A stretch of 56,231 nucleotides of DNA. Source: an uncultured Planctomycetia bacterium. GTDB lineage: Bacteria; Omnitrophota; Gorgyraeia; JACOVV01. The translations under genes were made by a program, and so were the position numbers. The notes beneath the pieces are model-generated. The model was given only the letters and a program-made list of their open reading frames with translations. It did no database searches and was not told the origin of the DNA. This document shows positions 1 to 56,231 of the stretch, piece by piece (the first letter of the stretch is position 1; the number at the start of each line of letters is the position of its first letter). The stretch covers positions 1 through 56,231 of the forward strand of contig CAYJQR010000003.1 of the NCBI GenBank assembly GCA_964372345.1, in the 5' to 3' direction.

Positions 1-436
1 TAGCGATTCTGATAACCAACAGCTATTGTTTGACTTATAATCGGACACTAGTGAGTTGATTTACCAGATCACTTATTTTTTCATGACGAGTGACAAATTG
101 TGGGTTAAAGTGACGATTCGACTTTAAGTGCGGGGCTAGATTCAGAACTGACAGACTCTGGAGGGAACTGATAGCAGGATTTGTCCACAACACTTGGTAC
201 CATGAAAAAACAAGAAGTCCCCAGATAACCGACTTCAGAATGGATCTAATGTAAGTAATTTTCGGCTTATGACGGAATGTTGAAAGCATGGCTAAGTAAT
301 GAACCGTACCTGTAACTTGAAGTAAGTGTACCATCTATCCCCCCCGATGTCAAGGGCGCGAGGTGAAAAATTTTTAAGTCGTTAATTCGTGGTATGTTAC
401 GGTTTGGAATCGCGATAAACTAAGCCCATTAGGTAA

Positions 437-562
437 AAGGGAGCCCAAGAGAAGAACCTCACCCTAGAGACTTTATTAAAAATCGCCCATTCTTTAGGAC
501 GAAGCGTTAAGATTTCTTTTCCGAAGTCAGCTAGCCGAGATTCTTACCCAAAGGTCGCATAA
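437..562 (+). pseudogene. C-terminal fragment of an XRE-family HTH (HigA-like antitoxin) gene with no start codon
   Basis: The frame opens right after an in-frame TAA at 434-436. It reads KGAQEKNLTLETLLKIAHSLGRSVKISFPKSASRDSYPKVA and stops at 560-562. The NLTLETLLKIAxxLG segment resembles the last helices of Cro/C1-type HTH domains. The N-terminal helices and any ATG/GTG are missing. Confidence 0.3.
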
Positions 563-601
563 GTAGTATTTGAGGTTGGACGAGTTTGGGGTTCTTGAAG
601 A

Positions 602-1036
602 TTACACATCAAATATCACCTCTGCTACCCAGCTTTTTTTCTCTTGTTTCAAGACGAGCCCGTGATACGTCACCGCTTTGACCTCTTTTTTAAGAATGTG
701 TTTTTTGGGATCCATCTTTTCGCCAAAGACCTCGGCATGGATCCGTAGGGGCGGGACTACATTAAGTCGTTTGATTTTGAACCCGAAAAAAACCATCCGC
801 CGCGTGCTGGATAAATAAATCAGTTCTCTCAACCATGCCACTAACAGTTCTTCCTGAGACGAGGCCGATATCTTTATTTGTAGGGGCAGACCCCTGTCCG
901 GTTTTACGCCCTCTTTCGGTTCTGCGATTAGATCAAAAAGCCCTTCAGCGGCGTGAACAAAAAGCCCTTTAAAATCTCTCCCGCGAATTCGTAACCCGAC
1001 GTCGGCGGTGTGGTCAAACGATTCGAAAGATTTCAT
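602..1036 (-). CDS. archease (RtcB RNA-ligase accessory protein family)
   Basis: 144 aa with the N-terminal FDHTADVG signature. Size is typical of archease. Confidence 0.8.
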   Translation of the reverse strand: MKSFESFDHTADVGLRIRGRDFKGLFVHAAEGLFDLIAEPKEGVKPDRGLPLQIKISASSQEELLVAWLRELIYLSSTRRMVFFGFKIKRLNVVPPLRIHAEVFGEKMDPKKHILKKEVKAVTYHGLVLKQEKKSWVAEVIFDV

Positions 1037-1083
1037 TGGCTTATCTTAACCCTTTCAAGAGGATCGGTCAATTTTGTCCTTTC

Positions 1084-1115
1084 TTGACAGAGGAGAGATA
1101 TGATATACTTATAAT
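1084..1115 (+). promoter_or_regulatory. candidate sigma70-type promoter for the FtsH-like gene
   Basis: TTGACA lies at 1084-1089. TGaTATACT at 1101-1109 gives a 14-nt spacer, and TATAAT at 1110-1115 gives a 20-nt spacer. Neither spacing is ideal. The site is in the divergent intergenic region about 100 nt upstream of the ATG at 1211. Confidence 0.35.
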
Positions 1116-1210
1116 ACTACAAGAATGAACGCCAGCTTATTTTAAGGGGGCGAAGCGGTCAGGTTGCCCCCCCTATTCATTTTGTCTCAATTAGTTAAGG
1201 AGAGTCCTCT

Positions 1211-2842
1211 ATGAAAGTTAAAAGGTACCGTCGTATACAGATGTTCTTGATGGATCAGTGGGTTAAAATTGTCATCGCCTTCCTCGTCGTTTTACTGATT
1301 GGCCTCTCCATTTGGGGCTTGATGTCTCTGGAGTCCTTCTACCGGGATCTGACGCTGGCGCAGCTTCCTGTGACTTTACTGATCGGCGTCATTCACGCGG
1401 TGATTTTCGTCTACCTCTATATGATTGTTTTTAGAGGGGGTTTTGCCAAGCTGGACAAGGTCAAGATTAAAGGATCGGGTGTGGATGTCAAATGGGATGA
1501 TGTCATCGGGATTGACGAAGCCAAACAGGAAGCGTGGGAAGTGGTGGAATTGATCCGGGACCGCAAGCGGGTGGCGAAGATCGGTGGGAAGATTATCCGC
1601 GGTATTTTGATGGAGGGGCCTCCCGGATGCGGAAAAACTTATTTAGCCAAAGCCATTGCCACTGAAGCGAATATACCTTTCTTATCCATGTCTGCCAGCG
1701 GATTTACGGAAATCTTCGTCGGAGTCGGCCCCAGCCGGGTCCGTAAGCTTTTCAAGCAGGCCCGTTCCCTTGCCTATGGTTACGGCGGTTCTATTATCTT
1801 TATTGACGAGTTGGACGCGATCGGACGACACCGTCTCTTCTCTTTTGGCGGCGGCGGCGAAGAGACCAACAGCACTTTGAACCAGCTTCTCGCCGAGATG
1901 GATGGAATGAAAGATAAAGATTACGACATCATCGTCATTGGCGCTACCAATGCTCCTGAAGAATCAATGGACCCGGCGCTCCTGCGCCCCGGCCGGTTTG
2001 ACCGTAAGATTTATATTGACCGCCCGAACCTGGATGGGCGCCAACAGTTGTTTAAACATTACTTGACCAAAGTTCAGCATGATCCCTCAATTGATATTGG
2101 GCGCCTTGCCCGAAAGACCGTGCAAAAGAGCCCCGCTGACATCGAGAATATCATTAAGGAAGCGGCTTTAATCGCTTCCCGGTTAGGGAAAGATATCGTC
2201 GGCTACAAAGAAATGACTGAAGCGATGGAACGGATCGAGTTAGGAATCAAACACCGCCGCCACATGACGGAACGGGAACGGCGGATGACCGCTTATCATG
2301 AGACAGGGCATTTGATCACACTCTACCTATTGCACCCGACCGATGACGTCTTTAAGGCCTCCATTGCTTCACGAAAAGATACCCTGGGAGTCGTCTATCA
2401 TTCGCCGCGAGAAGAATTGTTCAGCCACGACCGGGAACACCTTCTGGCGGATATCAAGGTTTCGATCGCCGGTTATGTCGCCGAGAAACTTAAGTTTGGC
2501 GTGACCACCACCGGGGTCTCCAGTGATTTCCGGCAAGCGATGACGCAGGCGCACAGCATGGTCTGGAAACTGGGAATGGGGAAAAACGGTTACCTCGGCG
2601 ATTACACCGCGATTCCTGAGAACCAGCTTTCCGAAGAGCTGAAGAATCAATTGAACGCGGAAACCAATCAGATTATGAAAGAATGCGTCCAGGAAGTCGA
2701 ACAGCTTCTGAAACAGGAAGATCAGCTCCTGGACCGGTTTGCCAACGAGCTTTTGGCGAAAGAAGAGTTGGAATATGATGAGATTGATTCGATTTTTAAA
2801 GAGTATGGCAAAACCAGCGGCCGCAAGATCTCATTTTCTTAG
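1211..2842 (+). CDS. FtsH-family AAA+ ATP-dependent zinc metalloprotease, short form without a large periplasmic domain
   Basis: 543 aa. Two closely spaced N-terminal TM helices. Walker A GPPGCGKTY, Walker B IIFIDELDA, and the M41 zinc motif HETGH. An AAGGAG-like SD (aaggagag) lies upstream of the ATG. Confidence 0.85.
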   Translation: MKVKRYRRIQMFLMDQWVKIVIAFLVVLLIGLSIWGLMSLESFYRDLTLAQLPVTLLIGVIHAVIFVYLYMIVFRGGFAKLDKVKIKGSGVDVKWDDVIGIDEAKQEAWEVVELIRDRKRVAKIGGKIIRGILMEGPPGCGKTYLAKAIATEANIPFLSMSASGFTEIFVGVGPSRVRKLFKQARSLAYGYGGSIIFIDELDAIGRHRLFSFGGGGEETNSTLNQLLAEMDGMKDKDYDIIVIGATNAPEESMDPALLRPGRFDRKIYIDRPNLDGRQQLFKHYLTKVQHDPSIDIGRLARKTVQKSPADIENIIKEAALIASRLGKDIVGYKEMTEAMERIELGIKHRRHMTERERRMTAYHETGHLITLYLLHPTDDVFKASIASRKDTLGVVYHSPREELFSHDREHLLADIKVSIAGYVAEKLKFGVTTTGVSSDFRQAMTQAHSMVWKLGMGKNGYLGDYTAIPENQLSEELKNQLNAETNQIMKECVQEVEQLLKQEDQLLDRFANELLAKEELEYDEIDSIFKEYGKTSGRKISFS

Positions 2843-4154
2843 TCTTTTTCTTGCTTCCAGCTTCCAGCTTCTAGCTTTTAGCTTTATCTCCGGCTGCGGC
2901 GGCCCCTCTTATACTTCTTACGAAGCATCGGATACAATCGTCCGCCTTCTCAAAAAAGAATACAAAATTGACGCGAAGGCGAAACTGGAAGGGGCTACCT
3001 TGGGAGTCTGCTACACGGTGGACAACTTAATTGATTCCCAGCTCAACCTTCTCTCTTCCCGGCTGGATGAAATGCAGCACGTTGTCTTGACACTGCAGCG
3101 CGTCGGATTGAGCTCCTCAAAAGACGAAATCCAGTTTTATTCCGTTATTGCCCAAGATACGGTTACCGCGGCGGAACTGGAATTGACGGGGTATTTTCTC
3201 GATATCAAACGGGTGCGGCTGTTGGATATTTCCAGAAACGAATATTTTAAGAGGGTCATCCGCGACCTGCATTTTAACCCGGAAATCCTGGGTGAAAACA
3301 CCTGCCGCCAAATGTTTAACGATCTGACGACCCAAAAATCAGAGGTGGCGTTGGGAAAATACTACGCTAAGCAGAGTTCGACCGAGGAAATGGCGGGTTT
3401 GTTTTTCCCCACGAGCTTAATAGCGCTTTCAAACAGCGCCGAGTACCAGATCCAACAGATAGAGACCAAGCGGGTCGGCGAAACCAAAGCGCTGGTCCTG
3501 TGCAAGACGAAAGAACGCTACGCCCCGCGGCAGGACTCGCAGTTTCAGCCGCTCCTTTCTTTCTTTCCGCAGGGATTCCAGAACGAGTATCTTTTAGTGA
3601 TTGATACGGCCCTTTATCCCCGTCCGGTCGAGAGGATCATTTCCCGTTACACCGTCAGCTCCGAAGGCAGGATCGTAGAACATCCCCTCCGGCAGATCTT
3701 CAATGAGTACCTCAATTTGATTCCCAAAAACGACCGTGTCTTCATCGAAAGTTACACCCTCCCTGCTTTTCTGGCGGAGCTGATCGAACGGCGGATCAAG
3801 GAAGATGTGCAGAAAGATCAGGAACTTTCGAAAAAAATCAACCTTCTTTCGGTGCAGGGAACATTCGACGGAGATAAGAAAAAATTTACCTTCTCGCTGG
3901 TGGCGGCCCCAAGTGATTCTTCCGCGGACAAGCCCCCTTCCGAAACGGAGTTATTTGAGCATTCTCTAAAGACGACCGCGGATATTTTGAAAGGATACTG
4001 GTTTAAGGATTATGACACGGTTAACTTTGTTGATGTGCTGAGCGGTTCGAGTTTATCCATTCCGCGGGATGGCGTGGATCAATTCCGTTTGAAGAAAATC
4101 GGCATTCACGAACTAATGCATCAGTTGTCTTACCTGACCCCCTTCAATCCGTAA
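2805..4154 (+). CDS. lipoprotein of unknown function
   Basis: Signal peptide with a lipobox (FISGC|GG) when translation starts at the internal ATG at 2805. That start overlaps the FtsH-like stop by 38 nt. I do not recognise any family. Confidence 0.55.
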   Translation: MAKPAAARSHFLSLFLASSFQLLAFSFISGCGGPSYTSYEASDTIVRLLKKEYKIDAKAKLEGATLGVCYTVDNLIDSQLNLLSSRLDEMQHVVLTLQRVGLSSSKDEIQFYSVIAQDTVTAAELELTGYFLDIKRVRLLDISRNEYFKRVIRDLHFNPEILGENTCRQMFNDLTTQKSEVALGKYYAKQSSTEEMAGLFFPTSLIALSNSAEYQIQQIETKRVGETKALVLCKTKERYAPRQDSQFQPLLSFFPQGFQNEYLLVIDTALYPRPVERIISRYTVSSEGRIVEHPLRQIFNEYLNLIPKNDRVFIESYTLPAFLAELIERRIKEDVQKDQELSKKINLLSVQGTFDGDKKKFTFSLVAAPSDSSADKPPSETELFEHSLKTTADILKGYWFKDYDTVNFVDVLSGSSLSIPRDGVDQFRLKKIGIHELMHQLSYLTPFNP

Positions 4155-4745
4155 TTTCCCCTCAACAGCCATCTGGATGGCCTTAGGATAAAGCCGGTGT
4201 TCGACCTCTTGGATTCTCTTTTCTAAATTTTCCAGGGATTCACCAGCGATGATTTTCACTTCTTCCTGAAGGATGACCGGGCCGGTATCCACTCCTTCAT
4301 CCACGAAGTGAACCGTGACGCCTGTCACAGGGACATTTGCTTCCCATGCTCTTTTAACAGCATGGACACCAGGGAAAGAAGGAAGAAGCGCGGGGTGAAT
4401 ATTGAGGATCCTGTTCCGGTAAGCGGCGACTAATCGCGGCCCCAAAAGGCGCATGAATCCGGCCAGAACGACCCAATCGGCTTGATACCTTCTCAGCTCG
4501 GAGAGGATTGCTTGATCCATTGCAGAGCGGGTAGAATGTTTTTGTGGATCCAGCAGGACGCGGGGAATTTTATTCTGCCTGGCCCGCGTTAAGCAGTGGG
4601 CTTGGGGATTATCGCTGATGACGCAGACAATCTCCACCGCCAATTGTCCCGCTCCGGCGGCGTCAATGATCGCCTGTAAATTACTGCCGAAGCCGGAACA
4701 GAGAACCGCTAAACGGGCCCGCGGCGGCATTTTCAATGAGGACAT
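4113..4745 (-). CDS. purN: phosphoribosylglycinamide formyltransferase
   Basis: 210 aa with LAVLCSGFGSNLQAI, NIHPALLPSFPG and HFVDEGVDTGPVI motifs. Confidence 0.85.
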   Translation of the reverse strand: MSSLKMPPRARLAVLCSGFGSNLQAIIDAAGAGQLAVEIVCVISDNPQAHCLTRARQNKIPRVLLDPQKHSTRSAMDQAILSELRRYQADWVVLAGFMRLLGPRLVAAYRNRILNIHPALLPSFPGVHAVKRAWEANVPVTGVTVHFVDEGVDTGPVILQEEVKIIAGESLENLEKRIQEVEHRLYPKAIQMAVEGKLRIEGGQVRQLMH

Positions 4746-4794
4746 GAGTTATGGAATCCTCTGATTTCGCTCAAGGTGACATGACTCATTGTCC

Positions 4795-4854
4795 GAATTG
4801 AACCCTTGACATTTGCCCCGAGTTGAGCATAAGCAAATGTCAAGGGTCAAATTC
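4795..4854. repeat. long imperfect palindrome between trxA and purN
   Basis: acccttgacatttgc (4802-4816) pairs perfectly with gcaaatgtcaagggt (4833-4847), giving a 15-bp stem and a 16-nt loop. Partial extensions reach gaattg...caaattc. Confidence 0.7.
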
Positions 4855-4860
4855 AGCCAG

Positions 4861-4889
4861 CAACTTACGTTGTTTCGTTCCGTAAGTTG
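4861..4889 (-). terminator. hairpin just downstream of the trxA stop, possible terminator
   Basis: caacttacg (4861-4869) pairs with cgtaagttg (4881-4889), a 9-bp stem with an 11-nt loop. It starts 6 nt after the trxA stop. No clear U-tract follows on the minus strand. Confidence 0.4.
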
Positions 4890-4894
4890 CGGCC

Positions 4895-5224
4895 TCATTT
4901 GAGGAGAGCTTCGACTCTCCGTTTAACATCCGACTTGGGAACCACGCCGATGGAACGGTCGGCTTCCTTCCCTCCATTAAAGAATACCAGGGTAGGGATG
5001 CTCATCACATTGTAACGGGTCGCGGTTTTCGGGTTATCGTCCACGTTTACCTTCCCCACCTTGACCCTGCTGGAGAACTCCCTGCCGACCTCTTCCACGA
5101 CCGGGCTCAGCATTCTGCAGGGGCCGCACCACTCCGCCCAGAAATCCAGCATGACGGGGACAGACGATTGCAAAACCTCTTTTTCAAAATTGTCATCGGT
5201 GATTTCGATAACAGCGTCGGACAT
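4895..5224 (-). CDS. trxA: thioredoxin
   Basis: WCGPC active site. I chose the start at the internal ATG (MSDAVIEI...) because AAGGAG lies 8 nt upstream and it gives a canonical 109-aa protein. The track ORF extends to 5254. Confidence 0.9.
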   Translation of the reverse strand: MSDAVIEITDDNFEKEVLQSSVPVMLDFWAEWCGPCRMLSPVVEEVGREFSSRVKVGKVNVDDNPKTATRYNVMSIPTLVFFNGGKEADRSIGVVPKSDVKRRVEALLK

Positions 5225-5430
5225 GTTAGAAACTCCTTTATGTTCACGTTTCACAAACGACGACTGGTCTTCTTCGCTCTACAACAACTAAAACGATGGT
5301 AGAGCTTCGTTCTTCTTCGTCCTCCGCCAAGAAAAATTCCAGTGGGACTTCGAAGGAATATTTCTACTTCATACCTGGCGTAGCAGAACAACGTTCCTGC
5401 GAAGCCCCACCGGAATCTTAGTTGGCGAAG

Positions 5431-5451
5431 GGCGAAGCAGAAAGCCGACGA
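5431..5451. repeat. 21-nt perfect direct copy of the tRNA-Thr 3-prime end (att-like)
   Basis: aaagccgacgaagggatttga at 5431-5451 is identical to 5593-5613. The second copy covers the discriminator, the 3-prime acceptor arm and half of the T-arm of the tRNA gene. Confidence 0.85.
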
Positions 5452-5594
5452 AGGGATTTGACCGCCTCCGTCCTCACTTCGTTCGGACTCCGGTCGGGCA
5501 TCCGCCATGTGCGTTGTGTCGCAATGTGCCACCGGCACATCGCCTTGATCAAAGGGGCACATGGCTCCCCGTTCAAATCCCTTTGCCAGTTTAA

Positions 5595-5666
5595 AGCCGA
5601 CGAAGGGATTTGAACCCCCGACCCGCGCTTTACGAAAGCGCTGCTCTACCCCTGAGCTACGTCGGC
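5595..5666 (-). tRNA. tRNA-Thr (anticodon CGU)
   Basis: Hand-folded 72-nt cloverleaf: acceptor GCCGACG/CGTCGGC, D arm GCTC-AGGGGTA-GAGC, anticodon arm GCGCT-TTCGTAA-AGCGC, T loop TTCAAAT. CCA is not encoded. Confidence 0.85.
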
Positions 5667-5752
5667 AATTCCACTGCATTTACAGCTTAACTTCAGGTAA
5701 ATCTGAATCTTACGATATCTCACTATTTTTGCTTGCTTTTGTCTACGTTGGC

Positions 5753-6013
5753 CTATTTCAGCCTGAAATGGTCCCAATTTGGTCCCATCTCTGGTCTGTG
5801 ATCATATAATACCAAACTCAACCGTTTAACTGAAGCGGCTTTTTGTGGATGGCTTTGACGGAATGTTTTAGAGACCCCTCGTGCCGCTTCGCCAAGGACT
5901 TCCAGCAATCGAATCACCGCCAGTTCAAACATTTCATCGGTGTCCAAATCTGTCCGTCCGCGCCCTTGGACAAACTCCAGAGCTTTCCTAGCCGCATCAA
6001 GCATGTGACGCAA
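5753..6013 (-). pseudogene. hepT: HepT (DUF86) toxin gene, C-terminally truncated or replaced
   Basis: The first ~57 aa (MRHMLDAARKALEFV...VIRLLEVLGEAARGVSKTFRQSHPQ) fit the DUF86 N-terminal helices. The expected IPW...RNxxxHxY catalytic segment is absent in all three frames and unrelated sequence takes its place. Confidence 0.6.
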
Positions 6014-6025
6014 ACGACTCCATCG

Positions 6026-6331
6026 TCATGCTTGGACATACTGAACCTTTGCCTCCGCTAAAACTTCATTCCGGAAGTAGCGGCTTAAGAAATTCGGCGT
6101 GTGCAAGTCTACTTTTCGCCCAAGGATCTTAGAAAGTTCCGTTTGCAAGGAAAAGAACGCCATCCCCGGTACATGGCCCGGTTCAAATTCAACCAGCACA
6201 TCCACATCGCTGTCAGGACGAAAATCCTGACGCAAGACCGATCCAAATAAGGATAATTTACGGATGTGGTTATGCCGGCAAAACTCTTCTACTTTCTCAT
6301 AAGGCATATGAATAGGTATATTTTCCCTCAT
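6026..6331 (-). CDS. mntA: MntA-type nucleotidyltransferase antitoxin
   Basis: 101 aa with the minimal NTase motif LFGSVLRQDFRPDSDVDVLV (GS...DxD). It sits immediately upstream of the DUF86 remnant, which is the canonical MNT-HepT order. Confidence 0.8.
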   Translation of the reverse strand: MRENIPIHMPYEKVEEFCRHNHIRKLSLFGSVLRQDFRPDSDVDVLVEFEPGHVPGMAFFSLQTELSKILGRKVDLHTPNFLSRYFRNEVLAEAKVQYVQA

Positions 6332-6426
6332 GCCTTAAATTATACCATACGGGTCAAAAGTTAAGTTTATTCACCGCGTCCTTGAGGTGTTCCGGCGAGA
6401 GGTGAGCGTAGATCATGGTGGTCTTA

Positions 6427-7096
6427 TTGATCTTTAACTAATAATGGATACGCACACACTACGTCCAAGGCAATTCAGAATGATCAATACAGGACTGCAG
6501 CAATCTCTGGGAACCGTGCACCCGTCCCAGGGAACGACGCAGGTGGTGCCCCAACCGCTCGCGAGTTTCATGGATGCTGTTGGACAAATCTCGTTTTCCA
6601 TGAGTCCACACTTGTTCCACCGGGTTCAGTTCAGGTGCATAGCCCGGGAATCGATAAACATGCAGACGCGGTTGCTCGGCCAAAAACGCCTTGACATCCC
6701 GGCTCCTGTGGATTTTGCCGCCATCCCAGATCACGAATACATGACCCCGCAAATGATGCAACAACTGACGCAGGAAAGAAATAACCTCAAGGCCAGTGAC
6801 ATTGTCAGTATGGAACCGCGTGTAAAGTCCCAGCCTCCGGCCTCCGGGCGAAACGGTCAGGATGCCGATGACCGATATTTTGTCCCGCCGGTAGCTGTGT
6901 CGCAGGATCGGGGTCTCGCCAACGGGAGCCCAAGTCGTTCGGACTTTTTTTATATGTGGCCAGACCCGCTCCTTCCACCGCCGGATTTCATCCTCGTCTC
7001 GCTGCAACGCCCGCTTCTCAGGCTTCTGGCAGCTCCAATTCAACCCCTTGTGCAACAACTTCCATATGCCCACGGATGTGTAATGTTAAAGATCAA
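6427..7096. mobile_element. IS630/Tc1-mariner family element, internally deleted (MITE-like, 670 bp)
   Basis: Perfect 12-bp terminal inverted repeats: TTGATCTTTAAC at 6427-6438 and GTTAAAGATCAA at 7085-7096. TA dinucleotides flank it at 6425-6426 and 7097-7098. Inside is a degraded IS630-type transposase reading frame. Confidence 0.75.
6459..7073 (-). pseudogene. IS630-family DDE transposase remnant
   Basis: 204 aa carrying WDGGKIHRS and YAPELNPVEQVW motifs. The N-terminal HTH domain is missing. So is the DESGF segment with the first catalytic Asp, since IKK is joined directly to VRTTWAPVGETP. Confidence 0.8.
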
Positions 7097-7148
7097 TAAC
7101 GCAAGTGTCAAAGTCGGGAAGCGGTTGAATAAATCAGGTGGTGGGATG

Positions 7149-7958
7149 TCAATCATTCCCCAAACGACTCAGCCGTCCCGACTGGCGGGCCTTGACCAGC
7201 ATCCCACGCAATGAAAAACCGGCCAGACAGAGGTAAACAAAGTTCAACCCAAAAGCGCTCCAGCATAACGCGGGGTCCAAAGTCCCGTTTTGAATGACCT
7301 CTCTCATTCCTTCAAAGACATAGGTGCTCGGTAACATCCTTGAAACCGGCTGCAGCCATGCGGGGAGCACCGACATTGGGTAAAAAACGGCTGAAAAGGG
7401 CTGAATTAGAAACGGGATTCCCCAAATTAACGCCTCTGCCGTGTGCCCCCAGAAGAGAAGAAGCCCGGTGGTGAAAATTCCGAGCGCCCAGCCGAACAAA
7501 AGGAGATTCGCTATCAGCGGCAGCAAACTAAACCCGAGCGAACCGATCGAGTAATGGTAGAATTGCCACGCTAGAACCGCCAGGACCGCGATAATCACCG
7601 TAATCTTGACAATGCCATAGCAAATCATGGCGGTCATCCATTCCCAGAAACGGAGCGGGGAAATCAAAAGGTTCAGGGTGTTCCTCGCCCACTGGTCTTC
7701 CATAAAAGGAATTGAGATCGTCTGCTGAGCCCGATAGAGGATGTCCCAGAAAATCATCGCCCCTATCAAGAACACCACGATTCCTCCCGCCGCGGAAGAA
7801 GTGATCTTCTGGAGATAAAGCGTGACAAACCCCCACACCAAGAGATCCATGACCGGCCAGAAGATGATTTCCAAGTTTCGCGGCAGGCTTCGCTGGTGAA
7901 GATAGAGATAGCGGAGAAACATGGCGTAGATTCGGTTCAGGGCAGGTGGCGGGGTCAT
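7149..7958 (-). CDS. ABC-2 type transporter permease
   Basis: 269 aa, six predicted TM helices. Its start overlaps the stop of the upstream ATPase gene by 4 nt. Confidence 0.7.
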   Translation of the reverse strand: MTPPPALNRIYAMFLRYLYLHQRSLPRNLEIIFWPVMDLLVWGFVTLYLQKITSSAAGGIVVFLIGAMIFWDILYRAQQTISIPFMEDQWARNTLNLLISPLRFWEWMTAMICYGIVKITVIIAVLAVLAWQFYHYSIGSLGFSLLPLIANLLLFGWALGIFTTGLLLFWGHTAEALIWGIPFLIQPFSAVFYPMSVLPAWLQPVSRMLPSTYVFEGMREVIQNGTLDPALCWSAFGLNFVYLCLAGFSLRGMLVKARQSGRLSRLGND

Positions 7959-8731
7959 CCTAGAAGATCCCCACTGCGAGCGATTCGGATAAATACCTGC
8001 TCAAGATTCTGGGTCTTAAACTGTTCTAAAACCTCTTTTGTCGTCCCTTCCGCTTTCTTTTCTCCATGGTGAATGAAAAGAATCCGGTCGCAAACCATTT
8101 CTACCTCGGCCATGTTATGAGAGGTATATAAAATGGCCATTCTCCTCTCTTTCTGCACTTTAAGGATCACCCCCCTGACTAAATCGGCCATATCCGGATC
8201 CAGACTCGCGGTCGGTTCATCCAACAGGAGTAACTCCGGGTCATTCAGGAACGCCTTGCAAAGATTAAGCCGGGTCTGCTCCCCAGAAGAGAGAAAGCCG
8301 GACCGGCGCCGGCCAAGGTGGCTGATCTGGAAAACCTCCAGCAGTTCTTTAATTTTTCTCTTGGCCTCTTTGATGTTATAGAGCCGCGCGTAAAGCTCCA
8401 GATTCTGAACAGCTGTGAGGTTATAAGGAAGATTAACGTAGGCGGAAGAAAAATTGAGCCTTGGAAGCAGTTGAAATCGCCGTTCGACCGGAGAGAGGCC
8501 AAACACCTTGACCTCGCCGCTGGTGGGAGTGAGCAGTCCCAGGATGATGTGGATCGCCGTTGTTTTTCCGGCCCCGTTGGGCCCCAAGAGCCCCAGGATT
8601 TCCCCTTCCTTTAACTGGAAACTCAAACTTTTAAGCGCTTCCGTGCCGTTGTACCGCTTGCAGAGATCCTGAAGTTCGACGACGCTGTTCATTGTTCGTT
8701 GTTCATGGTGCATAGTAGGGTGATTGGCCAC
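7955..8731 (-). CDS. ABC transporter ATP-binding protein
   Basis: Walker A GPNGAGKTT, signature LSSGEQTRL, Walker B LLLLDEPTASLD. The true start may be the internal MNSVVEL. Confidence 0.85.
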   Translation of the reverse strand: MANHPTMHHEQRTMNSVVELQDLCKRYNGTEALKSLSFQLKEGEILGLLGPNGAGKTTAIHIILGLLTPTSGEVKVFGLSPVERRFQLLPRLNFSSAYVNLPYNLTAVQNLELYARLYNIKEAKRKIKELLEVFQISHLGRRRSGFLSSGEQTRLNLCKAFLNDPELLLLDEPTASLDPDMADLVRGVILKVQKERRMAILYTSHNMAEVEMVCDRILFIHHGEKKAEGTTKEVLEQFKTQNLEQVFIRIARSGDLLG

Positions 8732-9072
8732 TATGAACTGACTGCATCAACCTTTGCCGCCAGGATAAAATCGTTCTCTGAGAGCCCCTTGATCGCATGA
8801 GTGGAGAGTCGGATGACGCATCTCCCCCAGGAAACTTCCATGTCCGGATGGTGTCCTTCTTGTTCGGCAATGGCCGCGACCAGGTTGACAAAACCCAGGG
8901 TCTCCTTAAAATTTTTAAACTTGTACTCTTTACGGATCTCTTTGGCTCCCTGCAAGAGTTCCCAGCCGGCTTTAAGCTGCTTCATGAAACCGCGCGCTTG
9001 ATTTTCGGTCAGCGGCGCCACTCCCCCTTCACAGGGCTTGCATTTTTTATCGGTCAGACAAGAACCAGTCAT
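8731..9072 (-). CDS. pterin-4-alpha-carbinolamine dehydratase (PCD/DCoH family)
   Basis: 113 aa with an EGHHPD core motif and an LSTH segment. An AAGGAG SD lies upstream. Confidence 0.75.
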   Translation of the reverse strand: MTGSCLTDKKCKPCEGGVAPLTENQARGFMKQLKAGWELLQGAKEIRKEYKFKNFKETLGFVNLVAAIAEQEGHHPDMEVSWGRCVIRLSTHAIKGLSENDFILAAKVDAVSS

Positions 9073-9163
9073 TTTTGCTTCTCCTTTTCCATTTCCCTTT
9101 CCATTTCCTATTTCGATGTGATTTTATCATAATTATTTAGGAGGCCCTGTGATGAAGAAATCT

Positions 9164-10267
9164 TCACTCATAGAATTTTTGGATGCCAGAAACGATGAAT
9201 GTCTGTTGTTGCCGTGTCAGTTCAGGAAACATGGGTAAGGTTACTGTCTCTTCCGCCGCTTTCTCCGCCTCCGGGATATCCCCTTTTTTATAGCCGCCGA
9301 CCGCCTTTTGAAGATGCTGCGGCAACGGATAATAGACCCCTGTTTCAATTCCTTTCTTCTTTAGAAATGCCCTCAGACGATCTCGTTGTTGAGCGCGAAT
9401 CACGTAGAGATGGTACACGTGGACATTGCCGGGAATAGTCCATGGAGTCTGAATCTGCGGGATCCCGTTTAAAAGGCGATGATAGATCTCTGCTTTTTCT
9501 CGGCGTTGCTGATTCCATCTCGCGATATGTTTCAGTTTCACTCTAAGAATCGCCGCCTGCAAACTATCCAGCCGGCTGTTATATCCCATAACGTCGTGGA
9601 CGTATTTGTGACCCTTTCGCGATCCCTGAACCCGAAGGGTACGAATTCGTTCGACTAAATTCTTCTTTTCGACGGTGATAAACCCGCCGTCGCCGCAGGC
9701 CCCTAAGTTCTTAGTTGGATAAGCGCTAAAAGCCCCCAGATCCCCAAAGGTTCCGGCATACCGACCGCTCTGCATCGCCCCAAACGCCTGCGCGCAGTCT
9801 TCAATGACTGTCAGTCGATGCTCCCGCGCAATTTTCGCTATTTCCTTCATGTCGGCGCATTGACCATACAGATGGACTGGTAAAATGGCTTTTGTCTTCC
9901 AGGATATTTTCTGTCGGATCAAAGACGGGTCCAAAGCATAAGACAACGGATCAATGTCAACAAAAACAGGTCTGGCCCCCGCGTGCAAAATAGCCCCGAC
10001 CGTGGCAAAGTAAGTGTGAGGTGTGGTAATAACCTCATCCCCCGCTCTTATGCCTAGCGCCACCAAAGAAAGAAAAAGGGCGTCGGTCCCTGAAGCAACG
10101 CCGACGGCATACCGGCATTTCAAAAAATCAGCCGCTTCGCTCTCAAATCGTTCCACGTCTTTTCCAAAGATAAATTGATTGGAATCAAAGACCCCGTGAA
10201 TGGCTTTTTCCAAATTCCTCCGAATCGAGCGATGCTGCTGCTGAATATCCACTAAAGGTATTTTCAT
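9164..10267 (-). CDS. DegT/DnrJ/EryC1-type PLP-dependent sugar aminotransferase
   Basis: 367 aa with the family-typical AYPTKNLGACGDGG lysine motif and an N-terminal IPLVD... segment. Confidence 0.85.
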   Translation of the reverse strand: MKIPLVDIQQQHRSIRRNLEKAIHGVFDSNQFIFGKDVERFESEAADFLKCRYAVGVASGTDALFLSLVALGIRAGDEVITTPHTYFATVGAILHAGARPVFVDIDPLSYALDPSLIRQKISWKTKAILPVHLYGQCADMKEIAKIAREHRLTVIEDCAQAFGAMQSGRYAGTFGDLGAFSAYPTKNLGACGDGGFITVEKKNLVERIRTLRVQGSRKGHKYVHDVMGYNSRLDSLQAAILRVKLKHIARWNQQRREKAEIYHRLLNGIPQIQTPWTIPGNVHVYHLYVIRAQQRDRLRAFLKKKGIETGVYYPLPQHLQKAVGGYKKGDIPEAEKAAEETVTLPMFPELTRQQQTFIVSGIQKFYE

Positions 10268-11010
10268 GTTTTAGCTCCCACCGCCAGGATGGACGTCCCG
10301 AAAGGAATTGGGAGATACCGACTTACTATCGTATCAAAACGGCAAACGACCGAAAATAAATTATTTGCGGTTTTGGGTAATGGACTCAGGTCGGACTTGG
10401 GTTGTTTTGTCTGCCTCTGGGGCCGGAAAAAACGACGCGCCAGAAAAATCACCGGTAACAGAATAAAATTCCAGTAAAAGAGTTTCCTCACCCTGAAACC
10501 GTTCCCTGCCAGCAGGTGTTTTACTTCTTCCAATTGATAGCGGTGACGGGTATGGATGGCCTGATCATGTTCCCCCTTGAGCCATTCAAACGCTGGGAGA
10601 TTGACCAGCAGGACCCCGCCCGGTTTTAAAACTCTCCAGGCCTCCCGGACCGCCCGCTGCTCATCGACACCCTGCATGTAGAGAACATCCATCGATAGAA
10701 CCATATCAAAAACAGCCGCCTGAAAAGGAAGCTGGGCCACCGAGCTCTGAATGACGGAGACTTTCTGTCGTTGAGAAACGCGCCCAATGGCTTCTTTCGA
10801 GAAATCAACCCCTATCGACTCCGCCCGTGGGAACTTCTCGGATAATCGGTCCAACATTCCGCCGGTCCCGCATCCCGCGTCCAAGATTCTCACCTTTGAA
10901 CAATTCTTTAATTCCAAATCCGCTAACTCACTGATCATGGCTTGCAGAGACTTATACCACCAATAGGAATTTTCCATTTTCGCCATCAGATCATATTCTC
11001 TGGCTTCCAC
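10264..11010 (-). CDS. class I SAM-dependent methyltransferase with a C-terminal hydrophobic tail
   Basis: ILDAGCGTGG motif I. 4-nt overlap with the downstream aminotransferase gene. Confidence 0.75.
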   Translation of the reverse strand: MEAREYDLMAKMENSYWWYKSLQAMISELADLELKNCSKVRILDAGCGTGGMLDRLSEKFPRAESIGVDFSKEAIGRVSQRQKVSVIQSSVAQLPFQAAVFDMVLSMDVLYMQGVDEQRAVREAWRVLKPGGVLLVNLPAFEWLKGEHDQAIHTRHRYQLEEVKHLLAGNGFRVRKLFYWNFILLPVIFLARRFFRPQRQTKQPKSDLSPLPKTANNLFSVVCRFDTIVSRYLPIPFGTSILAVGAKT

Positions 11011-11022
11011 CTTAACCCTCCG

Positions 11023-12027
11023 TTACCAATAATAGCGATGATGCTCCTGATAATACTTTAATGTCCGTTGAAGTCCTTCTTCCATTGAAACCTTTGGAGA
11101 CCACCCTGTTAATGAACGAATCTTTTCGTCATTGGCGTAGTAATCTCCTATGTCAATCGCTTTCTGTTCCGCGGGAAAAGGGACGATGGAAAACGTTCCT
11201 TTGCCTCTGAGCGAAATTAACATCTTCGCTAAATCTACCAGAGTGATGGCTCTATCCCCGCCTAAATTGAAGATCCGGCCGTCGCAGGATTGGCGCGCGG
11301 CGGCTAACAGCAACGCCTCTACCGCGTCCTCCACATAACTAAAATCCCGCAATTGGGTCCCTTTTTCGAAAACCTGGATTTCCCGCCCCTCAATCAACTG
11401 ACGAATCCACCATCCCAGGAAAGTCTGACGGGCGTCCTTGACCCGCATCCGCGGTCCGTAAGTATTGGTTAAGCGCAACACGCAGGTACGGATCCCATAA
11501 ACGTTATTATAAACGATATGGTACCACTCCCCCGCCATTTTATTGATTCCGTTGACGTCGACCGGGTTCAGCGAATGCTTTTCATCGACCGGCAGATACT
11601 GCGGAACCCCGTAGATTTGACGGGTGCTGGCATAGACCACTTTGACGGCCGGATTGTACCGACGGCAGCTCTCCATGATGGAAAGCTGCGCCCGGCAATT
11701 GATTTCTAAGTCCGTGTAGGGCTCTCTCATAGAATCCAGATGACTGGTCTGCCCTGCTAAATTAAACAAATAATCCTGTCCTTGGATCCATTCTGCCATG
11801 TTTTTCTCATCGCGCACATCTCCCTTCACCACCAGAATTTCCTCTTCAATCCCATGGAGATTAAAAGAGTTCCCACCGTACTCAAGGATCAAAGCGTCCA
11901 CAATGAGAATGTTAGCCCCCAGTCCTGCTAGACGGCGGGCCAAGTTAGACCCGATAAAACCGAGTCCTCCCGTAATCAAAACCTTCTTGCCGGAGAACAC
12001 CTTGTCGAATTCTGTATTTTTCTGCAT
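11023..12027 (-). CDS. NAD-dependent sugar-nucleotide epimerase/dehydratase (extended SDR)
   Basis: 334 aa with the VLITGGLGFIGSNL Rossmann motif. Confidence 0.8.
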   Translation of the reverse strand: MQKNTEFDKVFSGKKVLITGGLGFIGSNLARRLAGLGANILIVDALILEYGGNSFNLHGIEEEILVVKGDVRDEKNMAEWIQGQDYLFNLAGQTSHLDSMREPYTDLEINCRAQLSIMESCRRYNPAVKVVYASTRQIYGVPQYLPVDEKHSLNPVDVNGINKMAGEWYHIVYNNVYGIRTCVLRLTNTYGPRMRVKDARQTFLGWWIRQLIEGREIQVFEKGTQLRDFSYVEDAVEALLLAAARQSCDGRIFNLGGDRAITLVDLAKMLISLRGKGTFSIVPFPAEQKAIDIGDYYANDEKIRSLTGWSPKVSMEEGLQRTLKYYQEHHRYYW

Positions 12028-12057
12028 CTTTAGCGACTTGCTGACGCTGCGGAGGTT

Positions 12058-12828
12058 TTAATTCGCCGGAGATTGAACCGCGTAACGATTCCGTTCCTGA
12101 CGATAAGCAATGCCAACCGGCGTTCTGCGTAAAACCATCAACTCCCACCAAAGCGAGAAAACATTTATCGCCGTGACCAGGAGGCGCCGAAAATTGAAAA
12201 ATTGAGACCGCCCAAATAACCGGAAATAATGATGCACCGGATATTCGACAAAACGATATCCCGCCAGTTCCAGTTTTTTTACCAGTTCCAGACAAATAAC
12301 GCCGGAGGCATGATGCAGCCGAATATTTTTCAGGGCTTCTCGGCGGATCAGGCGAAAATCGCAATCCACGTCGCGCACATGAAATTGGAACAGCAACCGA
12401 ATCAGCATCAGATAAAGTTTCCCGATGATAATTCGATGCGGGGGATCGGAACGAAAGATTTTGTAACCGTTAATGACATCGACCCCTTCTTGAATCACGG
12501 GCAAGAACTTTCGTAGTTCAAACACGTCATACTGGCCATCGCCATCGGTATAAAACACCCATTCTTTTCTGGCATGCTCAAAACCCGATAAGAGAGCGGC
12601 CCCATAACCTTTGTTCCGATGGTGAAACACCAACTGCAACTGAGGATATTTGTGCTGAAGTTCCGATAGAAGTTCACGGCTTCCATCCGCGCTTCCATCA
12701 TCGACAACGATAATTTCATAGTCCTGGCAATATTCCCTGGCCGCAACATCGGCAGCCGCGACCAGGCTGGCAATGGTTCCGGAATCGTTAAAACAGGGAA
12801 AGAAAATCGTTAGAGAAGGAGGGGACAT
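12058..12828 (-). CDS. GT2 polyprenyl-phosphate glycosyltransferase (ArnC/GtrB/DPM1-like)
   Basis: VVDDGSADGS and YTDGDGQYD motifs plus a C-terminal TM helix. It lies directly upstream of a GT-C membrane enzyme gene. Confidence 0.7.
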   Translation of the reverse strand: MSPPSLTIFFPCFNDSGTIASLVAAADVAAREYCQDYEIIVVDDGSADGSRELLSELQHKYPQLQLVFHHRNKGYGAALLSGFEHARKEWVFYTDGDGQYDVFELRKFLPVIQEGVDVINGYKIFRSDPPHRIIIGKLYLMLIRLLFQFHVRDVDCDFRLIRREALKNIRLHHASGVICLELVKKLELAGYRFVEYPVHHYFRLFGRSQFFNFRRLLVTAINVFSLWWELMVLRRTPVGIAYRQERNRYAVQSPAN

Positions 12829-12841
12829 TTTAGTGGAGATA

Positions 12842-14068
12842 TTATATCATATTCCGGCGCCGGACCAATCTCGCCAGCCCGTAGGCTGGAAAAACCATCA
12901 AAAGGGGTTCTATCATCCACCGGTGCCTGGTTTCCACATAGCAGATGCTATGAACAAAGGCGATGATGAAGGCAAAGATGAAGAGAAAAAACGCCTCCGG
13001 CCATCCAACCTTCCGGTAATCTTTGAAAGTGAAAAAAAGTCCCAAGACAGAGAAGAAAACAAGCGGCCAATACCATAGTTGATAAAAAAACAACCACTGG
13101 GCCGGATATTCATACCCTGTCTGTGGGGAAAAACTCCAAAAATAAATGAATTTTCTGATGGTTCTCCGCGCAAAAGCCGCCGGGTCTTCCCGAATATAAG
13201 CCAATGCCTGCTCCTTGAAAAAATCATGTTGTTCTATTTCATTGAGTGAATACAAACGATTTCGAAAATGAGCAGGGGCCACGTCCAGAAGCGGTTGACG
13301 CGCCGCCGTCAGAGACGTTCCGGAGGTATAGGGGCTATTCCCACGCCATAGATGTTCCGCGGAACAGGTTGTGATAAAGATAAACCGATTGTAAATCCGG
13401 TAACCCCTGTAGACCCATGGCGAAATCATAACAACCACTATTCCAATCATAATGGCCGACCTATAGAATGCCTTGACGATTTGACGATTTCTTAATAAGT
13501 CATAAATAAAAACGGCGGGGATCAGGAAAACGAAGGTAGTGCGTAAAAAAATCCCAACCGCTATTAAAAAGCCGACCGCCGCCGCTGTCCTTGCCCGCGT
13601 CTCCCTGCAAAAAATCTGACGCAAGATCACGAGAAGGAAAAAGATAACTAACGTCAACTCGTGGAGCTTACTGCTATAAACGATGAGTCCCGGATGAAAC
13701 GAATAAAGCAATCCTGTAATGATTGCCGTCTTCTCGTCGAATATTCTCGCCGCGATCTTCATCAATGGAACGACGGAGAAACTGGCAATGAGAACCTGCA
13801 GTAATTCGACTATCAGATAATTTCTATGAGTCGTAAAATGGACGGCGGCGCTTAAATAGGAATAAAGCATGTTGGGGAAAAAAAGGTACTCTGTTCCATT
13901 GTGATTAAAAACATACCCTCTCCCGGATAAAATGTTCGTAGCGATGGTGTCGTATTCCCAAACATCCGAATGCAGGTGCCGACCTAAAACAAAAATTGTG
14001 ATTGTCCTGGCCAAGAGGCTTAGGAAGAAACAAGCTATCATTTTTCCCTTTAGCGTTTTTGGCATCAA
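12842..14068 (-). CDS. GT-C fold membrane glycosyltransferase (ArnT/PMT, GT39/83-like)
   Basis: 408 aa and polytopic. The first-loop acidic motif HSDVWEYDTIATNILSGRGY is typical of ArnT/PMT_2 proteins. Confidence 0.6.
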   Translation of the reverse strand: MMPKTLKGKMIACFFLSLLARTITIFVLGRHLHSDVWEYDTIATNILSGRGYVFNHNGTEYLFFPNMLYSYLSAAVHFTTHRNYLIVELLQVLIASFSVVPLMKIAARIFDEKTAIITGLLYSFHPGLIVYSSKLHELTLVIFFLLVILRQIFCRETRARTAAAVGFLIAVGIFLRTTFVFLIPAVFIYDLLRNRQIVKAFYRSAIMIGIVVVMISPWVYRGYRIYNRFIFITTCSAEHLWRGNSPYTSGTSLTAARQPLLDVAPAHFRNRLYSLNEIEQHDFFKEQALAYIREDPAAFARRTIRKFIYFWSFSPQTGYEYPAQWLFFYQLWYWPLVFFSVLGLFFTFKDYRKVGWPEAFFLFIFAFIIAFVHSICYVETRHRWMIEPLLMVFPAYGLARLVRRRNMI

Positions 14069-14886
14069 TAAAACGCCCCTTTTAGAAAGCTCATGATTCC
14101 ACTACGATATTGACGCATCTTAAAAAGATACCGCCCGTGAAGGAAAAACTCCCTGGCAATAAACCGTTCCAGTTTCATCGGTTTGTTCATCAACCCGGCG
14201 TCTAGCTTGATTTGCTGAATAACACCCCACCGTTCCGGATGCCTCTGGGAGACCGATTGACCGTGTAACCTCTTCGAATAGAGACACTCCGGAAGATTGC
14301 TCATTTGAGTTAATGGGATAAAACGGAGCCAGAGAGCGTAATCTTGGCCAAAAGGATATTCTTCCGGATATCTTCCCGCCTTCAAAAAAATCCTTTTTGA
14401 AAAAACAACGGACCCATGGCAAAAGACATTAATCGTTTTTAAAAACCGCTTTATCTGCGCATCCTCGGTCGGGAATTTTACCGTGTAAAGCCCTTCCCCT
14501 TGCTCATCAACCCCTTTATAGAACGTCCCGATCAGCCCTACCGCGGATTTCTCTCGCAGATATTCCATCTGTAAACGCAGCCGCTGGCCGATGGAGACAT
14601 CATCCGCGTCCTGGCGGGCAATCCATGGGGCCGTGGTTTGGCTGATGGCGCGATTGAGTGATTTCGTCAGGCCAAGACGGGTTTCATTTCTGAAGATTTT
14701 GATTCGATCGTCCGCTGCGGCCCACTTTTGCACTAAATTCATCGTACCGTCTGTGGAAGCGTCATCGACAATGATAAACTCGTAGTCGCTAAACTGCTGA
14801 TCCAGGATACTCCGGATAGCCTTGTCTAAAAAGCGCTCCGTATTATAGACGCTCATGACAACACTCAATTCAGGGGTTCTATTCAT
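14065..14886 (-). CDS. GT2 family glycosyltransferase
   Basis: LSVVMSVYNTERFLDKAIRSILDQ...IIVDDASTDGT and QDADD motifs. Confidence 0.85.
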   Translation of the reverse strand: MNRTPELSVVMSVYNTERFLDKAIRSILDQQFSDYEFIIVDDASTDGTMNLVQKWAAADDRIKIFRNETRLGLTKSLNRAISQTTAPWIARQDADDVSIGQRLRLQMEYLREKSAVGLIGTFYKGVDEQGEGLYTVKFPTEDAQIKRFLKTINVFCHGSVVFSKRIFLKAGRYPEEYPFGQDYALWLRFIPLTQMSNLPECLYSKRLHGQSVSQRHPERWGVIQQIKLDAGLMNKPMKLERFIAREFFLHGRYLFKMRQYRSGIMSFLKGAFY

Positions 14887-16001
14887 TGGAGGATACTTTT
14901 GTAAAAATCGACTTCTTTTTCAACGACCCGCTCCAGATTAAATTCCCGCTCGACACTTTTCCTCGCTTCACTTCCGCATCGCTGAATTAACAACGGCTGT
15001 TGTAAAAGTTTTAGCGCCGTTTCATTAATGGACTGGGGATCGGTCCGGCACAGACAACCATTGACGCCGTCTTTAATGAGTTCCTTGACCCCGTCAATGC
15101 GACTTCCGACAACAGCCAGCCCGCAGGCCATCGCTTCAAGAAGCGCTTTGGGCATCCCTTCATAAAATGAAGGGAGAACGAAAATCTCATGCTCATTCAG
15201 AATCTCTGGAAGTTTTTCATTAGTAATCTGCTCGTGATATTCTAATTTGATCTTTTTCCTAGACGCTTCAAATAGAATATTTTCCCGCAGCGGCCCATCC
15301 CCTACAATGGTCAGGGAGCAATCAATTCCTTCCAACGCCCGTAAAAGGGAAGAGATATTCTTCTGAGGAGCTAAACGCCCGACAAAGATAACGCTTCTTT
15401 TTCTTTTTTGAACAACCCAGGGTTTAAAAAGAGAAGTATCCACGTAATTCGGGATTAACCCGATCGGTTTTTCTGAATCTCCGCAGAGCCGGCGCGCGTG
15501 CACCCTCCCTGCCTGTGAAGCGCAAAGAATGGCGTCACACTGCCTGAATATTTTTCTTTCCTTAACGGTTACCCGCCAGCTGGAGAATGGATTACGACTC
15601 TCAAGGCGATGGTGCAATGACCAGATGTATCCGCTTCGGACAAAGAGCGGGAGCCGCAGTTCTTTTTTACACCGCAGGGCCGCTTCGGCTCCTTTCACCT
15701 GGTGAGTCCTCAAGAAATCGACTTTCCCTAAAACATCCCGCAGTAATTCTCGGTTTCCATTTTCCCGGGTATTTCCCAACACAGGGAATATCTGGATGTT
15801 ATCAGCCAATTTCTCTCGATATTGGAAATCTTCTTCATCACCGTAGGTTAGAAAACAGATTTTTCCCAAATACCGGCTCAGCCGGTTATAAAAAGCTGTC
15901 TCCCGCGTGAAAATGCCGGATTGATCCCAATCCTTTAGGGAAACGCCCTCTGTAAAAAAAAGCGCCATCCTTTTCTGAGAAAGCTCCTGCTCTGTGATCA
16001 T
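14883..16001 (-). CDS. GT4 (GT-B) glycosyltransferase
   Basis: C-terminal EGMPKALLEAMACGLAVVGS motif. Confidence 0.8.
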   Translation of the reverse strand: MITEQELSQKRMALFFTEGVSLKDWDQSGIFTRETAFYNRLSRYLGKICFLTYGDEEDFQYREKLADNIQIFPVLGNTRENGNRELLRDVLGKVDFLRTHQVKGAEAALRCKKELRLPLFVRSGYIWSLHHRLESRNPFSSWRVTVKERKIFRQCDAILCASQAGRVHARRLCGDSEKPIGLIPNYVDTSLFKPWVVQKRKRSVIFVGRLAPQKNISSLLRALEGIDCSLTIVGDGPLRENILFEASRKKIKLEYHEQITNEKLPEILNEHEIFVLPSFYEGMPKALLEAMACGLAVVGSRIDGVKELIKDGVNGCLCRTDPQSINETALKLLQQPLLIQRCGSEARKSVEREFNLERVVEKEVDFYKSILQ

Positions 16002-17891
16002 CTAAAGACACTCCCGATGCCAGTGCTCCAGCACCAGAAGCCCCCATAATTCGTAGGCGTGGTCTTGTTTTCCAGACAGATGAGCTAAGAACAGGTCATT
16101 CATTTTGTCTTTTTTGAAATACCGCCCTATTCTTGTTTGGCCTGAAAAGAGCCCTTCTCTAACCGTTTCACGTAATTCTCCTCGAATCCATCGAGCCATC
16201 GGAACCGCGAACCCCATTTTGCGGTGATGGAGGTTTTCTTGGGGGATCTCTTTCTGAAACGCCGTTCGCACAAGGTATTTTAACTTCCAATTTCTTAGTT
16301 TCATTTCAGAAGGAAGACGGCTGACAAACTCCACCAGCCGCGTATCTAGAAAGGGGCATCGCACTTCCAAGGAGTGCGCCATGCTCATCATATCTACCTT
16401 GCACAATAAATCATTGGGAAGATAAAATTTCGTATCCACACTCAAAATGGCGTCCAGAGCGGTCTCTTTTCCCGCTTGATCAAAGAGTCGTTCTATCAAT
16501 CCTGTTGACCGGTATCCATTCATGTCAGCCAGGAAATCGCCACGGTACAACGATTGCTTTTTTGACTCATCCAAGAAACCCACCCACTGCAGATACCTTT
16601 CACTCTTGTTGAGTTCACCCGCCTGAAGGAACCGCCCTATGGCGCCAAAAGCCGATTGTCTTCCGGCCTTTTTTAAAACCGCCTGACTTCCACTCGCGAG
16701 CCCCGCGCGAAACCACGCGGGAATTTTCTTCTGATAATCCTCCGCCAATTTAAAACCCAAATGCCTTCGGTACCCCGCGAATATTTCGTCCCCGCCGTCT
16801 CCACTAAGAGCGACCGTGACCCCCTGGCGGGTCATCTTCGACAAATAATAGGTCGGGATCGCCGAGGCGTCGGCAAAGGGTTCGCCAAAATGCCTTACTA
16901 ATCTCGGAAGAAGTCCGACAGCGTCCGGCCGCACAATTTCTTCATGATGATCGGTCTGATAACGTCTGGCGATAATCCGCGCGAAGGGAAGCTCATTGAA
17001 TTCCTGTTCTTCAAAACCGATGGAGAACGTTTTGATTTTTCGCGAAGAAAGCTTGGCCATGACCGCGACCACACTGCTTGAGTCGAGCCCCCCGCTTAAG
17101 AAAGCCCCTAGCGGAACTTCAGACATCAGCCGAGCGTTGACCGCTTCCCGAAAAAGCCGCCGTATTTCTTCAATCGCTTCCCATTCCGTGATCTTAAGCT
17201 TCGGAGAATAACACAACTCCCAGTAGGGCTCCACCGTTACTTTCCCCCGTTCCCAGATAAGAGAATGTCCGGGAGGAAGTTTTTGGATCTCTTGAAAGAT
17301 CGTCTTCGGAGCGGGAATACACAAAAAGGTAAGGTAATCGTGGAGCGCCGCGAAAGAAAGCTCTCTGGAAATCCACGGGATCTCCCTGAAAACTGAGAGC
17401 TCGGAACCGAAAGCAAATTTTCCAGCTTTTTGGCTATAAAAAAGCGGCTTCTTCCCCATCCGGTCCCGAACCAGCGACAGCCGCTGCCGGATCTTATCCC
17501 AAATCGCGAAAGCAAACATCCCTTGAAGCCGCTTGGGAAGTTCTTGGCCGTATTCCTCATAGCCATGTACCAGGACCTCTGTATCCGAGTCAGTCTTGAA
17601 GCGGTGTCCCTTCTCTTCTAACTCCTTCCTCAGTTCCTGGAAATTGTAGATCTCCCCGTTAAAAACAACCCACACCGACTCATCCTCATTCGAGAGAGGC
17701 TGATGTCCTTTGCTGACATCAATAATGCTAAGTCTTGTGTGGATTAAGGTTAGCGATAAATCATTGCGCCTATCACTATAACATCCCTCGGCATCCGGCC
17801 CCCGATGCCTCAGACTGGAGACTATCCGGGAAAGAAGAGATTGGTCAACCGTCGGCGCTCCTAATTCGATGATACCTGCGATACCGCACAT
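16002..17891 (-). CDS. asparagine synthase-like glutamine amidotransferase (AsnB/WbpS/PseA-like), copy 1
   Basis: 629 aa with the N-terminal MCGIAG Ntn nucleophile and the SGGLDSS PP-loop. Its stop abuts the next start. Confidence 0.85.
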   Translation of the reverse strand: MCGIAGIIELGAPTVDQSLLSRIVSSLRHRGPDAEGCYSDRRNDLSLTLIHTRLSIIDVSKGHQPLSNEDESVWVVFNGEIYNFQELRKELEEKGHRFKTDSDTEVLVHGYEEYGQELPKRLQGMFAFAIWDKIRQRLSLVRDRMGKKPLFYSQKAGKFAFGSELSVFREIPWISRELSFAALHDYLTFLCIPAPKTIFQEIQKLPPGHSLIWERGKVTVEPYWELCYSPKLKITEWEAIEEIRRLFREAVNARLMSEVPLGAFLSGGLDSSSVVAVMAKLSSRKIKTFSIGFEEQEFNELPFARIIARRYQTDHHEEIVRPDAVGLLPRLVRHFGEPFADASAIPTYYLSKMTRQGVTVALSGDGGDEIFAGYRRHLGFKLAEDYQKKIPAWFRAGLASGSQAVLKKAGRQSAFGAIGRFLQAGELNKSERYLQWVGFLDESKKQSLYRGDFLADMNGYRSTGLIERLFDQAGKETALDAILSVDTKFYLPNDLLCKVDMMSMAHSLEVRCPFLDTRLVEFVSRLPSEMKLRNWKLKYLVRTAFQKEIPQENLHHRKMGFAVPMARWIRGELRETVREGLFSGQTRIGRYFKKDKMNDLFLAHLSGKQDHAYELWGLLVLEHWHRECL

Positions 17892-17925
17892 AAGGGGGTT
17901 TTATTATACCACTAGCCGCTTTTGA

Positions 17926-20323
<2,398 letters not shown>

Positions 20324-20327
<4 letters not shown>

Positions 20328-21547
20328 CCCGCGCCGAGTTCCGTATAAAGACTCGCGTACCTTCCAGCGATTTTTTGCATATCATACCGATGTTCCACGC
20401 GATCTCGCGCTTGACGCCCTAATGAAGACGCCGGCGATGGGTGAGTGAATACGGCAAGGATCTTCTCTGATAATTCTGTGATCCCCCCTGGGGTAAACAG
20501 CCAACCTGATTTCCCATCCTCAACGACTCCCTCCGCTATCCCAGGTAATCTGGAAGCGATCACCGGTATGCCGCACGCCATCGCTTCCAATAACACATTG
20601 GGTAATCCTTCGCGATAGGAAGAGAGAACAAATAAATCCGCCGTTCGATAGTAGTCCTCTATCTCCTCTATCTTTTCCAGCAACAATACCTCCGACCCTA
20701 ACCCTTCTTTTTGGATTGTCTCCTGAATTCCTTTAACCAACTCCGGTAGTATCTCTTGATACCGGCTGTCGGTAGAACCGACTAAGACTAGGAATGACGG
20801 ATCGATTTTCTCTTTGACTCTTCTCCACGCGGCAAGAAGATCCGCAGCCCCCTTTTCGCGGGAGAAAAAACCTACAAACAAAATCATTTTAACATTCAAG
20901 GGAATTTTTAGTTTTTTACGTATCTCTTCTTTTTCCGATGCATTCTTTATGGGACTGAATCGTTTAAGATTCACTCCATTGGGAATCTCGGCAATTCTCT
21001 TTTTACGCAGGAACGAATTCCTGGCGCTTTCCAAGAAAGCCGGAGTGATCCCCACGAAACAGTCGCATAATAGAAGAACCTCTTTCGCTATTCTCCCAAA
21101 GAGTCCTCTCCGATCCAAGTTCGCTTGCAGGGTTAGCGGGTCGTCAAAACCCAGTGAAGTAAATTTCTGGATGATTTTTTTCCCAAACATCTTGGCAAGC
21201 AATATCACCAGATAATTTTTGGAACTAACGCCGTGGCAATGAACAACCTGGATTCTGCGGACTATTCGAAGAAACACCCACAGATATTGAGGAGCGGCAA
21301 AGAAAAGATTGAAGACTTGGTTTTCCCATACTTTGATTCGGAAAACTTGTACCCCATCCACTGTCTCGGTATCTCTATCTCTGGAAGGGTTGAGACTCGC
21401 GGCAAGAACATAGAAGAGGAAAGAATTGTTTAAAGCCTGAATTAAAGAACGGCACTGATGAGACCCTCCAAATCCTTCCGGATAGTAGGCGCTCACCACC
21501 ATGCAAACGCCGAGCTTCATCTTTTCTTTCTTTTTAAATCCTGGCAT
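20324..21547 (-). CDS. GT4 (GT-B) glycosyltransferase
   Basis: 407 aa with the REGLPNVLLEAMACGIPVIAS motif. Confidence 0.8.
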
Positions 21548-22839
21548 TGGCGATTCAGCAAGATAAACCAGGGGGCGGTCAATGATAGAAGCCCTATGTT
21601 GTGCATTCCTAAGAAACGATAGATTTCGTACGGCTGCCGCGTCGCGACCTGTGGAAGAAAAAAAGTCGCAATTTCGTTGAAATGAGTCAGTTTTAGAAAA
21701 AGAGTATTGGGTATAATAATGCCCGTCAATAAAAAATATGCCGCGACTGTTCCTATTAAATACCGGCGCTTCAACCCTTGCCGTAAGTACGGGAGCAGTA
21801 ATAGAAACGCGGGGAAAGAAAGTATCAGGTATTCAAACGCCGAATGGGGCCCGAACAGCAAAGGATAGAGACATCCCATTGAAAGGAGAAAATCCGGGCA
21901 AAACTCTGTGTCTTTTGAAGCCAACCTTTTCTTGATCTTGGAATAAAAAGAAATAAGCGCCGTCAATAAAAGGGCGCCGATACCAAGGGCGGTCCGGATG
22001 ATGACCGGAATAATCTCATGGTTTGGGACAATCAGCAGGCCCTCTTTCGTGCTTCTAAACCCAACAGCCCATTTCAACAGCATGGACTGGAGGGCAAGCC
22101 CATCCCAAACCAGTATCCCGTGATGGAACACGGAATTTCCGGTTCCCGGAGCGACCCGTTGTATCAGCCCCGCGACATAACCAAACCCCATCGCGTCTCC
22201 ATAAAGGAATTGCGTAATCCCCAAAAAGATCGTTAGGAATAAAGCCGACCAGAAAAATACTCTCTTTCGTATCAGCAAAAACAGAAATATCAGGAGAAGA
22301 GGATATATTTTAATCAGCGCCGCGGCCGCGAGGCAAAACCCGCAGAAGGAAAAAGAATTTTTCTTGTAAGCGACAATGCCGGCCAGGACAAACGCCATCT
22401 GCCACAACTCTGGCATCGTTGTTTGAACATCATAAATAAGAGGCTGAAAGTTCAGCATTAACAAACAGACCGTCAGCTTGGCACTAAAACTGAATCCCCT
22501 CGCGTAATAAAAAAAGGTGGTCATCAATAGGGTTAATAAAGAAATAGCAGCCATATAAATCATCGCGAATTTATAGGCCGGCGCTTGAAAATGGGAAAGA
22601 ACAACCACAGGATGCATGATTAAATTAAAGACGGGGCCATACAGATTTTCAACGGGCGGTTTCTCAAAAGTCGCCGTCGCCCCTTGCAGAAAATTCACCA
22701 AAGGCGCCGCTCTTTTAACAATATGGTTGTTGGGTAAATCTTTGACAAAAAGTCCCAGCGCCGCGTAGAGATGGTACATCGTATAAAATAGGAAGCCAGT
22801 TATTAGATACGCTTTTGGTCTTTTAAGGATGTCTAACAT
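21517..22839 (-). CDS. polytopic membrane protein, GT-C-like glycosyltransferase or glycan polymerase candidate
   Basis: 440 aa with more than 10 hydrophobic helices, located in a glycan operon. The family assignment is not secure. Confidence 0.4.
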   Translation of the reverse strand: MLDILKRPKAYLITGFLFYTMYHLYAALGLFVKDLPNNHIVKRAAPLVNFLQGATATFEKPPVENLYGPVFNLIMHPVVVLSHFQAPAYKFAMIYMAAISLLTLLMTTFFYYARGFSFSAKLTVCLLMLNFQPLIYDVQTTMPELWQMAFVLAGIVAYKKNSFSFCGFCLAAAALIKIYPLLLIFLFLLIRKRVFFWSALFLTIFLGITQFLYGDAMGFGYVAGLIQRVAPGTGNSVFHHGILVWDGLALQSMLLKWAVGFRSTKEGLLIVPNHEIIPVIIRTALGIGALLLTALISFYSKIKKRLASKDTEFCPDFLLSMGCLYPLLFGPHSAFEYLILSFPAFLLLLPYLRQGLKRRYLIGTVAAYFLLTGIIIPNTLFLKLTHFNEIATFFLPQVATRQPYEIYRFLGMHNIGLLSLTAPWFILLNRQCQDLKRKKR

Positions 22840-22882
22840 TCAGACCGCCAGGAAAGGTCAGGCAAGAGTATTCATTAATCAA

Positions 22883-24463
22883 TCAGGAAGCGATCGAAAC
22901 TGCCTCCAGAGGACGAAGGAGTTCTTGGACGACAACTTCATTTTGTTCATTTTCTTTGTTGACAGTGACAGTAGAAGTAGCCACCTCGATTTTATCGAGT
23001 AAGATATCCGCGATCTTTTGATCCCACACCTGTTTCTTTCTCAAGCCGGTCACCCCGAAACCCTTTGGTATTTTGTACTGCGCTATTGGAAAAGTATTAT
23101 ATACGAGGCGGAACAAATCCTTCTCCTCTCCTTTGTGGAATACGAAATCAGAATAAACACCCCCCTCAGGGATGAAATCCGGAGTAATCCATCCATGCTG
23201 GACTGCCATGTCAAACATAACCGATTTCGGAAAAGGTATCGCGATATGAACCTGCGGCATATCGTCAATCTGGGCCGCCATTTTTAACGTTTTAATAGCT
23301 TGCGCCACCTTTTCGCCAGGGAACCCGATCATCCATTGACCATTGACTTTGATCTTATATTTCTTGAGCGACTGAACACATTTCATAATCTGCTCATCGC
23401 TTGTTCTCTTTAACAGGATCTTATTGCGGTATTCCTCGTCTCCGTGTTCAAAACCAATAACCACTCTCTTGCAACCTGATTGGTAGAGAAGCTCAGCGGT
23501 TTCTTCGTCAATTTCATCGGCTCTTCCGAGACAATAATAAGTCAGGTACCAAAAACGCTTTCGATATTTCTGGCAAAATTCTCTAAGCCAGTCTTTGCTG
23601 ATTAAGAAAGAATCATCTTTAAAACGGATAGGATCCAATGCCACTATAAAGAGATTAAGAAAGTTACGAGCGACTTCTTTGAGTGATTTTGACTTCAAGA
23701 TCTTCTTGCTGTTGTGGTACCATCGCATCTTCAATAAAGTACCAATCTCGTCTAACACGGAATCCACGCTTCGTTTGCGATAATACTTTCCCATACCAGG
23801 GCCTTTCCCCATTTGGAACATCATGTACGGAGTATTACAAAAGGAACACTTTCCCTTGCATCCCAGTCCTGTAAAGATTCCTGAATAATCCAGCTGTTGT
23901 CTGTCAATGGAGAAGTCATCAATGTTTCCATACCAGGGTTTCAGGGGATTGCGAATAATCTGGCCGTCCTTCTTAAAGTGCATACTCAGAACCCCCGTAT
24001 AATCGCCACCTGTTTCAACTGCTTGGCAGAGTTCCAGCATGGCGATTTCACCTTCTCCCGTGCAGATAAAATCAATCCCCTCAGGTTGAATAGCGGTATC
24101 AGGACAAACTGTAGGGTGAATACCTCCAAGACCAATCAGAATCTCAGGGCGAATGTTCTTAATACGCTGGGCAATGCGAACTGCTTTGCGGAAACTACCG
24201 GAATCTGTTGAAATCCCTATTATCTTTGGATCAAGTTCCAGCAGTTCTTGCAGGGATATCGGTTCGGCAAAAGGAGTGGTAGGTTCATCTCCCAACATGA
24301 TTTCGTCAAGCCCTTGATAAACACCATAGGACCTGAACCCATTTTTGTTCAGGTGGTTCATGATAAAAAAAGGGCCCATGGAACAAGTCCCTAAAAAAAC
24401 CACTTTTACACTATGATGCTGATCATTGACTCCTATGCTTCTCTTTTGAGAAGTGAGCAACAT
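22883..24463 (-). CDS. class B (B12-binding domain) radical SAM enzyme
   Basis: CKGKCSFC (CxxxCxxC) cluster motif preceded by a Rossmann-like B12-binding region. I chose the ATG at 24463 (MLLTSQ...) because GGAGG lies 4 nt upstream. The longer track ORF would overlap the upstream gene. Confidence 0.75.
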   Translation of the reverse strand: MLLTSQKRSIGVNDQHHSVKVVFLGTCSMGPFFIMNHLNKNGFRSYGVYQGLDEIMLGDEPTTPFAEPISLQELLELDPKIIGISTDSGSFRKAVRIAQRIKNIRPEILIGLGGIHPTVCPDTAIQPEGIDFICTGEGEIAMLELCQAVETGGDYTGVLSMHFKKDGQIIRNPLKPWYGNIDDFSIDRQQLDYSGIFTGLGCKGKCSFCNTPYMMFQMGKGPGMGKYYRKRSVDSVLDEIGTLLKMRWYHNSKKILKSKSLKEVARNFLNLFIVALDPIRFKDDSFLISKDWLREFCQKYRKRFWYLTYYCLGRADEIDEETAELLYQSGCKRVVIGFEHGDEEYRNKILLKRTSDEQIMKCVQSLKKYKIKVNGQWMIGFPGEKVAQAIKTLKMAAQIDDMPQVHIAIPFPKSVMFDMAVQHGWITPDFIPEGGVYSDFVFHKGEEKDLFRLVYNTFPIAQYKIPKGFGVTGLRKKQVWDQKIADILLDKIEVATSTVTVNKENEQNEVVVQELLRPLEAVSIAS

Positions 24464-24530
24464 TTTGCCTCCGCTTGTCATGTAAGTTATTCTATCAAAA
24501 GAAACCTCTATTTTGCAAGAAATATACTCT

Positions 24531-25424
24531 TTACGGCATGCGGTTGTAGAAGTAACGTTCGATGGGCCTTGCCCGGGGGATGTAGCAAACATCCTGCGTG
24601 GTATGCCCAAGGGCTAGACATCCCGTAATCACATACGGATCAGGAATTTTCAAAAGTCTTCTGACTTGCTTTTCCTTTTGTACACTTCCAAAGCTTGTAT
24701 AACTCCCCCAGCAGCATCCGATCCCCATCGTTTCGCAAATAAGATAGATATTTTGAATCCCAGCGGCGCTGTCTAACCAGGGGACAATGCGGTCATCGGG
24801 ATAGCGATAGTCTACTCCATAGGAGACGATCACAAGCAAAGAAGGCGCGTCCGCGAAGAACTGTTTTCCGCCGGGTATCGTGGAAGCAATGAACTTCTTC
24901 ACTTCGACGTCATCAATAAAGATAAACTCCAGCGTCTGCCTGTTGCACGAACTGGGGGCGTGGAGAGCCGCGTCGACAATAATAGTCTTCTCTTCCTCGG
25001 TCAGGGGCTCTCCGGTAAATACCCTTCGACTCCGCCTCCTCTTCATCAAATTTAAAAGACTATCCCGATCAACTTTATATGAAAAACCTTCCACCTTATT
25101 GTAGAAAATATTCGGACAAATCCCGCAGGTTTCTCCACTCTTATATTCATCCAGTATCCTCTTTGCCCACCGATAGTAGCTTTTATCCAAGAGATTATGA
25201 TTTCCTTCTAATAGCGCCTCTAGTTCACCCACGATTTCCTCCTTCGTTCTAGCATCATACCTGTCCGGATGAAATAGAAAGCGTTCGACCACGTGGGCTC
25301 TTTTTCGAATTAACACGTCCACGGCGGTCGGATTTTTCTTCCCCTTGTAATAATAGAGGAATTCACTTGTATAAGCCCTGACCGTAGCATTAATTAATCT
25401 AAAAAAGGAGGGCAGAGTTTTCAT
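24531..25424 (-). CDS. nitroreductase-family flavoprotein with an N-terminal extension of about 130 aa
   Basis: RRSRRVFTGEPLTEEEKTIIVDAALHAPSSCNRQ marks the start of the nitroreductase fold near residue 130. I do not recognise the N-terminal part. Confidence 0.7.
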   Translation of the reverse strand: MKTLPSFFRLINATVRAYTSEFLYYYKGKKNPTAVDVLIRKRAHVVERFLFHPDRYDARTKEEIVGELEALLEGNHNLLDKSYYRWAKRILDEYKSGETCGICPNIFYNKVEGFSYKVDRDSLLNLMKRRRSRRVFTGEPLTEEEKTIIVDAALHAPSSCNRQTLEFIFIDDVEVKKFIASTIPGGKQFFADAPSLLVIVSYGVDYRYPDDRIVPWLDSAAGIQNIYLICETMGIGCCWGSYTSFGSVQKEKQVRRLLKIPDPYVITGCLALGHTTQDVCYIPRARPIERYFYNRMP

Positions 25425-26806
25425 CGGTCCTTGAAGAGATCGACCAGTTCATTTGATTCATACATTTTTTGGTTCAGCGTTAAGAGATTGACTAACCCTT
25501 TTAGAAGCAAACCGTTATATTTAGGATCAATGGCGTTGGCGCGGAGATGAACCGGTTGTCCGTCCCGGCTGACGTGAGTATAGAACCCACCTTCTCCTTG
25601 ATGCAAGCACAAAACCTTCTCTATTAATTCCTTTGATATTTTTAAGTACCACGTGTCTTTTGATAATTCGCCGACCCTTCGTATCGAAATCGCGAAATCA
25701 ACGATTTGATCCATGTGGTCTATATCTTCTTCAGGTGAGATAGGGATTAATCCGTTACTCCACCGTGTTTTCAGCCGTTTATCAATGATCGTTTTTGCTA
25801 ATTGAATATACGCTGGATCCCGCTCTACAAAAACGTAAGTATCCATCAATATATCAACGAAAATGAAGGTGTGTGTCAGAGCCGCATCACTCACAACGCC
25901 TTTTGGGAAATAAAAACCAAAAACAACGTCGTTCTTGATCATCTTCTGACGAACCGACTTTATCCATCGCACCACCACTTTTTTATATTCCCCGTTCCCT
26001 GTCCGTCTAAAGAGTTCTATCAAAGTAAATATAAAAGTGCTGTTGGCTTTCATGATCTGGGTGAAAAGGCCTGAACTTAAATAGTGAAACGCGAAGGGTT
26101 CTTTGAAATTGCTCAAACATTTCTTTACCCATCCTCTATTGTCAAGCCGCTGAGGCTGGTTTCGACGAATTCTTCCCTGATTAGCCAAAAACTCATAGAA
26201 TGCCGCGCATGGTAAATCAACGTTCCAGCGAAAAGGGAAAAACCCGTGTTTCTCGAAATAGGGGTTATCCATCCAAGTCTTTGTAATTACCTCTACCCGT
26301 TCTTGGAGGTATCCATAATCCGCACCCATTTCAAGAAATGTCTCCAGCAATCCTGCCGACCAATAATAACGAAAACGATACTTTCTCTTCTTGCGGATGT
26401 CATAGGTACCAAAGAGATCATTGTCGTCCATAAAGTAAGCTGTTGTTTGGTCAATTGCTTGGTCCAAGACATCTTTTACTTCTTTATCTCTGGTTCTTCT
26501 CCACAACGCATAAAGACCTCCTAAATATTCATCCGTGAAGTAGGAATAGATCAAGTTATTCTGTGCTAATAATGTGTCGAATGAAAAACGCGAAGCTCGA
26601 CGGACTTGTTCTACTAAAAATTCCTCCTCCCCGAAATAAATAAAAAATGGGGCTAAATCGTCGAAATTATCAAAGAGCGTTCTCTGAGAAGCCGGATAAG
26701 TCCTGGAAACAAAGCCGTCGTGATTTAAATAGCGAGTCTTAAAATTATTGATGATCTGCTTTGCAATATCCACAGCTTGGGCGCTAGCGGAGTCAGTAGA
26801 ATGCAT
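25421..26806 (-). CDS. hypothetical protein, 461 aa, family not recognised
   Basis: Long uninterrupted ORF. Its ATG directly abuts the upstream stop (TAGATG) and it overlaps the downstream gene by 4 nt. Aromatic-rich and soluble-looking. Confidence 0.6.
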   Translation of the reverse strand: MHSTDSASAQAVDIAKQIINNFKTRYLNHDGFVSRTYPASQRTLFDNFDDLAPFFIYFGEEEFLVEQVRRASRFSFDTLLAQNNLIYSYFTDEYLGGLYALWRRTRDKEVKDVLDQAIDQTTAYFMDDNDLFGTYDIRKKRKYRFRYYWSAGLLETFLEMGADYGYLQERVEVITKTWMDNPYFEKHGFFPFRWNVDLPCAAFYEFLANQGRIRRNQPQRLDNRGWVKKCLSNFKEPFAFHYLSSGLFTQIMKANSTFIFTLIELFRRTGNGEYKKVVVRWIKSVRQKMIKNDVVFGFYFPKGVVSDAALTHTFIFVDILMDTYVFVERDPAYIQLAKTIIDKRLKTRWSNGLIPISPEEDIDHMDQIVDFAISIRRVGELSKDTWYLKISKELIEKVLCLHQGEGGFYTHVSRDGQPVHLRANAIDPKYNGLLLKGLVNLLTLNQKMYESNELVDLFKDR

Positions 26807-27550
26807 CTATATCTTCCCTGATGTAAAAATGGGCAGAGATTGAACAAGAAGAGATCTAGGGTTGTGGACATACAACTCGATACCCTTCTTTTGAAAATAC
26901 TTTCTCCATCTCTTAGCCCAAATGATTGTTTCCCGCGCTGTGTTATGTTTGTCTCTATATGTTTTGTCCCGGATGATGTCGTTGCGTCTGGTTTGATCGC
27001 GTTCTAGCCAAAAGTAACGCCGATCGTACAAATCAACCCCTACCAAGACGATTTTTCTCCACCTCAGGAGATACGCGAAGTTAATGCAATCAAAGAGGGT
27101 CGATGGGCCATGCGTCAGTCCGCCAAAACTAGCTCTAAAATCATCGTTGGGATACCTCGTTCCTTTAGGACAATCATAATAGAAAAGACACTCTGCTCCT
27201 TCAGGGAAAGAGCCGCTGAGCAGGGCGCGGATGCTTCCCAGTCCTACTTGAAGAATAAAAATTGTTTTCTGGTAATAGGGATTTCCCTTAAGTAGTTGCG
27301 CATACTTCCGAAATTCTTCCCTCCAGATAGCTTGGTTGTAATCATCACTGGCAACTTCCCTGACTAAATGGAAATCGGCGCGGATGAAGTTCTGGTGAAC
27401 AAACCAGCTGAATGAAAGCGTGTTATGTTGTTCTATTCTCTTTATCTCAGCCGGCGCTAGAGCGCTAATTGAATATCCGGAACCAAAGATGAAAATCGTA
27501 TCGGACCGTTTTTTCTTTCTGGCTTCTTCAAACGTTATTTCCTTAACCAT
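26807..27550 (-). CDS. putative nonulosonic-acid (sialyl-type) transferase, CstII/GT42-like or DUF115-like
   Basis: 247 aa. IFIFGSGYSI resembles the CstII IIAGNGPSL nucleotide-binding start. LVGVDLYDRRYFW resembles the GIDFY segment. It abuts the cytidylyltransferase gene (TAAATG). Assignment is from remembered motifs only. Confidence 0.4.
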   Translation of the reverse strand: MVKEITFEEARKKKRSDTIFIFGSGYSISALAPAEIKRIEQHNTLSFSWFVHQNFIRADFHLVREVASDDYNQAIWREEFRKYAQLLKGNPYYQKTIFILQVGLGSIRALLSGSFPEGAECLFYYDCPKGTRYPNDDFRASFGGLTHGPSTLFDCINFAYLLRWRKIVLVGVDLYDRRYFWLERDQTRRNDIIRDKTYRDKHNTARETIIWAKRWRKYFQKKGIELYVHNPRSLLVQSLPIFTSGKI

Positions 27551-28261
27551 TTATATCCTCGTATTACAGCCTTGCCTCTCCCCTAATAAAAACTCGGCTA
27601 TTTTAAAATCAAATTCCGTATCAATATCAACGGAGCGTTCTCGCGGCATTACATAACCAACGGTCCCGTTGGAAACAAATGATCTGGTTTGAATCAACCA
27701 CTCTTTATGCGCTACATAAACGGCTCCGTTAAGAAAATAGGTCCGGGGCAAATCTTGTCTTCTCAACGCCGTTTTCTCTTCTATTTCGAGCACCGGCTTC
27801 ATTCGCTCATCAGAATCAAGTGAATACATCCAGTAAGGACTTTTCTGTGTCTCGGTGACCGAAACACAGGCGTTGGCATTTTTTCTGAGGCATTGTTCCA
27901 CACCGCCGTCAATATCCATTACACTGCGCAAAGGAGAAGTTGGCTGAAGCATCATCACCAGATCATAACCTGGAAGCAGAGTCAGGGCGTGTAAAATCGG
28001 TTCGATACCCGGCGTCTCATCCCGTGACAATTCGTCCGGCCGGACAAAAGGGACTTCACATCCCAAAGACTTCGCCAAACGGATGATCTCTTCGTTCTCC
28101 GAAGAAAGAATCAAGCGGTCAATATACTTCGATTTTTTTGCTTCTTCAACCGTCCAAGTAAGCAGTGGTTTCCCCATAAGGGCTGTGACATTCTTACGAG
28201 GCAACCCCTTAGAACCTCCGCGCGCCGGAATAACCGCCAATACTCTTTTTCCCTCGATCAT
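27551..28261 (-). CDS. neuA: acylneuraminate (nonulosonate) cytidylyltransferase
   Basis: VLAVIPARGGSKGLPRKN motif. Start taken at MIEGKR (ATG at 28261) with an AGAGGA SD. The longer ORF would overlap the upstream gene. Confidence 0.8.
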   Translation of the reverse strand: MIEGKRVLAVIPARGGSKGLPRKNVTALMGKPLLTWTVEEAKKSKYIDRLILSSENEEIIRLAKSLGCEVPFVRPDELSRDETPGIEPILHALTLLPGYDLVMMLQPTSPLRSVMDIDGGVEQCLRKNANACVSVTETQKSPYWMYSLDSDERMKPVLEIEEKTALRRQDLPRTYFLNGAVYVAHKEWLIQTRSFVSNGTVGYVMPRERSVDIDTEFDFKIAEFLLGERQGCNTRI

Positions 28262-28272
28262 TGAAATTCCTC

Positions 28273-29760
28273 TTAAACTGTCCGAACTGCGACGATGTTC
28301 TTCATTTCCTTGACATTTTTGACCTGATACAACAAACGGCAAACCTTTCGGATTTCTTCTTCCGTCAGCGTTACTGCGGACGGCAAACTGATCCCGCGTC
28401 GGGAAATCTCTTCAGAGATGGGGAAATTCTTTTCCTGTCTGGCGCGGCAGTAAGGCGCATAGGGGGGCATTTGGTGAAGCGGATAGAAAACGGGCCGGCA
28501 TTCGATTCCATTCAATAGAAATTTATAGATAAGCTCATCTCGTTTGCCGAAAATACTCTCGTTGATCAAAACCGTGTACAGCCAGAAAACATTCTCCGCC
28601 CACGGTCCCGCAGGCGGCAGCGTAACCCCCTCACAATCCCTGAGAGCGGACGTGTAGGCGTTGGCAATTGTCTGCTTACGATCAACAAATCGCTTATATT
28701 GCTCCAATTGCGCTACGCCAACGGCCGCCTGTAAGTTGGTTATCCGGTAGTTGTACCCTACTTCCAAATGCCAATATCGTTTGTCTTTGGACATTCCATG
28801 ATCGCGCAGTAATTTTGCTCTTTCCGCGTGTTGATCATCTCTGAAAACAATCATTCCTCCTTCACCGGTTGTAATCATCTTGTTCCCAAAGAAGCTAAAA
28901 CACGCGGCATCTCCTAATAGGCCAACTGGCCTTCCCTTGTAGACAGCTCCGAGAGCTTCGGCGCAGTCTTCAATCACTAACAGATGGCGCCGCTTCGCAA
29001 TTTCAAGGAGAGAATCCATATCACAGGGATGCCCATAAAGATGGACAGGCATGATTGCTTTCGTTTTTGGAGTAATCGCTTTTTCCACTTCCTTTGGATC
29101 TAAGCCCCAGGTAGAGAAAGAGACGTCAACAAAAACAGGAATGGCTCCGGTATGGATGACGGCATTGGCGGAAGCAGCAAACGTGAGATCCGGCACAATG
29201 ACTTCGTCCCCAGTCTTAATCCCCAGCGCGACAAGTGATAAATGAAGAGCCGCAGTCCCATTAGTGACGGCGATCGCTTTTCTTCCCTCAAAAATCTTTT
29301 CAAACATCCGTTCGAGTTGGTCAACATACTTCCCTTGGGATGAAATCCAATTGGACTTCACGCAATCCACAACGTAATTCAATTCATTACCGCCTAAATC
29401 AGGCTCTGCGATCGGGATTCGATGGAGCCGGGCGAGACACGCGTAGTCCATCAAGCGGCCTTCTGAATCTATCAGGGGGATATGGCGAATATGCTCATTC
29501 AAGAATCGCGCGATCTTTTCTGGCGGGGTCTCCACATGACAATAAGTAAAATCCTTATTCATGACCTCTTTGACTTTTGCCCGCAAAGTATTCCCTTTCA
29601 GCAAGGATCTCCGTATATCTCCATCCGTGAGCAATCCTTTTAATCGATCGTTTTCGTCAACAACGAAGACGACCCCCTGAGCGTTTCTGTCAATCATCAC
29701 GACGGCTTCACGGAGAGTTTTCCCTTCTGCTATCGCCATCTCTTCTATTGGAGGAAACAT
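28273..29760 (-). CDS. CBS-pair domain fused to a DegT-type sugar aminotransferase
   Basis: 495 aa. The N-terminal ~120 aa form a CBS pair (VVFVVDENDRLKGLLTDGDIRR ... IPLIDSEGRLMDY). The remainder is DegT-like with the FFGNKMITTGEGG lysine motif. Confidence 0.8.
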   Translation of the reverse strand: MFPPIEEMAIAEGKTLREAVVMIDRNAQGVVFVVDENDRLKGLLTDGDIRRSLLKGNTLRAKVKEVMNKDFTYCHVETPPEKIARFLNEHIRHIPLIDSEGRLMDYACLARLHRIPIAEPDLGGNELNYVVDCVKSNWISSQGKYVDQLERMFEKIFEGRKAIAVTNGTAALHLSLVALGIKTGDEVIVPDLTFAASANAVIHTGAIPVFVDVSFSTWGLDPKEVEKAITPKTKAIMPVHLYGHPCDMDSLLEIAKRRHLLVIEDCAEALGAVYKGRPVGLLGDAACFSFFGNKMITTGEGGMIVFRDDQHAERAKLLRDHGMSKDKRYWHLEVGYNYRITNLQAAVGVAQLEQYKRFVDRKQTIANAYTSALRDCEGVTLPPAGPWAENVFWLYTVLINESIFGKRDELIYKFLLNGIECRPVFYPLHQMPPYAPYCRARQEKNFPISEEISRRGISLPSAVTLTEEEIRKVCRLLYQVKNVKEMKNIVAVRTV

Positions 29761-29772
29761 CAGACACTCACC

Positions 29773-30639
29773 CTATCTCTTCCCCTGTTTTTTCAAAATA
29801 TATGCTTGGATCGGCGAATAATTACCAACGGGCGGTAAAGAGGAAAAGAATTTAACGAACTCCGTATTTTTTACGCTCTCACCCTTGGTGACTAATGGAT
29901 GAAGGACTCGAGCAATAAAATAGTGAGAACTGAGAAAATTATGATGAAACACATATCCATTCTCTTTGCGGCTGAATTGCGCGGGTTCAACAACTGTAAA
30001 TATTTTACTGATGGCTTGCAAGAACAAATCTTTGTCAAAGTATTTATTATGGTATGCTTCTTTTAATTCAGAAAGCCCGCATTCCTTTCTGGCCTTATTG
30101 TTATTGAGCAGCCCATCCGTAAAACATTCTATCATAAGATAATATCCTCCCAATACAAGCACTCTTCTAATTTCATGCAGAGCTAACTTTTGTTCTTCCC
30201 AATTTAATATATTAATTAAACACCTTTCACTGTAAACTACGTCGAACATTTCGCTGTCAAACGAAAGTCGCCTCACGTCTCCTTGCATGAATTTGCAATT
30301 TGGTAATTTCCTATCTTTTGCAATCGACAACAATTCCTTGCTAAAATCAACGCCCCAATAGCTATTGGCAGGATAACCCTTGGACAAAACACTCAAAGCA
30401 TATCCATTTCCGCATCCTAGATCTAAAACCCTCAAATTTCTATTCCCTAATTTATTTTTGCCCATGGCGCAGAAACTAGAAATCAACGTAATCTCCTTTT
30501 CTCTGATCACTTCGTCTTCCATGGTAGATTGTGGGGACGCGCCATATTTCGCGGCCTGTTCTTCATAATGCTTCTTAACGAGCTCGTCGCTTTGCACTGA
30601 CAATCTCCTAGTTCCTGTCGTGTCATTACCTGCCTTCAC
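29773..30639 (-). CDS. class I SAM-dependent methyltransferase
   Basis: VLDLGCGNGY motif I. The gene is very AT-rich. 4-nt overlap with neuB. Confidence 0.75.
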   Translation of the reverse strand: MKAGNDTTGTRRLSVQSDELVKKHYEEQAAKYGASPQSTMEDEVIREKEITLISSFCAMGKNKLGNRNLRVLDLGCGNGYALSVLSKGYPANSYWGVDFSKELLSIAKDRKLPNCKFMQGDVRRLSFDSEMFDVVYSERCLINILNWEEQKLALHEIRRVLVLGGYYLMIECFTDGLLNNNKARKECGLSELKEAYHNKYFDKDLFLQAISKIFTVVEPAQFSRKENGYVFHHNFLSSHYFIARVLHPLVTKGESVKNTEFVKFFSSLPPVGNYSPIQAYILKKQGKR

Positions 30640-31694
30640 TCTATTAATTCTTCCGTGAGAATCGTGTCCTTTTGTATATTTTTTTTAGCCCTCTTGCCGA
30701 CAATTTCTTCTAGCATCTTTGGCTGCAACCCTGTTGCGGGTCTTTTAAAAACAAGGTCATCTCTTCTGATCATCATTCCCGCAGGAATGTCCTTCATTGC
30801 CGCGATACTTCGTCTCATCCAAGTCAAGTTTTTCAGTTCGGCCGCCGTTGGTTTCTTCATCGGGCTCCCTAGCGCCTTTTCTATCTCCCGTATTCCTCGC
30901 ACAAGATTTCTGAATTCATCAGGTTCTAAGGAAGAGGAATGATCTGGGCCAGGAAGCGTCCGATCCAATGTAAAATGCTTTTCGACAATGACAGCTCCCA
31001 AAGCCACAGCCGTATAAGCAGAAAAATGGCTTTGTGTGTGGTCTGAATATCCCACCAACACATTCAAATCATCTCTCATAGAAACCATGGCCCTTAGATT
31101 CGCGTCTTCTATGGCGGAAGGATAATTTGTCGTACATTGCAGCAGGATTACCTGATCATTTCCAGTCGTTCGAACCGCTTCCAAGGATTCACGAATCTCC
31201 TCTACGGTAGACATTCCCGTTGACAGAATGATCGGCTTATTTAGTTTTGCAATGTATTTTAGAAAAGGGCTCTCGACTAATTGCCCCGAAGCAATTTTAA
31301 AAGCGTCCACATTCAGGCCGTTTAAGAAATCTACATCACTAAAATGATAGGGTGTTGAAAGGAATTGAATATCCAATTCCTGACACAGGGAAATAAGTCT
31401 AGGATAGATATTTTCTGATAGCTCCAGCTTCTTGAGCATTTCAAACTGAGACTCTTGGGGATCGGTAGTCTTCAGTTGGTAAGCGGCTTTAGGTGATTGT
31501 CTGGTTGTGACTGTTCCCGCCTTAAATGTTTGGAACTTTACACAATCGGCCCCTGATTTTTTCGCCTGCCTGACCAACTCAAGCGCTAACTCTGTGTCTC
31601 CATTATGATTAACCCCTGCTTCCGCAACAATAAAAACCGGCGCTCCTTCACCGATCGTTTTCCTTCTTAGCTTGATTGTCTTCGACATACCCAC
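30636..31694 (-). CDS. neuB: N-acetylneuraminate/legionaminate/pseudaminate synthase family (NeuB), with C-terminal SAF domain
   Basis: 352 aa with FIVAEAGVNHNGD, CVKFQTFK and GYSDHT motifs. Confidence 0.85.
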   Translation of the reverse strand: MGMSKTIKLRRKTIGEGAPVFIVAEAGVNHNGDTELALELVRQAKKSGADCVKFQTFKAGTVTTRQSPKAAYQLKTTDPQESQFEMLKKLELSENIYPRLISLCQELDIQFLSTPYHFSDVDFLNGLNVDAFKIASGQLVESPFLKYIAKLNKPIILSTGMSTVEEIRESLEAVRTTGNDQVILLQCTTNYPSAIEDANLRAMVSMRDDLNVLVGYSDHTQSHFSAYTAVALGAVIVEKHFTLDRTLPGPDHSSSLEPDEFRNLVRGIREIEKALGSPMKKPTAAELKNLTWMRRSIAAMKDIPAGMMIRRDDLVFKRPATGLQPKMLEEIVGKRAKKNIQKDTILTEELIE

Positions 31695-31772
31695 CTTTCT
31701 CTAAAGCATTATAGCACTCCCAGCGCTATTTCCATGCGGAGGGGAATTTATGTTACTATATTATGAGATAAA

Positions 31773-32762
31773 ATGAAAATATGCATCTGGTGCGAAGTCA
31801 CCGACCAACCTTGGGGAGGAAGCAACCAATTCCTTCGCGCACTTTCAAAGGAGTTGACAAAACGGGGCTACGACATTATGCACAAACCCCAAAAAAGGTG
31901 TGATATTGTCCTGTTGAATGCCCACAACACAGGTCCGGGTTCGTATCTATCTCCTAATCACGTTGCTGAACTAAAACAGCACGGCCGTATTTCGTCCTAT
32001 GGATCCCTTATTCCAGCATCTCTATGGAACTTGCTGCCACGGCGAGGCCCTTTTTTATTTCATCGCCTAGATGGTGTCCCGGAATCCTATCGAAGAGTTA
32101 AAACGAAAGCGGATGATATTCAGTTTGCTGTCAATCCATTGGCTGATTTTACTATCTTTCAAAGTAACTATTGCCGTGACGACTTCAAACAATATGGTAT
32201 CCACCCCCTCCGCTCCTGCGTGATTTACAACGGCACCGATCCTTCGTTATTTTACCCAACGGAAGATTCATTCCTAATGGATTCTACTTTCCGCTTAGTC
32301 GCAGTTTCATGGTCAATGAATATCCATAAAGGATTCTCAAAATTAGCTGAAATATCCCAAATCCCCGGTGTGGAAATCCGGTTTATCGGACGCTGGCCCC
32401 CTGCCATTGACACGGCCAAAGTTACTTTATTGGGAACTAAGTCATCTCCGCAGATCGCTGAAATTCTGCGGCAATCCCATGCCATGATCCACGCCGCAGA
32501 AAACGATCCCTGCTCTAATGCGATTATAGAAGCGCTTGCCTGTGGCTTGCCTATCCTTTTTAATGATTCCGGAGGGAATCGCGAGTTAGCAGGAGATTAT
32601 GGAGTCGTGTTGACGAATAACGCGAAGACGGATATCGAACAACTACGATATTCCTATAAAGAGCTCCGAGAAAAAATCCTTGAGCACCGGGTTCGCTTTT
32701 TGATCAGTCGCGCCGCCGACCAGTATCTCGATGCTTTCCAACACGCGTTAAGTTCTCATTGA
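31773..32762 (+). CDS. GT-B (GT4-like) glycosyltransferase
   Basis: 329 aa with a C-terminal ENDPCSNAIIEALACGLPILF motif. Confidence 0.65.
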   Translation: MKICIWCEVTDQPWGGSNQFLRALSKELTKRGYDIMHKPQKRCDIVLLNAHNTGPGSYLSPNHVAELKQHGRISSYGSLIPASLWNLLPRRGPFLFHRLDGVPESYRRVKTKADDIQFAVNPLADFTIFQSNYCRDDFKQYGIHPLRSCVIYNGTDPSLFYPTEDSFLMDSTFRLVAVSWSMNIHKGFSKLAEISQIPGVEIRFIGRWPPAIDTAKVTLLGTKSSPQIAEILRQSHAMIHAAENDPCSNAIIEALACGLPILFNDSGGNRELAGDYGVVLTNNAKTDIEQLRYSYKELREKILEHRVRFLISRAADQYLDAFQHALSSH

Positions 32763-32765
32763 AGC

Positions 32766-33770
32766 ATGACTAAAAAGCAAACAATCACCTGGCTTGTCCC
32801 CCAACGTCCTTGGAAACGTTTCTTGCGGCCGTGGTCCTCTTCACAGTGGCATCCGGATCATTCACTGGGAAGTGTTTGGATCAGGGGACATCAAATAGCC
32901 CCCTACCTCCAACAAAAGGGATATTCAGTGCTTTGCAACAAAATCTCCCCTTCGCTGGATATTGCTATTTTCTTACGCCGCTACGACGCGGAAGATGTCA
33001 TCCTGGCTCAACGATTAAAAAAACGAGGAGTCAAGATCATCGTGGATGTTGTTGCGAATTATTTTAGCCAGGCCTCTTCTCAACAAAGAGACACTTTTCT
33101 AAGACTCATTGATTTAGCGGACCAGATATGGACGGTGTCCCCCTTCCTGAAGGAGGTCGCTTCGGCCCATCACCCTGATGTTCATTTCATTCCTGATTCC
33201 GTGAATCCTCATCACTTCTACAAACGAGACATTCCTAATACTACGACGATGAAAAAACCGCCTCTCGCCATCGGATGGGCTGGGATTTCTCACAAGGCCT
33301 CTTTTTTAGCGATGTTGACGCCTGTCCTGAGACCAGCGATAGAACAGAAAAAATTACGCGTGGTGGTCATCAGCGATTCTCATCCCAAACTTCCTTTTCC
33401 TTTTGAATTCCGCCGCTGGCGGTATTCTTGTTTCCCACGCGATATTTCAACGTGCGATCTTTGTGCCGCTCCTCGTGACCTGGGTAACGATTATGAAAAA
33501 AGTCATAGTTTCTTTAAGATCGGTGTTTTCATGGCTATGGGAGTTCCTGCGCTAGCGAGCAACGTCCCTTCGTATCGCTTGCTACTGGAAGACGGTAAAG
33601 CTGGGGCTATTTGTCACTCTCTGGAAGAGTGGGGGTATCATCTTAGCCGTTACATAGCTATGCCCAAGTTGAGAATGGAGTGGAGCCGTCAATCCTATCA
33701 GAAGATGGTTCCTTTTCTCACCCCCTCTGTTGCAGAACAAATCGCCGAACAGCTGCGCCGCTTTTCTTAA
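32766..33770 (+). CDS. hypothetical protein, possible divergent GT-B glycosyltransferase
   Basis: 334 aa, transcribed 3 nt downstream of the preceding GT. Only weak GT-B-like C-terminal features (FKIGVFMAMGVPALAS). Confidence 0.4.
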   Translation: MTKKQTITWLVPQRPWKRFLRPWSSSQWHPDHSLGSVWIRGHQIAPYLQQKGYSVLCNKISPSLDIAIFLRRYDAEDVILAQRLKKRGVKIIVDVVANYFSQASSQQRDTFLRLIDLADQIWTVSPFLKEVASAHHPDVHFIPDSVNPHHFYKRDIPNTTTMKKPPLAIGWAGISHKASFLAMLTPVLRPAIEQKKLRVVVISDSHPKLPFPFEFRRWRYSCFPRDISTCDLCAAPRDLGNDYEKSHSFFKIGVFMAMGVPALASNVPSYRLLLEDGKAGAICHSLEEWGYHLSRYIAMPKLRMEWSRQSYQKMVPFLTPSVAEQIAEQLRRFS

Positions 33771-35650
33771 ACATGTTTCCCCCCCCAATTCTTATACCAC
33801 TCCGTGAACATCAAGACCCGCCACAATTTTTTACCCTGAACTACGTCCTTTTTGTTCTTTTCCATTAGCTTCATGATCTTTGGGATATCTAAGAATTGAT
33901 CGACTCCTGGAAAATACAGATTGCTTTTTAAGTAATCCTCCATCCCCGGCTTTAAGAAAATTTTAGAAAAGTCAAAAGTGAACCCTCTCTTACGACGATA
34001 AGCGAAGCATCGCCCAAAATGCCTTTCAGCGATTACCTTGAGCGGGTATTTTCCCTTTCGTCGTATTTTGAACTCAAAAGGAATTGACAGCGCCAAATGG
34101 ACCATTTCTTTATCCAAAAAAGGCACCCTTACTTCCACTGAATTCGCCATGCTCGCCAGATCGACCTTCTTTAGAATCACCGCTTCTAGCATAGCTTTGT
34201 ACCAAACATACAAAAGCCCGTTTAATTCGGGGTTCCGCGCTCCTTCACACACAAAATGATCCAGCAAATCCTTTCTAAAATCCATCAAGCTCTCCGGAGC
34301 ATATTTCTTCGCGGAGAGAAGATTGTTCATTTGAACATCGGCATACTGTGGCAAAATAGACCGCTGGTGAATATATTTTTCTACCATTTGAAAATACCGC
34401 GGTTGAAGCATTCTAAAAACAGGGCTTCTCCCCCACTGATTAATACCCATTTTTTGATACTTCGAAAATAGAAACGCCGAATAGAAAGGTGTATCATACC
34501 CCGCGAAGTTTTCATCACCGCCATCTCCACTGAGAATCACTTTAAACCCTTTTTGGGCAGCCGCTTTTGAAATGATATAGGTCGGCAGAATAGAAGGATC
34601 ATACAAAAGATCATCCACATTCTTTAAAGCATCCACGCAATCTTGCAAGGTTGGATGAAACAATACCTTTACGAGATTCTGCTCGGATAAATTTCGAATC
34701 TTTCTGACCCAGCCATACTCTGAGAATCCATCTTCTGAATAAAGGTGGAATGCCGTGAGGTTTCCTTTTTCCATCAGAATTTTTGTAATCAACGTTGAAT
34801 CAATCCCGCCGCTTAAAAAAACTCCCACCGGAACATCGGACACCAGCTGTTTTTCCACCACTCTTTTCAGAGTCTCTTCGACTTCGGCGATCATTGCTTT
34901 TTCAGGACGAGGTTGAATGTGAAAATGGTAATCCCAGTATTTATTTTTCTCTTTGATACTTCCACTGTCGCTATCCACCACGCAAAATTCGCCGGCGTCT
35001 AATCTGTAAATATCCTTAAAGGGAGTTTTGGGAGGAGGGATTTGATCGAAAAGGAAAAATTCAAAAATATTCTCGTCGGAAATTTTAATGTCCGGAACGT
35101 AGGCGAGGATTGCTTTAATCTCCGAAGCGAAACAGAATAGCCCCTCCTTAACATGGTAATAAAGCGGTTTGACTCCGATGGGATCACGGAAAAGAATGAC
35201 TTCTTTTTTTCTAGAATCGTAGATACAAAAGGCAAAAATCCCCTCGATCTGGTCAACAATTTCAGTTCCCCATTCTTCATAACCATGGCATAAAACTTCC
35301 GTATCAGAGTGGGTTTTGAAAACATGTCCTTTGCCGGTTAAAAATTGCCGCAACCGGCGATAATTATAAATTTCTCCATTGAACACGCACCAAATCGTTC
35401 CATCTTCATTACTGAGCGGCTGCCTTCCGGAATCCAAATCAATAATAGAAAGCCGCTGATGGCCTAATCCGATCTGATAATCTCCCTTCGGTAAGACTTG
35501 AGTATCATAGAAAACTTGGTTTTTGTTGGAGCCGCCTAACAGAAAACCATATTCGTCGGGTCCCCTATGCTTTAAGCTAAAGGAAGCTCTTACTAAATCA
35601 TGAATCTGAATAGGATACTGCTCGGAGATAACTCCAAAGATTCCACACAT
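33767..35650 (-). CDS. asparagine synthase-like glutamine amidotransferase, copy 2
   Basis: 627 aa with the MCGIFG nucleophile and the SGGIDST PP-loop. Confidence 0.85.
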   Translation of the reverse strand: MCGIFGVISEQYPIQIHDLVRASFSLKHRGPDEYGFLLGGSNKNQVFYDTQVLPKGDYQIGLGHQRLSIIDLDSGRQPLSNEDGTIWCVFNGEIYNYRRLRQFLTGKGHVFKTHSDTEVLCHGYEEWGTEIVDQIEGIFAFCIYDSRKKEVILFRDPIGVKPLYYHVKEGLFCFASEIKAILAYVPDIKISDENIFEFFLFDQIPPPKTPFKDIYRLDAGEFCVVDSDSGSIKEKNKYWDYHFHIQPRPEKAMIAEVEETLKRVVEKQLVSDVPVGVFLSGGIDSTLITKILMEKGNLTAFHLYSEDGFSEYGWVRKIRNLSEQNLVKVLFHPTLQDCVDALKNVDDLLYDPSILPTYIISKAAAQKGFKVILSGDGGDENFAGYDTPFYSAFLFSKYQKMGINQWGRSPVFRMLQPRYFQMVEKYIHQRSILPQYADVQMNNLLSAKKYAPESLMDFRKDLLDHFVCEGARNPELNGLLYVWYKAMLEAVILKKVDLASMANSVEVRVPFLDKEMVHLALSIPFEFKIRRKGKYPLKVIAERHFGRCFAYRRKRGFTFDFSKIFLKPGMEDYLKSNLYFPGVDQFLDIPKIMKLMEKNKKDVVQGKKLWRVLMFTEWYKNWGGKHV

Positions 35651-35660
35651 GGTTGTTTTT

Positions 35661-36899
35661 TTAAATGGGAGACGAGATCCTCTTTTCTCTGTTTAAATAA
35701 TAGAAAAGAAACAAGGCAAAAAATAGAGAAGAGAAGACATACTGGGCCATCCTTGCCGTCACAATGCCCCACAGTCCGTGTGAGATCAAAACAAAAAATA
35801 ACACAAAGGGAATTAAAGGATTTAGCATCTCAAATAAATAAAGAAACCTCAATTTCCTTTGAGTTCTGAGAACAGTCCCTAGATACGTGGCGGGGACTGT
35901 GACCGCGAAACTGAGCCATAGCCATTTCGCGTAGGGGATTGACTCCCTATATTTTTCCGAGAAAACAAGCGGTATGACAACCGGCATTAAGAAAAATCCC
36001 GTGATCCCCACCAAGAAAAATAAGCTGATGAGCAATGGAAGTTTTGGTTTCAGATACTGCCAAGCGCTCCTGACATCTTTTGCCGCGGAAAGTTGCGGGA
36101 TCATCATTTGATTAAAAATAGAGTAGAAAGTTCTAATCTGCTCTGGAAATAAAAGGGCGATCGAGTAAACTGCTATTTGCTCCACGGAAAGATGTTCATT
36201 AATAATCGCTTTGTCGGTAAGAACCAACCCTCCCAGTAAAGTCGCTGCTGTCGCGTGAAATCCGTACCGGATAGTCTCTTTTTCTTGTTTTTGATTCTCC
36301 CTTTTCTTAAAAATATAGGAAGTGACCCCAACTGAAAAAATCGCCGATGCTCCCATGACCCCCGCCAGAAGAACATTGAGTTGTCTCTGATTCATGATGA
36401 TCAGGAGCCACAAAATGAGAAAGGAAAGCAAAGCTCTCGAAATGTCCAAATAAGCAAAGAGGTTTAGTTGTTTTCTCCCCCGCAGCCAATGGATCCAAAC
36501 CTTCTGCGTTTCATAAAACGGAAAAATAAGCGCCGCGATCATCAGACCGATGGAGATAGCGCTCCGATTGCTTCCATAATAAAAAGCCATCCCTCCTAAT
36601 ACTAGGCTCCCCACAAGAGTCGCGATTAATTTGTAGTTGAAAATCTTTATCAAATTTCCATACTGCCCTTTGGCGGCAGATAGAGACACGCTGGTATCCA
36701 ATCCGCTCAAACAAAAACTCCCTACGAGCTTTACTAACGACAGGATCAGTTGATATTGTCCAAAGACCTCTTTTGAAACATGGTGGGCCCACAGGCTGCT
36801 GCTCCCTACCCCGATCAGGAGCGTCACCAGTTGCGCGACACCAAGGTTGGTTAGGATTGTCCACGACTGCGGTGAAAATCGTTTAAAAAAACGGCGCAT
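35661..36899 (-). CDS. Wzx-like polysaccharide flippase (MOP superfamily)
   Basis: 412 aa with about 12 TM helices, in glycan-locus context. Confidence 0.6.
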   Translation of the reverse strand: MRRFFKRFSPQSWTILTNLGVAQLVTLLIGVGSSSLWAHHVSKEVFGQYQLILSLVKLVGSFCLSGLDTSVSLSAAKGQYGNLIKIFNYKLIATLVGSLVLGGMAFYYGSNRSAISIGLMIAALIFPFYETQKVWIHWLRGRKQLNLFAYLDISRALLSFLILWLLIIMNQRQLNVLLAGVMGASAIFSVGVTSYIFKKRENQKQEKETIRYGFHATAATLLGGLVLTDKAIINEHLSVEQIAVYSIALLFPEQIRTFYSIFNQMMIPQLSAAKDVRSAWQYLKPKLPLLISLFFLVGITGFFLMPVVIPLVFSEKYRESIPYAKWLWLSFAVTVPATYLGTVLRTQRKLRFLYLFEMLNPLIPFVLFFVLISHGLWGIVTARMAQYVFSSLFFALFLFYYLNREKRISSPI

Positions 36900-36935
36900 C
36901 AGAACATTAATTATAACATCTTTTAGACCTTGATT

Positions 36936-36955
36936 CTTTCACTATCTTTCACTAT
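36936..36955. repeat. tandem 2 x 10-bp direct repeat in a divergent promoter region
   Basis: ctttcactat occurs at 36936-36945 and again at 36946-36955, between the wzx-like start (36899) and the SGNH gene start (36975). Confidence 0.8.
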
Positions 36956-36974
36956 CCTATTGTATTAACCGTTT

Positions 36975-38339
36975 ATGACGTCCCAACCTATCTCATTTTA
37001 CAAGAAACACTTCCGGAGCAAAGGGGCTTTTTTTTGCTGCAATTTATCCCTACTTGCCATTGTGCTTCTGTTGATCAAACCCCTTTTCTATCATGAATCT
37101 TGGCATCCCTTTTTTTTAGGATATAGTTTTCGATACTTTATTTATCTTAGTCTCTACATCGTTCCTGCTGTCTTTTTTGCTGTGGTCATTTCAATCGGAA
37201 ATAAAAAGTTCCAAAGAACCTTTTTTATTTGTTTTGCTTCTCTCTTTTTGTTTTTTGAAATAGGATTAACCCTCTTCCCGCGCGGTTCCATTACAAAAGA
37301 TTTCACTCATTTCTCCAAACCCTATGTGATGTTTACCGGAAAACCTAATGCCTCAGTCATGCTTGTAGATGGGGCGAATCGCCAAGCCGGCAAAAAGGCG
37401 CTCTGGACGATGAATGAACTGGGATTGCGAATTGAACAACCGCTCCCCAAACAGAAAGGAGAAAAAGAAATACGTGTTTTTGTAGTTGGCGGTTCCGCGG
37501 TTCTTCATGGATCCCCGCTCGTCAACACCCTCTCCGGGCAATTGGAACAATGTTTTCATCGAGATGGCATGCTAGAGGTAAAGGTTTACAACTGTGGGAT
37601 ACGCAGTTTTGTTTCTGGGCAAGAACTCAGCCTGATTCTTCATACGCTCGTCGAATACCAACCTGATCTTGTTGTTGTCTATGATGGCGGCAATGATATT
37701 CATCAACCTTACACCTACGATCCGCGTCCGGGCTACCCTTATAACTTCGTTATCTACGAGGCCGGTTTCGCGCGCGTCAACGGAACCGCGTCATTGGCGG
37801 AACTTCTCGGTGGATTGTTCTACAAAAGTAAACTTATCCAATCACTTTTCCAGCCAGGAAGGTATAACTATGACACTATCATTTCCGTTGATCGCGCAAA
37901 AGAGATTAAACAGGCGTGCGCTTATCGTTCCCCTGGATGGGAAACCGAAATCATCACAAGATATATCGGTAATCTTGAAAAGATGTGTCACTTGGCAAAG
38001 GGGTTTGATTTTAAACTGGCCGTTTTTTTGCAGCCCGTGATCTACTTTAAAACACCCCTTGTGGGGCGGGAAAGAGCTTTGCTGGGGGACGACGATTTCC
38101 AAAATTATATGGAGCGCCAGTACGCGAGAATTAAACCCATTTTGAGTGACCTCAACACAAAATACGCCAAAGAAAACCGGTATTTTTTTGCTGATCTTAG
38201 CAACACCTTTACTGGCTATGATAAAGAGGTCTTCTGGGATTTCATCCATATCGATAATGAAGGGAATAAAGTAATCGCCGGCAGGATGTATGACTTTCTC
38301 AAAGAGAAGAAAATTCTAGACTTGGCTCATAGACAATGA
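36975..38339 (+). CDS. membrane-anchored SGNH/GDSL-family hydrolase or acyl-esterase
   Basis: 454 aa with N-terminal TM helices. SGNH-like blocks VFVVGGSAV, VVVYDGGNDI and DFIHID (DxxH). Confidence 0.6.
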   Translation: MTSQPISFYKKHFRSKGAFFCCNLSLLAIVLLLIKPLFYHESWHPFFLGYSFRYFIYLSLYIVPAVFFAVVISIGNKKFQRTFFICFASLFLFFEIGLTLFPRGSITKDFTHFSKPYVMFTGKPNASVMLVDGANRQAGKKALWTMNELGLRIEQPLPKQKGEKEIRVFVVGGSAVLHGSPLVNTLSGQLEQCFHRDGMLEVKVYNCGIRSFVSGQELSLILHTLVEYQPDLVVVYDGGNDIHQPYTYDPRPGYPYNFVIYEAGFARVNGTASLAELLGGLFYKSKLIQSLFQPGRYNYDTIISVDRAKEIKQACAYRSPGWETEIITRYIGNLEKMCHLAKGFDFKLAVFLQPVIYFKTPLVGRERALLGDDDFQNYMERQYARIKPILSDLNTKYAKENRYFFADLSNTFTGYDKEVFWDFIHIDNEGNKVIAGRMYDFLKEKKILDLAHRQ

Positions 38340-40093
38340 ATCTTTTTGTGTTATTGCTTATTTCCCTGCCGGTCTTTCTTGGAGTTCTCTCTCTTCTTAT
38401 TTCGTGTGCCCCATTCGAATTTGTCAAAACCCGCTTGGATGCTTTTACCGTTGATGGGGATGTTTATTTTTTTACAGAGCCGTTTTTTAAAAACGTGATC
38501 CTTAAATTGCGGCTTGTTGGAATTGCCTTTATTCTTGTCGGCAGTTTTATCATCCTTAATCGCCCGAAGATAAAACAATACCTCTTGTTTTTTCTGGAAG
38601 AGATGACCTCCTGTTTACGGAATTCCATTTCTTGCTTTGATGATTTTATAAAAACGGAGGGGAGGCTGCATCTTTTCATTCTTCTCGCCATCGTCCTGTT
38701 AGGAACAGCCACGCGAATCTTTTTTCTTTCTGTCCCCATGCGCTATGATGAAGCGTACACTTTTACTGAATATGCCTCCAAGCCTTTTTATATTGTTCTC
38801 TCCAATTATTCCTCCCCGAATAATCACGTATTTCATACCCTGCTAGTTCGCATGAGTTACCTCATTCTAGGCAACCATCCATGGGTCCTTCGATTACCCG
38901 CGCTATTGGCCGGAGTCTTTACCATACCTGCCGCTTATGGTGTCATTCGCGTTTTCTATAATAAGCATGCCTCCCTGCTGACGGCGGCGTTTGTTGCATC
39001 GTCTTCCATCTTGATTGATTATTCCACTAACGCGCGCGGCTACAGCTTAATGGTCTTATTCTTTCTTCTACTCCTAGCTCTTTCCAAATACCTTAAAGAT
39101 CACGAAAATATTTCCGGCTGGTTCTTTTTTGTTTTACTCTCCGCTCTCGGTTTTTATACCCTCCCAACAATGTGGTACGCTTTTGGAGGAGTCGCCGCCT
39201 GGATCCTATCCTCGGCTCTCTTCAAGGACACGAAGCTGCCCCCCCTGCGTTTAGCGCGAAATCTTGGGATCGCTTCATTAAGCGCGCTTCTTCTAACCCT
39301 TCTCTTTTATCTCCCGGTTCTCGTTGGCTCCGGCGCTCGCTCGCTCGTCGGAAATGATTACGTAACAGTTCATTCCTGGCCTTTTTTTACCCACCACCTG
39401 CTTCTGACGTTAAACTCGACATGGGATCAATGGACAAGAGATTTGCCCTTTTCAATAGAAATATTACTGACGGCCTGTTTTTTTGTTTCCCTGACACGGC
39501 ATCGCCGCCTCACCCAGCACCGCATCCCTGTCATGATCGCTCTCGCCGCCTTCCTTGTCCCATTTTTGATGTTCCATCGCACCATCGGGGCTGACAGGAG
39601 CTGGTTATTTCTACTCCCTTTCGCGCTTGGAGTCGCCTCTTCTGGCCTTGTTTATCTATTCGGATGGATCCGTCTTCCTCGCCAACCCCTATTCATTCCT
39701 GTCTTGAGTTTTCTATTGTGCTGCCTGTTAAGTTGGAATCTCACGCGGAATCGCGCCGTTTACTATTCCAACGAATCAGGCGCTTTTCGAAGCGCCAATG
39801 ACGCGGCGCTTTTCTTTAAAAACTACCTTAAACCCGGAGATAGGATTTTGTCCAAATGTCCAACCGACGCGCCGTTGGAGTATTACTTTCTTCTCCACGG
39901 GCTTCCCAAAAATTTCTTGTATTCTAATGTATCAACAGCAACCCGTTTTTTAGCGGTTGTTCACCGCCAAAGACAACAAACTTTAGAAGATGTTCTAAAA
40001 AACGGCGGGGTATCTACTGACGGATTGACCACGGCAAAAATGATCCAACAATTCCCAGAGGCCATTTTGTATGAACTCGAGCGCAGGCAATAA
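38336..40093 (+). CDS. GT-C fold membrane glycosyltransferase (ArnT/PMT, GT39/83-like), second copy
   Basis: 585 aa and polytopic, with a first-loop MRYDEAYTF acidic motif. 4-nt overlap with the preceding gene. Confidence 0.65.
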   Translation: MNLFVLLLISLPVFLGVLSLLISCAPFEFVKTRLDAFTVDGDVYFFTEPFFKNVILKLRLVGIAFILVGSFIILNRPKIKQYLLFFLEEMTSCLRNSISCFDDFIKTEGRLHLFILLAIVLLGTATRIFFLSVPMRYDEAYTFTEYASKPFYIVLSNYSSPNNHVFHTLLVRMSYLILGNHPWVLRLPALLAGVFTIPAAYGVIRVFYNKHASLLTAAFVASSSILIDYSTNARGYSLMVLFFLLLLALSKYLKDHENISGWFFFVLLSALGFYTLPTMWYAFGGVAAWILSSALFKDTKLPPLRLARNLGIASLSALLLTLLFYLPVLVGSGARSLVGNDYVTVHSWPFFTHHLLLTLNSTWDQWTRDLPFSIEILLTACFFVSLTRHRRLTQHRIPVMIALAAFLVPFLMFHRTIGADRSWLFLLPFALGVASSGLVYLFGWIRLPRQPLFIPVLSFLLCCLLSWNLTRNRAVYYSNESGAFRSANDAALFFKNYLKPGDRILSKCPTDAPLEYYFLLHGLPKNFLYSNVSTATRFLAVVHRQRQQTLEDVLKNGGVSTDGLTTAKMIQQFPEAILYELERRQ

Positions 40094-40784
40094 AAAAGTC
40101 TCCATTGTTATTCCGGTCTTTAACGAAGAAGCCACCATCGCCCAAGTCATTCAGAGTGTGCTCGACTTAAAATTAAATGGTTTGGAAAAAGAGATTATTG
40201 TGGTTGATGACGGCTCGAACGACCAAACAGAATCTCAAATGAAACCTTTCCATTCACAGATCCAATTTTTGAAGCATCCGCGTAATCAAGGAAAAGGAGC
40301 CGCCGTTAGAACAGCGTTAACCGTGGCGAGTGGGGATATTATCGCGATTCAAGACGCCGATCTGGAATACCGTCCCGACGACCTGGTTCATTTGATTAGG
40401 GAATTTGACGACCCCGCAACCGAGGTGGTTTATGGTTCGCGCAACTTAAACCCGGAGCGGAAAGGGTATCCCCTCTATGTCTTAGGTGTTACCGTTTTGA
40501 CTTCTTTAACGAATTGGCTTTTTGGGTGCCGTCTGACCGATATCTATACCTGCTACAAACTGTTCCGTTCTTCCGTGATCAAGTCGGTCTTTCTTGCCAG
40601 CCGGGGATTCGAGTTTGAAGCGGAGATTACGGCAAAAATCCTCAGAAAGGGCGTTCAAATCAAAGAAATCCCGATTCGCTACTATCCAAGAACCTTCAAG
40701 GAAGGGAAAAAAATTCGTTTTCGCGACGGCGTTATCGGCGGTTGGACCCTGATCAAGAATCGCTTCTGCTCTGAGGGGAATTAG
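40071..40784 (+). CDS. GT2 polyprenyl-phosphate glycosyltransferase (DPM1/ArnC-like)
   Basis: 237 aa with VSIVIPVFNEEATI, VVDDGSNDQT and QDADLEY motifs. Confidence 0.8.
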   Translation: MNSSAGNKKVSIVIPVFNEEATIAQVIQSVLDLKLNGLEKEIIVVDDGSNDQTESQMKPFHSQIQFLKHPRNQGKGAAVRTALTVASGDIIAIQDADLEYRPDDLVHLIREFDDPATEVVYGSRNLNPERKGYPLYVLGVTVLTSLTNWLFGCRLTDIYTCYKLFRSSVIKSVFLASRGFEFEAEITAKILRKGVQIKEIPIRYYPRTFKEGKKIRFRDGVIGGWTLIKNRFCSEGN

Positions 40785-40801
40785 TCCATTCATATGGATG
40801 T

Positions 40802-42469
40802 CTATGTCAACCGTCCGACCGAAACACTTCCCTCGATTTCGGAACTCGATTCAATCAAATTCGCTTGAATCCCTTTTGAGCGAATCAGACTCGAATATTT
40901 CCTGTAATACTCTTCCGGATCTCGCCTTTGTACAACCTCTGTGAATTCCTTATAGAATCGCTGAACTCGTTCCTCTAATATCGCTGGGTTGATGTTTGTT
41001 AACTGGATCCGGCTTTTTGTAAAATTAATCCGTCTGGCGCCATCTTTAGTCACCAATCCTTTTTCTAAAGATTGATGATATAGTTCAGAACCCGGAATAG
41101 CCGTGGCGACAAATACTGAAACGCTGGTGAAATGTAATTTCTCTTTAGCAAACTCAAATCCTTCTTCAATTTCCTCTAGTGTTTCCCCAGGCATTCCCAC
41201 CACTAGTGTTCCATGGGTGAAGATGCCGTATTCTTTGGCTTTTGCGATTAGACCAGGAATACTATCTAAGTTGACCGGTTTGTGATGCAATTCTTTTAGG
41301 GTTCGGACATTGGCGCTGTCCAGGGATAATGTAATCTGATAAAGGCCTGACTTGGCCATTAAGTCTACTAGTTCAGGAGTCAATGTATTGATCATTGTCC
41401 CATTAGGTGTGCACCATTTAATGTTTGTTTCTTTTAATCTCGTAAAAAAATCAACGGAATGCTTACGGTCTAGCGTCAAATTATCATCAGCAAATTGGAT
41501 CTCATCAATATCGTACTTCTCCTTTAATCGAAAAATTTCCCGCATAATGTTATCCACCGAACGAACACGGTATTTTTTATACAAGTTCGTACTCGCGCAA
41601 AACGTACAGCTAATCGGACACCCTCTGGAGGTCAATAACTGAGCTACACGACCGCCTTGAGGAACCGGTGAAAAAGGTATGTTAATCTTAAAATATTTTT
41701 CCATTGGCAACAAATGATAGGCGGGAAACGGCAAGGCATCTAAGTCTTGTACTGTTTCCCGCTGGTGGTTGCAAAAAAATTCTCCGTCTATATAACCGGC
41801 CAAGCCATCCGCGTTACGATCGACAACCCCTGATTTTAGATGATTAATAAACTTAACCAAACGATATTCCCCTTCCCCACGGATAACAAAATCAACTGTT
41901 CTCTGGGTTCCGTGATACTTTTGATCAAGTTCAAAGATGTCTTTAGGATAAATTGTTGGATGCAATCCGCCAACGACCACTGTTGCGTCCGGAAAAACCT
42001 TCTTAACAATTCGAGTTAAAGTGAATAAATTGTCCAAATCTGTTGAAAACAAAACAGACGTCCCCACCACATCAGGAACTTTACATTGGCGTAATTTCCT
42101 CTCGATATCTTCCGGCGTTAAACCGTAGGTCATCAGGCCATCTTCATAGATCTCCTGATCATATCCCTCTACCGTACAATCAACCATAGAGACATTAAGA
42201 CCCGCGGACTCAAGGGAAGCGGCAATATAGCTTAACCCTAAGGGAGGGATACAGCGCTTGATCATATTCTTTGGAATCGTAATGGGTGGAGCAATTAACA
42301 GTGTTTCAATATCATCTCCTGCCTGTTCTTTATAATCATGCAGGTCCGGTTTTTGGCCGGTAAATTGAGTCGTGCCCGTTTCTGACTTATTGGCCAGGTA
42401 TTCCCGGAGTTCATTGTTGCCCAAGGCTTCGTTTAAACGTGTTCCTATAAATTGGTTTTCCATTTTCAT
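40802..42469 (-). CDS. class B (B12-binding domain) radical SAM enzyme
   Basis: 555 aa with the SRGCPISCTFC (CxxxCxxC) motif and an N-terminal B12-binding-like Rossmann region (VVVGGLHPT). Confidence 0.8.
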   Translation of the reverse strand: MKMENQFIGTRLNEALGNNELREYLANKSETGTTQFTGQKPDLHDYKEQAGDDIETLLIAPPITIPKNMIKRCIPPLGLSYIAASLESAGLNVSMVDCTVEGYDQEIYEDGLMTYGLTPEDIERKLRQCKVPDVVGTSVLFSTDLDNLFTLTRIVKKVFPDATVVVGGLHPTIYPKDIFELDQKYHGTQRTVDFVIRGEGEYRLVKFINHLKSGVVDRNADGLAGYIDGEFFCNHQRETVQDLDALPFPAYHLLPMEKYFKINIPFSPVPQGGRVAQLLTSRGCPISCTFCASTNLYKKYRVRSVDNIMREIFRLKEKYDIDEIQFADDNLTLDRKHSVDFFTRLKETNIKWCTPNGTMINTLTPELVDLMAKSGLYQITLSLDSANVRTLKELHHKPVNLDSIPGLIAKAKEYGIFTHGTLVVGMPGETLEEIEEGFEFAKEKLHFTSVSVFVATAIPGSELYHQSLEKGLVTKDGARRINFTKSRIQLTNINPAILEERVQRFYKEFTEVVQRRDPEEYYRKYSSLIRSKGIQANLIESSSEIEGSVSVGRLT

Positions 42470-42481
42470 TGAGGGGAAATT

Positions 42482-44458
42482 TCAGGTCACCGATAGTAAT
42501 TCGTCATCCATGCCTGATTCATCCACAACAGCAAACTTGGGGGTGATAATTCTTTTCCTTTCCTGAGCAATGACCATGAATTTTATCCTAAACTCTTCCG
42601 CCAATTTCTGAAAGAGGTCATTGTCTGTTTCCGCCCTGCGTATTTCATCCCATCTACTTTCATCAAAAGCCACATAAAGTGGACAACATCTGGCTATTCC
42701 ACGCAACTCATCCGCCGGCAGGGTCGGTTGAGAGAGCGCCTGGTTGGGGTCTCGATAATCTCCGACTAGATGATTTTCGTGGATTAGACGCACCTCTCTC
42801 GCAAGATGACGAGCCTCGGTTCCACCCAATGGGATGAAAACGTTGAACATAACACCCACGCGACCCGAATGATTCATTCTTTTTGCCAGTCGTACCGTTT
42901 TCATAATAGTCTCGCGACTTTCCCCGGGAACACCAATAATTGTATTTGCTGTGCCGCGAATCATTGGATGCGATCCTTCATCTTGATTATAGTCTTCTTT
43001 TTCTACAACCCTGATTCTGAACTTTGAGGTGTAAAACCAGCCCTCTTTGTCTGGTTTTTGGGGTTTCTCCGAAAGTTCTCTTCTAAACCCGCCAGGCAAA
43101 TCCTCTGCTTCTAGCCTCCATCTATCAAGTTGTCCATAGGTAGTTAAATTATCAAAGGCATTGAGGATAGTCTCATCTGTCATATAACGACTCATAATAC
43201 GTGTTCTAATGTCTACATCCCCCGACTCGACTCCAACGCTAATGCCTTCACAACCCGCTGCTGCCAAAGCTTTAACCCTGAATTCTTCTTGTAGTGTTTC
43301 AGGACGCGTTTCCAACCAAAAAGGCAATTTTGCCTGACACCCCCAATTTCGGACAAACTCCCAAAATGATTCCATAAATTTCTCTGTTTTTCCAACCGGA
43401 AGCGCATTTTCCGCAATAATGTACCAGTATTGGATACCATACCTAGCTGTCTTCTCTTTTACTTCTTTAACAACCTTATCCATCGGCCTCTCTCTAAAGT
43501 TGGAACGACCATCTAATACCCTATAACGATTTTGTATACAGAAATCACAGGCATAGGGACACCCCTGCTGCCAGATCACTACTCCCGTCGGCCTCACGAC
43601 TCCGCCCATTGGCTTAAGAAAACGTTTCCCTTGCCAAATCGTCCAATCCTGCTCAGGGAGTAAGTCCAGATCCATTGGCTCTCTAAATCGCGGCGTAGGG
43701 AAAACTGGGTTGCCCTGTTTATCTTTTGTCCATATATTAGGTATATTGGTGATACTTTCTCTTTTGTATATCGCATTCGCCAATTCCACAAGTGCAGGGT
43801 ATCCTTCCCTGAATCCCAGCATATCAATATTCGGTTCATTGATATACCCTTTTTCTCCAAATGAACTCACATGGGGACCTCCGAAAATAGTTGGGATGGG
43901 CTTAGTATATCCTGCTGATTTTAAGAACTTTGGATCAGCAATGGCATTCGCAAGAGAAACACCCAGGAAATGAGTCATCTCTAGGACCGAAACACCTATT
44001 AAATCGGGTTGAAATTCTACGATAATTTTCTTAAAATCTTCAATGACATCTCCCTTTTCAAAATGTATTCCGTATTTTGAATAATTAGTCGGTATGACTT
44101 GCAATGTTCCAGCCCGTGCTTCGTCGCCAGTAGTTTTTAAAGATGTATATTGTTCTGTATGATAAAAAGTGGTATCAAAAAATTGCACTTCATGCCCAGC
44201 GGACTTTAGGCCGCTAGACAAAATCCCAAGACCTGCGTGTACAAGGGTATCAAACATATTATTGGAGTATACTAACAAAACTCGCAGACCTGTTTTACCT
44301 TTTCGTGGTATTGCCGCTAACTTTTCTTCAATCGGTGTATAAGCTCCGCCTGGAGGCACATAGACATATGGATCTGTTAAAGCTGGAGGGTGATTAAGAT
44401 AATCAGGATCAATTTCTATGAATTGAGCTAAGATTTTATCGACTGATTGTTGGTCCAT
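42482..44458 (-). CDS. class B (B12-binding domain) radical SAM enzyme, long form
   Basis: 658 aa with the QQGCPYACDFC (CxxxCxxC) motif and an N-terminal B12-binding-like region (IFGGPHVS). It ends 12 nt upstream of the next rSAM gene. Confidence 0.8.
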   Translation of the reverse strand: MDQQSVDKILAQFIEIDPDYLNHPPALTDPYVYVPPGGAYTPIEEKLAAIPRKGKTGLRVLLVYSNNMFDTLVHAGLGILSSGLKSAGHEVQFFDTTFYHTEQYTSLKTTGDEARAGTLQVIPTNYSKYGIHFEKGDVIEDFKKIIVEFQPDLIGVSVLEMTHFLGVSLANAIADPKFLKSAGYTKPIPTIFGGPHVSSFGEKGYINEPNIDMLGFREGYPALVELANAIYKRESITNIPNIWTKDKQGNPVFPTPRFREPMDLDLLPEQDWTIWQGKRFLKPMGGVVRPTGVVIWQQGCPYACDFCIQNRYRVLDGRSNFRERPMDKVVKEVKEKTARYGIQYWYIIAENALPVGKTEKFMESFWEFVRNWGCQAKLPFWLETRPETLQEEFRVKALAAAGCEGISVGVESGDVDIRTRIMSRYMTDETILNAFDNLTTYGQLDRWRLEAEDLPGGFRRELSEKPQKPDKEGWFYTSKFRIRVVEKEDYNQDEGSHPMIRGTANTIIGVPGESRETIMKTVRLAKRMNHSGRVGVMFNVFIPLGGTEARHLAREVRLIHENHLVGDYRDPNQALSQPTLPADELRGIARCCPLYVAFDESRWDEIRRAETDNDLFQKLAEEFRIKFMVIAQERKRIITPKFAVVDESGMDDELLSVT

Positions 44459-44589
44459 GTTGCTTAAAACCTATCGTATTGCCAGGTTGGATTAACTTCT
44501 GCAATCGTCTATTGATGGCCAAAGGGAATCTACCATAAAAAACCAACGAAAGTCAAGAGCATTTTCGGATCTTGGAGGAATTAATCCTT

Positions 44590-45468
44590 TCATCTCTTCA
44601 AGAACAGATTCATATATGTTTCTCTCCGGGATACCTTCAAAAGTTCTTCCGTAGAGATTTTCTCGACTTTCTTCTTCCCCTCATTAAGGTGCGAAATGTC
44701 AAAACCGTAGTCCCTGCATTGGGCTAAAAATTTCGCCGTCGTTGATCCCGCCTGAATAATCTTATCCGGGCAAAATTCGCAAAGCATCATGATCGCCGGA
44801 TTCTTTTTGATGGTCTCTTTCATGCCTGCCAAGGCTAAAAATTCGGCTCCCTGAATATCCATCTTGATGAAATCGATCTTGGGCCAATCCCGCTCGCTCA
44901 AAAAATGATCAAGCGTTGTGGCTTCAATCTCGATGGAAGGCCGCCCGTCGGCTGGGTCATAGATTCTATGATCTCCCTGATTGGCTTTGTTCAACCAGAG
45001 AACGATCCGTCCTGATTGATTGGAGACGGCTTTAGGGATGGCAATGGCATTGGCGCAATGATTAGCTTGGATATTCTTGAGGAGAAGCGCGTACTGGCCG
45101 GGTTCCGGTTCAAAAGAGAAAACTCTGCCGTTAACCCCTACGCAATCCGCAAGCAGTATTGTGTAGTATCCCAGATTGGCCCCAATATCAACAACGGTCA
45201 TCCCAGGATTGATGATCCCTTTGAAGAATTCTGATTCAAATTTTCCCATCATCGAAAACTTATACAGATAGAGCGCCAGTACCCGATCTGGGCTCTTCGC
45301 GAATAATTCATGGCATCCAATTTTGACGCGGATACCGTTCTCTGTTTTGACGCATCGGCCTAAAAACCTCGACGCACCGGCCGTAATTATGGAATTTTCT
45401 AAGCGGGTTAATATCCTAGAGAGCGTCATCTTTGAGAACCCATCCACCTCTTCCAACGACACCTCCAC
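44590..45468 (-). CDS. FkbM-family methyltransferase
   Basis: VVDIGANLGYYT motif. Depending on the start chosen, the start region overlaps the lpxA 3-prime end by 14-53 nt. Confidence 0.75.
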   Translation of the reverse strand: MEVSLEEVDGFSKMTLSRILTRLENSIITAGASRFLGRCVKTENGIRVKIGCHELFAKSPDRVLALYLYKFSMMGKFESEFFKGIINPGMTVVDIGANLGYYTILLADCVGVNGRVFSFEPEPGQYALLLKNIQANHCANAIAIPKAVSNQSGRIVLWLNKANQGDHRIYDPADGRPSIEIEATTLDHFLSERDWPKIDFIKMDIQGAEFLALAGMKETIKKNPAIMMLCEFCPDKIIQAGSTTAKFLAQCRDYGFDISHLNEGKKKVEKISTEELLKVSRRETYMNLFLKR

Positions 45469-46228
45469 AAATCCCTCTCCTGGAACTTTCGATAAATTCG
45501 ACGATACACGCGGTCTCCGCGGACGGAGCCTGCTCTTTTAAAAGAACCAGCGCGCGCGAAAGATTCATCCCGGAATAGTACAGGGTTTTAAAATCCTGCC
45601 TTATTCTTTCTCTCTGTTCCGAAGTATATCCCGCTCTCCTCAGGCCGGTAACGTTCACGGCACACACCCGCGATTCTCCTTTAGCGAGCATAAACGGCGG
45701 CACGTCCTTGCTGATTCTCGAGAGCCCGCCGATCATGGTCAGTTGTCCAATCCGGACAAACTGATGAACAACAACGTTCCCGGAAATAAACGCCCCATCT
45801 CCAACCTCCACATAACCGGCCAGCAAAGAACCGTTGGCCAAAACGACGCGATTGCCGATCCGGCAGTCGTGAGCAATATGGGAATGCGCCATGATAAAGT
45901 TATTGTCGCCGATCAACGTCGTGGATCCCTCTTTGGATCCCCGGTGAATGGTCGCGTATTCCCGAATCAAATTGTTTTTTCCGACGCGGACCGTGCTCTT
46001 GATTTCTTTTTTAAAGCCCCAATCCTGCGGCACATGTCCAATAACAGCTCCCATATGAATTTCCGTGTTCTCGCCGATTTCAGCGGAACCGGTGATGTAG
46101 GCATGGGCATAGACTTTGACCCCTTTGGCAAGAGTGACGTGATCATCCACGATCGCATAGGGACCGACTTCAACCCCGCTGGCTATCTTGGCTTTGGGGT
46201 GAACGATTGCCGTCGGATGAATTGCCAT
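45416..46228 (-). CDS. lpxA: acyl-ACP:UDP-N-acetylglucosamine O-acyltransferase
   Basis: 270 aa. Hexapeptide-repeat left-handed beta-helix followed by the LpxA-type helical C-terminal domain (VNVTGLRRAGYTSEQRERIRQDFKTLYYSG). Confidence 0.8.
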   Translation of the reverse strand: MAIHPTAIVHPKAKIASGVEVGPYAIVDDHVTLAKGVKVYAHAYITGSAEIGENTEIHMGAVIGHVPQDWGFKKEIKSTVRVGKNNLIREYATIHRGSKEGSTTLIGDNNFIMAHSHIAHDCRIGNRVVLANGSLLAGYVEVGDGAFISGNVVVHQFVRIGQLTMIGGLSRISKDVPPFMLAKGESRVCAVNVTGLRRAGYTSEQRERIRQDFKTLYYSGMNLSRALVLLKEQAPSAETACIVEFIESSRRGICGGVVGRGGWVLKDDAL

Positions 46229-46283
46229 ATTGGGGGGAAAGATATGGAGTCGGTTAATCTGTCAAGAGCCGCAAGAAAACCGT

Positions 46284-47807
46284 CTACCCGATTGGAATGA
46301 AAGTGGGCTTCAACCGTTGCGCAGCCTCTTGACTGAGAATCTCATTTCGTCTTTTAATCATATCTTCTCTTTTTTTAAGCCGTTCGTCTTCCAGGTCCTT
46401 TTGAACGCTCAAAACATACCCGACGGGGTTATATTTTGTGTTTCCAGTTTCATCGACTTCGGCAAGTCTGGCGGCGACTAAACGTTTTGCGGCAACGATA
46501 AATTTCTTAAAGTCGTCTTCTAAAAAAGACCCGTTAAGGAGTCCGCCCTTTTGTAAATAACCCACCATCGGTTTCCCCATCACAGTATGATGGCGGATTA
46601 AAGAAGTCAACATTCGGATATCATAGTATTCCCGAACGCCGAGTTCTTCAATGACCAGCGGCGCGGTTAAAAGATCGCTGAAAATATAATCGCCCCGTCT
46701 TAGGTAACGTGTCCGCTCGATGAACGTCTGGTAATTGCTTTTCACGGCCTTTGAATCCCTCACCGAGACCGTCACAGGAACTACGGCGTCATAGTTAAGC
46801 AAGCTTTGGTGGATGGCATGCATATCATCGTGATCGGATCGAATGATGCATCGATACACGTCGTCGACATCGATGTGGGTTGGGCAGATATCGCAGGCCA
46901 AACACCTCATAATATTCCTGTCGGCAATATCCAAGATCATCGCCTCCAGCGGTTCTCCGCAGTTTCTAATTAATTGCTGAACGCAATTCTTTGCTAACCC
47001 ATCCGCATCTTGCAGAATCCAAAATAACACTTTCACGGGTCCTTGAAGTTCACGGCCGTAATGAAGCTTTCTGAGCAGACTGGAAATCCGCCGTCCGGTC
47101 CCCATAGAAGTCCACAGTCCGTACTCATCCTTATGCATTGTCCCGACGTCTCCAGCGTGGCCGGTGCCGCCGTATTGGGAAGTGGTTTCGCTGTCATTTC
47201 CAATGGCGAGCAATCCCAAACTAACCATGTCGAGCATCTGGTAAATCAAAGTGGTTTCTTGTCCTCCATTCCTTTTGGCTCCCACGGCGATTCCTCCATA
47301 GAGTTTTCCGCGGAGACCCGCTCGCAGCTCCTCGTCCTGACGGATAAGTTCGATTAGGGAGTGGGCTAAACTGCCTCGATCTCCGAAGTAGACCGGGCCG
47401 GAAATCAGAAACCCATCTGACTCCATGAGTTTCCTTTTGAGCTCGTCGAGATTTCGGACACTGCCCCAAGCCGTGAAATACTCCGCTAAAGAAATGTGAT
47501 CAATCTCTACGCCTTTTTGATGGGCTGACCACAAAGCAGCCGCAAGGGCCACTTCCGAATTGCTCAGTCCCTTATTGCCGGCTTCTTTTCTGAGGTTGCT
47601 GTAAATCTCCAGGAAAGGTTTCTTTTCTCGTCTTCCTGCTTCCAGAAAGTTCTCCAAATGCTGTTCTGACTCTCTCGTCAGAAAACCTTTCAACTCCTCC
47701 TCCGTTTTTATAGCTTTCAATGATTCCACCAAATCGCGATTGCCGAGTCCCCAACGGGCATTTCTTAAACTGGCCGCGATTCCCAAAAGCTTGGCTTGAT
47801 TTTTCAT
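46284..47807 (-). CDS. tandem flavodoxin-like (NADPH-dependent FMN reductase / iron-sulfur flavoprotein-like) oxidoreductase
   Basis: 507 aa. The first half has LISGPVYFGDRGS and GGIAVGAKRNGGQETT segments. The second half carries the compact Cys motif CLACDICP...C. Confidence 0.45.
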   Translation of the reverse strand: MKNQAKLLGIAASLRNARWGLGNRDLVESLKAIKTEEELKGFLTRESEQHLENFLEAGRREKKPFLEIYSNLRKEAGNKGLSNSEVALAAALWSAHQKGVEIDHISLAEYFTAWGSVRNLDELKRKLMESDGFLISGPVYFGDRGSLAHSLIELIRQDEELRAGLRGKLYGGIAVGAKRNGGQETTLIYQMLDMVSLGLLAIGNDSETTSQYGGTGHAGDVGTMHKDEYGLWTSMGTGRRISSLLRKLHYGRELQGPVKVLFWILQDADGLAKNCVQQLIRNCGEPLEAMILDIADRNIMRCLACDICPTHIDVDDVYRCIIRSDHDDMHAIHQSLLNYDAVVPVTVSVRDSKAVKSNYQTFIERTRYLRRGDYIFSDLLTAPLVIEELGVREYYDIRMLTSLIRHHTVMGKPMVGYLQKGGLLNGSFLEDDFKKFIVAAKRLVAARLAEVDETGNTKYNPVGYVLSVQKDLEDERLKKREDMIKRRNEILSQEAAQRLKPTFIPIG

Positions 47808-48874
47808 GTTGAAACCTCCTTGAACAACCTCTTTAAAAAGGGTTGTTTATGGACTACGATTTCTTTTGTTTCCTGGGTGACCGCGCGGAGTTTCTCGTCT
47901 GAAACCTTCAAACATCCTCTGAGTTCAAAGTTCCTTTCAAGCAATGACCGCTCTAATTTTAAATAGCCATTGCATTCCAAATCCATGGAAAGTTCGTTTC
48001 TGTGAGCAATCCGAATTTCATGCCAGCATCCGATTTCCCCTTGAAAACCGTTTCCCCAAATCACTCGAAGACCCAATTCCTTGGCTTTCTGAATCATTTT
48101 TGAACTTCTCTCCGGGCCTCCCTGCTTGAGCAGCTTTAACTTCACCCACTCCACACCCCATTCCTTGGCTCGATAAAGGTCTTCTTCTGTCCATATGGAT
48201 TCATCCAGCATAATGGGAAACGGAAGATTTTCCACTTCGAGAAGCTTCTCCCAGTCATCCTTTAGAAAAGGTTGTTCCAAATATTCGATTTGATCAAGAG
48301 GAACTTTTTCAGCGAATACCCTCGCGTCTTGCACCGAGTAACTTTGGTTGGCATCTACCCTCAACTTCCCCTCTCCCGGCAATAAGATCAGGATTTCTTT
48401 TATGATCCTTACATCCTCTTCAATCCCTGCCATGCCCACCTTTACCTTAATCGTCCGGTACCCCTTTTCCACTAACGATAAAACGTCCTTCAAAACTTTC
48501 GACTTCTCTCTGCCAATGCCAACAACCCCGACCAGGGGAGGGATCTCGTCAATTGAATCTTCGGGAAAAACAAGAAGATGCTCTACCGCGGTCATGATTG
48601 CCGAAGCAGTGAACGGTTTTTTAAAGAGACAGGATTCGTCGCCGGCTTCCAAAGCCATTGCTACGTGACGAACATTCTGCCAAATATATTCTTCGGTCTC
48701 CCAAGAGTATCCGGCAAGAGGAACTGTTTCTGCGAATCCGCATTTTCCGGTTTCGCTCGCGGCCCGGCAAATGACTCCCTTTAAGAAGTCATGGCTCCCA
48801 AGGGAAAGCTCATAAGTTCTTTTTAAAGGCTGCGTTACACGATAAAATTCTAGACGGATTTCTTCTGATCTCAC
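47804..48874 (-). CDS. enolase-superfamily enzyme, muconate-lactonizing (MLE) subgroup (dipeptide epimerase / N-acyl amino acid racemase / OSBS-like)
   Basis: 356 aa with IKVKVG (KxK), LRVDANQSY, IEYLEQP, MLDES and VKLKLLKQGG motifs. Apparent GTG start. Confidence 0.7.
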   Translation of the reverse strand: MRSEEIRLEFYRVTQPLKRTYELSLGSHDFLKGVICRAASETGKCGFAETVPLAGYSWETEEYIWQNVRHVAMALEAGDESCLFKKPFTASAIMTAVEHLLVFPEDSIDEIPPLVGVVGIGREKSKVLKDVLSLVEKGYRTIKVKVGMAGIEEDVRIIKEILILLPGEGKLRVDANQSYSVQDARVFAEKVPLDQIEYLEQPFLKDDWEKLLEVENLPFPIMLDESIWTEEDLYRAKEWGVEWVKLKLLKQGGPERSSKMIQKAKELGLRVIWGNGFQGEIGCWHEIRIAHRNELSMDLECNGYLKLERSLLERNFELRGCLKVSDEKLRAVTQETKEIVVHKQPFLKRLFKEVST

Positions 48875-48891
48875 TTAACTCACTTAATACC

Positions 48892-48920
48892 ATGATATGA
48901 CAAAAGATATCGAGAGTCAA
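48892..48920 (-). promoter_or_regulatory. candidate internal sigma70 promoter
   Basis: On the minus strand: TTGACT (48915-48920), a 17-nt spacer, then TATCAT (48892-48897). It lies in the 92-bp AT-rich gap upstream of the enolase-superfamily gene. Confidence 0.5.
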
Positions 48921-48966
48921 TCATATGTATCTTAACTTATTCAGCATAGCGGTCTCTTCTTTGCTT

Positions 48967-50010
48967 CTAGGAGCAATCCGATATTTCCATTAGAGATTTA
49001 GGTAAAACCAGGTCGTTTTGCGTCCGCACTAAGATAACATCCGTGTCGTAACGAGAAAAATTTTCGGTTTTCAGTCCAAAAACTAAAGAATCCACCGTCG
49101 CTTTTGGGAAATTCATGCCGATTGCAGTTGACAAAAAACTATACCCCCAATACCGCGGATTGATTTCTAGGAAAACATATTCTCCCGTTTTTTCATTTTT
49201 TTTAAATTCAACATTAACGGGTCCGCGCCACCCGCCTATCTCATTAAGAAGAGCCCGCCCTTGTCGTGTGACAACGTTGTCGTAGATGGGTTCTCCGGCG
49301 ACCCCTGGCCCGCCAAAACTAAATTTAGTCCTTAGACTCCTGCTGCAAAATTCACTGAGGGACCGTCCCCCGGCGTCAAAAAAAGCGGCGTAGAGATAAA
49401 TACTTCCGGAACCGCCGGGCACGTAAGATTGTAGAAGAATAGGAATCTTTTTCTTTAAGAGATCCTTTGCGTAAAACCGCAATTCCGCCATGTCATGGAG
49501 AATCCGCACGTGACTGGCGCCATCTCCGGTGTTGGGTTTCACCAACATGGGGAATTGAATATTGCGCCTCTCTACCTGCTTAAGCTGGCGGCTGTTTTTT
49601 ACCAGTGTCGTCCTGGGAAACGGTATTGAAAGCTTATCGCAAAGACGACAACATTCATATTTATTCAGAGCGGTTTTAACCGCGCCGTATTTGGAAGCGA
49701 GGAGGAGGATCCCTCTGGCATCAAAATATTTTTTCTTCTTGGTGAACTGATAGACTTCTGAATCTGACACCGGGAAAATTGCGTCTATTTTTTCTTTTCT
49801 ACAAACATTCATCACCTGACCGATAAAACGCGAATCCGTCCCATTGGGCGCTCGATATCGCGGCATTCGCGGGTATAACGCAAAGGCCGATCCTAACCGT
49901 TCGCTATCGGCAAGCACGAGTTCAACACGCGGGTCATCCAAAAGCCCCTTAATGATAGAAAGACCGCAGGAAGAATTAGCGGACGTTATCAGAACTCGTT
50001 TTTTTTTCAC
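48967..50010 (-). CDS. ATP-grasp domain ligase
   Basis: 347 aa with pre-ATP-grasp and ATP-grasp architecture (FPMLVKPNTGDGASHV, VNVEFKKNEKTGEYVFLEINPR). Its start abuts the upstream stop. Confidence 0.7.
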   Translation of the reverse strand: MKKKRVLITSANSSCGLSIIKGLLDDPRVELVLADSERLGSAFALYPRMPRYRAPNGTDSRFIGQVMNVCRKEKIDAIFPVSDSEVYQFTKKKKYFDARGILLLASKYGAVKTALNKYECCRLCDKLSIPFPRTTLVKNSRQLKQVERRNIQFPMLVKPNTGDGASHVRILHDMAELRFYAKDLLKKKIPILLQSYVPGGSGSIYLYAAFFDAGGRSLSEFCSRSLRTKFSFGGPGVAGEPIYDNVVTRQGRALLNEIGGWRGPVNVEFKKNEKTGEYVFLEINPRYWGYSFLSTAIGMNFPKATVDSLVFGLKTENFSRYDTDVILVRTQNDLVLPKSLMEISDCS

Positions 50011-51048
50011 CTAAAAAATATCCTCCCATGTAATAGGATCTCCCTTCCGGATGCCTCTCTTTAGCCGTTTCCCAATCACGTCATGCCAGCGCCAAGAATC
50101 AACTCCTTTACCGTCTTCTCTTCGCATGCACACTATATTCTCTTGTGTCAGCAAACCAGCTTCGCTCACATCACACGCGGCAACAATGCGCCTACGCATA
50201 GCGTGCAGTCTCTCCTTTTCCTTCTGTATCGGTCCCTTTTTATGAGAACCCAGTTCCTTTTCAACCTCTCGTATCAGCTTCACCATATGCCCCATCACCT
50301 CCGGACTTGCAGAAATGGCATGATCCGGACCTTGCATCTTAACATCCAAAGTAAAATGTTTTTCTATCATCTTCACTCCAAGAACCACTGCCGCAGGTGA
50401 AGCGGATATCCCCATCGTGTGATCAGAAAAACCTGTCGGATAACCGGGGAATGCCTTCTGTATCGATAAAAGCATCCGGAGGTTAACGTCTTCTGGTTTT
50501 GTCGGATATTGCAGCACACAGTGTAGGAGTCCGACTTCGCTGGCTCCGTTGCTTTCCAACACTTCAACCGCTTTATGAATTTCGCCGATCGTGGAGCCGC
50601 CTGTCGATAACAAAACAGGCCTTTTGATTCCTGCCACCGCCTCTAAAAGAGGGACATTTGAGATATTACTTGAACCGATCTTAATGATAGGAAACCCTAT
50701 CCGCTTTATAATAGGGACGCTCGTAACTTCAACGGCTGTCGTAAACATGACGATGCCGACTTCTTCCGAGAATTTTTTTAGTTCCCGAAATTCCCTCTCG
50801 TCTAATTCGTAATCCTTATATTCGCCATAATCCGGCGAATTCTTGTAAACGAAATTCTCTGTGACATAGGTCTGAAACTTTATTGCGTCGCACCCGATCT
50901 CCTTTGCTTTTACAATCATCTTTTTAGCGACCTCTACGGAGCCGTTGTGGTTGACTTCCGCTTCGGCAATGATAAACACGCGGGGAGTTTTGCCGGGGGT
51001 TAATTCCTCAAGAAATGATTTTTTTGTTTCTTCTCTTATTACTGACAT
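50011..51048 (-). CDS. NeuB-family PEP-condensing ulosonic acid synthase, second paralog, with SAF domain
   Basis: 345 aa with FIIAEAEVNHNGS, AIKFQTY and GFSDHT motifs and a C-terminal SAF-like segment. Confidence 0.8.
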   Translation of the reverse strand: MSVIREETKKSFLEELTPGKTPRVFIIAEAEVNHNGSVEVAKKMIVKAKEIGCDAIKFQTYVTENFVYKNSPDYGEYKDYELDEREFRELKKFSEEVGIVMFTTAVEVTSVPIIKRIGFPIIKIGSSNISNVPLLEAVAGIKRPVLLSTGGSTIGEIHKAVEVLESNGASEVGLLHCVLQYPTKPEDVNLRMLLSIQKAFPGYPTGFSDHTMGISASPAAVVLGVKMIEKHFTLDVKMQGPDHAISASPEVMGHMVKLIREVEKELGSHKKGPIQKEKERLHAMRRRIVAACDVSEAGLLTQENIVCMRREDGKGVDSWRWHDVIGKRLKRGIRKGDPITWEDIF

Positions 51049-51061
51049 CTTCTGGCGCTCA

Positions 51062-51955
51062 TCAATCGTCCGCCTCAGCGGTAGCCGTTTGGCGCTCTAA
51101 AATGTATTCCTCAACCCAGCGGTCGCCGCACTGGGATTGATGGTAAATCGCTATTATCAGCAATGGGATTGTCGTTACAGCGTAGAAAATAGGAACCCAC
51201 TCCAGCTTATTCAGCAAAGCGGCTCCGTAAATAATTCGCAAACAGCATTCACCTTTCCAAACCCATCGAATTCGATTGAAAAGAGTCCGGAAAAATTTGG
51301 ATTGGGTCAGGCGCGGCCGTTTCCCGGGCTGTGATTTAAAAGACTCCTCCCGCAGTATCTGCACCATTCTCTTATAACGGAATTGTCTTTGGAAGAGAAA
51401 ATAGCTGATGATCTTGGCCCGACGAAGATTGTTGTAAAGGAAGAACCCATGAGCGGCAATAAAACCGGCGATTAAGATGACGCCCGGCGGGAAATGTTCC
51501 ATCCCTCTAACGGCTAGAGAAAACAGGGAGCAGGGATAAATAATATCGTGTCCCACCCGGTCCAAAAAGACCCCCGATGACGAGACCTGATGCCGCGCGC
51601 GGGCTATCACCCCGTCCACCTCGTCCAACAAAAGATGAGAATAAAGAAAGAGGCACCCAAGAAAGGTGGTCAGACCTGCGGGGATAGACAAAAGCCAGCA
51701 TCCTGAAATACCCACCACGATCCATAGGACCGTTATCTGATTGCCGGAAACAACAGTCTTGTTTACCAGAAAAGTCGCCAGATGCGTCGCCAACCGGCCA
51801 TAAAAACTTCTCTGAAACCATGTATCATTCATGTCGTTTTCACGGGGAGCGACATACTTTTGTCTCAGCTCCCCAAGGGACATTTGAGGTTGTTCCATAA
51901 TTTCGATCTTAAACTTTGGTGTTGTATAAGTCAAGGACATAGGGGGCGTTGTCAT
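51062..51955 (-). CDS. CDP-alcohol phosphatidyltransferase family membrane protein
   Basis: 297 aa and polytopic. DEVDGVIARARHQVSSSGVFLDRVGHD is a close match to the DxxDGxxAR...G...D...D signature. Confidence 0.75.
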   Translation of the reverse strand: MTTPPMSLTYTTPKFKIEIMEQPQMSLGELRQKYVAPRENDMNDTWFQRSFYGRLATHLATFLVNKTVVSGNQITVLWIVVGISGCWLLSIPAGLTTFLGCLFLYSHLLLDEVDGVIARARHQVSSSGVFLDRVGHDIIYPCSLFSLAVRGMEHFPPGVILIAGFIAAHGFFLYNNLRRAKIISYFLFQRQFRYKRMVQILREESFKSQPGKRPRLTQSKFFRTLFNRIRWVWKGECCLRIIYGAALLNKLEWVPIFYAVTTIPLLIIAIYHQSQCGDRWVEEYILERQTATAEADD

Positions 51956-52003
51956 TATAAAAGTTGCTTCTCCACCTTCATTGCCGCTATACTGTGTTTT
52001 TAG

Positions 52004-53023
52004 ATGCCTTCATCTTCTTCTTTTTCTAAATATCGCAAAGAACTCCTTAACTTCCTCCAGCAGGAATCCCCTCAGGGAATTGACGATCAAATCCTGCAGG
52101 AAATGCTCTCAACCGTTGCCCGGCTTAGGGATACGGAGGTGGAGCTGATTGATCTAAAGATCCTCGGGACTGTTCTTAAAGAGCTCCGCTACGCCTTTTC
52201 GGTCTTCCAAAAATACCGCGGAATTCCCAAAGTGGCGGTTTTCGGGTCGGCCCGCGTTCCAAAGACCCACATTGACTATCAGCTCGCCCAGGAATTCGGC
52301 AGGCAGATCATTAGAAAAGGGTGGATGGTGATCACCGGCGGTGCTAACGGAATTATGGAGGCGGCCATGCGCGGGGCCGGGGCTGATAAGAGTTTCGGCC
52401 TGAATATTCTTCTCCCCTTTGAACAGGAAGCCAACCCGATCATTCGAGGGAACAAGAAGCTGATGAATTTCAAGTATTTCTTTACTCGGAAATTAATGTT
52501 CCTGAAGGAATCGGACGCGACAGTCCTTTTTCCCGGCGGGTTTGGGACTCTGGATGAAGGATTTGAATCGCTGACGCTGGTGCAGACCGGGAAAGCCAAG
52601 CCGCGGCCTCTACTGCTTTTGGACCACCCCGGTTCTACTTACTGGAACTCCATGCTTCAATTTTTTAAAACCCATCTGGCCGATTCGGGGATGATTAACT
52701 CAGATGACCTTAAACTGGTAACCCACTTCCAGAATCCGATCGCCGCGGCAGAAGCGATTGCTCATTTTTACTCCAACTATCACTCCTCTCGTTTCTTCGG
52801 CGATCGTTACTTAATCCGTCTGCGCCGTCCAATCACGGACCAGCAAATCACACAGCTCTCTTATGAATTCAAAGATATCCTCGCCAACGAGAAATTTGAG
52901 CGATTTACAGATCTTGCGAAGGATGACGAACAGGATGCGAAATTAACCCGCGTTATCTTCTCCTTCGATAAGTATCACTACGACCGGCTGCACCAGCTGG
53001 TGGAAGCGCTCAATCGGCTTTAA
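52004..53023 (+). CDS. LOG-family (TIGR00730-like) nucleotide phosphoribohydrolase with N- and C-terminal extensions
   Basis: 339 aa with VAVFGSARV, ITGGANGIMEAAMRGA and PGGFGTLDEGFE motifs. Confidence 0.75.
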   Translation: MPSSSSFSKYRKELLNFLQQESPQGIDDQILQEMLSTVARLRDTEVELIDLKILGTVLKELRYAFSVFQKYRGIPKVAVFGSARVPKTHIDYQLAQEFGRQIIRKGWMVITGGANGIMEAAMRGAGADKSFGLNILLPFEQEANPIIRGNKKLMNFKYFFTRKLMFLKESDATVLFPGGFGTLDEGFESLTLVQTGKAKPRPLLLLDHPGSTYWNSMLQFFKTHLADSGMINSDDLKLVTHFQNPIAAAEAIAHFYSNYHSSRFFGDRYLIRLRRPITDQQITQLSYEFKDILANEKFERFTDLAKDDEQDAKLTRVIFSFDKYHYDRLHQLVEALNRL

Positions 53024-53148
53024 AACAAGTTCAGCCGCTTCCCCACAACAACAATGATAATGACCAGCGCGATACCTCCCATGATTTTTTCACAAAGGCA
53101 AGCCCCTTTGATACTTTTGCACTGTTGGCGCGGGCAGAAAAACGACAT
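53020..53148 (-). CDS. 42-aa Cys-rich tail-anchored membrane peptide
   Basis: MSFFCPRQQCKSIKGACLCEKIMGGIALVIIIVVVGKRLNLF. A strong SD (AAGGAGGAGG) lies 3 nt upstream of the ATG at 53148. Four Cys residues followed by one TM helix. The track ORF extends to 53208. Confidence 0.5.
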   Translation of the reverse strand: MSFFCPRQQCKSIKGACLCEKIMGGIALVIIIVVVGKRLNLF

Positions 53149-53206
53149 GGCCTCCTCCTTTGGGTTGGTTGACTCAATGAGGGATATTATACCATAATAG
53201 GGCGCC

Positions 53207-54214
53207 ATGGATTGGGCGAAGCTGACGGATGAGGAACTGCTGGAAAAACGGATCTGTGACCTCGCGTTGACAATTGAGGGGACAGAACTAGAGCCCAGAG
53301 TCGCCGAGCTTTATAAAGAGCTGGGAGAAAAAGGAATTTTCTTTCATCCCACTTGTTACTTGGGAGATGAATGGTTCACGCCGGAAGACGTTCCCGCGAT
53401 CGCGATCCCCTTTTATCTTGCGCATCCCCGTTTGAAAAAGTTAGAATACAAAATGATGCTGGAAGTCGAGGGGGAGACCGAAGAATGGTGCATGCGTTTG
53501 CTGCGGCATGAAGCAGGACATGCCCTCAACCACGCCTATCATTTCTACAAACAGCCGCAATGGCAGAAACTTTTCGGCTCGCCATCCAAAGAACTGACCT
53601 ACGTCTACAAACCCCGTCCCTACAGCCGGAATTACGTGATTCATCTGGACAACTGGTACGCGCAAAGCCACCCGGAGGAAGATTTCGCGGAAACCTTCGC
53701 CGTCTGGCTGACGCCGGGACTCGATTGGCGCGATAAATACAAAGGATGGAAAGCTCTTGAAAAACTGAATTATGTGGACCAGATGATAAACGAGGTCCGC
53801 GGGAATCCTCCTCTGGTGAAATCGGGCGCTCAAATATGCGACGCGGCGCGGCTGAAATCCAAATTGAAAACGTTTTATCAGCGGAGGCGAAAAGTCCTGG
53901 CGCAGGATTACCCATGGTTCTATGATACCGACTTAAAACGGCTCTTCTCCGATGACCCCTCGTTCGATCCTAAAGAGAAAGCTTCCCGTTTTATGCAACG
54001 CCATCACAAAACACTGCTGGAGACCGTCTCGCGATGGACGGGAGAGAAAAAAATCAACGTCAACCGCCTTCTGAAAGATTTATCCCAACGCTGTGACGAG
54101 CTCTCTTTGCGGGTTCATCAGGATGAATCGGCGGCCCGTTTTGAATTACTGGCTTACTTAACGACTCTTGTGACTCATTACCGGGTTACCGGAAAATTCA
54201 AACATCAGGTATGA
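53207..54214 (+). CDS. putative zinc metallopeptidase (HExxH)
   Basis: 335 aa with a LLRHEAGHALNH zinc motif. 4-nt overlap with the downstream ATP-grasp gene. Confidence 0.6.
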   Translation: MDWAKLTDEELLEKRICDLALTIEGTELEPRVAELYKELGEKGIFFHPTCYLGDEWFTPEDVPAIAIPFYLAHPRLKKLEYKMMLEVEGETEEWCMRLLRHEAGHALNHAYHFYKQPQWQKLFGSPSKELTYVYKPRPYSRNYVIHLDNWYAQSHPEEDFAETFAVWLTPGLDWRDKYKGWKALEKLNYVDQMINEVRGNPPLVKSGAQICDAARLKSKLKTFYQRRRKVLAQDYPWFYDTDLKRLFSDDPSFDPKEKASRFMQRHHKTLLETVSRWTGEKKINVNRLLKDLSQRCDELSLRVHQDESAARFELLAYLTTLVTHYRVTGKFKHQV

Positions 54215-55224
54215 AAAAAGTAAAAGTCCTTGTTTTATGCGATTACCCGGGTCCGCCGCCGGCCGGCCATGATTTCACCGAAGAACTTAAGAAGGAAGAC
54301 TGGAAGACGGAAGCCGACATAGTCAATGCTTTGAAGGAGCTGGAGCATGAAGTCCGCATGCTCGGAGTTTATGATGATATCAATGCCATCATTGGCGAAG
54401 TAAAAACGAATCCTCCGGATGTTGCTTTCAACCTCGTCGAGCAATTCAAAAATTTCCCTCACTATGAACGCAATATCGCGGCCCTGCTGGAGCTCCTCGG
54501 TATCCCCTACACCGGCTGTGACGTTCCGGGCTTAATGATCTGCAAGAATAAGGGATTGACCAAGAAAATCCTCACCTATCACCGGGTCAAAGTTCCTGAC
54601 TTCTCTATTTTTCCCTGCGGCAAACCGATCCACCGTCCCAAACGGTTGAACTTTCCAATTTTCATCAAACCGCTGCGCGATCAGGGATCGTATGGGATCT
54701 CCCAGGCCTCTTTCGTCGAAAACGACGCTGATTTCATCGAACGGATCCACTTTATTCACGATCGCTTTCATCAAGACGCCATCGCGGAGGAATACATTGA
54801 AGGACGAGAGCTGTATGTCAGCATTCTCGGCAACGAACGCCTTGAAGTTTTTCCCGTCCGAGAGATGATTTTTAGCGAAATCCCGGATGAGGAACCGAAA
54901 TTCGCCACTTTCAAAGCCAAATGGGATCAGGAATACCGCAAACGATGGGGGATTAAGAATACCTTCGCCAACAAACTCCCCGACGGCATCGCTGAAGACA
55001 TTCCGGTTTTAGCGAAAAAAGTTTACCACGTTCTTCAAATTCGTGGATATGCCCGTTTGGATTTAAGACTGACTCCGCAGGGATCCGTTGTCGTCATCGA
55101 GGCCAATCCTAATCCCATGCTGGCCAAAGAGGAAGATTTTTCTCTCTCTGCGCAAAAAGGAGGGTTGGAATATTCTCAATTGATCCAGCGAATCTTGAAT
55201 CTGGCGTTACGGTCGCAGGAATAA
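54211..55224 (+). CDS. D-alanine--D-alanine ligase-like ATP-grasp enzyme
   Basis: 337 aa with FNLVE, LELLGIPYTGC, FPIFIKPL, EEYIEGRELYVSILG and ARLDLRL...VVIEANPNP segments. Confidence 0.75.
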   Translation: MKKVKVLVLCDYPGPPPAGHDFTEELKKEDWKTEADIVNALKELEHEVRMLGVYDDINAIIGEVKTNPPDVAFNLVEQFKNFPHYERNIAALLELLGIPYTGCDVPGLMICKNKGLTKKILTYHRVKVPDFSIFPCGKPIHRPKRLNFPIFIKPLRDQGSYGISQASFVENDADFIERIHFIHDRFHQDAIAEEYIEGRELYVSILGNERLEVFPVREMIFSEIPDEEPKFATFKAKWDQEYRKRWGIKNTFANKLPDGIAEDIPVLAKKVYHVLQIRGYARLDLRLTPQGSVVVIEANPNPMLAKEEDFSLSAQKGGLEYSQLIQRILNLALRSQE

Positions 55225-55229
55225 TTATG

Positions 55230-55312
55230 TGTCATCCTGAGCGAACGAACGAAGTGAGTGAGTCGAAGGATCTCGTTTTTAGATAGATTCTTCGACTTCG
55301 CTCAGAATGACA
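55230..55312. repeat. REP-like imperfect palindrome, possible terminator or insulator
   Basis: tgtcatcctgagcgaa...gtcgaaggatc pairs with gattcttcgac ttcgctcagaatgaca. The left arm carries a 16-nt bulge (cgaacgaagtgagtga). It sits between the ATP-grasp stop and the hpnC start. Confidence 0.7.
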
Positions 55313-55322
55313 ATTGAATAAT

Positions 55323-56189
55323 ATGAACCTCTCAGACGCCTATCGTCATTGCCAACAACTTACCGCGACCCATTACGAAAATTTCCCCGTCGGCTCATTG
55401 CTGATCCGCAAAGACCTTCGCCCCCATGTCCACGCGATCTACGCTTTCGCCCGGACGGCGGACGATTTTGCGGATGAACTCGCTCTCCAAAATCCAGACC
55501 AGGCGCTGGCAAACCTTCAAGAATGGGACCAACTGCTGGATCAATCCGTTGCCGGCCATGCCGACCATCCTATCTTTATCGCCTTAGCGGGAACGATCCG
55601 CCAGTTTGATCTCCCACCTCAGCTCTTTCATGATTTGGTGCGTGCTTTCCGTCAGGATGTCACTGTCAGGCGGTATCAGACGATGGAAAACGTCATCCAA
55701 GATTACTGTCGTTATTCTGCCAATCCAGTCGGGCGATTGGTCCTCCTTCTCCACGGCTATCGTGACGAAGAATTCATGCGGCTCTCCGATGCTATCTGCA
55801 CTGCCCTGCAACTGACCAACTTCTGGCAGGACATCGCCGACGATCTCAAAAAGGACCGCATCTATCTCCCCCAAATGGACATGCAGGAATTCGGTGTGAC
55901 TGAACTGCAACTGGCTCGCCATGAACTGACCTCCCAATTTCAAGCCCTTTTACGCCACGAAATGACGGATACCCGCCAACTCTTCACGCAAGGTGCGTCA
56001 CTAGTGTTACACCTCAAAGGGCGCCTGCGCTGGGAGATTCGCGCGACACTGCTAGGAGGGATCGGTATTTTGGATCGGATTGAGCGAGTCGGCTATGACG
56101 TTTTCCGCAGACGTCCGCAGTGGAGCCGATGGGAAATGGGACTACTTTTTCTTAAGGCGATTTTCCAAAAGGGTGAGGTAGTTTTCTAG
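55323..56189 (+). CDS. hpnC: squalene/phytoene synthase family, HpnC-type hydroxysqualene (squalene) synthase
   Basis: YENFPVGSLL, YAFARTADDFADE and FWQDIADD motifs. Start taken at the ATG at 55323 rather than the TTG at 55314. Confidence 0.75.
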   Translation: MNLSDAYRHCQQLTATHYENFPVGSLLIRKDLRPHVHAIYAFARTADDFADELALQNPDQALANLQEWDQLLDQSVAGHADHPIFIALAGTIRQFDLPPQLFHDLVRAFRQDVTVRRYQTMENVIQDYCRYSANPVGRLVLLLHGYRDEEFMRLSDAICTALQLTNFWQDIADDLKKDRIYLPQMDMQEFGVTELQLARHELTSQFQALLRHEMTDTRQLFTQGASLVLHLKGRLRWEIRATLLGGIGILDRIERVGYDVFRRRPQWSRWEMGLLFLKAIFQKGEVVF

Positions 56190-56231
56190 GGTAGAGTTTC
56201 ATATATTTCGAATAATTTTATTACTACAGTC

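Follow-up and report, generated by a model that had tools for sequence, protein, structure and literature searches.

A nonulosonic acid gene run with an embedded class-B radical SAM gene and a p461-nitroreductase cassette in an uncultivated bacterium

The described systems closest to the locus studied here are the legionaminic acid loci of Campylobacter jejuni (leg/ptm) and Legionella pneumophila (LPS locus). They encode a NeuB/LegI-type synthase, a LegC-family aminotransferase and a CMP-nonulosonic acid (CMP-NulO) synthetase, and a SAM methyltransferase adjoins the synthase. This neighborhood is formed by the ORF8 methyltransferase and ORF9 NeuB in L. pneumophila and involves PtmH in C. jejuni; ORF8/PtmH has been described as N-methylating the 5-acetimidoyl group (PMC3766260). 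The same gene types, with the methyltransferase next to the synthase, are found in our window, i.e., the whole stretch of 56,231 nucleotides that was analyzed. In contrast to the legionaminic acid loci, LegB-, LegH-, LegG-, and PtmE-type genes are not located beside the core, the transferase resembles GT42 distantly, the curated equivalog cut-offs are not reached by the aminotransferase and the cytidylyltransferase, and the operon also contains a class-B radical SAM (rSAM) gene and a p461-nitroreductase cassette. A CBS domain is shared with the PtmE-type nucleotidyltransferases of the related loci L030 and L114, but in the window the CBS pair resides on the aminotransferase and not on a nucleotidyltransferase.

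What we observed is the order of the genes, their families and folds, and the company they keep in other loci. We read this, with moderate confidence, as three modules that occur separately elsewhere and are joined here in one block: a NulO set, the rSAM, and the p461-nitroreductase cassette. The run comprises the following genes.

30636..31694, minus strand: NeuB/LegI-type nonulosonic acid synthase (PF03102, 312 bits, and SAF domain)
29773..30639, minus strand: class I SAM methyltransferase (MT), overlapping neuB by 4 nt (Methyltransf_25/11/31; Methyltransf_25 73 bits)
28273..29760, minus strand: CBS pair (residues ~10-104) fused to a LegC-family PLP sugar aminotransferase (DegT_DnrJ_EryC1, 430 bits, residues 122-475)
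27551..28261, minus strand: CMP-nonulosonic acid synthetase, the cytidylyltransferase (CTP_transf_3, 73.6 bits)
26807..27550, minus strand: p247, distant GT42 (CstII/Cst-I-like) glycosyltransferase of 247 aa (profile, Foldseek, motifs)
25421..26806, minus strand: p461, cytoplasmic (alpha/alpha)6-barrel protein of 461 aa from a rare uncharacterized family (AF2, Foldseek)
24531..25424, minus strand: nitroreductase-fold FMN protein with a conserved N-terminal extension of ~115 aa (PF00881, 85.5 bits, residues ~117-290 only)
22883..24481, minus strand: class-B (B12-binding) rSAM of a narrow NulO/p247-linked clade (B12-binding 50.6 bits; Radical_SAM 60.5 bits)
21517..22839, minus strand: GT87-like polytopic membrane glycosyltransferase, GT-C type (PF09594, 32 bits, cut-off 25)
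20324..21520, minus strand: GT4 glycosyltransferase, final gene of the co-directional run (Glycos_transf_1, 125.8 bits)

The original prediction had described eight genes on one strand from 31694 down to 22883. Their reading frames and common direction are as described, but the head-to-tail run consists of ten genes, since the GT87-like and GT4 genes continue in the same direction to 20324, with intergenic gaps of -4 to 49 nt throughout. All predicted abutting or overlapping junctions were found: TAAATG at 27550/27551 (cytidylyltransferase/p247) and TAGATG at 26806/26807 (p247/p461) leave zero nt, and 4-nt overlaps occur at neuB/MT, p461/nitroreductase, and GT87-like/GT4. The remaining spacings are 12 nt (MT to aminotransferase), 11 nt (aminotransferase to cytidylyltransferase, given the start ATG 28261), 49 nt (nitroreductase to rSAM, given the start ATG 24481), and 43 nt (rSAM to GT87-like gene). 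ATG 24481 is also the start that was called independently on an identical contig; the longest-ORF starts TTG 24610 (rSAM) and TTG 28342 (cytidylyltransferase) are probably not the true ones. Likewise, neuB likely starts at ATG 31688, and GTG 31694 merely opens the longest reading frame.

The gene order is conserved in one relative at a protein identity of ~74-89%. The GT87-like gene is retained 3' of the rSAM in the relatives L023 and L029, and L115 has a GT87 gene as well. One could regard the adjacency as meaningless: unrelated glycan genes would have been crowded by chance into this dense island, and p461 and p247 would be spurious or decaying reading frames. Promoter- and terminator-like matches across the region stay at background level and thus lend no positive support to operon boundaries, and no compositional discontinuity was seen, which both fit such an explanation. 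It is nevertheless highly improbable in view of the zero-nt and 4-nt junctions, the conserved order, the high-confidence folds of p461 and p247, their full-length homologs in the hundreds with invariant residues kept, and pairings that recur across phyla. The run is real and lies inside a large surface-sugar island. According to the three-module reading, it would form one transcription-coupled block within a surface-glycan island of ~45 kb in an uncultivated groundwater diderm bacterium.

For each of the core genes named in the original prediction, i.e., NeuB, the SAM methyltransferase, the DegT-type aminotransferase, and the cytidylyltransferase, the HMM matches agree. NeuB reaches 422.6 bits against TIGR03569 (cut-off 399.65) and 308 bits against the PseI model, under the cut-off of the latter; solved relatives are PseI (8h2c), SpsE, and NmNeuB. 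In the unrelated NulO locus L030, the next gene after NeuB, across a 0.3-kb gap, encodes an MT homolog (33% identity, 97% coverage). The aminotransferase scores 378 bits against the LegC family TIGR04181 (cut-off 420) and 293 bits against PseC, and the cytidylyltransferase, which is 53% identical to its counterpart adjoining a p247 homolog in L114, scores 154 bits against the PseF model (cut-off 205.7). As both enzymes remain below the curated equivalog cut-offs, the assignments support a NulO synthesis, activation, and transfer set without deciding between Leg, Neu, and other types of NulO.

p247 had been proposed as a CstII-like transferase, and this assignment gains from structure and profile comparisons. 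Nothing in Pfam and NCBIfam matches it above threshold. The p247 family profile finds GT42 sialyltransferases as its sole matches in the PDB (full length, E 0.07-0.2), and the best Foldseek match of the AF2 model (pLDDT 92.7) is Cst-I, 2p2v (probability 1.0, E 4e-3, TM ~0.48). GT42 enzymes of C. jejuni, CstII and Cst-I (PDB 1ro7, 2p2v), resemble p247 in being single-domain proteins of about 250-290 aa, in the N-terminal G-x-G-x-S nucleotide loop (G23-x-G25-x-S27 in p247), in the phosphate-binding segment G-[IV]-D-[FL]-Y...Y (G171-V-D-L-Y175...Y179) with a downstream invariant His (H202), and in their genomic linkage to CMP-NulO synthesis. However, the similarity is weak (profile E ~0.1, TM ~0.48), the invariant His aligns four residues off the catalytic His188 of CstII, and the p247 family, unlike CstII/Cst-I, comprises more than 500 uncharacterized environmental members, one of which shows a weak MptE/Maf-like Pfam match. 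p247 is a probable CMP-NulO transferase.

Related loci are metagenomic contigs viewed through 10-kb flanks, their neighbors being labeled for the most part by BLAST comparison with proteins of the window itself. NeuB or a cytidylyltransferase was found near p247 homologs in 15 of 23 independent loci (de-duplicated at 80% identity, at least 8 kb long); this and the other co-occurrence fractions given here do not convert to probabilities, because a null rate for NeuB near an arbitrary glycan gene is lacking. With regard to substrates and reactions, all of which we infer, the CBS-LegC aminotransferase would aminate a nucleotide-4-keto-6-deoxy-HexNAc, NeuB would condense PEP with the resulting free hexose, and the cytidylyltransferase would convert the product to the CMP-sugar, whose residue p247 would move onto a glycan. 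The methyltransferase might introduce an N- or O-methyl group.

The usual 4,6-dehydratase, N-acetyltransferase, and hydrolyzing 2-epimerase had been reported missing beside the core, and this holds for the entire window with a single weak exception. Related loci provided Epimerase_2, GNAT/hexapeptide acetyltransferase, and CBS-NTP-transferase queries for a six-frame tblastn of the 56-kb window, which detected no Epimerase_2, N-acetyltransferase, or sugar nucleotidyltransferase; it matched only LpxA, which is genuine, and the CBS part of the aminotransferase. The exception is an SDR gene.

11023..12027, minus strand: SDR with weak LegB/RmlB-like similarity (dTDP-glucose 4,6-dehydratase model 153 bits, LegB model 130 bits, both under the cut-offs)

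The protein is 31-32% identical to Polysacc_synt_2-type SDRs of the NulO loci L030 and L114. It is the sole candidate 4,6-dehydratase of the window, and its membership in the pathway is uncertain. We suppose that dehydratase, N-acyltransferase, and hydrolyzing 2-epimerase are supplied from outside the operon, probably from outside the window. In line with the original prediction, the eight genes could instead all serve a single pathway, whose nine-carbon product would be of a different make, with p461 as an AGE-like 2-epimerase or isomerase on the free hexose, the nitroreductase in a redox role, and the rSAM in C-methylation or deoxygenation, the three jointly replacing the enzymes just named. 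We regard this as improbable. It draws on the missing enzymes and on the translational coupling of the genes, but the missing Epimerase_2 is uninformative, because, of 30 p247 loci that span 8 kb or more, only seven carry one, compared to 15 with NeuB.

The genomic contexts of the rSAM speak further to this question. It carries the CxxxCxxC motif as CKGKCSFC (residues 208-215) and shares this core and the N-terminal B12-binding domain with HpnJ, PhpK, BchE, TokK, GenK-type methylases, and AprD4. It differs from these class B enzymes by forming a clade of its own, by its NulO/glycan gene context, and by scores far below every NCBIfam equivalog cut-off (best HpnJ with 137 versus 577 bits; PhpK 101 bits). 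Only ~18 proteins belong to the clade at 35% identity or more. The nearest solved B12 domain is that of TokK and the nearest rSAM core that of AprD4 (6fd2, E 1e-11), a sugar diol dehydratase, which would suit the single-pathway explanation. NulO genes adjoin the rSAM in five of seven independent contexts, often with a p247 homolog beside it. L115 (71% identity) has rSAM, NeuB, and a p247-like gene; L114 (39%) has NeuB, acetyltransferase, CBS-NTP-transferase, cytidylyltransferase, p247, GT4c, rSAM, and p334; L112 (43%) has NeuB and NeuC ~6 kb upstream. In L117 (74%), genes for a GNAT, a DegT aminotransferase, an Epimerase_2, and a PseB/LegB-like SDR lie directly upstream of rSAM, p247-like gene, MT, and CBS-aminotransferase. 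Thus, this gene set works together with the canonical route and not instead of it.

p461 or the nitroreductase accompanies the rSAM clade in none of the six contexts outside the window lineage, and p461, the nitroreductase, and a window-type rSAM are all absent from the 64 p247 loci outside that lineage. Together with L117, this argues against the proposal that rSAM, nitroreductase, and the 461-aa protein stand in for the missing enzymes; the trio, whose co-occurrence with neuB/neuA was to be checked, was seen in none of these loci. What stands of the original prediction is the core and a plausible extension of the NulO operon by the rSAM, as its clade recurs beside NulO genes and p247. Within the three-module reading, it would be an accessory tailoring enzyme of the NulO/p247 system, most likely for cobalamin-dependent methylation and less likely for AprD4-like radical dehydration, and could target the NulO or its N-acyl group, or else the sugar bearing it. 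Within the literature collection that was searched, "nonulosonic" and "radical SAM" occur together in no paper.

Annotation by HMM and structure, as suggested for the 461-aa protein and the nitroreductase extension, revealed a fold for the former and no relative in Pfam and PDB for the latter. The AF2 model of p461 (pLDDT 92.6, pTM 0.92) has AGE-superfamily isomerases/epimerases, GH47, and GH76 as Foldseek neighbors (TM 0.5-0.68, ~10% identity), and we are confident that the predicted fold is an (alpha/alpha)6 barrel of the sugar epimerase/glycoside hydrolase type. This barrel is common to the AGE superfamily and GH47, GH76, GH88, and GH127, many members of which match with Foldseek probability 1.0, and distant p461-family members show weak Pfam matches to these families. 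p461 itself, at ~10% identity, stays under threshold for all Pfam models and, unlike the comparison families, it is cytoplasmic, has no signal peptide, and is usually partnered by a nitroreductase-fold protein. Its invariant residues D50, E155, K253, N255, D366, D370, K436, and a strict C-terminal Asp-Arg (D-R) are so far without a match among known catalytic sets. In a collection of 1.84 billion representatives, the family makes up 386 clusters at 50% identity. Mannose isomerase, cellobiose 2-epimerase, and GlcNAc 2-epimerase are among the top structural matches; their substrates are free reducing sugars, as is that of NeuB, which favors a 2-epimerase role in a single pathway. The fold similarity, however, is spread equally over GH47, GH76, GH88, GH127, PL2, and C5-epimerase families.

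The nitroreductase shares PF00881 (scored above threshold) and the FMN-binding motifs RRSxR and PSxxNxQ (here PSSCNxQ) with NfsA/NfsB-like hub enzymes, BluB, and the FbiB C-terminal domain, and among solved structures generic NAD(P)H nitroreductases come closest to it. It is set apart from the superfamily by the N-terminal extension (invariant H44, E47, and E93), four invariant cysteines (C103, C160, C238, and C280), and the pairing with p461. A nitroreductase homolog adjoins p461 in 16 of the 21 loci of the cluster analysis and again in L119. The two genes are a separate cassette found in many other sugar clusters: it occurs in 11 independent lineages (hosts are Rhodospirillales, a deltaproteobacterium, Ratteibacteria, Planctomycetota, Bdellovibrionales, Nitrospirae, and Omnitrophica), in many of them with inverted gene order. 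NeuB is present within 10 kb in six of the 11, so the cassette may be linked to NulO chemistry. L005, L015, L016, L019, and L119 combine both, and none of the first four has a confident Epimerase_2, as the single-pathway explanation would have it. Against the latter, the cassette is also found in clusters rich in glycosyltransferase and methyltransferase genes that lack a NeuB within 10 kb, among them eight planctomycete loci and L026. The cassette may have a role in NulO or amino-sugar chemistry. Following the three-module reading, it would be an autonomous pair, in which an (alpha/alpha)6 catalyst that binds carbohydrate is joined by an FMN redox partner, would modify a sugar within the same glycan class, and was presumably inserted between p247 and the rSAM in the window lineage.

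Directly upstream of neuB, a divergently transcribed pair of glycosyltransferase genes is located.

31773-32762 and 32766-33770, plus strand: GT4c (Glycos_transf_1) and p334 (divergent GT-B)

This pair is part of a glycosyltransferase core recurring with all three modules, and arguably provides the most constant neighbors of the rSAM. GT4c-like genes occur in 13 of 21 p461 loci and in 13 of 23 p247 loci. Hence the rSAM might have no NulO-specific role and act on the GT4c/p334 backbone sugar or a lipid-linked intermediate, being found near NulO genes merely since such glycans are often NulO-capped. We consider this unlikely, though worth more weight than the single-pathway explanation. GT4c and p334 accompany the rSAM in L112, L113, and L114; L113, a Wzm/Wzt-type cluster, contains rSAM, GT4c, and p334 with no NulO gene within 10 kb, and NeuB was not seen on the 10-kb contig of L116 either. 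On the other hand, the rSAM directly adjoins a p247 homolog, NeuB, and NulO-precursor enzymes in L117 and L115, for which no GT4c or p334 match was reported, and in the window GT4c/p334 lie on the opposite strand, ~7 kb from the rSAM. Along the same line, L033 independently couples a p247 homolog with a B12-rSAM of another subfamily immediately following it. The p334 family profile matches BshA and PglA with E ~1e-5.

Ten co-directional ORFs occupy the minus strand between 31694 and 20324 and encode in this order:

30636-31694, minus strand: NeuB (likely start ATG 31688)
29773-30639, minus strand: SAM methyltransferase (MT)
28273-29760, minus strand: CBS-fused DegT aminotransferase
27551-28261, minus strand: cytidylyltransferase
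26807-27550, minus strand: p247, a protein of 247 aa
25421-26806, minus strand: p461, a protein of 461 aa
24531-25424, minus strand: N-terminally extended nitroreductase
22883-24481, minus strand: class-B (B12-binding) radical SAM enzyme (rSAM)
21517-22839, minus strand: GT87-like membrane protein
20324-21520, minus strand: GT4

From NeuB to GT4, the successive junctions measure -4, 12, 11, 0, 0, -4, 49, 43, and -4 nt. The original prediction described a run of eight genes; these are contiguous, and the TAAATG and TAGATG junctions and 4-nt overlaps that it named are all exact, but the GT87-like and GT4 genes extend the run to ten. The longest ORFs of rSAM and the cytidylyltransferase begin at TTG codons (24610 and 28342, respectively) that would reach 70-80 nt into the upstream genes. 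ATG 24481 and ATG 28261 are more plausible; the rSAM start at 24481 is also used by a separate gene call on an identical contig. Promoter and terminator scans gave matches no higher than shuffle background, and a promoter-like site inside the 49-nt gap preceding rSAM carries no statistical weight.

The most economical view of this run is a modular one. A core for synthesis, activation and transfer of a nonulosonic acid (NulO) would rely on precursor enzymes encoded elsewhere, and rSAM would be accessory to this NulO/p247 system. The gene pair of p461 and the extended nitroreductase, referred to as the cassette, would be independently mobile and inserted between p247 and rSAM in the window lineage and its 74-89% relatives; per-gene GC and GC3 reveal neither a discontinuity nor a trace of recent cassette insertion. 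For every enzyme of the run, substrate and reaction are what we infer.

Among the core enzymes, NeuB passes the NeuB/NnaB equivalog TIGR03569 (422.6 bits, cut-off 399.65; PF03102, 312 bits) and fails the PseI model. The cytidylyltransferase matches CTP_transf_3 above the Pfam cut-off, and PseF is the sole specific model that matches it, at 154 bits and below the cut-off of 205.7. The aminotransferase, which bears an N-terminal CBS pair, is nearest to the LegC family TIGR04181 (378 bits, below the cut-off of 420), with PseC at 293 bits against 423. There is precedent for an MT adjoining NeuB in NulO loci: Legionella ORF8/ORF9 and Campylobacter PtmH (PMC3766260).

Three partner enzymes had been reported as missing next to this core, and our searches of the whole 56-kb window agree. 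No hydrolysing 2-epimerase (LegG/NeuC) was detected as Epimerase_2 by Pfam scans of most window ORFs of at least 150 aa or by six-frame tblastn of the whole window. For the N-acetyltransferase (LegH/PseH), tblastn of the window with the GNAT protein of L117 and the hexapeptide acetyltransferase of L114, two rSAM-bearing loci from elsewhere, retrieved only a genuine LpxA (45416-46228); likewise, a CBS-NTP-transferase and a sugar N-acetyltransferase are absent from the window by Pfam (run on most ORFs no shorter than 150 aa) as well as by six-frame tblastn with proteins of related loci. A 4,6-dehydratase (LegB/PseB) is not encoded in the operon, and the sole candidate in the window is a weak LegB/RmlB-like SDR at 11023-12027 (LegB model, 130 bits; cut-off 475).

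The gene of p247 abuts that of the cytidylyltransferase. More than 500 uncharacterised homologs of p247 exist, and Pfam, NCBIfam and PADLOC scans of p247 gave nothing above threshold. Against the PDB, the family profile matched the GT42 sialyltransferases CstII and Cst-I only, over full length and weakly (E 0.07-0.2). AF2 gave a confident model (pLDDT 92.7), for which Cst-I was the top and sole high-probability Foldseek match (probability 1.0, E 4e-3, TM 0.48). p247 has the GxGxS and GxDxY...Y motifs expected of GT42, kept in the family alignment as the GxGxS loop and a G-V-D-L-Y...Y segment, whereas its invariant His is offset by four alignment positions from CstII His188. In a survey of 80 metagenomic loci de-duplicated at 80% identity, 15 of the 23 loci spanning 8 kb or more had NeuB or a cytidylyltransferase near the p247 homolog, frequently directly adjoining. 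L030 represents a full NulO cluster, composed of a PseB/LegB-like SDR, DegT, p247, cytidylyltransferase, formyltransferase, PIG-L, NeuB, methyltransferase, and CBS-NTP-transferase. Owing to the GT42-only matches, the kept motifs and the linkage to NulO genes, the earlier guess of a CstII-like enzyme is the best available call: p247 is GT42-like, although short of proof of GT42 membership, and a predicted CMP-NulO transferase.

The rSAM combines an N-terminal B12-binding domain (PF02310, 50.6 bits; cut-off 32.1) with PF04055 (60.5 bits; cut-off 29.5), and its CxxxCxxC motif reads CKGKCSFC (residues 208-215). It belongs to no characterised equivalog such as HpnJ, PhpK, BchE, HpnR or AprD4: all NCBIfam matches scored far under cut-off, the best being HpnJ (136.6 bits versus 577.6). 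The nearest solved structure for the core is AprD4 (diol dehydratase), and the nearest solved B12 domain is that of TokK. The database contains only about 18 proteins that are 35% or more identical to rSAM; beyond those, identity does not exceed 31%. Six related loci, searched with flanks of about 10 kb, are composed as follows:

L117 (rSAM 74% identity): GNAT, DegT, Epimerase_2, PseB/LegB-like SDR, rSAM, p247-like, MT, CBS-aminotransferase (truncated where the contig ends)
L115 (71%): cytidylyltransferase genes, AsnB/HisH/HisF, carbamoyltransferase, rSAM, NeuB, p247-like
L112 (43%): NeuB and NeuC about 6 kb upstream; GT4c-like and p334-like genes downstream
L113 (40%): Wzm/Wzt cluster, GT4c and p334; NulO genes absent within 10 kb
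L114 (39%): NeuB, hexapeptide acetyltransferase, CBS-NTP-transferase, cytidylyltransferase, p247, GT4c-like, rSAM, p334-like
L116 (35%): Wzx, rSAM, DegT, SDR (10-kb contig)

GT4c labels one of the window glycosyltransferases, and p334 a divergent GT-B protein without a Pfam match. A 461-aa protein in L116 was rejected as p461, to which it has no homology.

Including the window lineage, the rSAM clade is tied to NulO genes in five of seven contexts, and in four of these five it sits at most two genes from a p247 homolog. In L033, a p247 of 59% identity is coupled to a B12-rSAM of a different subfamily. One main alternative is that rSAM acts on the product of GT4c and p334 instead of on a NulO; it would suit L113.

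The other main alternative is the single-pathway model of the original prediction, in which the extra genes of the run would replace the missing canonical enzymes. Tight packing speaks for it, but in glycan islands packing alone does not amount to one pathway, a common over-reading which the modular view checks. L117 is the most informative rSAM locus here: canonical enzymes adjoin the same set of rSAM, p247, MT and CBS-aminotransferase, which argues against replacement. Furthermore, the trio of rSAM, nitroreductase and p461 expected to accompany NulO genes falls apart in other genomes. All six rSAM loci (L112-L117) lack p461 and the nitroreductase, and neither these two nor this rSAM occurs in any of 64 p247 loci. 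A literature search found no paper combining "nonulosonic" with "radical SAM"; for legionaminic or pseudaminic acid with cobalamin or radical, it returned only a Legionella LPS paper, whose rSAM ORF is unrelated and which also describes the MT-NeuB precedent.

HMM and structure-based annotation, as proposed with the original prediction, gave a fold for p461 and, by profile searches, no relative for the nitroreductase N-extension. p461 is a confident (alpha/alpha)6 barrel (AF2 pLDDT 92.6), whose Foldseek matches span AGE-type isomerases/epimerases, GH47 and GH76 (TM 0.5-0.68); the likeness is one of fold only, at about 10% identity and with no family HMM passed. Pfam gave GH76 at 17 bits (cut-off 25.9) and no other match, NCBIfam and PADLOC nothing above threshold, and distant family members reveal weak Pfam matches to PL2, GH127, GH88, GH76, C5-epimerase and GH47. 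The superfamily is rare, with 386 clusters (50% identity) among 1.84 billion representatives. Residues D50, E155, K253, N255, D366, D370, K436 and the C-terminal Asp460-Arg461 are invariant in both subgroups. Invariance of the last two residues is unusual for a C-terminus, and suggests that the Asp-Arg tail reaches into the active site or serves in docking onto a partner.

In the nitroreductase, PF00881 (85.5 bits; cut-off 23.5) is confined to residues ~117-290, with the FMN motifs R130, R131, S132, R134 and P157-S-S-C-N-R-Q163 conserved in the family. Common to the family is also an N-extension of about 115 aa with invariant H44, E47, E93 and C103, for which profile searches of Pfam and the PDB found no relative and NCBIfam and PADLOC scans nothing above threshold. 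Further invariant cysteines are C160 (inside the PSSCNxQ flavin motif), C238 and C280. The four invariant cysteines together with H44, E47 and E93 may reflect a metal or Fe-S centre, or else thiols with redox activity. No characterised member was found in either family, and the literature on nitroreductases in polysaccharide loci returned generic genome papers only.

The cassette survey covered 20 genome loci from many phyla as well as L026 and L119, the latter from an Omnitrophica relative. An extended-nitroreductase homolog adjoins p461, in either order, in 16 of 21 loci of the cluster analysis, and also in L119. The cassette ranges over at least eight bacterial phyla, mostly uncultivated. 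Other neighbours of p461, labelled after window glycosyltransferases, are GT4c-like (13/21), GT4a-like (12/21) and GT2b-like (11/21) genes; the window has all three. NeuB lies within 10 kb in only five of 22 loci. Eight of the 22 are syntenic planctomycete loci; when these are collapsed and the window lineage is added, the proportion is six of 11 lineages (L005, L015, L016, L019, L119 and the window); neither proportion has a null rate beside it. As the cassette also occurs where no NulO gene is within reach, and outside the window lineage is never accompanied by p247 or rSAM, we conclude that it is autonomous; it may still take part, facultatively, in the chemistry of NulOs or amino sugars.

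In three NeuB-bearing cassette loci, a HAD phosphatase beside or close to NeuB (L016:4043-6511, L019:7246-8822, L119:2855-4445) suggests that the NulO is made by way of a 9-phosphate (Kdn/Neu-9-P-like) and not by the nucleotide-sugar Leg/Pse route. L015, L016 and L119 all have PIG-L and formyltransferase genes. In L119 (3411-11368), a NeuB-ATP-grasp pair lies about 3.6 kb upstream of nitroreductase-p461 in a same-strand operon, which also includes the HAD phosphatase, a faint Epimerase_2, PIG-L and a formyltransferase-deacetylase fusion; the pair resembles one at 48967-51048 in the window. A comparison of loci gave no support to p461 as a NeuC replacement: its NeuB-bearing loci are without Epimerase_2, yet most p247 NulO loci also have none within reach, so that the test does not discriminate.

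NulOs adorn flagella, S-layers, capsules and LPS, and shape phage and immune recognition. Mass-spectrometry surveys report many NulO variants without known genetic basis. What makes the finding valuable is that it offers two specific candidates for new glycan-tailoring chemistry. One is the rSAM clade, which tracks NulO genes and GT42-like transferases and may perform a new NulO tailoring reaction, a proposal that can be tested. The other is the p461-nitroreductase pair, which is compact, phylogenetically broad and without a characterised member; its function, once solved, would annotate several hundred glycan-cluster genes in phyla about which little is known, among them Omnitrophota, Planctomycetota and Nitrospirota. 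Only tentatively, and expecting it to fail rather than hold as a whole, do we combine both: the rSAM clade and the GT42-like transferase would act on a NulO or NulO-capped glycan, and the cassette would be a new redox-linked sugar modification. The rSAM product would then be an as yet undescribed C-methylated or radical-deoxygenated nine-carbon sugar, and the cassette would pair an (alpha/alpha)6 barrel ending in Asp-Arg with an extended, Cys-rich nitroreductase.

The run is embedded in a glycan island of roughly 45 kb, which also encodes several GT2, GT4 and PMT_2 enzymes, a flippase, and the following features:

5595-5666, minus strand: tRNA-Thr (CGU), at the left edge of the island
7149-8731: Wzm/Wzt-like ABC transporter genes
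9164-12027: second DegT, methyltransferase and SDR trio
16002-17891, minus strand: AsnB-like glutamine amidotransferase, XrtA/PEP-CTERM-associated-like (655 bits, below the cut-off of 817)
31773-33770, plus strand: GT4c and p334 (the latter 32766-33770), divergent from neuB
33767-35650, minus strand: second AsnB-like glutamine amidotransferase

The GT core (GT4c, p334, GT4a, GT2b), located at 31773-33770 (plus) and 14065-16001 (minus) in the window, recurs in loci retrieved with p461, p247 and rSAM; the three modules accompany it in various combinations. This points to a glycan backbone common to many uncultivated phyla. The two amidotransferases may convert uronic acids to amides or make acetamidino groups.

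A second ulosonic-acid-like block occupies 40802-51955 on the minus strand:

51062-51955, minus strand: CDP-alcohol phosphatidyltransferase
50011-51048, minus strand: NeuB paralog (below the NeuB cut-off)
48967-50010, minus strand: PylC-like ATP-grasp protein
47804-48874, minus strand: enolase-superfamily protein
46284-47807, minus strand: FMN_red protein, 507 aa
45416-46228, minus strand: LpxA
44590-45468, minus strand: FkbM methyltransferase
42482-44458, minus strand: B12-rSAM
40802-42469, minus strand: B12-rSAM, passing the cut-off of the Sden_1168-family P-methyltransferases (615 bits versus 575)

No PEP mutase was seen. The genuine LpxA indicates a diderm host. The tRNA-Thr gene is flanked by purN (4113-4745) and the ABC transporter genes; Rfam and tRNA scans of the window found no other RNA gene. 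Two plus-strand ORFs of 471 and 256 aa (2739-4154 and 6444-7214) have no Pfam match even at E 10; an antisense ORF overlaps the latter, which is perhaps not a real gene. Close relatives of the window originate from groundwater metagenomes.

Follow-up and report, generated by a model that had tools for sequence, protein, structure and literature searches.

A conserved, uncharacterised ATP-grasp, enolase and flavoprotein cassette within a mosaic five-gene string of a bacterial surface-glycan locus

Do five tightly packed genes, in a combination that maps to no familiar route, constitute a single pathway? The question is raised by one end of a 56,231-nucleotide stretch of DNA from an uncultured Planctomycetia bacterium (contig CAYJQR010000003.1; hereafter the window, meaning the whole stretch analysed), where the string sits at the edge of a ~45 kb surface-glycan locus of the O-antigen or capsule type. 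All five genes lie on the minus strand. The first encodes a divergent CDP-alcohol phosphotransferase homologue (51062..51955; 297 aa), a membrane protein. It is followed by NeuB2, which carries NeuB and SAF domains (50011..51048; 345 aa), an ATP-grasp carboxylate-amine ligase of the PRK12767 / PylC-like type (48967..50010; 347 aa, GTG start), an enolase-superfamily enzyme of the MLE subgroup (47804..48874; 356 aa, GTG start) and a flavoprotein with two flavodoxin-like domains (46284..47807; 507 aa). A first-pass annotation had placed the five ORFs at these coordinates, with 13 nt between the first two genes and 92 nt between the third and fourth, and in this it was correct. Genes 2 and 3 abut, a TAG being followed directly by GTG, and the MLE stop shares a 4-nt ATGA overlap with the flavoprotein start, with AGGAGG 7 nt upstream. 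The promoter that had been read in the 92-nt gap, TTGACT-17-TATCAT, is present at 48892..48920 (minus strand) and agrees with 10 of 12 sigma-70-like consensus positions. Such matches are no more frequent in the region than in shuffled sequence (14 found, 10.5 +/- 2.9 expected), and it is therefore treated here as a consensus match only.

The family assignments were upheld by HMM searches, in which all five proteins exceeded Pfam gathering thresholds: CDP-OH_P_transf PF01066 (33.5 bits, cut-off 22), NeuB and SAF (241.8 and 23.9 bits), ATP-grasp_3 and PylC-like_N (29.6 and 29.1 bits), MR_MLE_C (84.3 bits) and FMN_red (47.7 bits). Likewise, the statement that no characterised route employs this gene set agrees with our searches of the full-text literature, NCBIfam, solved structures and a plasmid collection, none of which returned one. 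The further proposal, that the five genes form one pathway whose product is an amino-acylated ulosonic acid, carried in phosphodiester linkage as the head group of a lipid or glycan carrier, fared less well. The packing and common direction of the genes speak for it, as does the finding of no terminator-like site between them; so does the position of NeuB2, a synthase without its own cytidylyltransferase, with a phosphotransferase-family gene 13 nt upstream. Yet across 68 species-level flavoprotein loci, each with 2.5 kb or more of sequence on either side, a CDP-alcohol transferase occurred in none (0/68), and the quintet is not conserved. The transferase's own lineage is very rare in the collections searched. 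Its two near relatives (L086 and L087; 49-50% identity) reside in an unrelated conserved operon, made up of radical-SAM, ThiC-like, AKR, MetE-like, ThiI-like and NirDL-like genes, from which the other four genes are absent, and two more distant ones (L088 and L089; about 30%) are unlinked too. The proposed product is, moreover, chemically strained: the donors of the CDP-alcohol phosphotransferase family are CDP-X diphosphates, but nonulosonic acids are activated as CMP monoesters. The one-pathway model is largely refuted by the missing co-occurrence, and we regard it as very improbable.

The transferase itself resembles PgsA, PIP synthase and archaetidylinositol-phosphate synthase in being a polytopic membrane protein (at least four hydrophobic segments), in its Pfam match and in most of the signature motif, D111xxD114GxxAR119x8G128xxxD132. 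It departs from them in falling below all equivalog cut-offs, its best NCBIfam matches being inositol-phosphate-type synthases that score far too low (40.7 bits vs 180), and in the displacement of its last catalytic Asp, a further point against the one-pathway model: H136 takes the canonical position and D137 stands one residue later. It is also longer than typical, as had been noted, extending about 100 residues beyond E. coli PgsA (182 aa). Its job is probably a separate one, such as phospho-alcohol decoration or anchor synthesis, performed by a lineage-specific neighbour of the other genes.

NeuB2 is a second, divergent nonulosonic-acid synthase paralogue. Like the synthases of known nonulosonic acid clusters (NeuB, LegI or PseI with a CMP-transferase) it is a bona fide NeuB-family protein with a SAF domain; unlike them it scores below the equivalog cut-offs for NeuB (307 vs 399.65) and PseI (231 vs 340), has one close homologue, and has no cytidylyltransferase adjacent to it. 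The last point had been made in the earlier reading and holds, because the only CTP_transf_3 gene found in the window lies at 27551..28342 (minus strand; CMP-sugar-type cytidylyltransferase, Pfam 73.1 bits). That gene belongs to the aminotransferase and cytidylyltransferase set at 27.5-31.7 kb that accompanies the canonical copy, NeuB1 (30636-31694), with which NeuB2 shares 34% identity, and it would have to serve both synthases. Among 5.8 billion proteins, only P0274 exceeded 45% identity to NeuB2 (61%). Its neighbourhood differs from that of NeuB2 and includes no CDP-alcohol transferase, which again tells against the five-gene pathway.

A NeuB gene lies within 10 kb of the flavoprotein in 11 of the 68 loci. 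It lies within 5 kb for 4/10 of the flavoproteins closest to that of the window, compared with 4/62 of the others (Fisher p about 0.01), an enrichment that concerns small numbers. The order NeuB / CTP_transf_3 / ATP-grasp / (NeuC-like) / MLE / flavoprotein recurs in L008, L016, L031, L092 and L093, and in L008 and L093 homologues of the window's CTP_transf_3 stand between NeuB and ATP-grasp. A NeuB adjoins the downstream unit in several of the nearest relatives, but the short NeuBs linked to the module form a clade to which the NeuB2 of the window does not belong, and it is not their orthologue. NeuB joins the cassette in one sub-lineage only, and the CDP-alcohol transferase was added locally. 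In the window, the sugar acid to be decorated by the cassette probably comes from NeuB2.

What does travel together, when co-occurrence is examined gene by gene, is the remaining trio. An MLE gene directly adjoins the flavoprotein gene (<400 bp) in 42/68 loci (62%), without exception on the same strand, although the order varies (24 downstream, 18 upstream); within 10 kb it is found in 49/68. An ATP-grasp gene lies within 5 kb in 33/68, and the complete triad is present in 26/68. Gene clusters for surface sugars contain the cassette in more than 12 bacterial phyla, and its neighbours there include DegT aminotransferases (24 loci), SDR epimerase/dehydratases (19), AsnB-like amidotransferases (19), WbpB-like GFO oxidoreductases (13) and hexapeptide acyltransferases (9), as well as WbmS-, PIG-L- and polysaccharide-deacetylase-like proteins, glycosyltransferases and Wzt. 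ATP-grasp, MLE and flavoprotein constitute a genuine, conserved and uncharacterised unit, and the mosaic structure of the five-gene string is well supported.

The flavoprotein is the most conserved gene of this cassette. A homologue search returned 1130 proteins with identities of 45-66% across phyla, far above the 27-33% seen for the MLE and unusually high for a substrate-specific tailoring enzyme. NCBIfam returned no match and holds no model for the family, and we found neither a solved relative nor a paper on it. The chain comprises two flavodoxin-like domains in AlphaFold2 models (pLDDT 84 and 85). The N-terminal one is WrbA/FMN_red-like, with a GGQETT motif and a helical insert of roughly 75 residues, while the C-terminal one bears an invariant CX2CX2CX11C motif (C302, C305, C308 and C320) that presumably binds a [4Fe-4S] cluster. 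The designation "tandem Fe-S flavoprotein" is thus a putative one, drawn from the invariant cysteines and the two predicted domains. In Foldseek searches each half matched only single flavodoxin, WrbA, ArsH or FMN-reductase folds, and no full-length match to the two-domain protein was found in the PDB. The flavodoxin-like fold, the FMN_red match and the GGQETT segment are features in common with Methanosarcina ISF, WrbA and NADPH-dependent FMN reductases. ISF also carries a similarly compact Cys motif, CX2CX2CX5-7C (PMC3164229); in the window's protein the last spacer is 11 residues and the motif is in the second domain, and, in distinction to both ISF and WrbA, two flavodoxin-like domains occupy one 500-aa chain.

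These features would also suit a general WrbA-like NAD(P)H:quinone or electron-transfer protein that adjoins the MLE without sharing its chemistry, and that could be engaged in redox housekeeping, in sensing, or in donating electrons to the radical-SAM enzymes of the locus. The WrbA-like domain with GGQETT and the extreme conservation are consistent with such a role, as are the occurrence of at least three B12-radical-SAM genes in the window and the non-glycan settings in which the flavoprotein is found. Where it occurs without an MLE, it stands beside MCP/sCache chemoreceptor genes (8 loci) or, in cyanobacteria, beside TauD/TauE; its function may therefore exceed glycan tailoring. However, an incidental neighbour would not be expected to adjoin the MLE directly in 62% of loci and in either order, to overlap with it translationally or to occur fused to it, and radical-SAM genes are rare in the other flavoprotein loci. 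We judge a purely general redox function to be improbable.

The MLE is the flavoprotein's obligate partner, adjoining it as described above; the two are translationally coupled and probably physically associated. In one protein, P0124 (922 aa), flavoprotein and MLE are naturally fused. It is the only such fusion and, because the two genes overlap, could reflect a frameshift or an assembly artefact.

By similarity the MLE is closest to o-succinylbenzoate synthases (OSBS), N-acyl-amino-acid racemases and dipeptide epimerases, the YkfB/YcjG-OSBS group providing its best neighbours among both solved structures and NCBIfam models. It belongs to the same fold family as YkfB/YcjG, N-succinyl-amino-acid racemases and OSBS, and has their KxK motif, three carboxylate metal ligands and strand-6 Lys. 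The catalytic residues are intact: K143/K145, D174, E200, D224 and K247 align with what we take to be K160/K162, D191, E219, D244 and K268 of YkfB, and are invariant in 49 MLE homologues. It differs from the characterised members in being only about 20-25% identical to them and below every equivalog cut-off, in its constant pairing with a flavoprotein and in its setting inside glycan loci; we know of no characterised member of the subgroup described with either such a pairing or such a setting. OSBS models are its best NCBIfam matches, and the N-terminal domain of its partner resembles the quinone reductase WrbA, which might suggest a menaquinone-related pair of MenC and a quinone reductase. 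All OSBS models nevertheless remain below cut-off (103.8 vs 130.55), other men genes are absent nearby and the neighbours are overwhelmingly glycan genes, so that a menaquinone function is scarcely credible.

The third member of the cassette, the ATP-grasp protein, matches PRK12767 in NCBIfam at 126.6 bits, below cut-off. Its nearest NCBIfam families are all amino-acid or carboxylate-amine ligases, and its closest solved structure is 2pn1. Its homology cluster also takes in the ATP-grasps of 25 flavoprotein loci; 15 further loci have a second type, which is PylC-like. The best functional precedent is Cj1438C of Campylobacter jejuni, the ATP-grasp by which glucuronate in the HS:2 capsule is amidated at its C6 carboxylate (PMC11800379). 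Both are ATP-grasps of surface-polysaccharide loci, and the amide formed by Cj1438C is on a sugar carboxylate, but Cj1438C is TupA-like and fused to a glycosyltransferase, whereas the window's enzyme is a stand-alone protein of the PRK12767 / PylC-like type.

Taken at the level of superfamily membership, from which alone we infer the chemistry, including all substrates, the sequence of the reactions and what the flavoprotein does, these proteins suggest a glycan-decorating cassette embedded in a mosaic string rather than a single five-step pathway, a reading to which we attach middling confidence. The ATP-grasp would join an amino-acid-like unit, through an amide, to a carboxylate or amine of the sugar, which in this sub-lineage would probably be the NeuB2 product, a nonulosonic acid, or the precursor of that acid. 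The MLE would then abstract the alpha-proton beside the free carboxylate of the unit, leading to L-to-D epimerisation or to beta-elimination, and the flavoprotein may act on this substituent as well, in a coupled two-electron reaction such as the reduction of an eliminated enamide. Where the flavoprotein is instead accompanied by a Dlt-like AMP-binding and MBOAT set, the MLE is absent in 4/6 loci. Such a set would ester-link an acid through its carboxylate, and the absence of the MLE there fits an enzyme that needs this group free.

The same loci bear on a different order of events, in which flavoprotein and MLE would not act on the glycan at all. From a common metabolite they would make an unusual acid or D-amino acid in free form, to be attached only afterwards, by the ATP-grasp to an amino sugar or by the Dlt-like AMP-binding/PCP/MBOAT set to a hydroxyl group. 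Such a supply of precursors would account for a flavoprotein that stays constant across two attachment chemistries, that is found beside small-molecule genes (TauD, TauE, sCache-MCP) outside glycan loci, and whose very high conservation is in keeping with a small substrate of universal occurrence; sugar amines would be exposed by deacetylases and DegT aminotransferases, which are often nearby. Against it, no transporter or precursor-pathway gene is consistently linked, and the Dlt-type flavoproteins form a separate clade, mostly without MLE, so substrates may differ between the two settings. We consider precursor supply a tentative and rather unlikely alternative to a glycan-decorating cassette.

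As for the extent of the string, its 3' boundary at 46284 is arbitrary, since an LpxA-type gene follows on the same strand; the five genes are the 5' end of a co-directional minus-strand run spanning 40802-51955. Past the boundary, this run comprises a gene for an LpxA-type acyl-ACP sugar O-acyltransferase (45416..46228; NCBIfam LpxA equivalogs at 313-315 bits, cut-offs 226-231), 55 nt downstream of the flavoprotein gene, one for an FkbM-family methyltransferase (44590..45468; Pfam Methyltransf_21 74 bits, TIGR01444 100.9 bits) and two B12-radical-SAM genes. An LpxA-like gene is rare near the flavoprotein elsewhere (2/68 loci), and in L071 and L077 an FkbM gene comes directly after the flavoprotein gene.

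The five genes at 46284-51955, which the first-pass annotation had read as one pathway, lie at its coordinates on the minus strand and are tightly packed, as our ORF calls confirm. A homologue of CDP-alcohol phosphatidyltransferases (51062-51955, minus) is separated by 13 nt from NeuB2, a second NeuB paralogue (50011-51048, minus), whose TAG stop directly abuts the GTG start of an ATP-grasp gene (48967-50010, minus). After a 92-nt gap follows an MLE-type enolase (47804-48874, minus), the stop of which overlaps, as ATGA with AGGAGG ahead, the start of the last gene of the string, encoding a flavoprotein (46284-47807, minus). In profile HMM searches each of the five proposed families scored above Pfam's own threshold. 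NCBIfam yielded no equivalog assignment for any of the five; for NeuB2, the ATP-grasp and the MLE-type enolase (hereafter MLE), the scores against the nearest models were well under cut-off, and the flavoprotein was without any match. The promoter proposed within the string, TTGACT-17-TATCAT, does exist as a consensus match at 48920-48892, but such matches occur in the region at a frequency within that expected from shuffled sequence (14 observed versus 10.5 +/- 2.9), and we therefore rejected it as an operon break. No terminator-like site was found in the intergenic gaps of the region.

Because the flavoprotein is the least annotated and most distinctive of these genes, it was chosen as the anchor for a survey of gene neighbourhoods. 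A word-indexed search brought up 1130 homologues. The top 120 were all full length and 56-66% identical to the query; their sources include Cyanobacteria, Spirochaetia, Thiomargarita, Stellaceae and Verrucomicrobiota. In a scan of one genome for each species, 182 loci were confirmed, and 80 of these were taken with 10 kb flanks. They span the Nitrospinota, Spirochaetota, Cyanobacteria, Bdellovibrionota, Bacteroidota, Desulfobacterota, Verrucomicrobiota, Planctomycetota, Myxococcota, Acidobacteriota, Nitrospirota and Omnitrophota, as well as Alpha-, Beta- and Gammaproteobacteria; the nearest relatives among the 80 are from Nitrospinota (65-66% identity). Neighbours were scored by tblastn with the window's proteins and by clustering of all neighbouring ORFs, and counts are based on the 68 loci in which the flavoprotein has 2.5 kb or more of sequence on each side.

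An MLE gene was directly adjacent (<400 bp) in 42 of the 68 loci, 24 times downstream and 18 times upstream and always on the same strand, and lay within 10 kb in 49. An ATP-grasp gene, either of the window's type or of a second, PylC-like type, occurred within 5 kb in 33/68, and flavoprotein, MLE and ATP-grasp were found together in 26/68. Two cultivable carriers are Fundidesulfovibrio agrisoli SG106 (L057) and Roseivirga sp. E12 (L066). NeuB was present within 10 kb in 11/68 loci and a CDP-alcohol transferase in none (0/68). The complete quintet was never recovered by tblastn in the flavoprotein loci surveyed; we therefore reject the idea that it is conserved, and the five-gene pathway as proposed is unsupported. 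A search without a word index additionally found a protein of 922 aa (P0124) in which a flavoprotein (residues 10-514) is joined to an MR_MLE_C domain (residues 696-896). Either a genuine fusion or a frameshift in the usual 4-nt overlap may account for it. On the strength of the neighbour counts and this protein, the conserved unit is the flavoprotein with the MLE, usually accompanied by the ATP-grasp, and not the quintet. For scans of this kind, the lesson is that the tight packing of five genes was no guide to a conserved pathway; only three or four of the five co-occur.

The CDP-alcohol transferase homologue is the clearest outsider. Its PF01066 match covers residues 72-163 and scores 33.5 bits, above the gathering score of 22, and hydrophobic stretches at about 68-106 (two segments), 155-177 and 251-272 in a Kyte-Doolittle scan mark it as a polytopic membrane protein. 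The signature of CDP-alcohol phosphatidyltransferases, DxxDGxxAR...GxxxDxxxD, comprises eight metal and catalytic positions. D111, D114, G115, A118, R119, G128 and D132 are present here, whereas the position of the last Asp is occupied by H136 and an Asp stands at 137 (DxxxxD); a 50%-identical relative keeps both these residues and the altered arrangement. Relatives are nearly absent from sequence collections, with one protein (50% identity) among 5.8 billion in a word-indexed search and three loci in a metagenome scan. No NeuB, ATP-grasp, MLE or flavoprotein gene was present near any relative located, and the protein was accordingly rejected as a conserved partner of the other four. Its 49-50% identical relatives share one operon unlike that of the window (L086, 176-8570; L087, about 4079-12862), composed of a CofH_C-type and a ThiC-like radical SAM protein, an aldo-keto reductase, two MetE-like (Meth_synt_2) proteins, the CDP-OH transferase, a ThiI-like protein, and a NirDL-like regulator or decarboxylase. 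This conserved operon is apparently undescribed. Relatives at 29-32% identity occur in still other contexts.

NeuB2 matches the full NeuB profile (1-241; 241.8 bits) and the antifreeze-like SAF domain (23.9 bits), and its closest solved structures are NeuB, SpsE and PseI. Its product among Neu5Ac, Leg and Pse is assigned by no equivalog model (TIGR03569, 307.3 versus 399.65; TIGR03586, 230.9 versus 340.25). It is 34% identical to NeuB1, the canonical paralogue of the same window, and has one homologue at 61% identity and no other above 44%. The 61% homologue lies on a 7.5 kb contig (L095, 143-7516) beside FAD-binding, class-I-fumarase-like (alpha and beta subunits), ComA, ComB and NeuC-like genes, and no ATP-grasp, MLE or flavoprotein gene is found on that contig. 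These neighbours, which precede the NeuB2 homologue and include ComA (phosphosulfolactate synthase) and ComB (2-phosphosulfolactate phosphatase), suggest a sulfolactate-related decoration of a nonulosonic acid. NeuB genes do recur beside the cassette, in the order short NeuB, CTP_transf_3, ATP-grasp, (NeuC-like), MLE, flavoprotein, in many cases with a BNR-like protein next, in Spirochaetia (L008), Desulfobacterales (L016, L031) and two further loci (L092, L093). The NeuBs of these loci are 293-318 aa long, have no SAF domain, and form a clade excluding NeuB2 in a neighbour-joining tree. Since NeuB2 falls outside that clade and its close homologue has different neighbours, it was rejected as an orthologue of the cassette-linked NeuBs. 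In the flavoprotein tree, the window's sequence groups with Nitrospinota and NeuB-linked loci, and among its 10 closest flavoproteins, 4 have a NeuB within 5 kb, versus 4 of the 62 others (one-sided Fisher p ~0.01, on small numbers). The grouping and the enrichment thus lend sub-lineage support to the coupling of NeuB to the three downstream genes that had been suggested, but the numbers are small and the NeuB of the window is of another lineage.

The three cassette proteins each retain recognizable features of their superfamilies. The ATP-grasp protein scores 29.6 bits for ATP-grasp_3 (threshold 23.2) and 29.1 for the N-terminal pre-ATP-grasp domain PylC-like_N (threshold 27), and matches structure 2pn1 over its full length (7e-16). 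It falls below the cut-off for PRK12767 equivalogs (126.6 versus 218). This family and the other nearest curated ones (pseudomurein Ddl-like, CofF, RimK and MptN) are all amino-acid or carboxylate-amine ligases. A precedent in surface glycans is Cj1438C, a capsule ATP-grasp enzyme amidating the C6 carboxylate of glucuronate (PMC11800379).

In the MLE, the pattern of the subgroup is complete, with KxK on strand 2, Asp/Glu/Asp metal ligands on strands 3-5 and the catalytic Lys on strand 6. This set (K143/K145, D174, E200, D224, K247) aligns with the catalytic residues of the B. subtilis L-Ala-D/L-Glu epimerase YkfB, which we take to be K160/K162, D191, E219, D244 and K268, and is invariant in 49 flavoprotein-linked homologues despite their just 27-33% identity to the window's enzyme. 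No equivalog for a specific function, whether o-succinylbenzoate synthase (OSBS), L-Ala-D/L-Glu epimerase or N-acyl amino acid racemase, passed its cut-off (TIGR01927, 103.8 versus 130.55; Ala-Glu epimerase, 64.4 versus 500; DgcA, 65.2 versus 400). A menaquinone reading, with the MLE as OSBS and the flavoprotein as quinone reductase, was rejected on these sub-threshold scores and on gene context.

The flavoprotein is far more conserved than its partners, at 45-66% identity from Cyanobacteria to Planctomycetota, Bacteroidota and Nitrospinota, and is nowhere annotated beyond 'WrbA-like'. Its FMN_red match scores 47.7 bits (threshold 24). AlphaFold2 models contain two flavodoxin-like domains (pLDDT 84 at full length and 85 for residues 255-507), and both halves match flavodoxin, WrbA, ArsH or FMN-reductase structures with Foldseek probability 1.00. 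Foldseek searches with the full-length model and the C-terminal half gave single-domain generic flavodoxin-like matches and no full-length analogue, alongside spurious matches to GPCR-flavodoxin fusions. Attempts at structural identification accordingly went no further than weak WrbA matches, in a sequence search of solved structures, and these generic folds. Domain 1 carries the FMN_red/WrbA-type motifs SLRNAR, PVYFGDRGS and KRNGGQETT and a long helical insert. In domain 2, a loop holds four cysteines as CX2CX2CX11C (C302, C305, C308, C320), invariant in 50 sequences; a series of likewise invariant Arg, His and Tyr residues comes after it. Iron-sulfur flavoproteins (ISF), which contain bound FMN, bind a [4Fe-4S] cluster through CX2CX2CX5-7C (PMC3164229); the last spacer of the flavoprotein, as read from its sequence, is longer (X11 versus X5-7).

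The cassette's neighbours are mostly genes for amino sugars and sugar acids, namely DegT, WbpB-like GFO, hexapeptide acyltransferases, AsnB-like amidotransferases, N-deacetylases and NeuB. N-acyl amino acids with a free alpha-carboxylate are the substrate class of MLE-subgroup racemases and epimerases, and an amino acid whose amine is amide-linked to the carboxylate of a sugar is one of them. Drawing on these neighbours, the Cj1438C precedent and the MLE substrate class, we propose three steps. Firstly, the ATP-grasp would ligate the amino acid to the sugar. Secondly, the MLE would abstract the alpha-proton, leading to epimerisation or, where the residue has a leaving group, beta-elimination. 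Thirdly, the flavoprotein would carry out a coupled two-electron step.

Two sets of loci bear on this proposal. A basal clade of flavoproteins (L053, L074, L078, L080, L083, L085) has, instead of the MLE and ATP-grasp, a Dlt-like set of an AMP-binding enzyme, a small carrier protein and an MBOAT as its partner; in loci with such a set the MLE is usually missing (4 of 6), and their flavoproteins form their own clade in the tree. The scarcity of the MLE beside Dlt-like sets, which would attach an acid through its carboxylate, is consistent with the three-step scheme. Equally compatible is a precursor model, in which the flavoprotein-MLE pair makes a free unusual acid that is attached afterwards. 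The second set departs from glycans. In eight loci, from Nitrospirota and Alphaproteobacteria, genes for sCache/MCP chemoreceptors are neighbours of the flavoprotein; in cyanobacteria it is flanked by a TauE-like and a TauD-like gene, with a CheA/MCP cluster alongside. Loci of these contexts include L020, L027, L034, L039, L042 and L059 (flavoprotein at about 10001-11500 in most), as well as L002 and L094. Their flavoproteins are 53-62% identical to that of the window, and these settings, together with the high conservation, cut against a purely glycan role of the flavoprotein; the cassette model leaves them unexplained.

The superfamily of each gene is already known, as is the type of locus, a glycan-tailoring cassette. 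New are the flavoprotein-MLE pairing and the flavoprotein family itself, for which we found nothing in the full-text literature, no NCBIfam model and no solved relative. Nor did full-text literature or a plasmid collection yield a characterised capsule, O-antigen or teichoic-acid locus with this gene set, in agreement with the earlier statement that no characterised route was known. It is conceivable, if on balance doubtful, that the putative Fe-S flavoprotein and the MLE form an undescribed two-component enzyme, sometimes fused, in which enolase-type abstraction of an alpha-proton is coupled to flavin/Fe-S redox chemistry at an amino-acid-like substituent of surface glycans. Were this true, it would define a glycan-tailoring reaction that is both new and very widespread, being present in more than 13 phyla, and a 500-residue protein family without a curated model would gain its first function. 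Surface-glycan loci are the main source of bacterial antigenic and phage-receptor diversity, and their tailoring chemistry is mostly unassigned. The pair is widespread, sharply defined and uncharacterised. With its strong conservation, scant annotation and tie to the MLE in nearly two-thirds of genomes, the flavoprotein family presents a well-defined object for the discovery of function. Working out that function would give the enolase superfamily a new reaction and would probably account for one class of amino-acid or acid substituents carried by uronic and nonulosonic acids.

Within the window, the string is not free-standing. From about 7 kb to about 52 kb, Pfam scans reveal one very large surface-glycan locus, of which the string forms the edge, with a Wzm/Wzt-type ABC transporter, many GT2, GT4 and PMT_2 transferases, two AsnB-like amidotransferases, three DegT aminotransferases, SDR epimerase/dehydratases and, at 27.5-31.7 kb, a canonical set of NeuB1, methyltransferase, CBS-DegT and CTP_transf_3. 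The same-strand run goes on past the flavoprotein with an LpxA equivalog (45416-46228, minus; 313 bits against a cut-off of 231) after 55 nt, and then an FkbM methyltransferase, whose ORF overlaps that of lpxA by 53 nt. The lpxA gene is solitary within the glycan locus and outside its usual fabZ-lpxA-lpxB setting, so that its product may acylate a different nucleotide sugar. Beyond FkbM, the run contains two B12-radical-SAM proteins of 658 aa (42482-44458, minus) and 555 aa (40802-42469, minus), the latter an NCBIfam equivalog of the Sden_1168-family P-methyltransferases (615 bits against a cut-off of 575), and a third such gene of the glycan locus lies at 22883-24610 (minus). Together, the three hint at unusual C- or P-methylation of a glycan. 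A phosphonate link, tying the Sden_1168 equivalog to the CDP-alcohol transferase via PEP mutase, was discarded, as no Pfam match to PEP mutase was found among window ORFs of at least 150 aa.

Four ORFs of the window have no Pfam match at E <= 0.001: 25421-26806 (minus, 461 aa), 26807-27550 (minus, 247 aa), 32766-33770 (plus, 334 aa) and 2739-4154 (plus, 471 aa). Three of the four lie within the glycan locus, beside the NeuB1/cytidylyltransferase set. On the other side of the string come divergent genes with no obvious glycan role, among them a LOG-family gene and, at a greater distance, a squalene/phytoene synthase. Upstream of this synthase and just outside the glycan locus is a pair at 53207-55224 (plus), in which a putative zinc metallopeptidase-like ORF (a weak Peptidase_Mx match, below cut-off) overlaps a D-Ala-D-Ala-ligase-type ATP-grasp by 4 nt.
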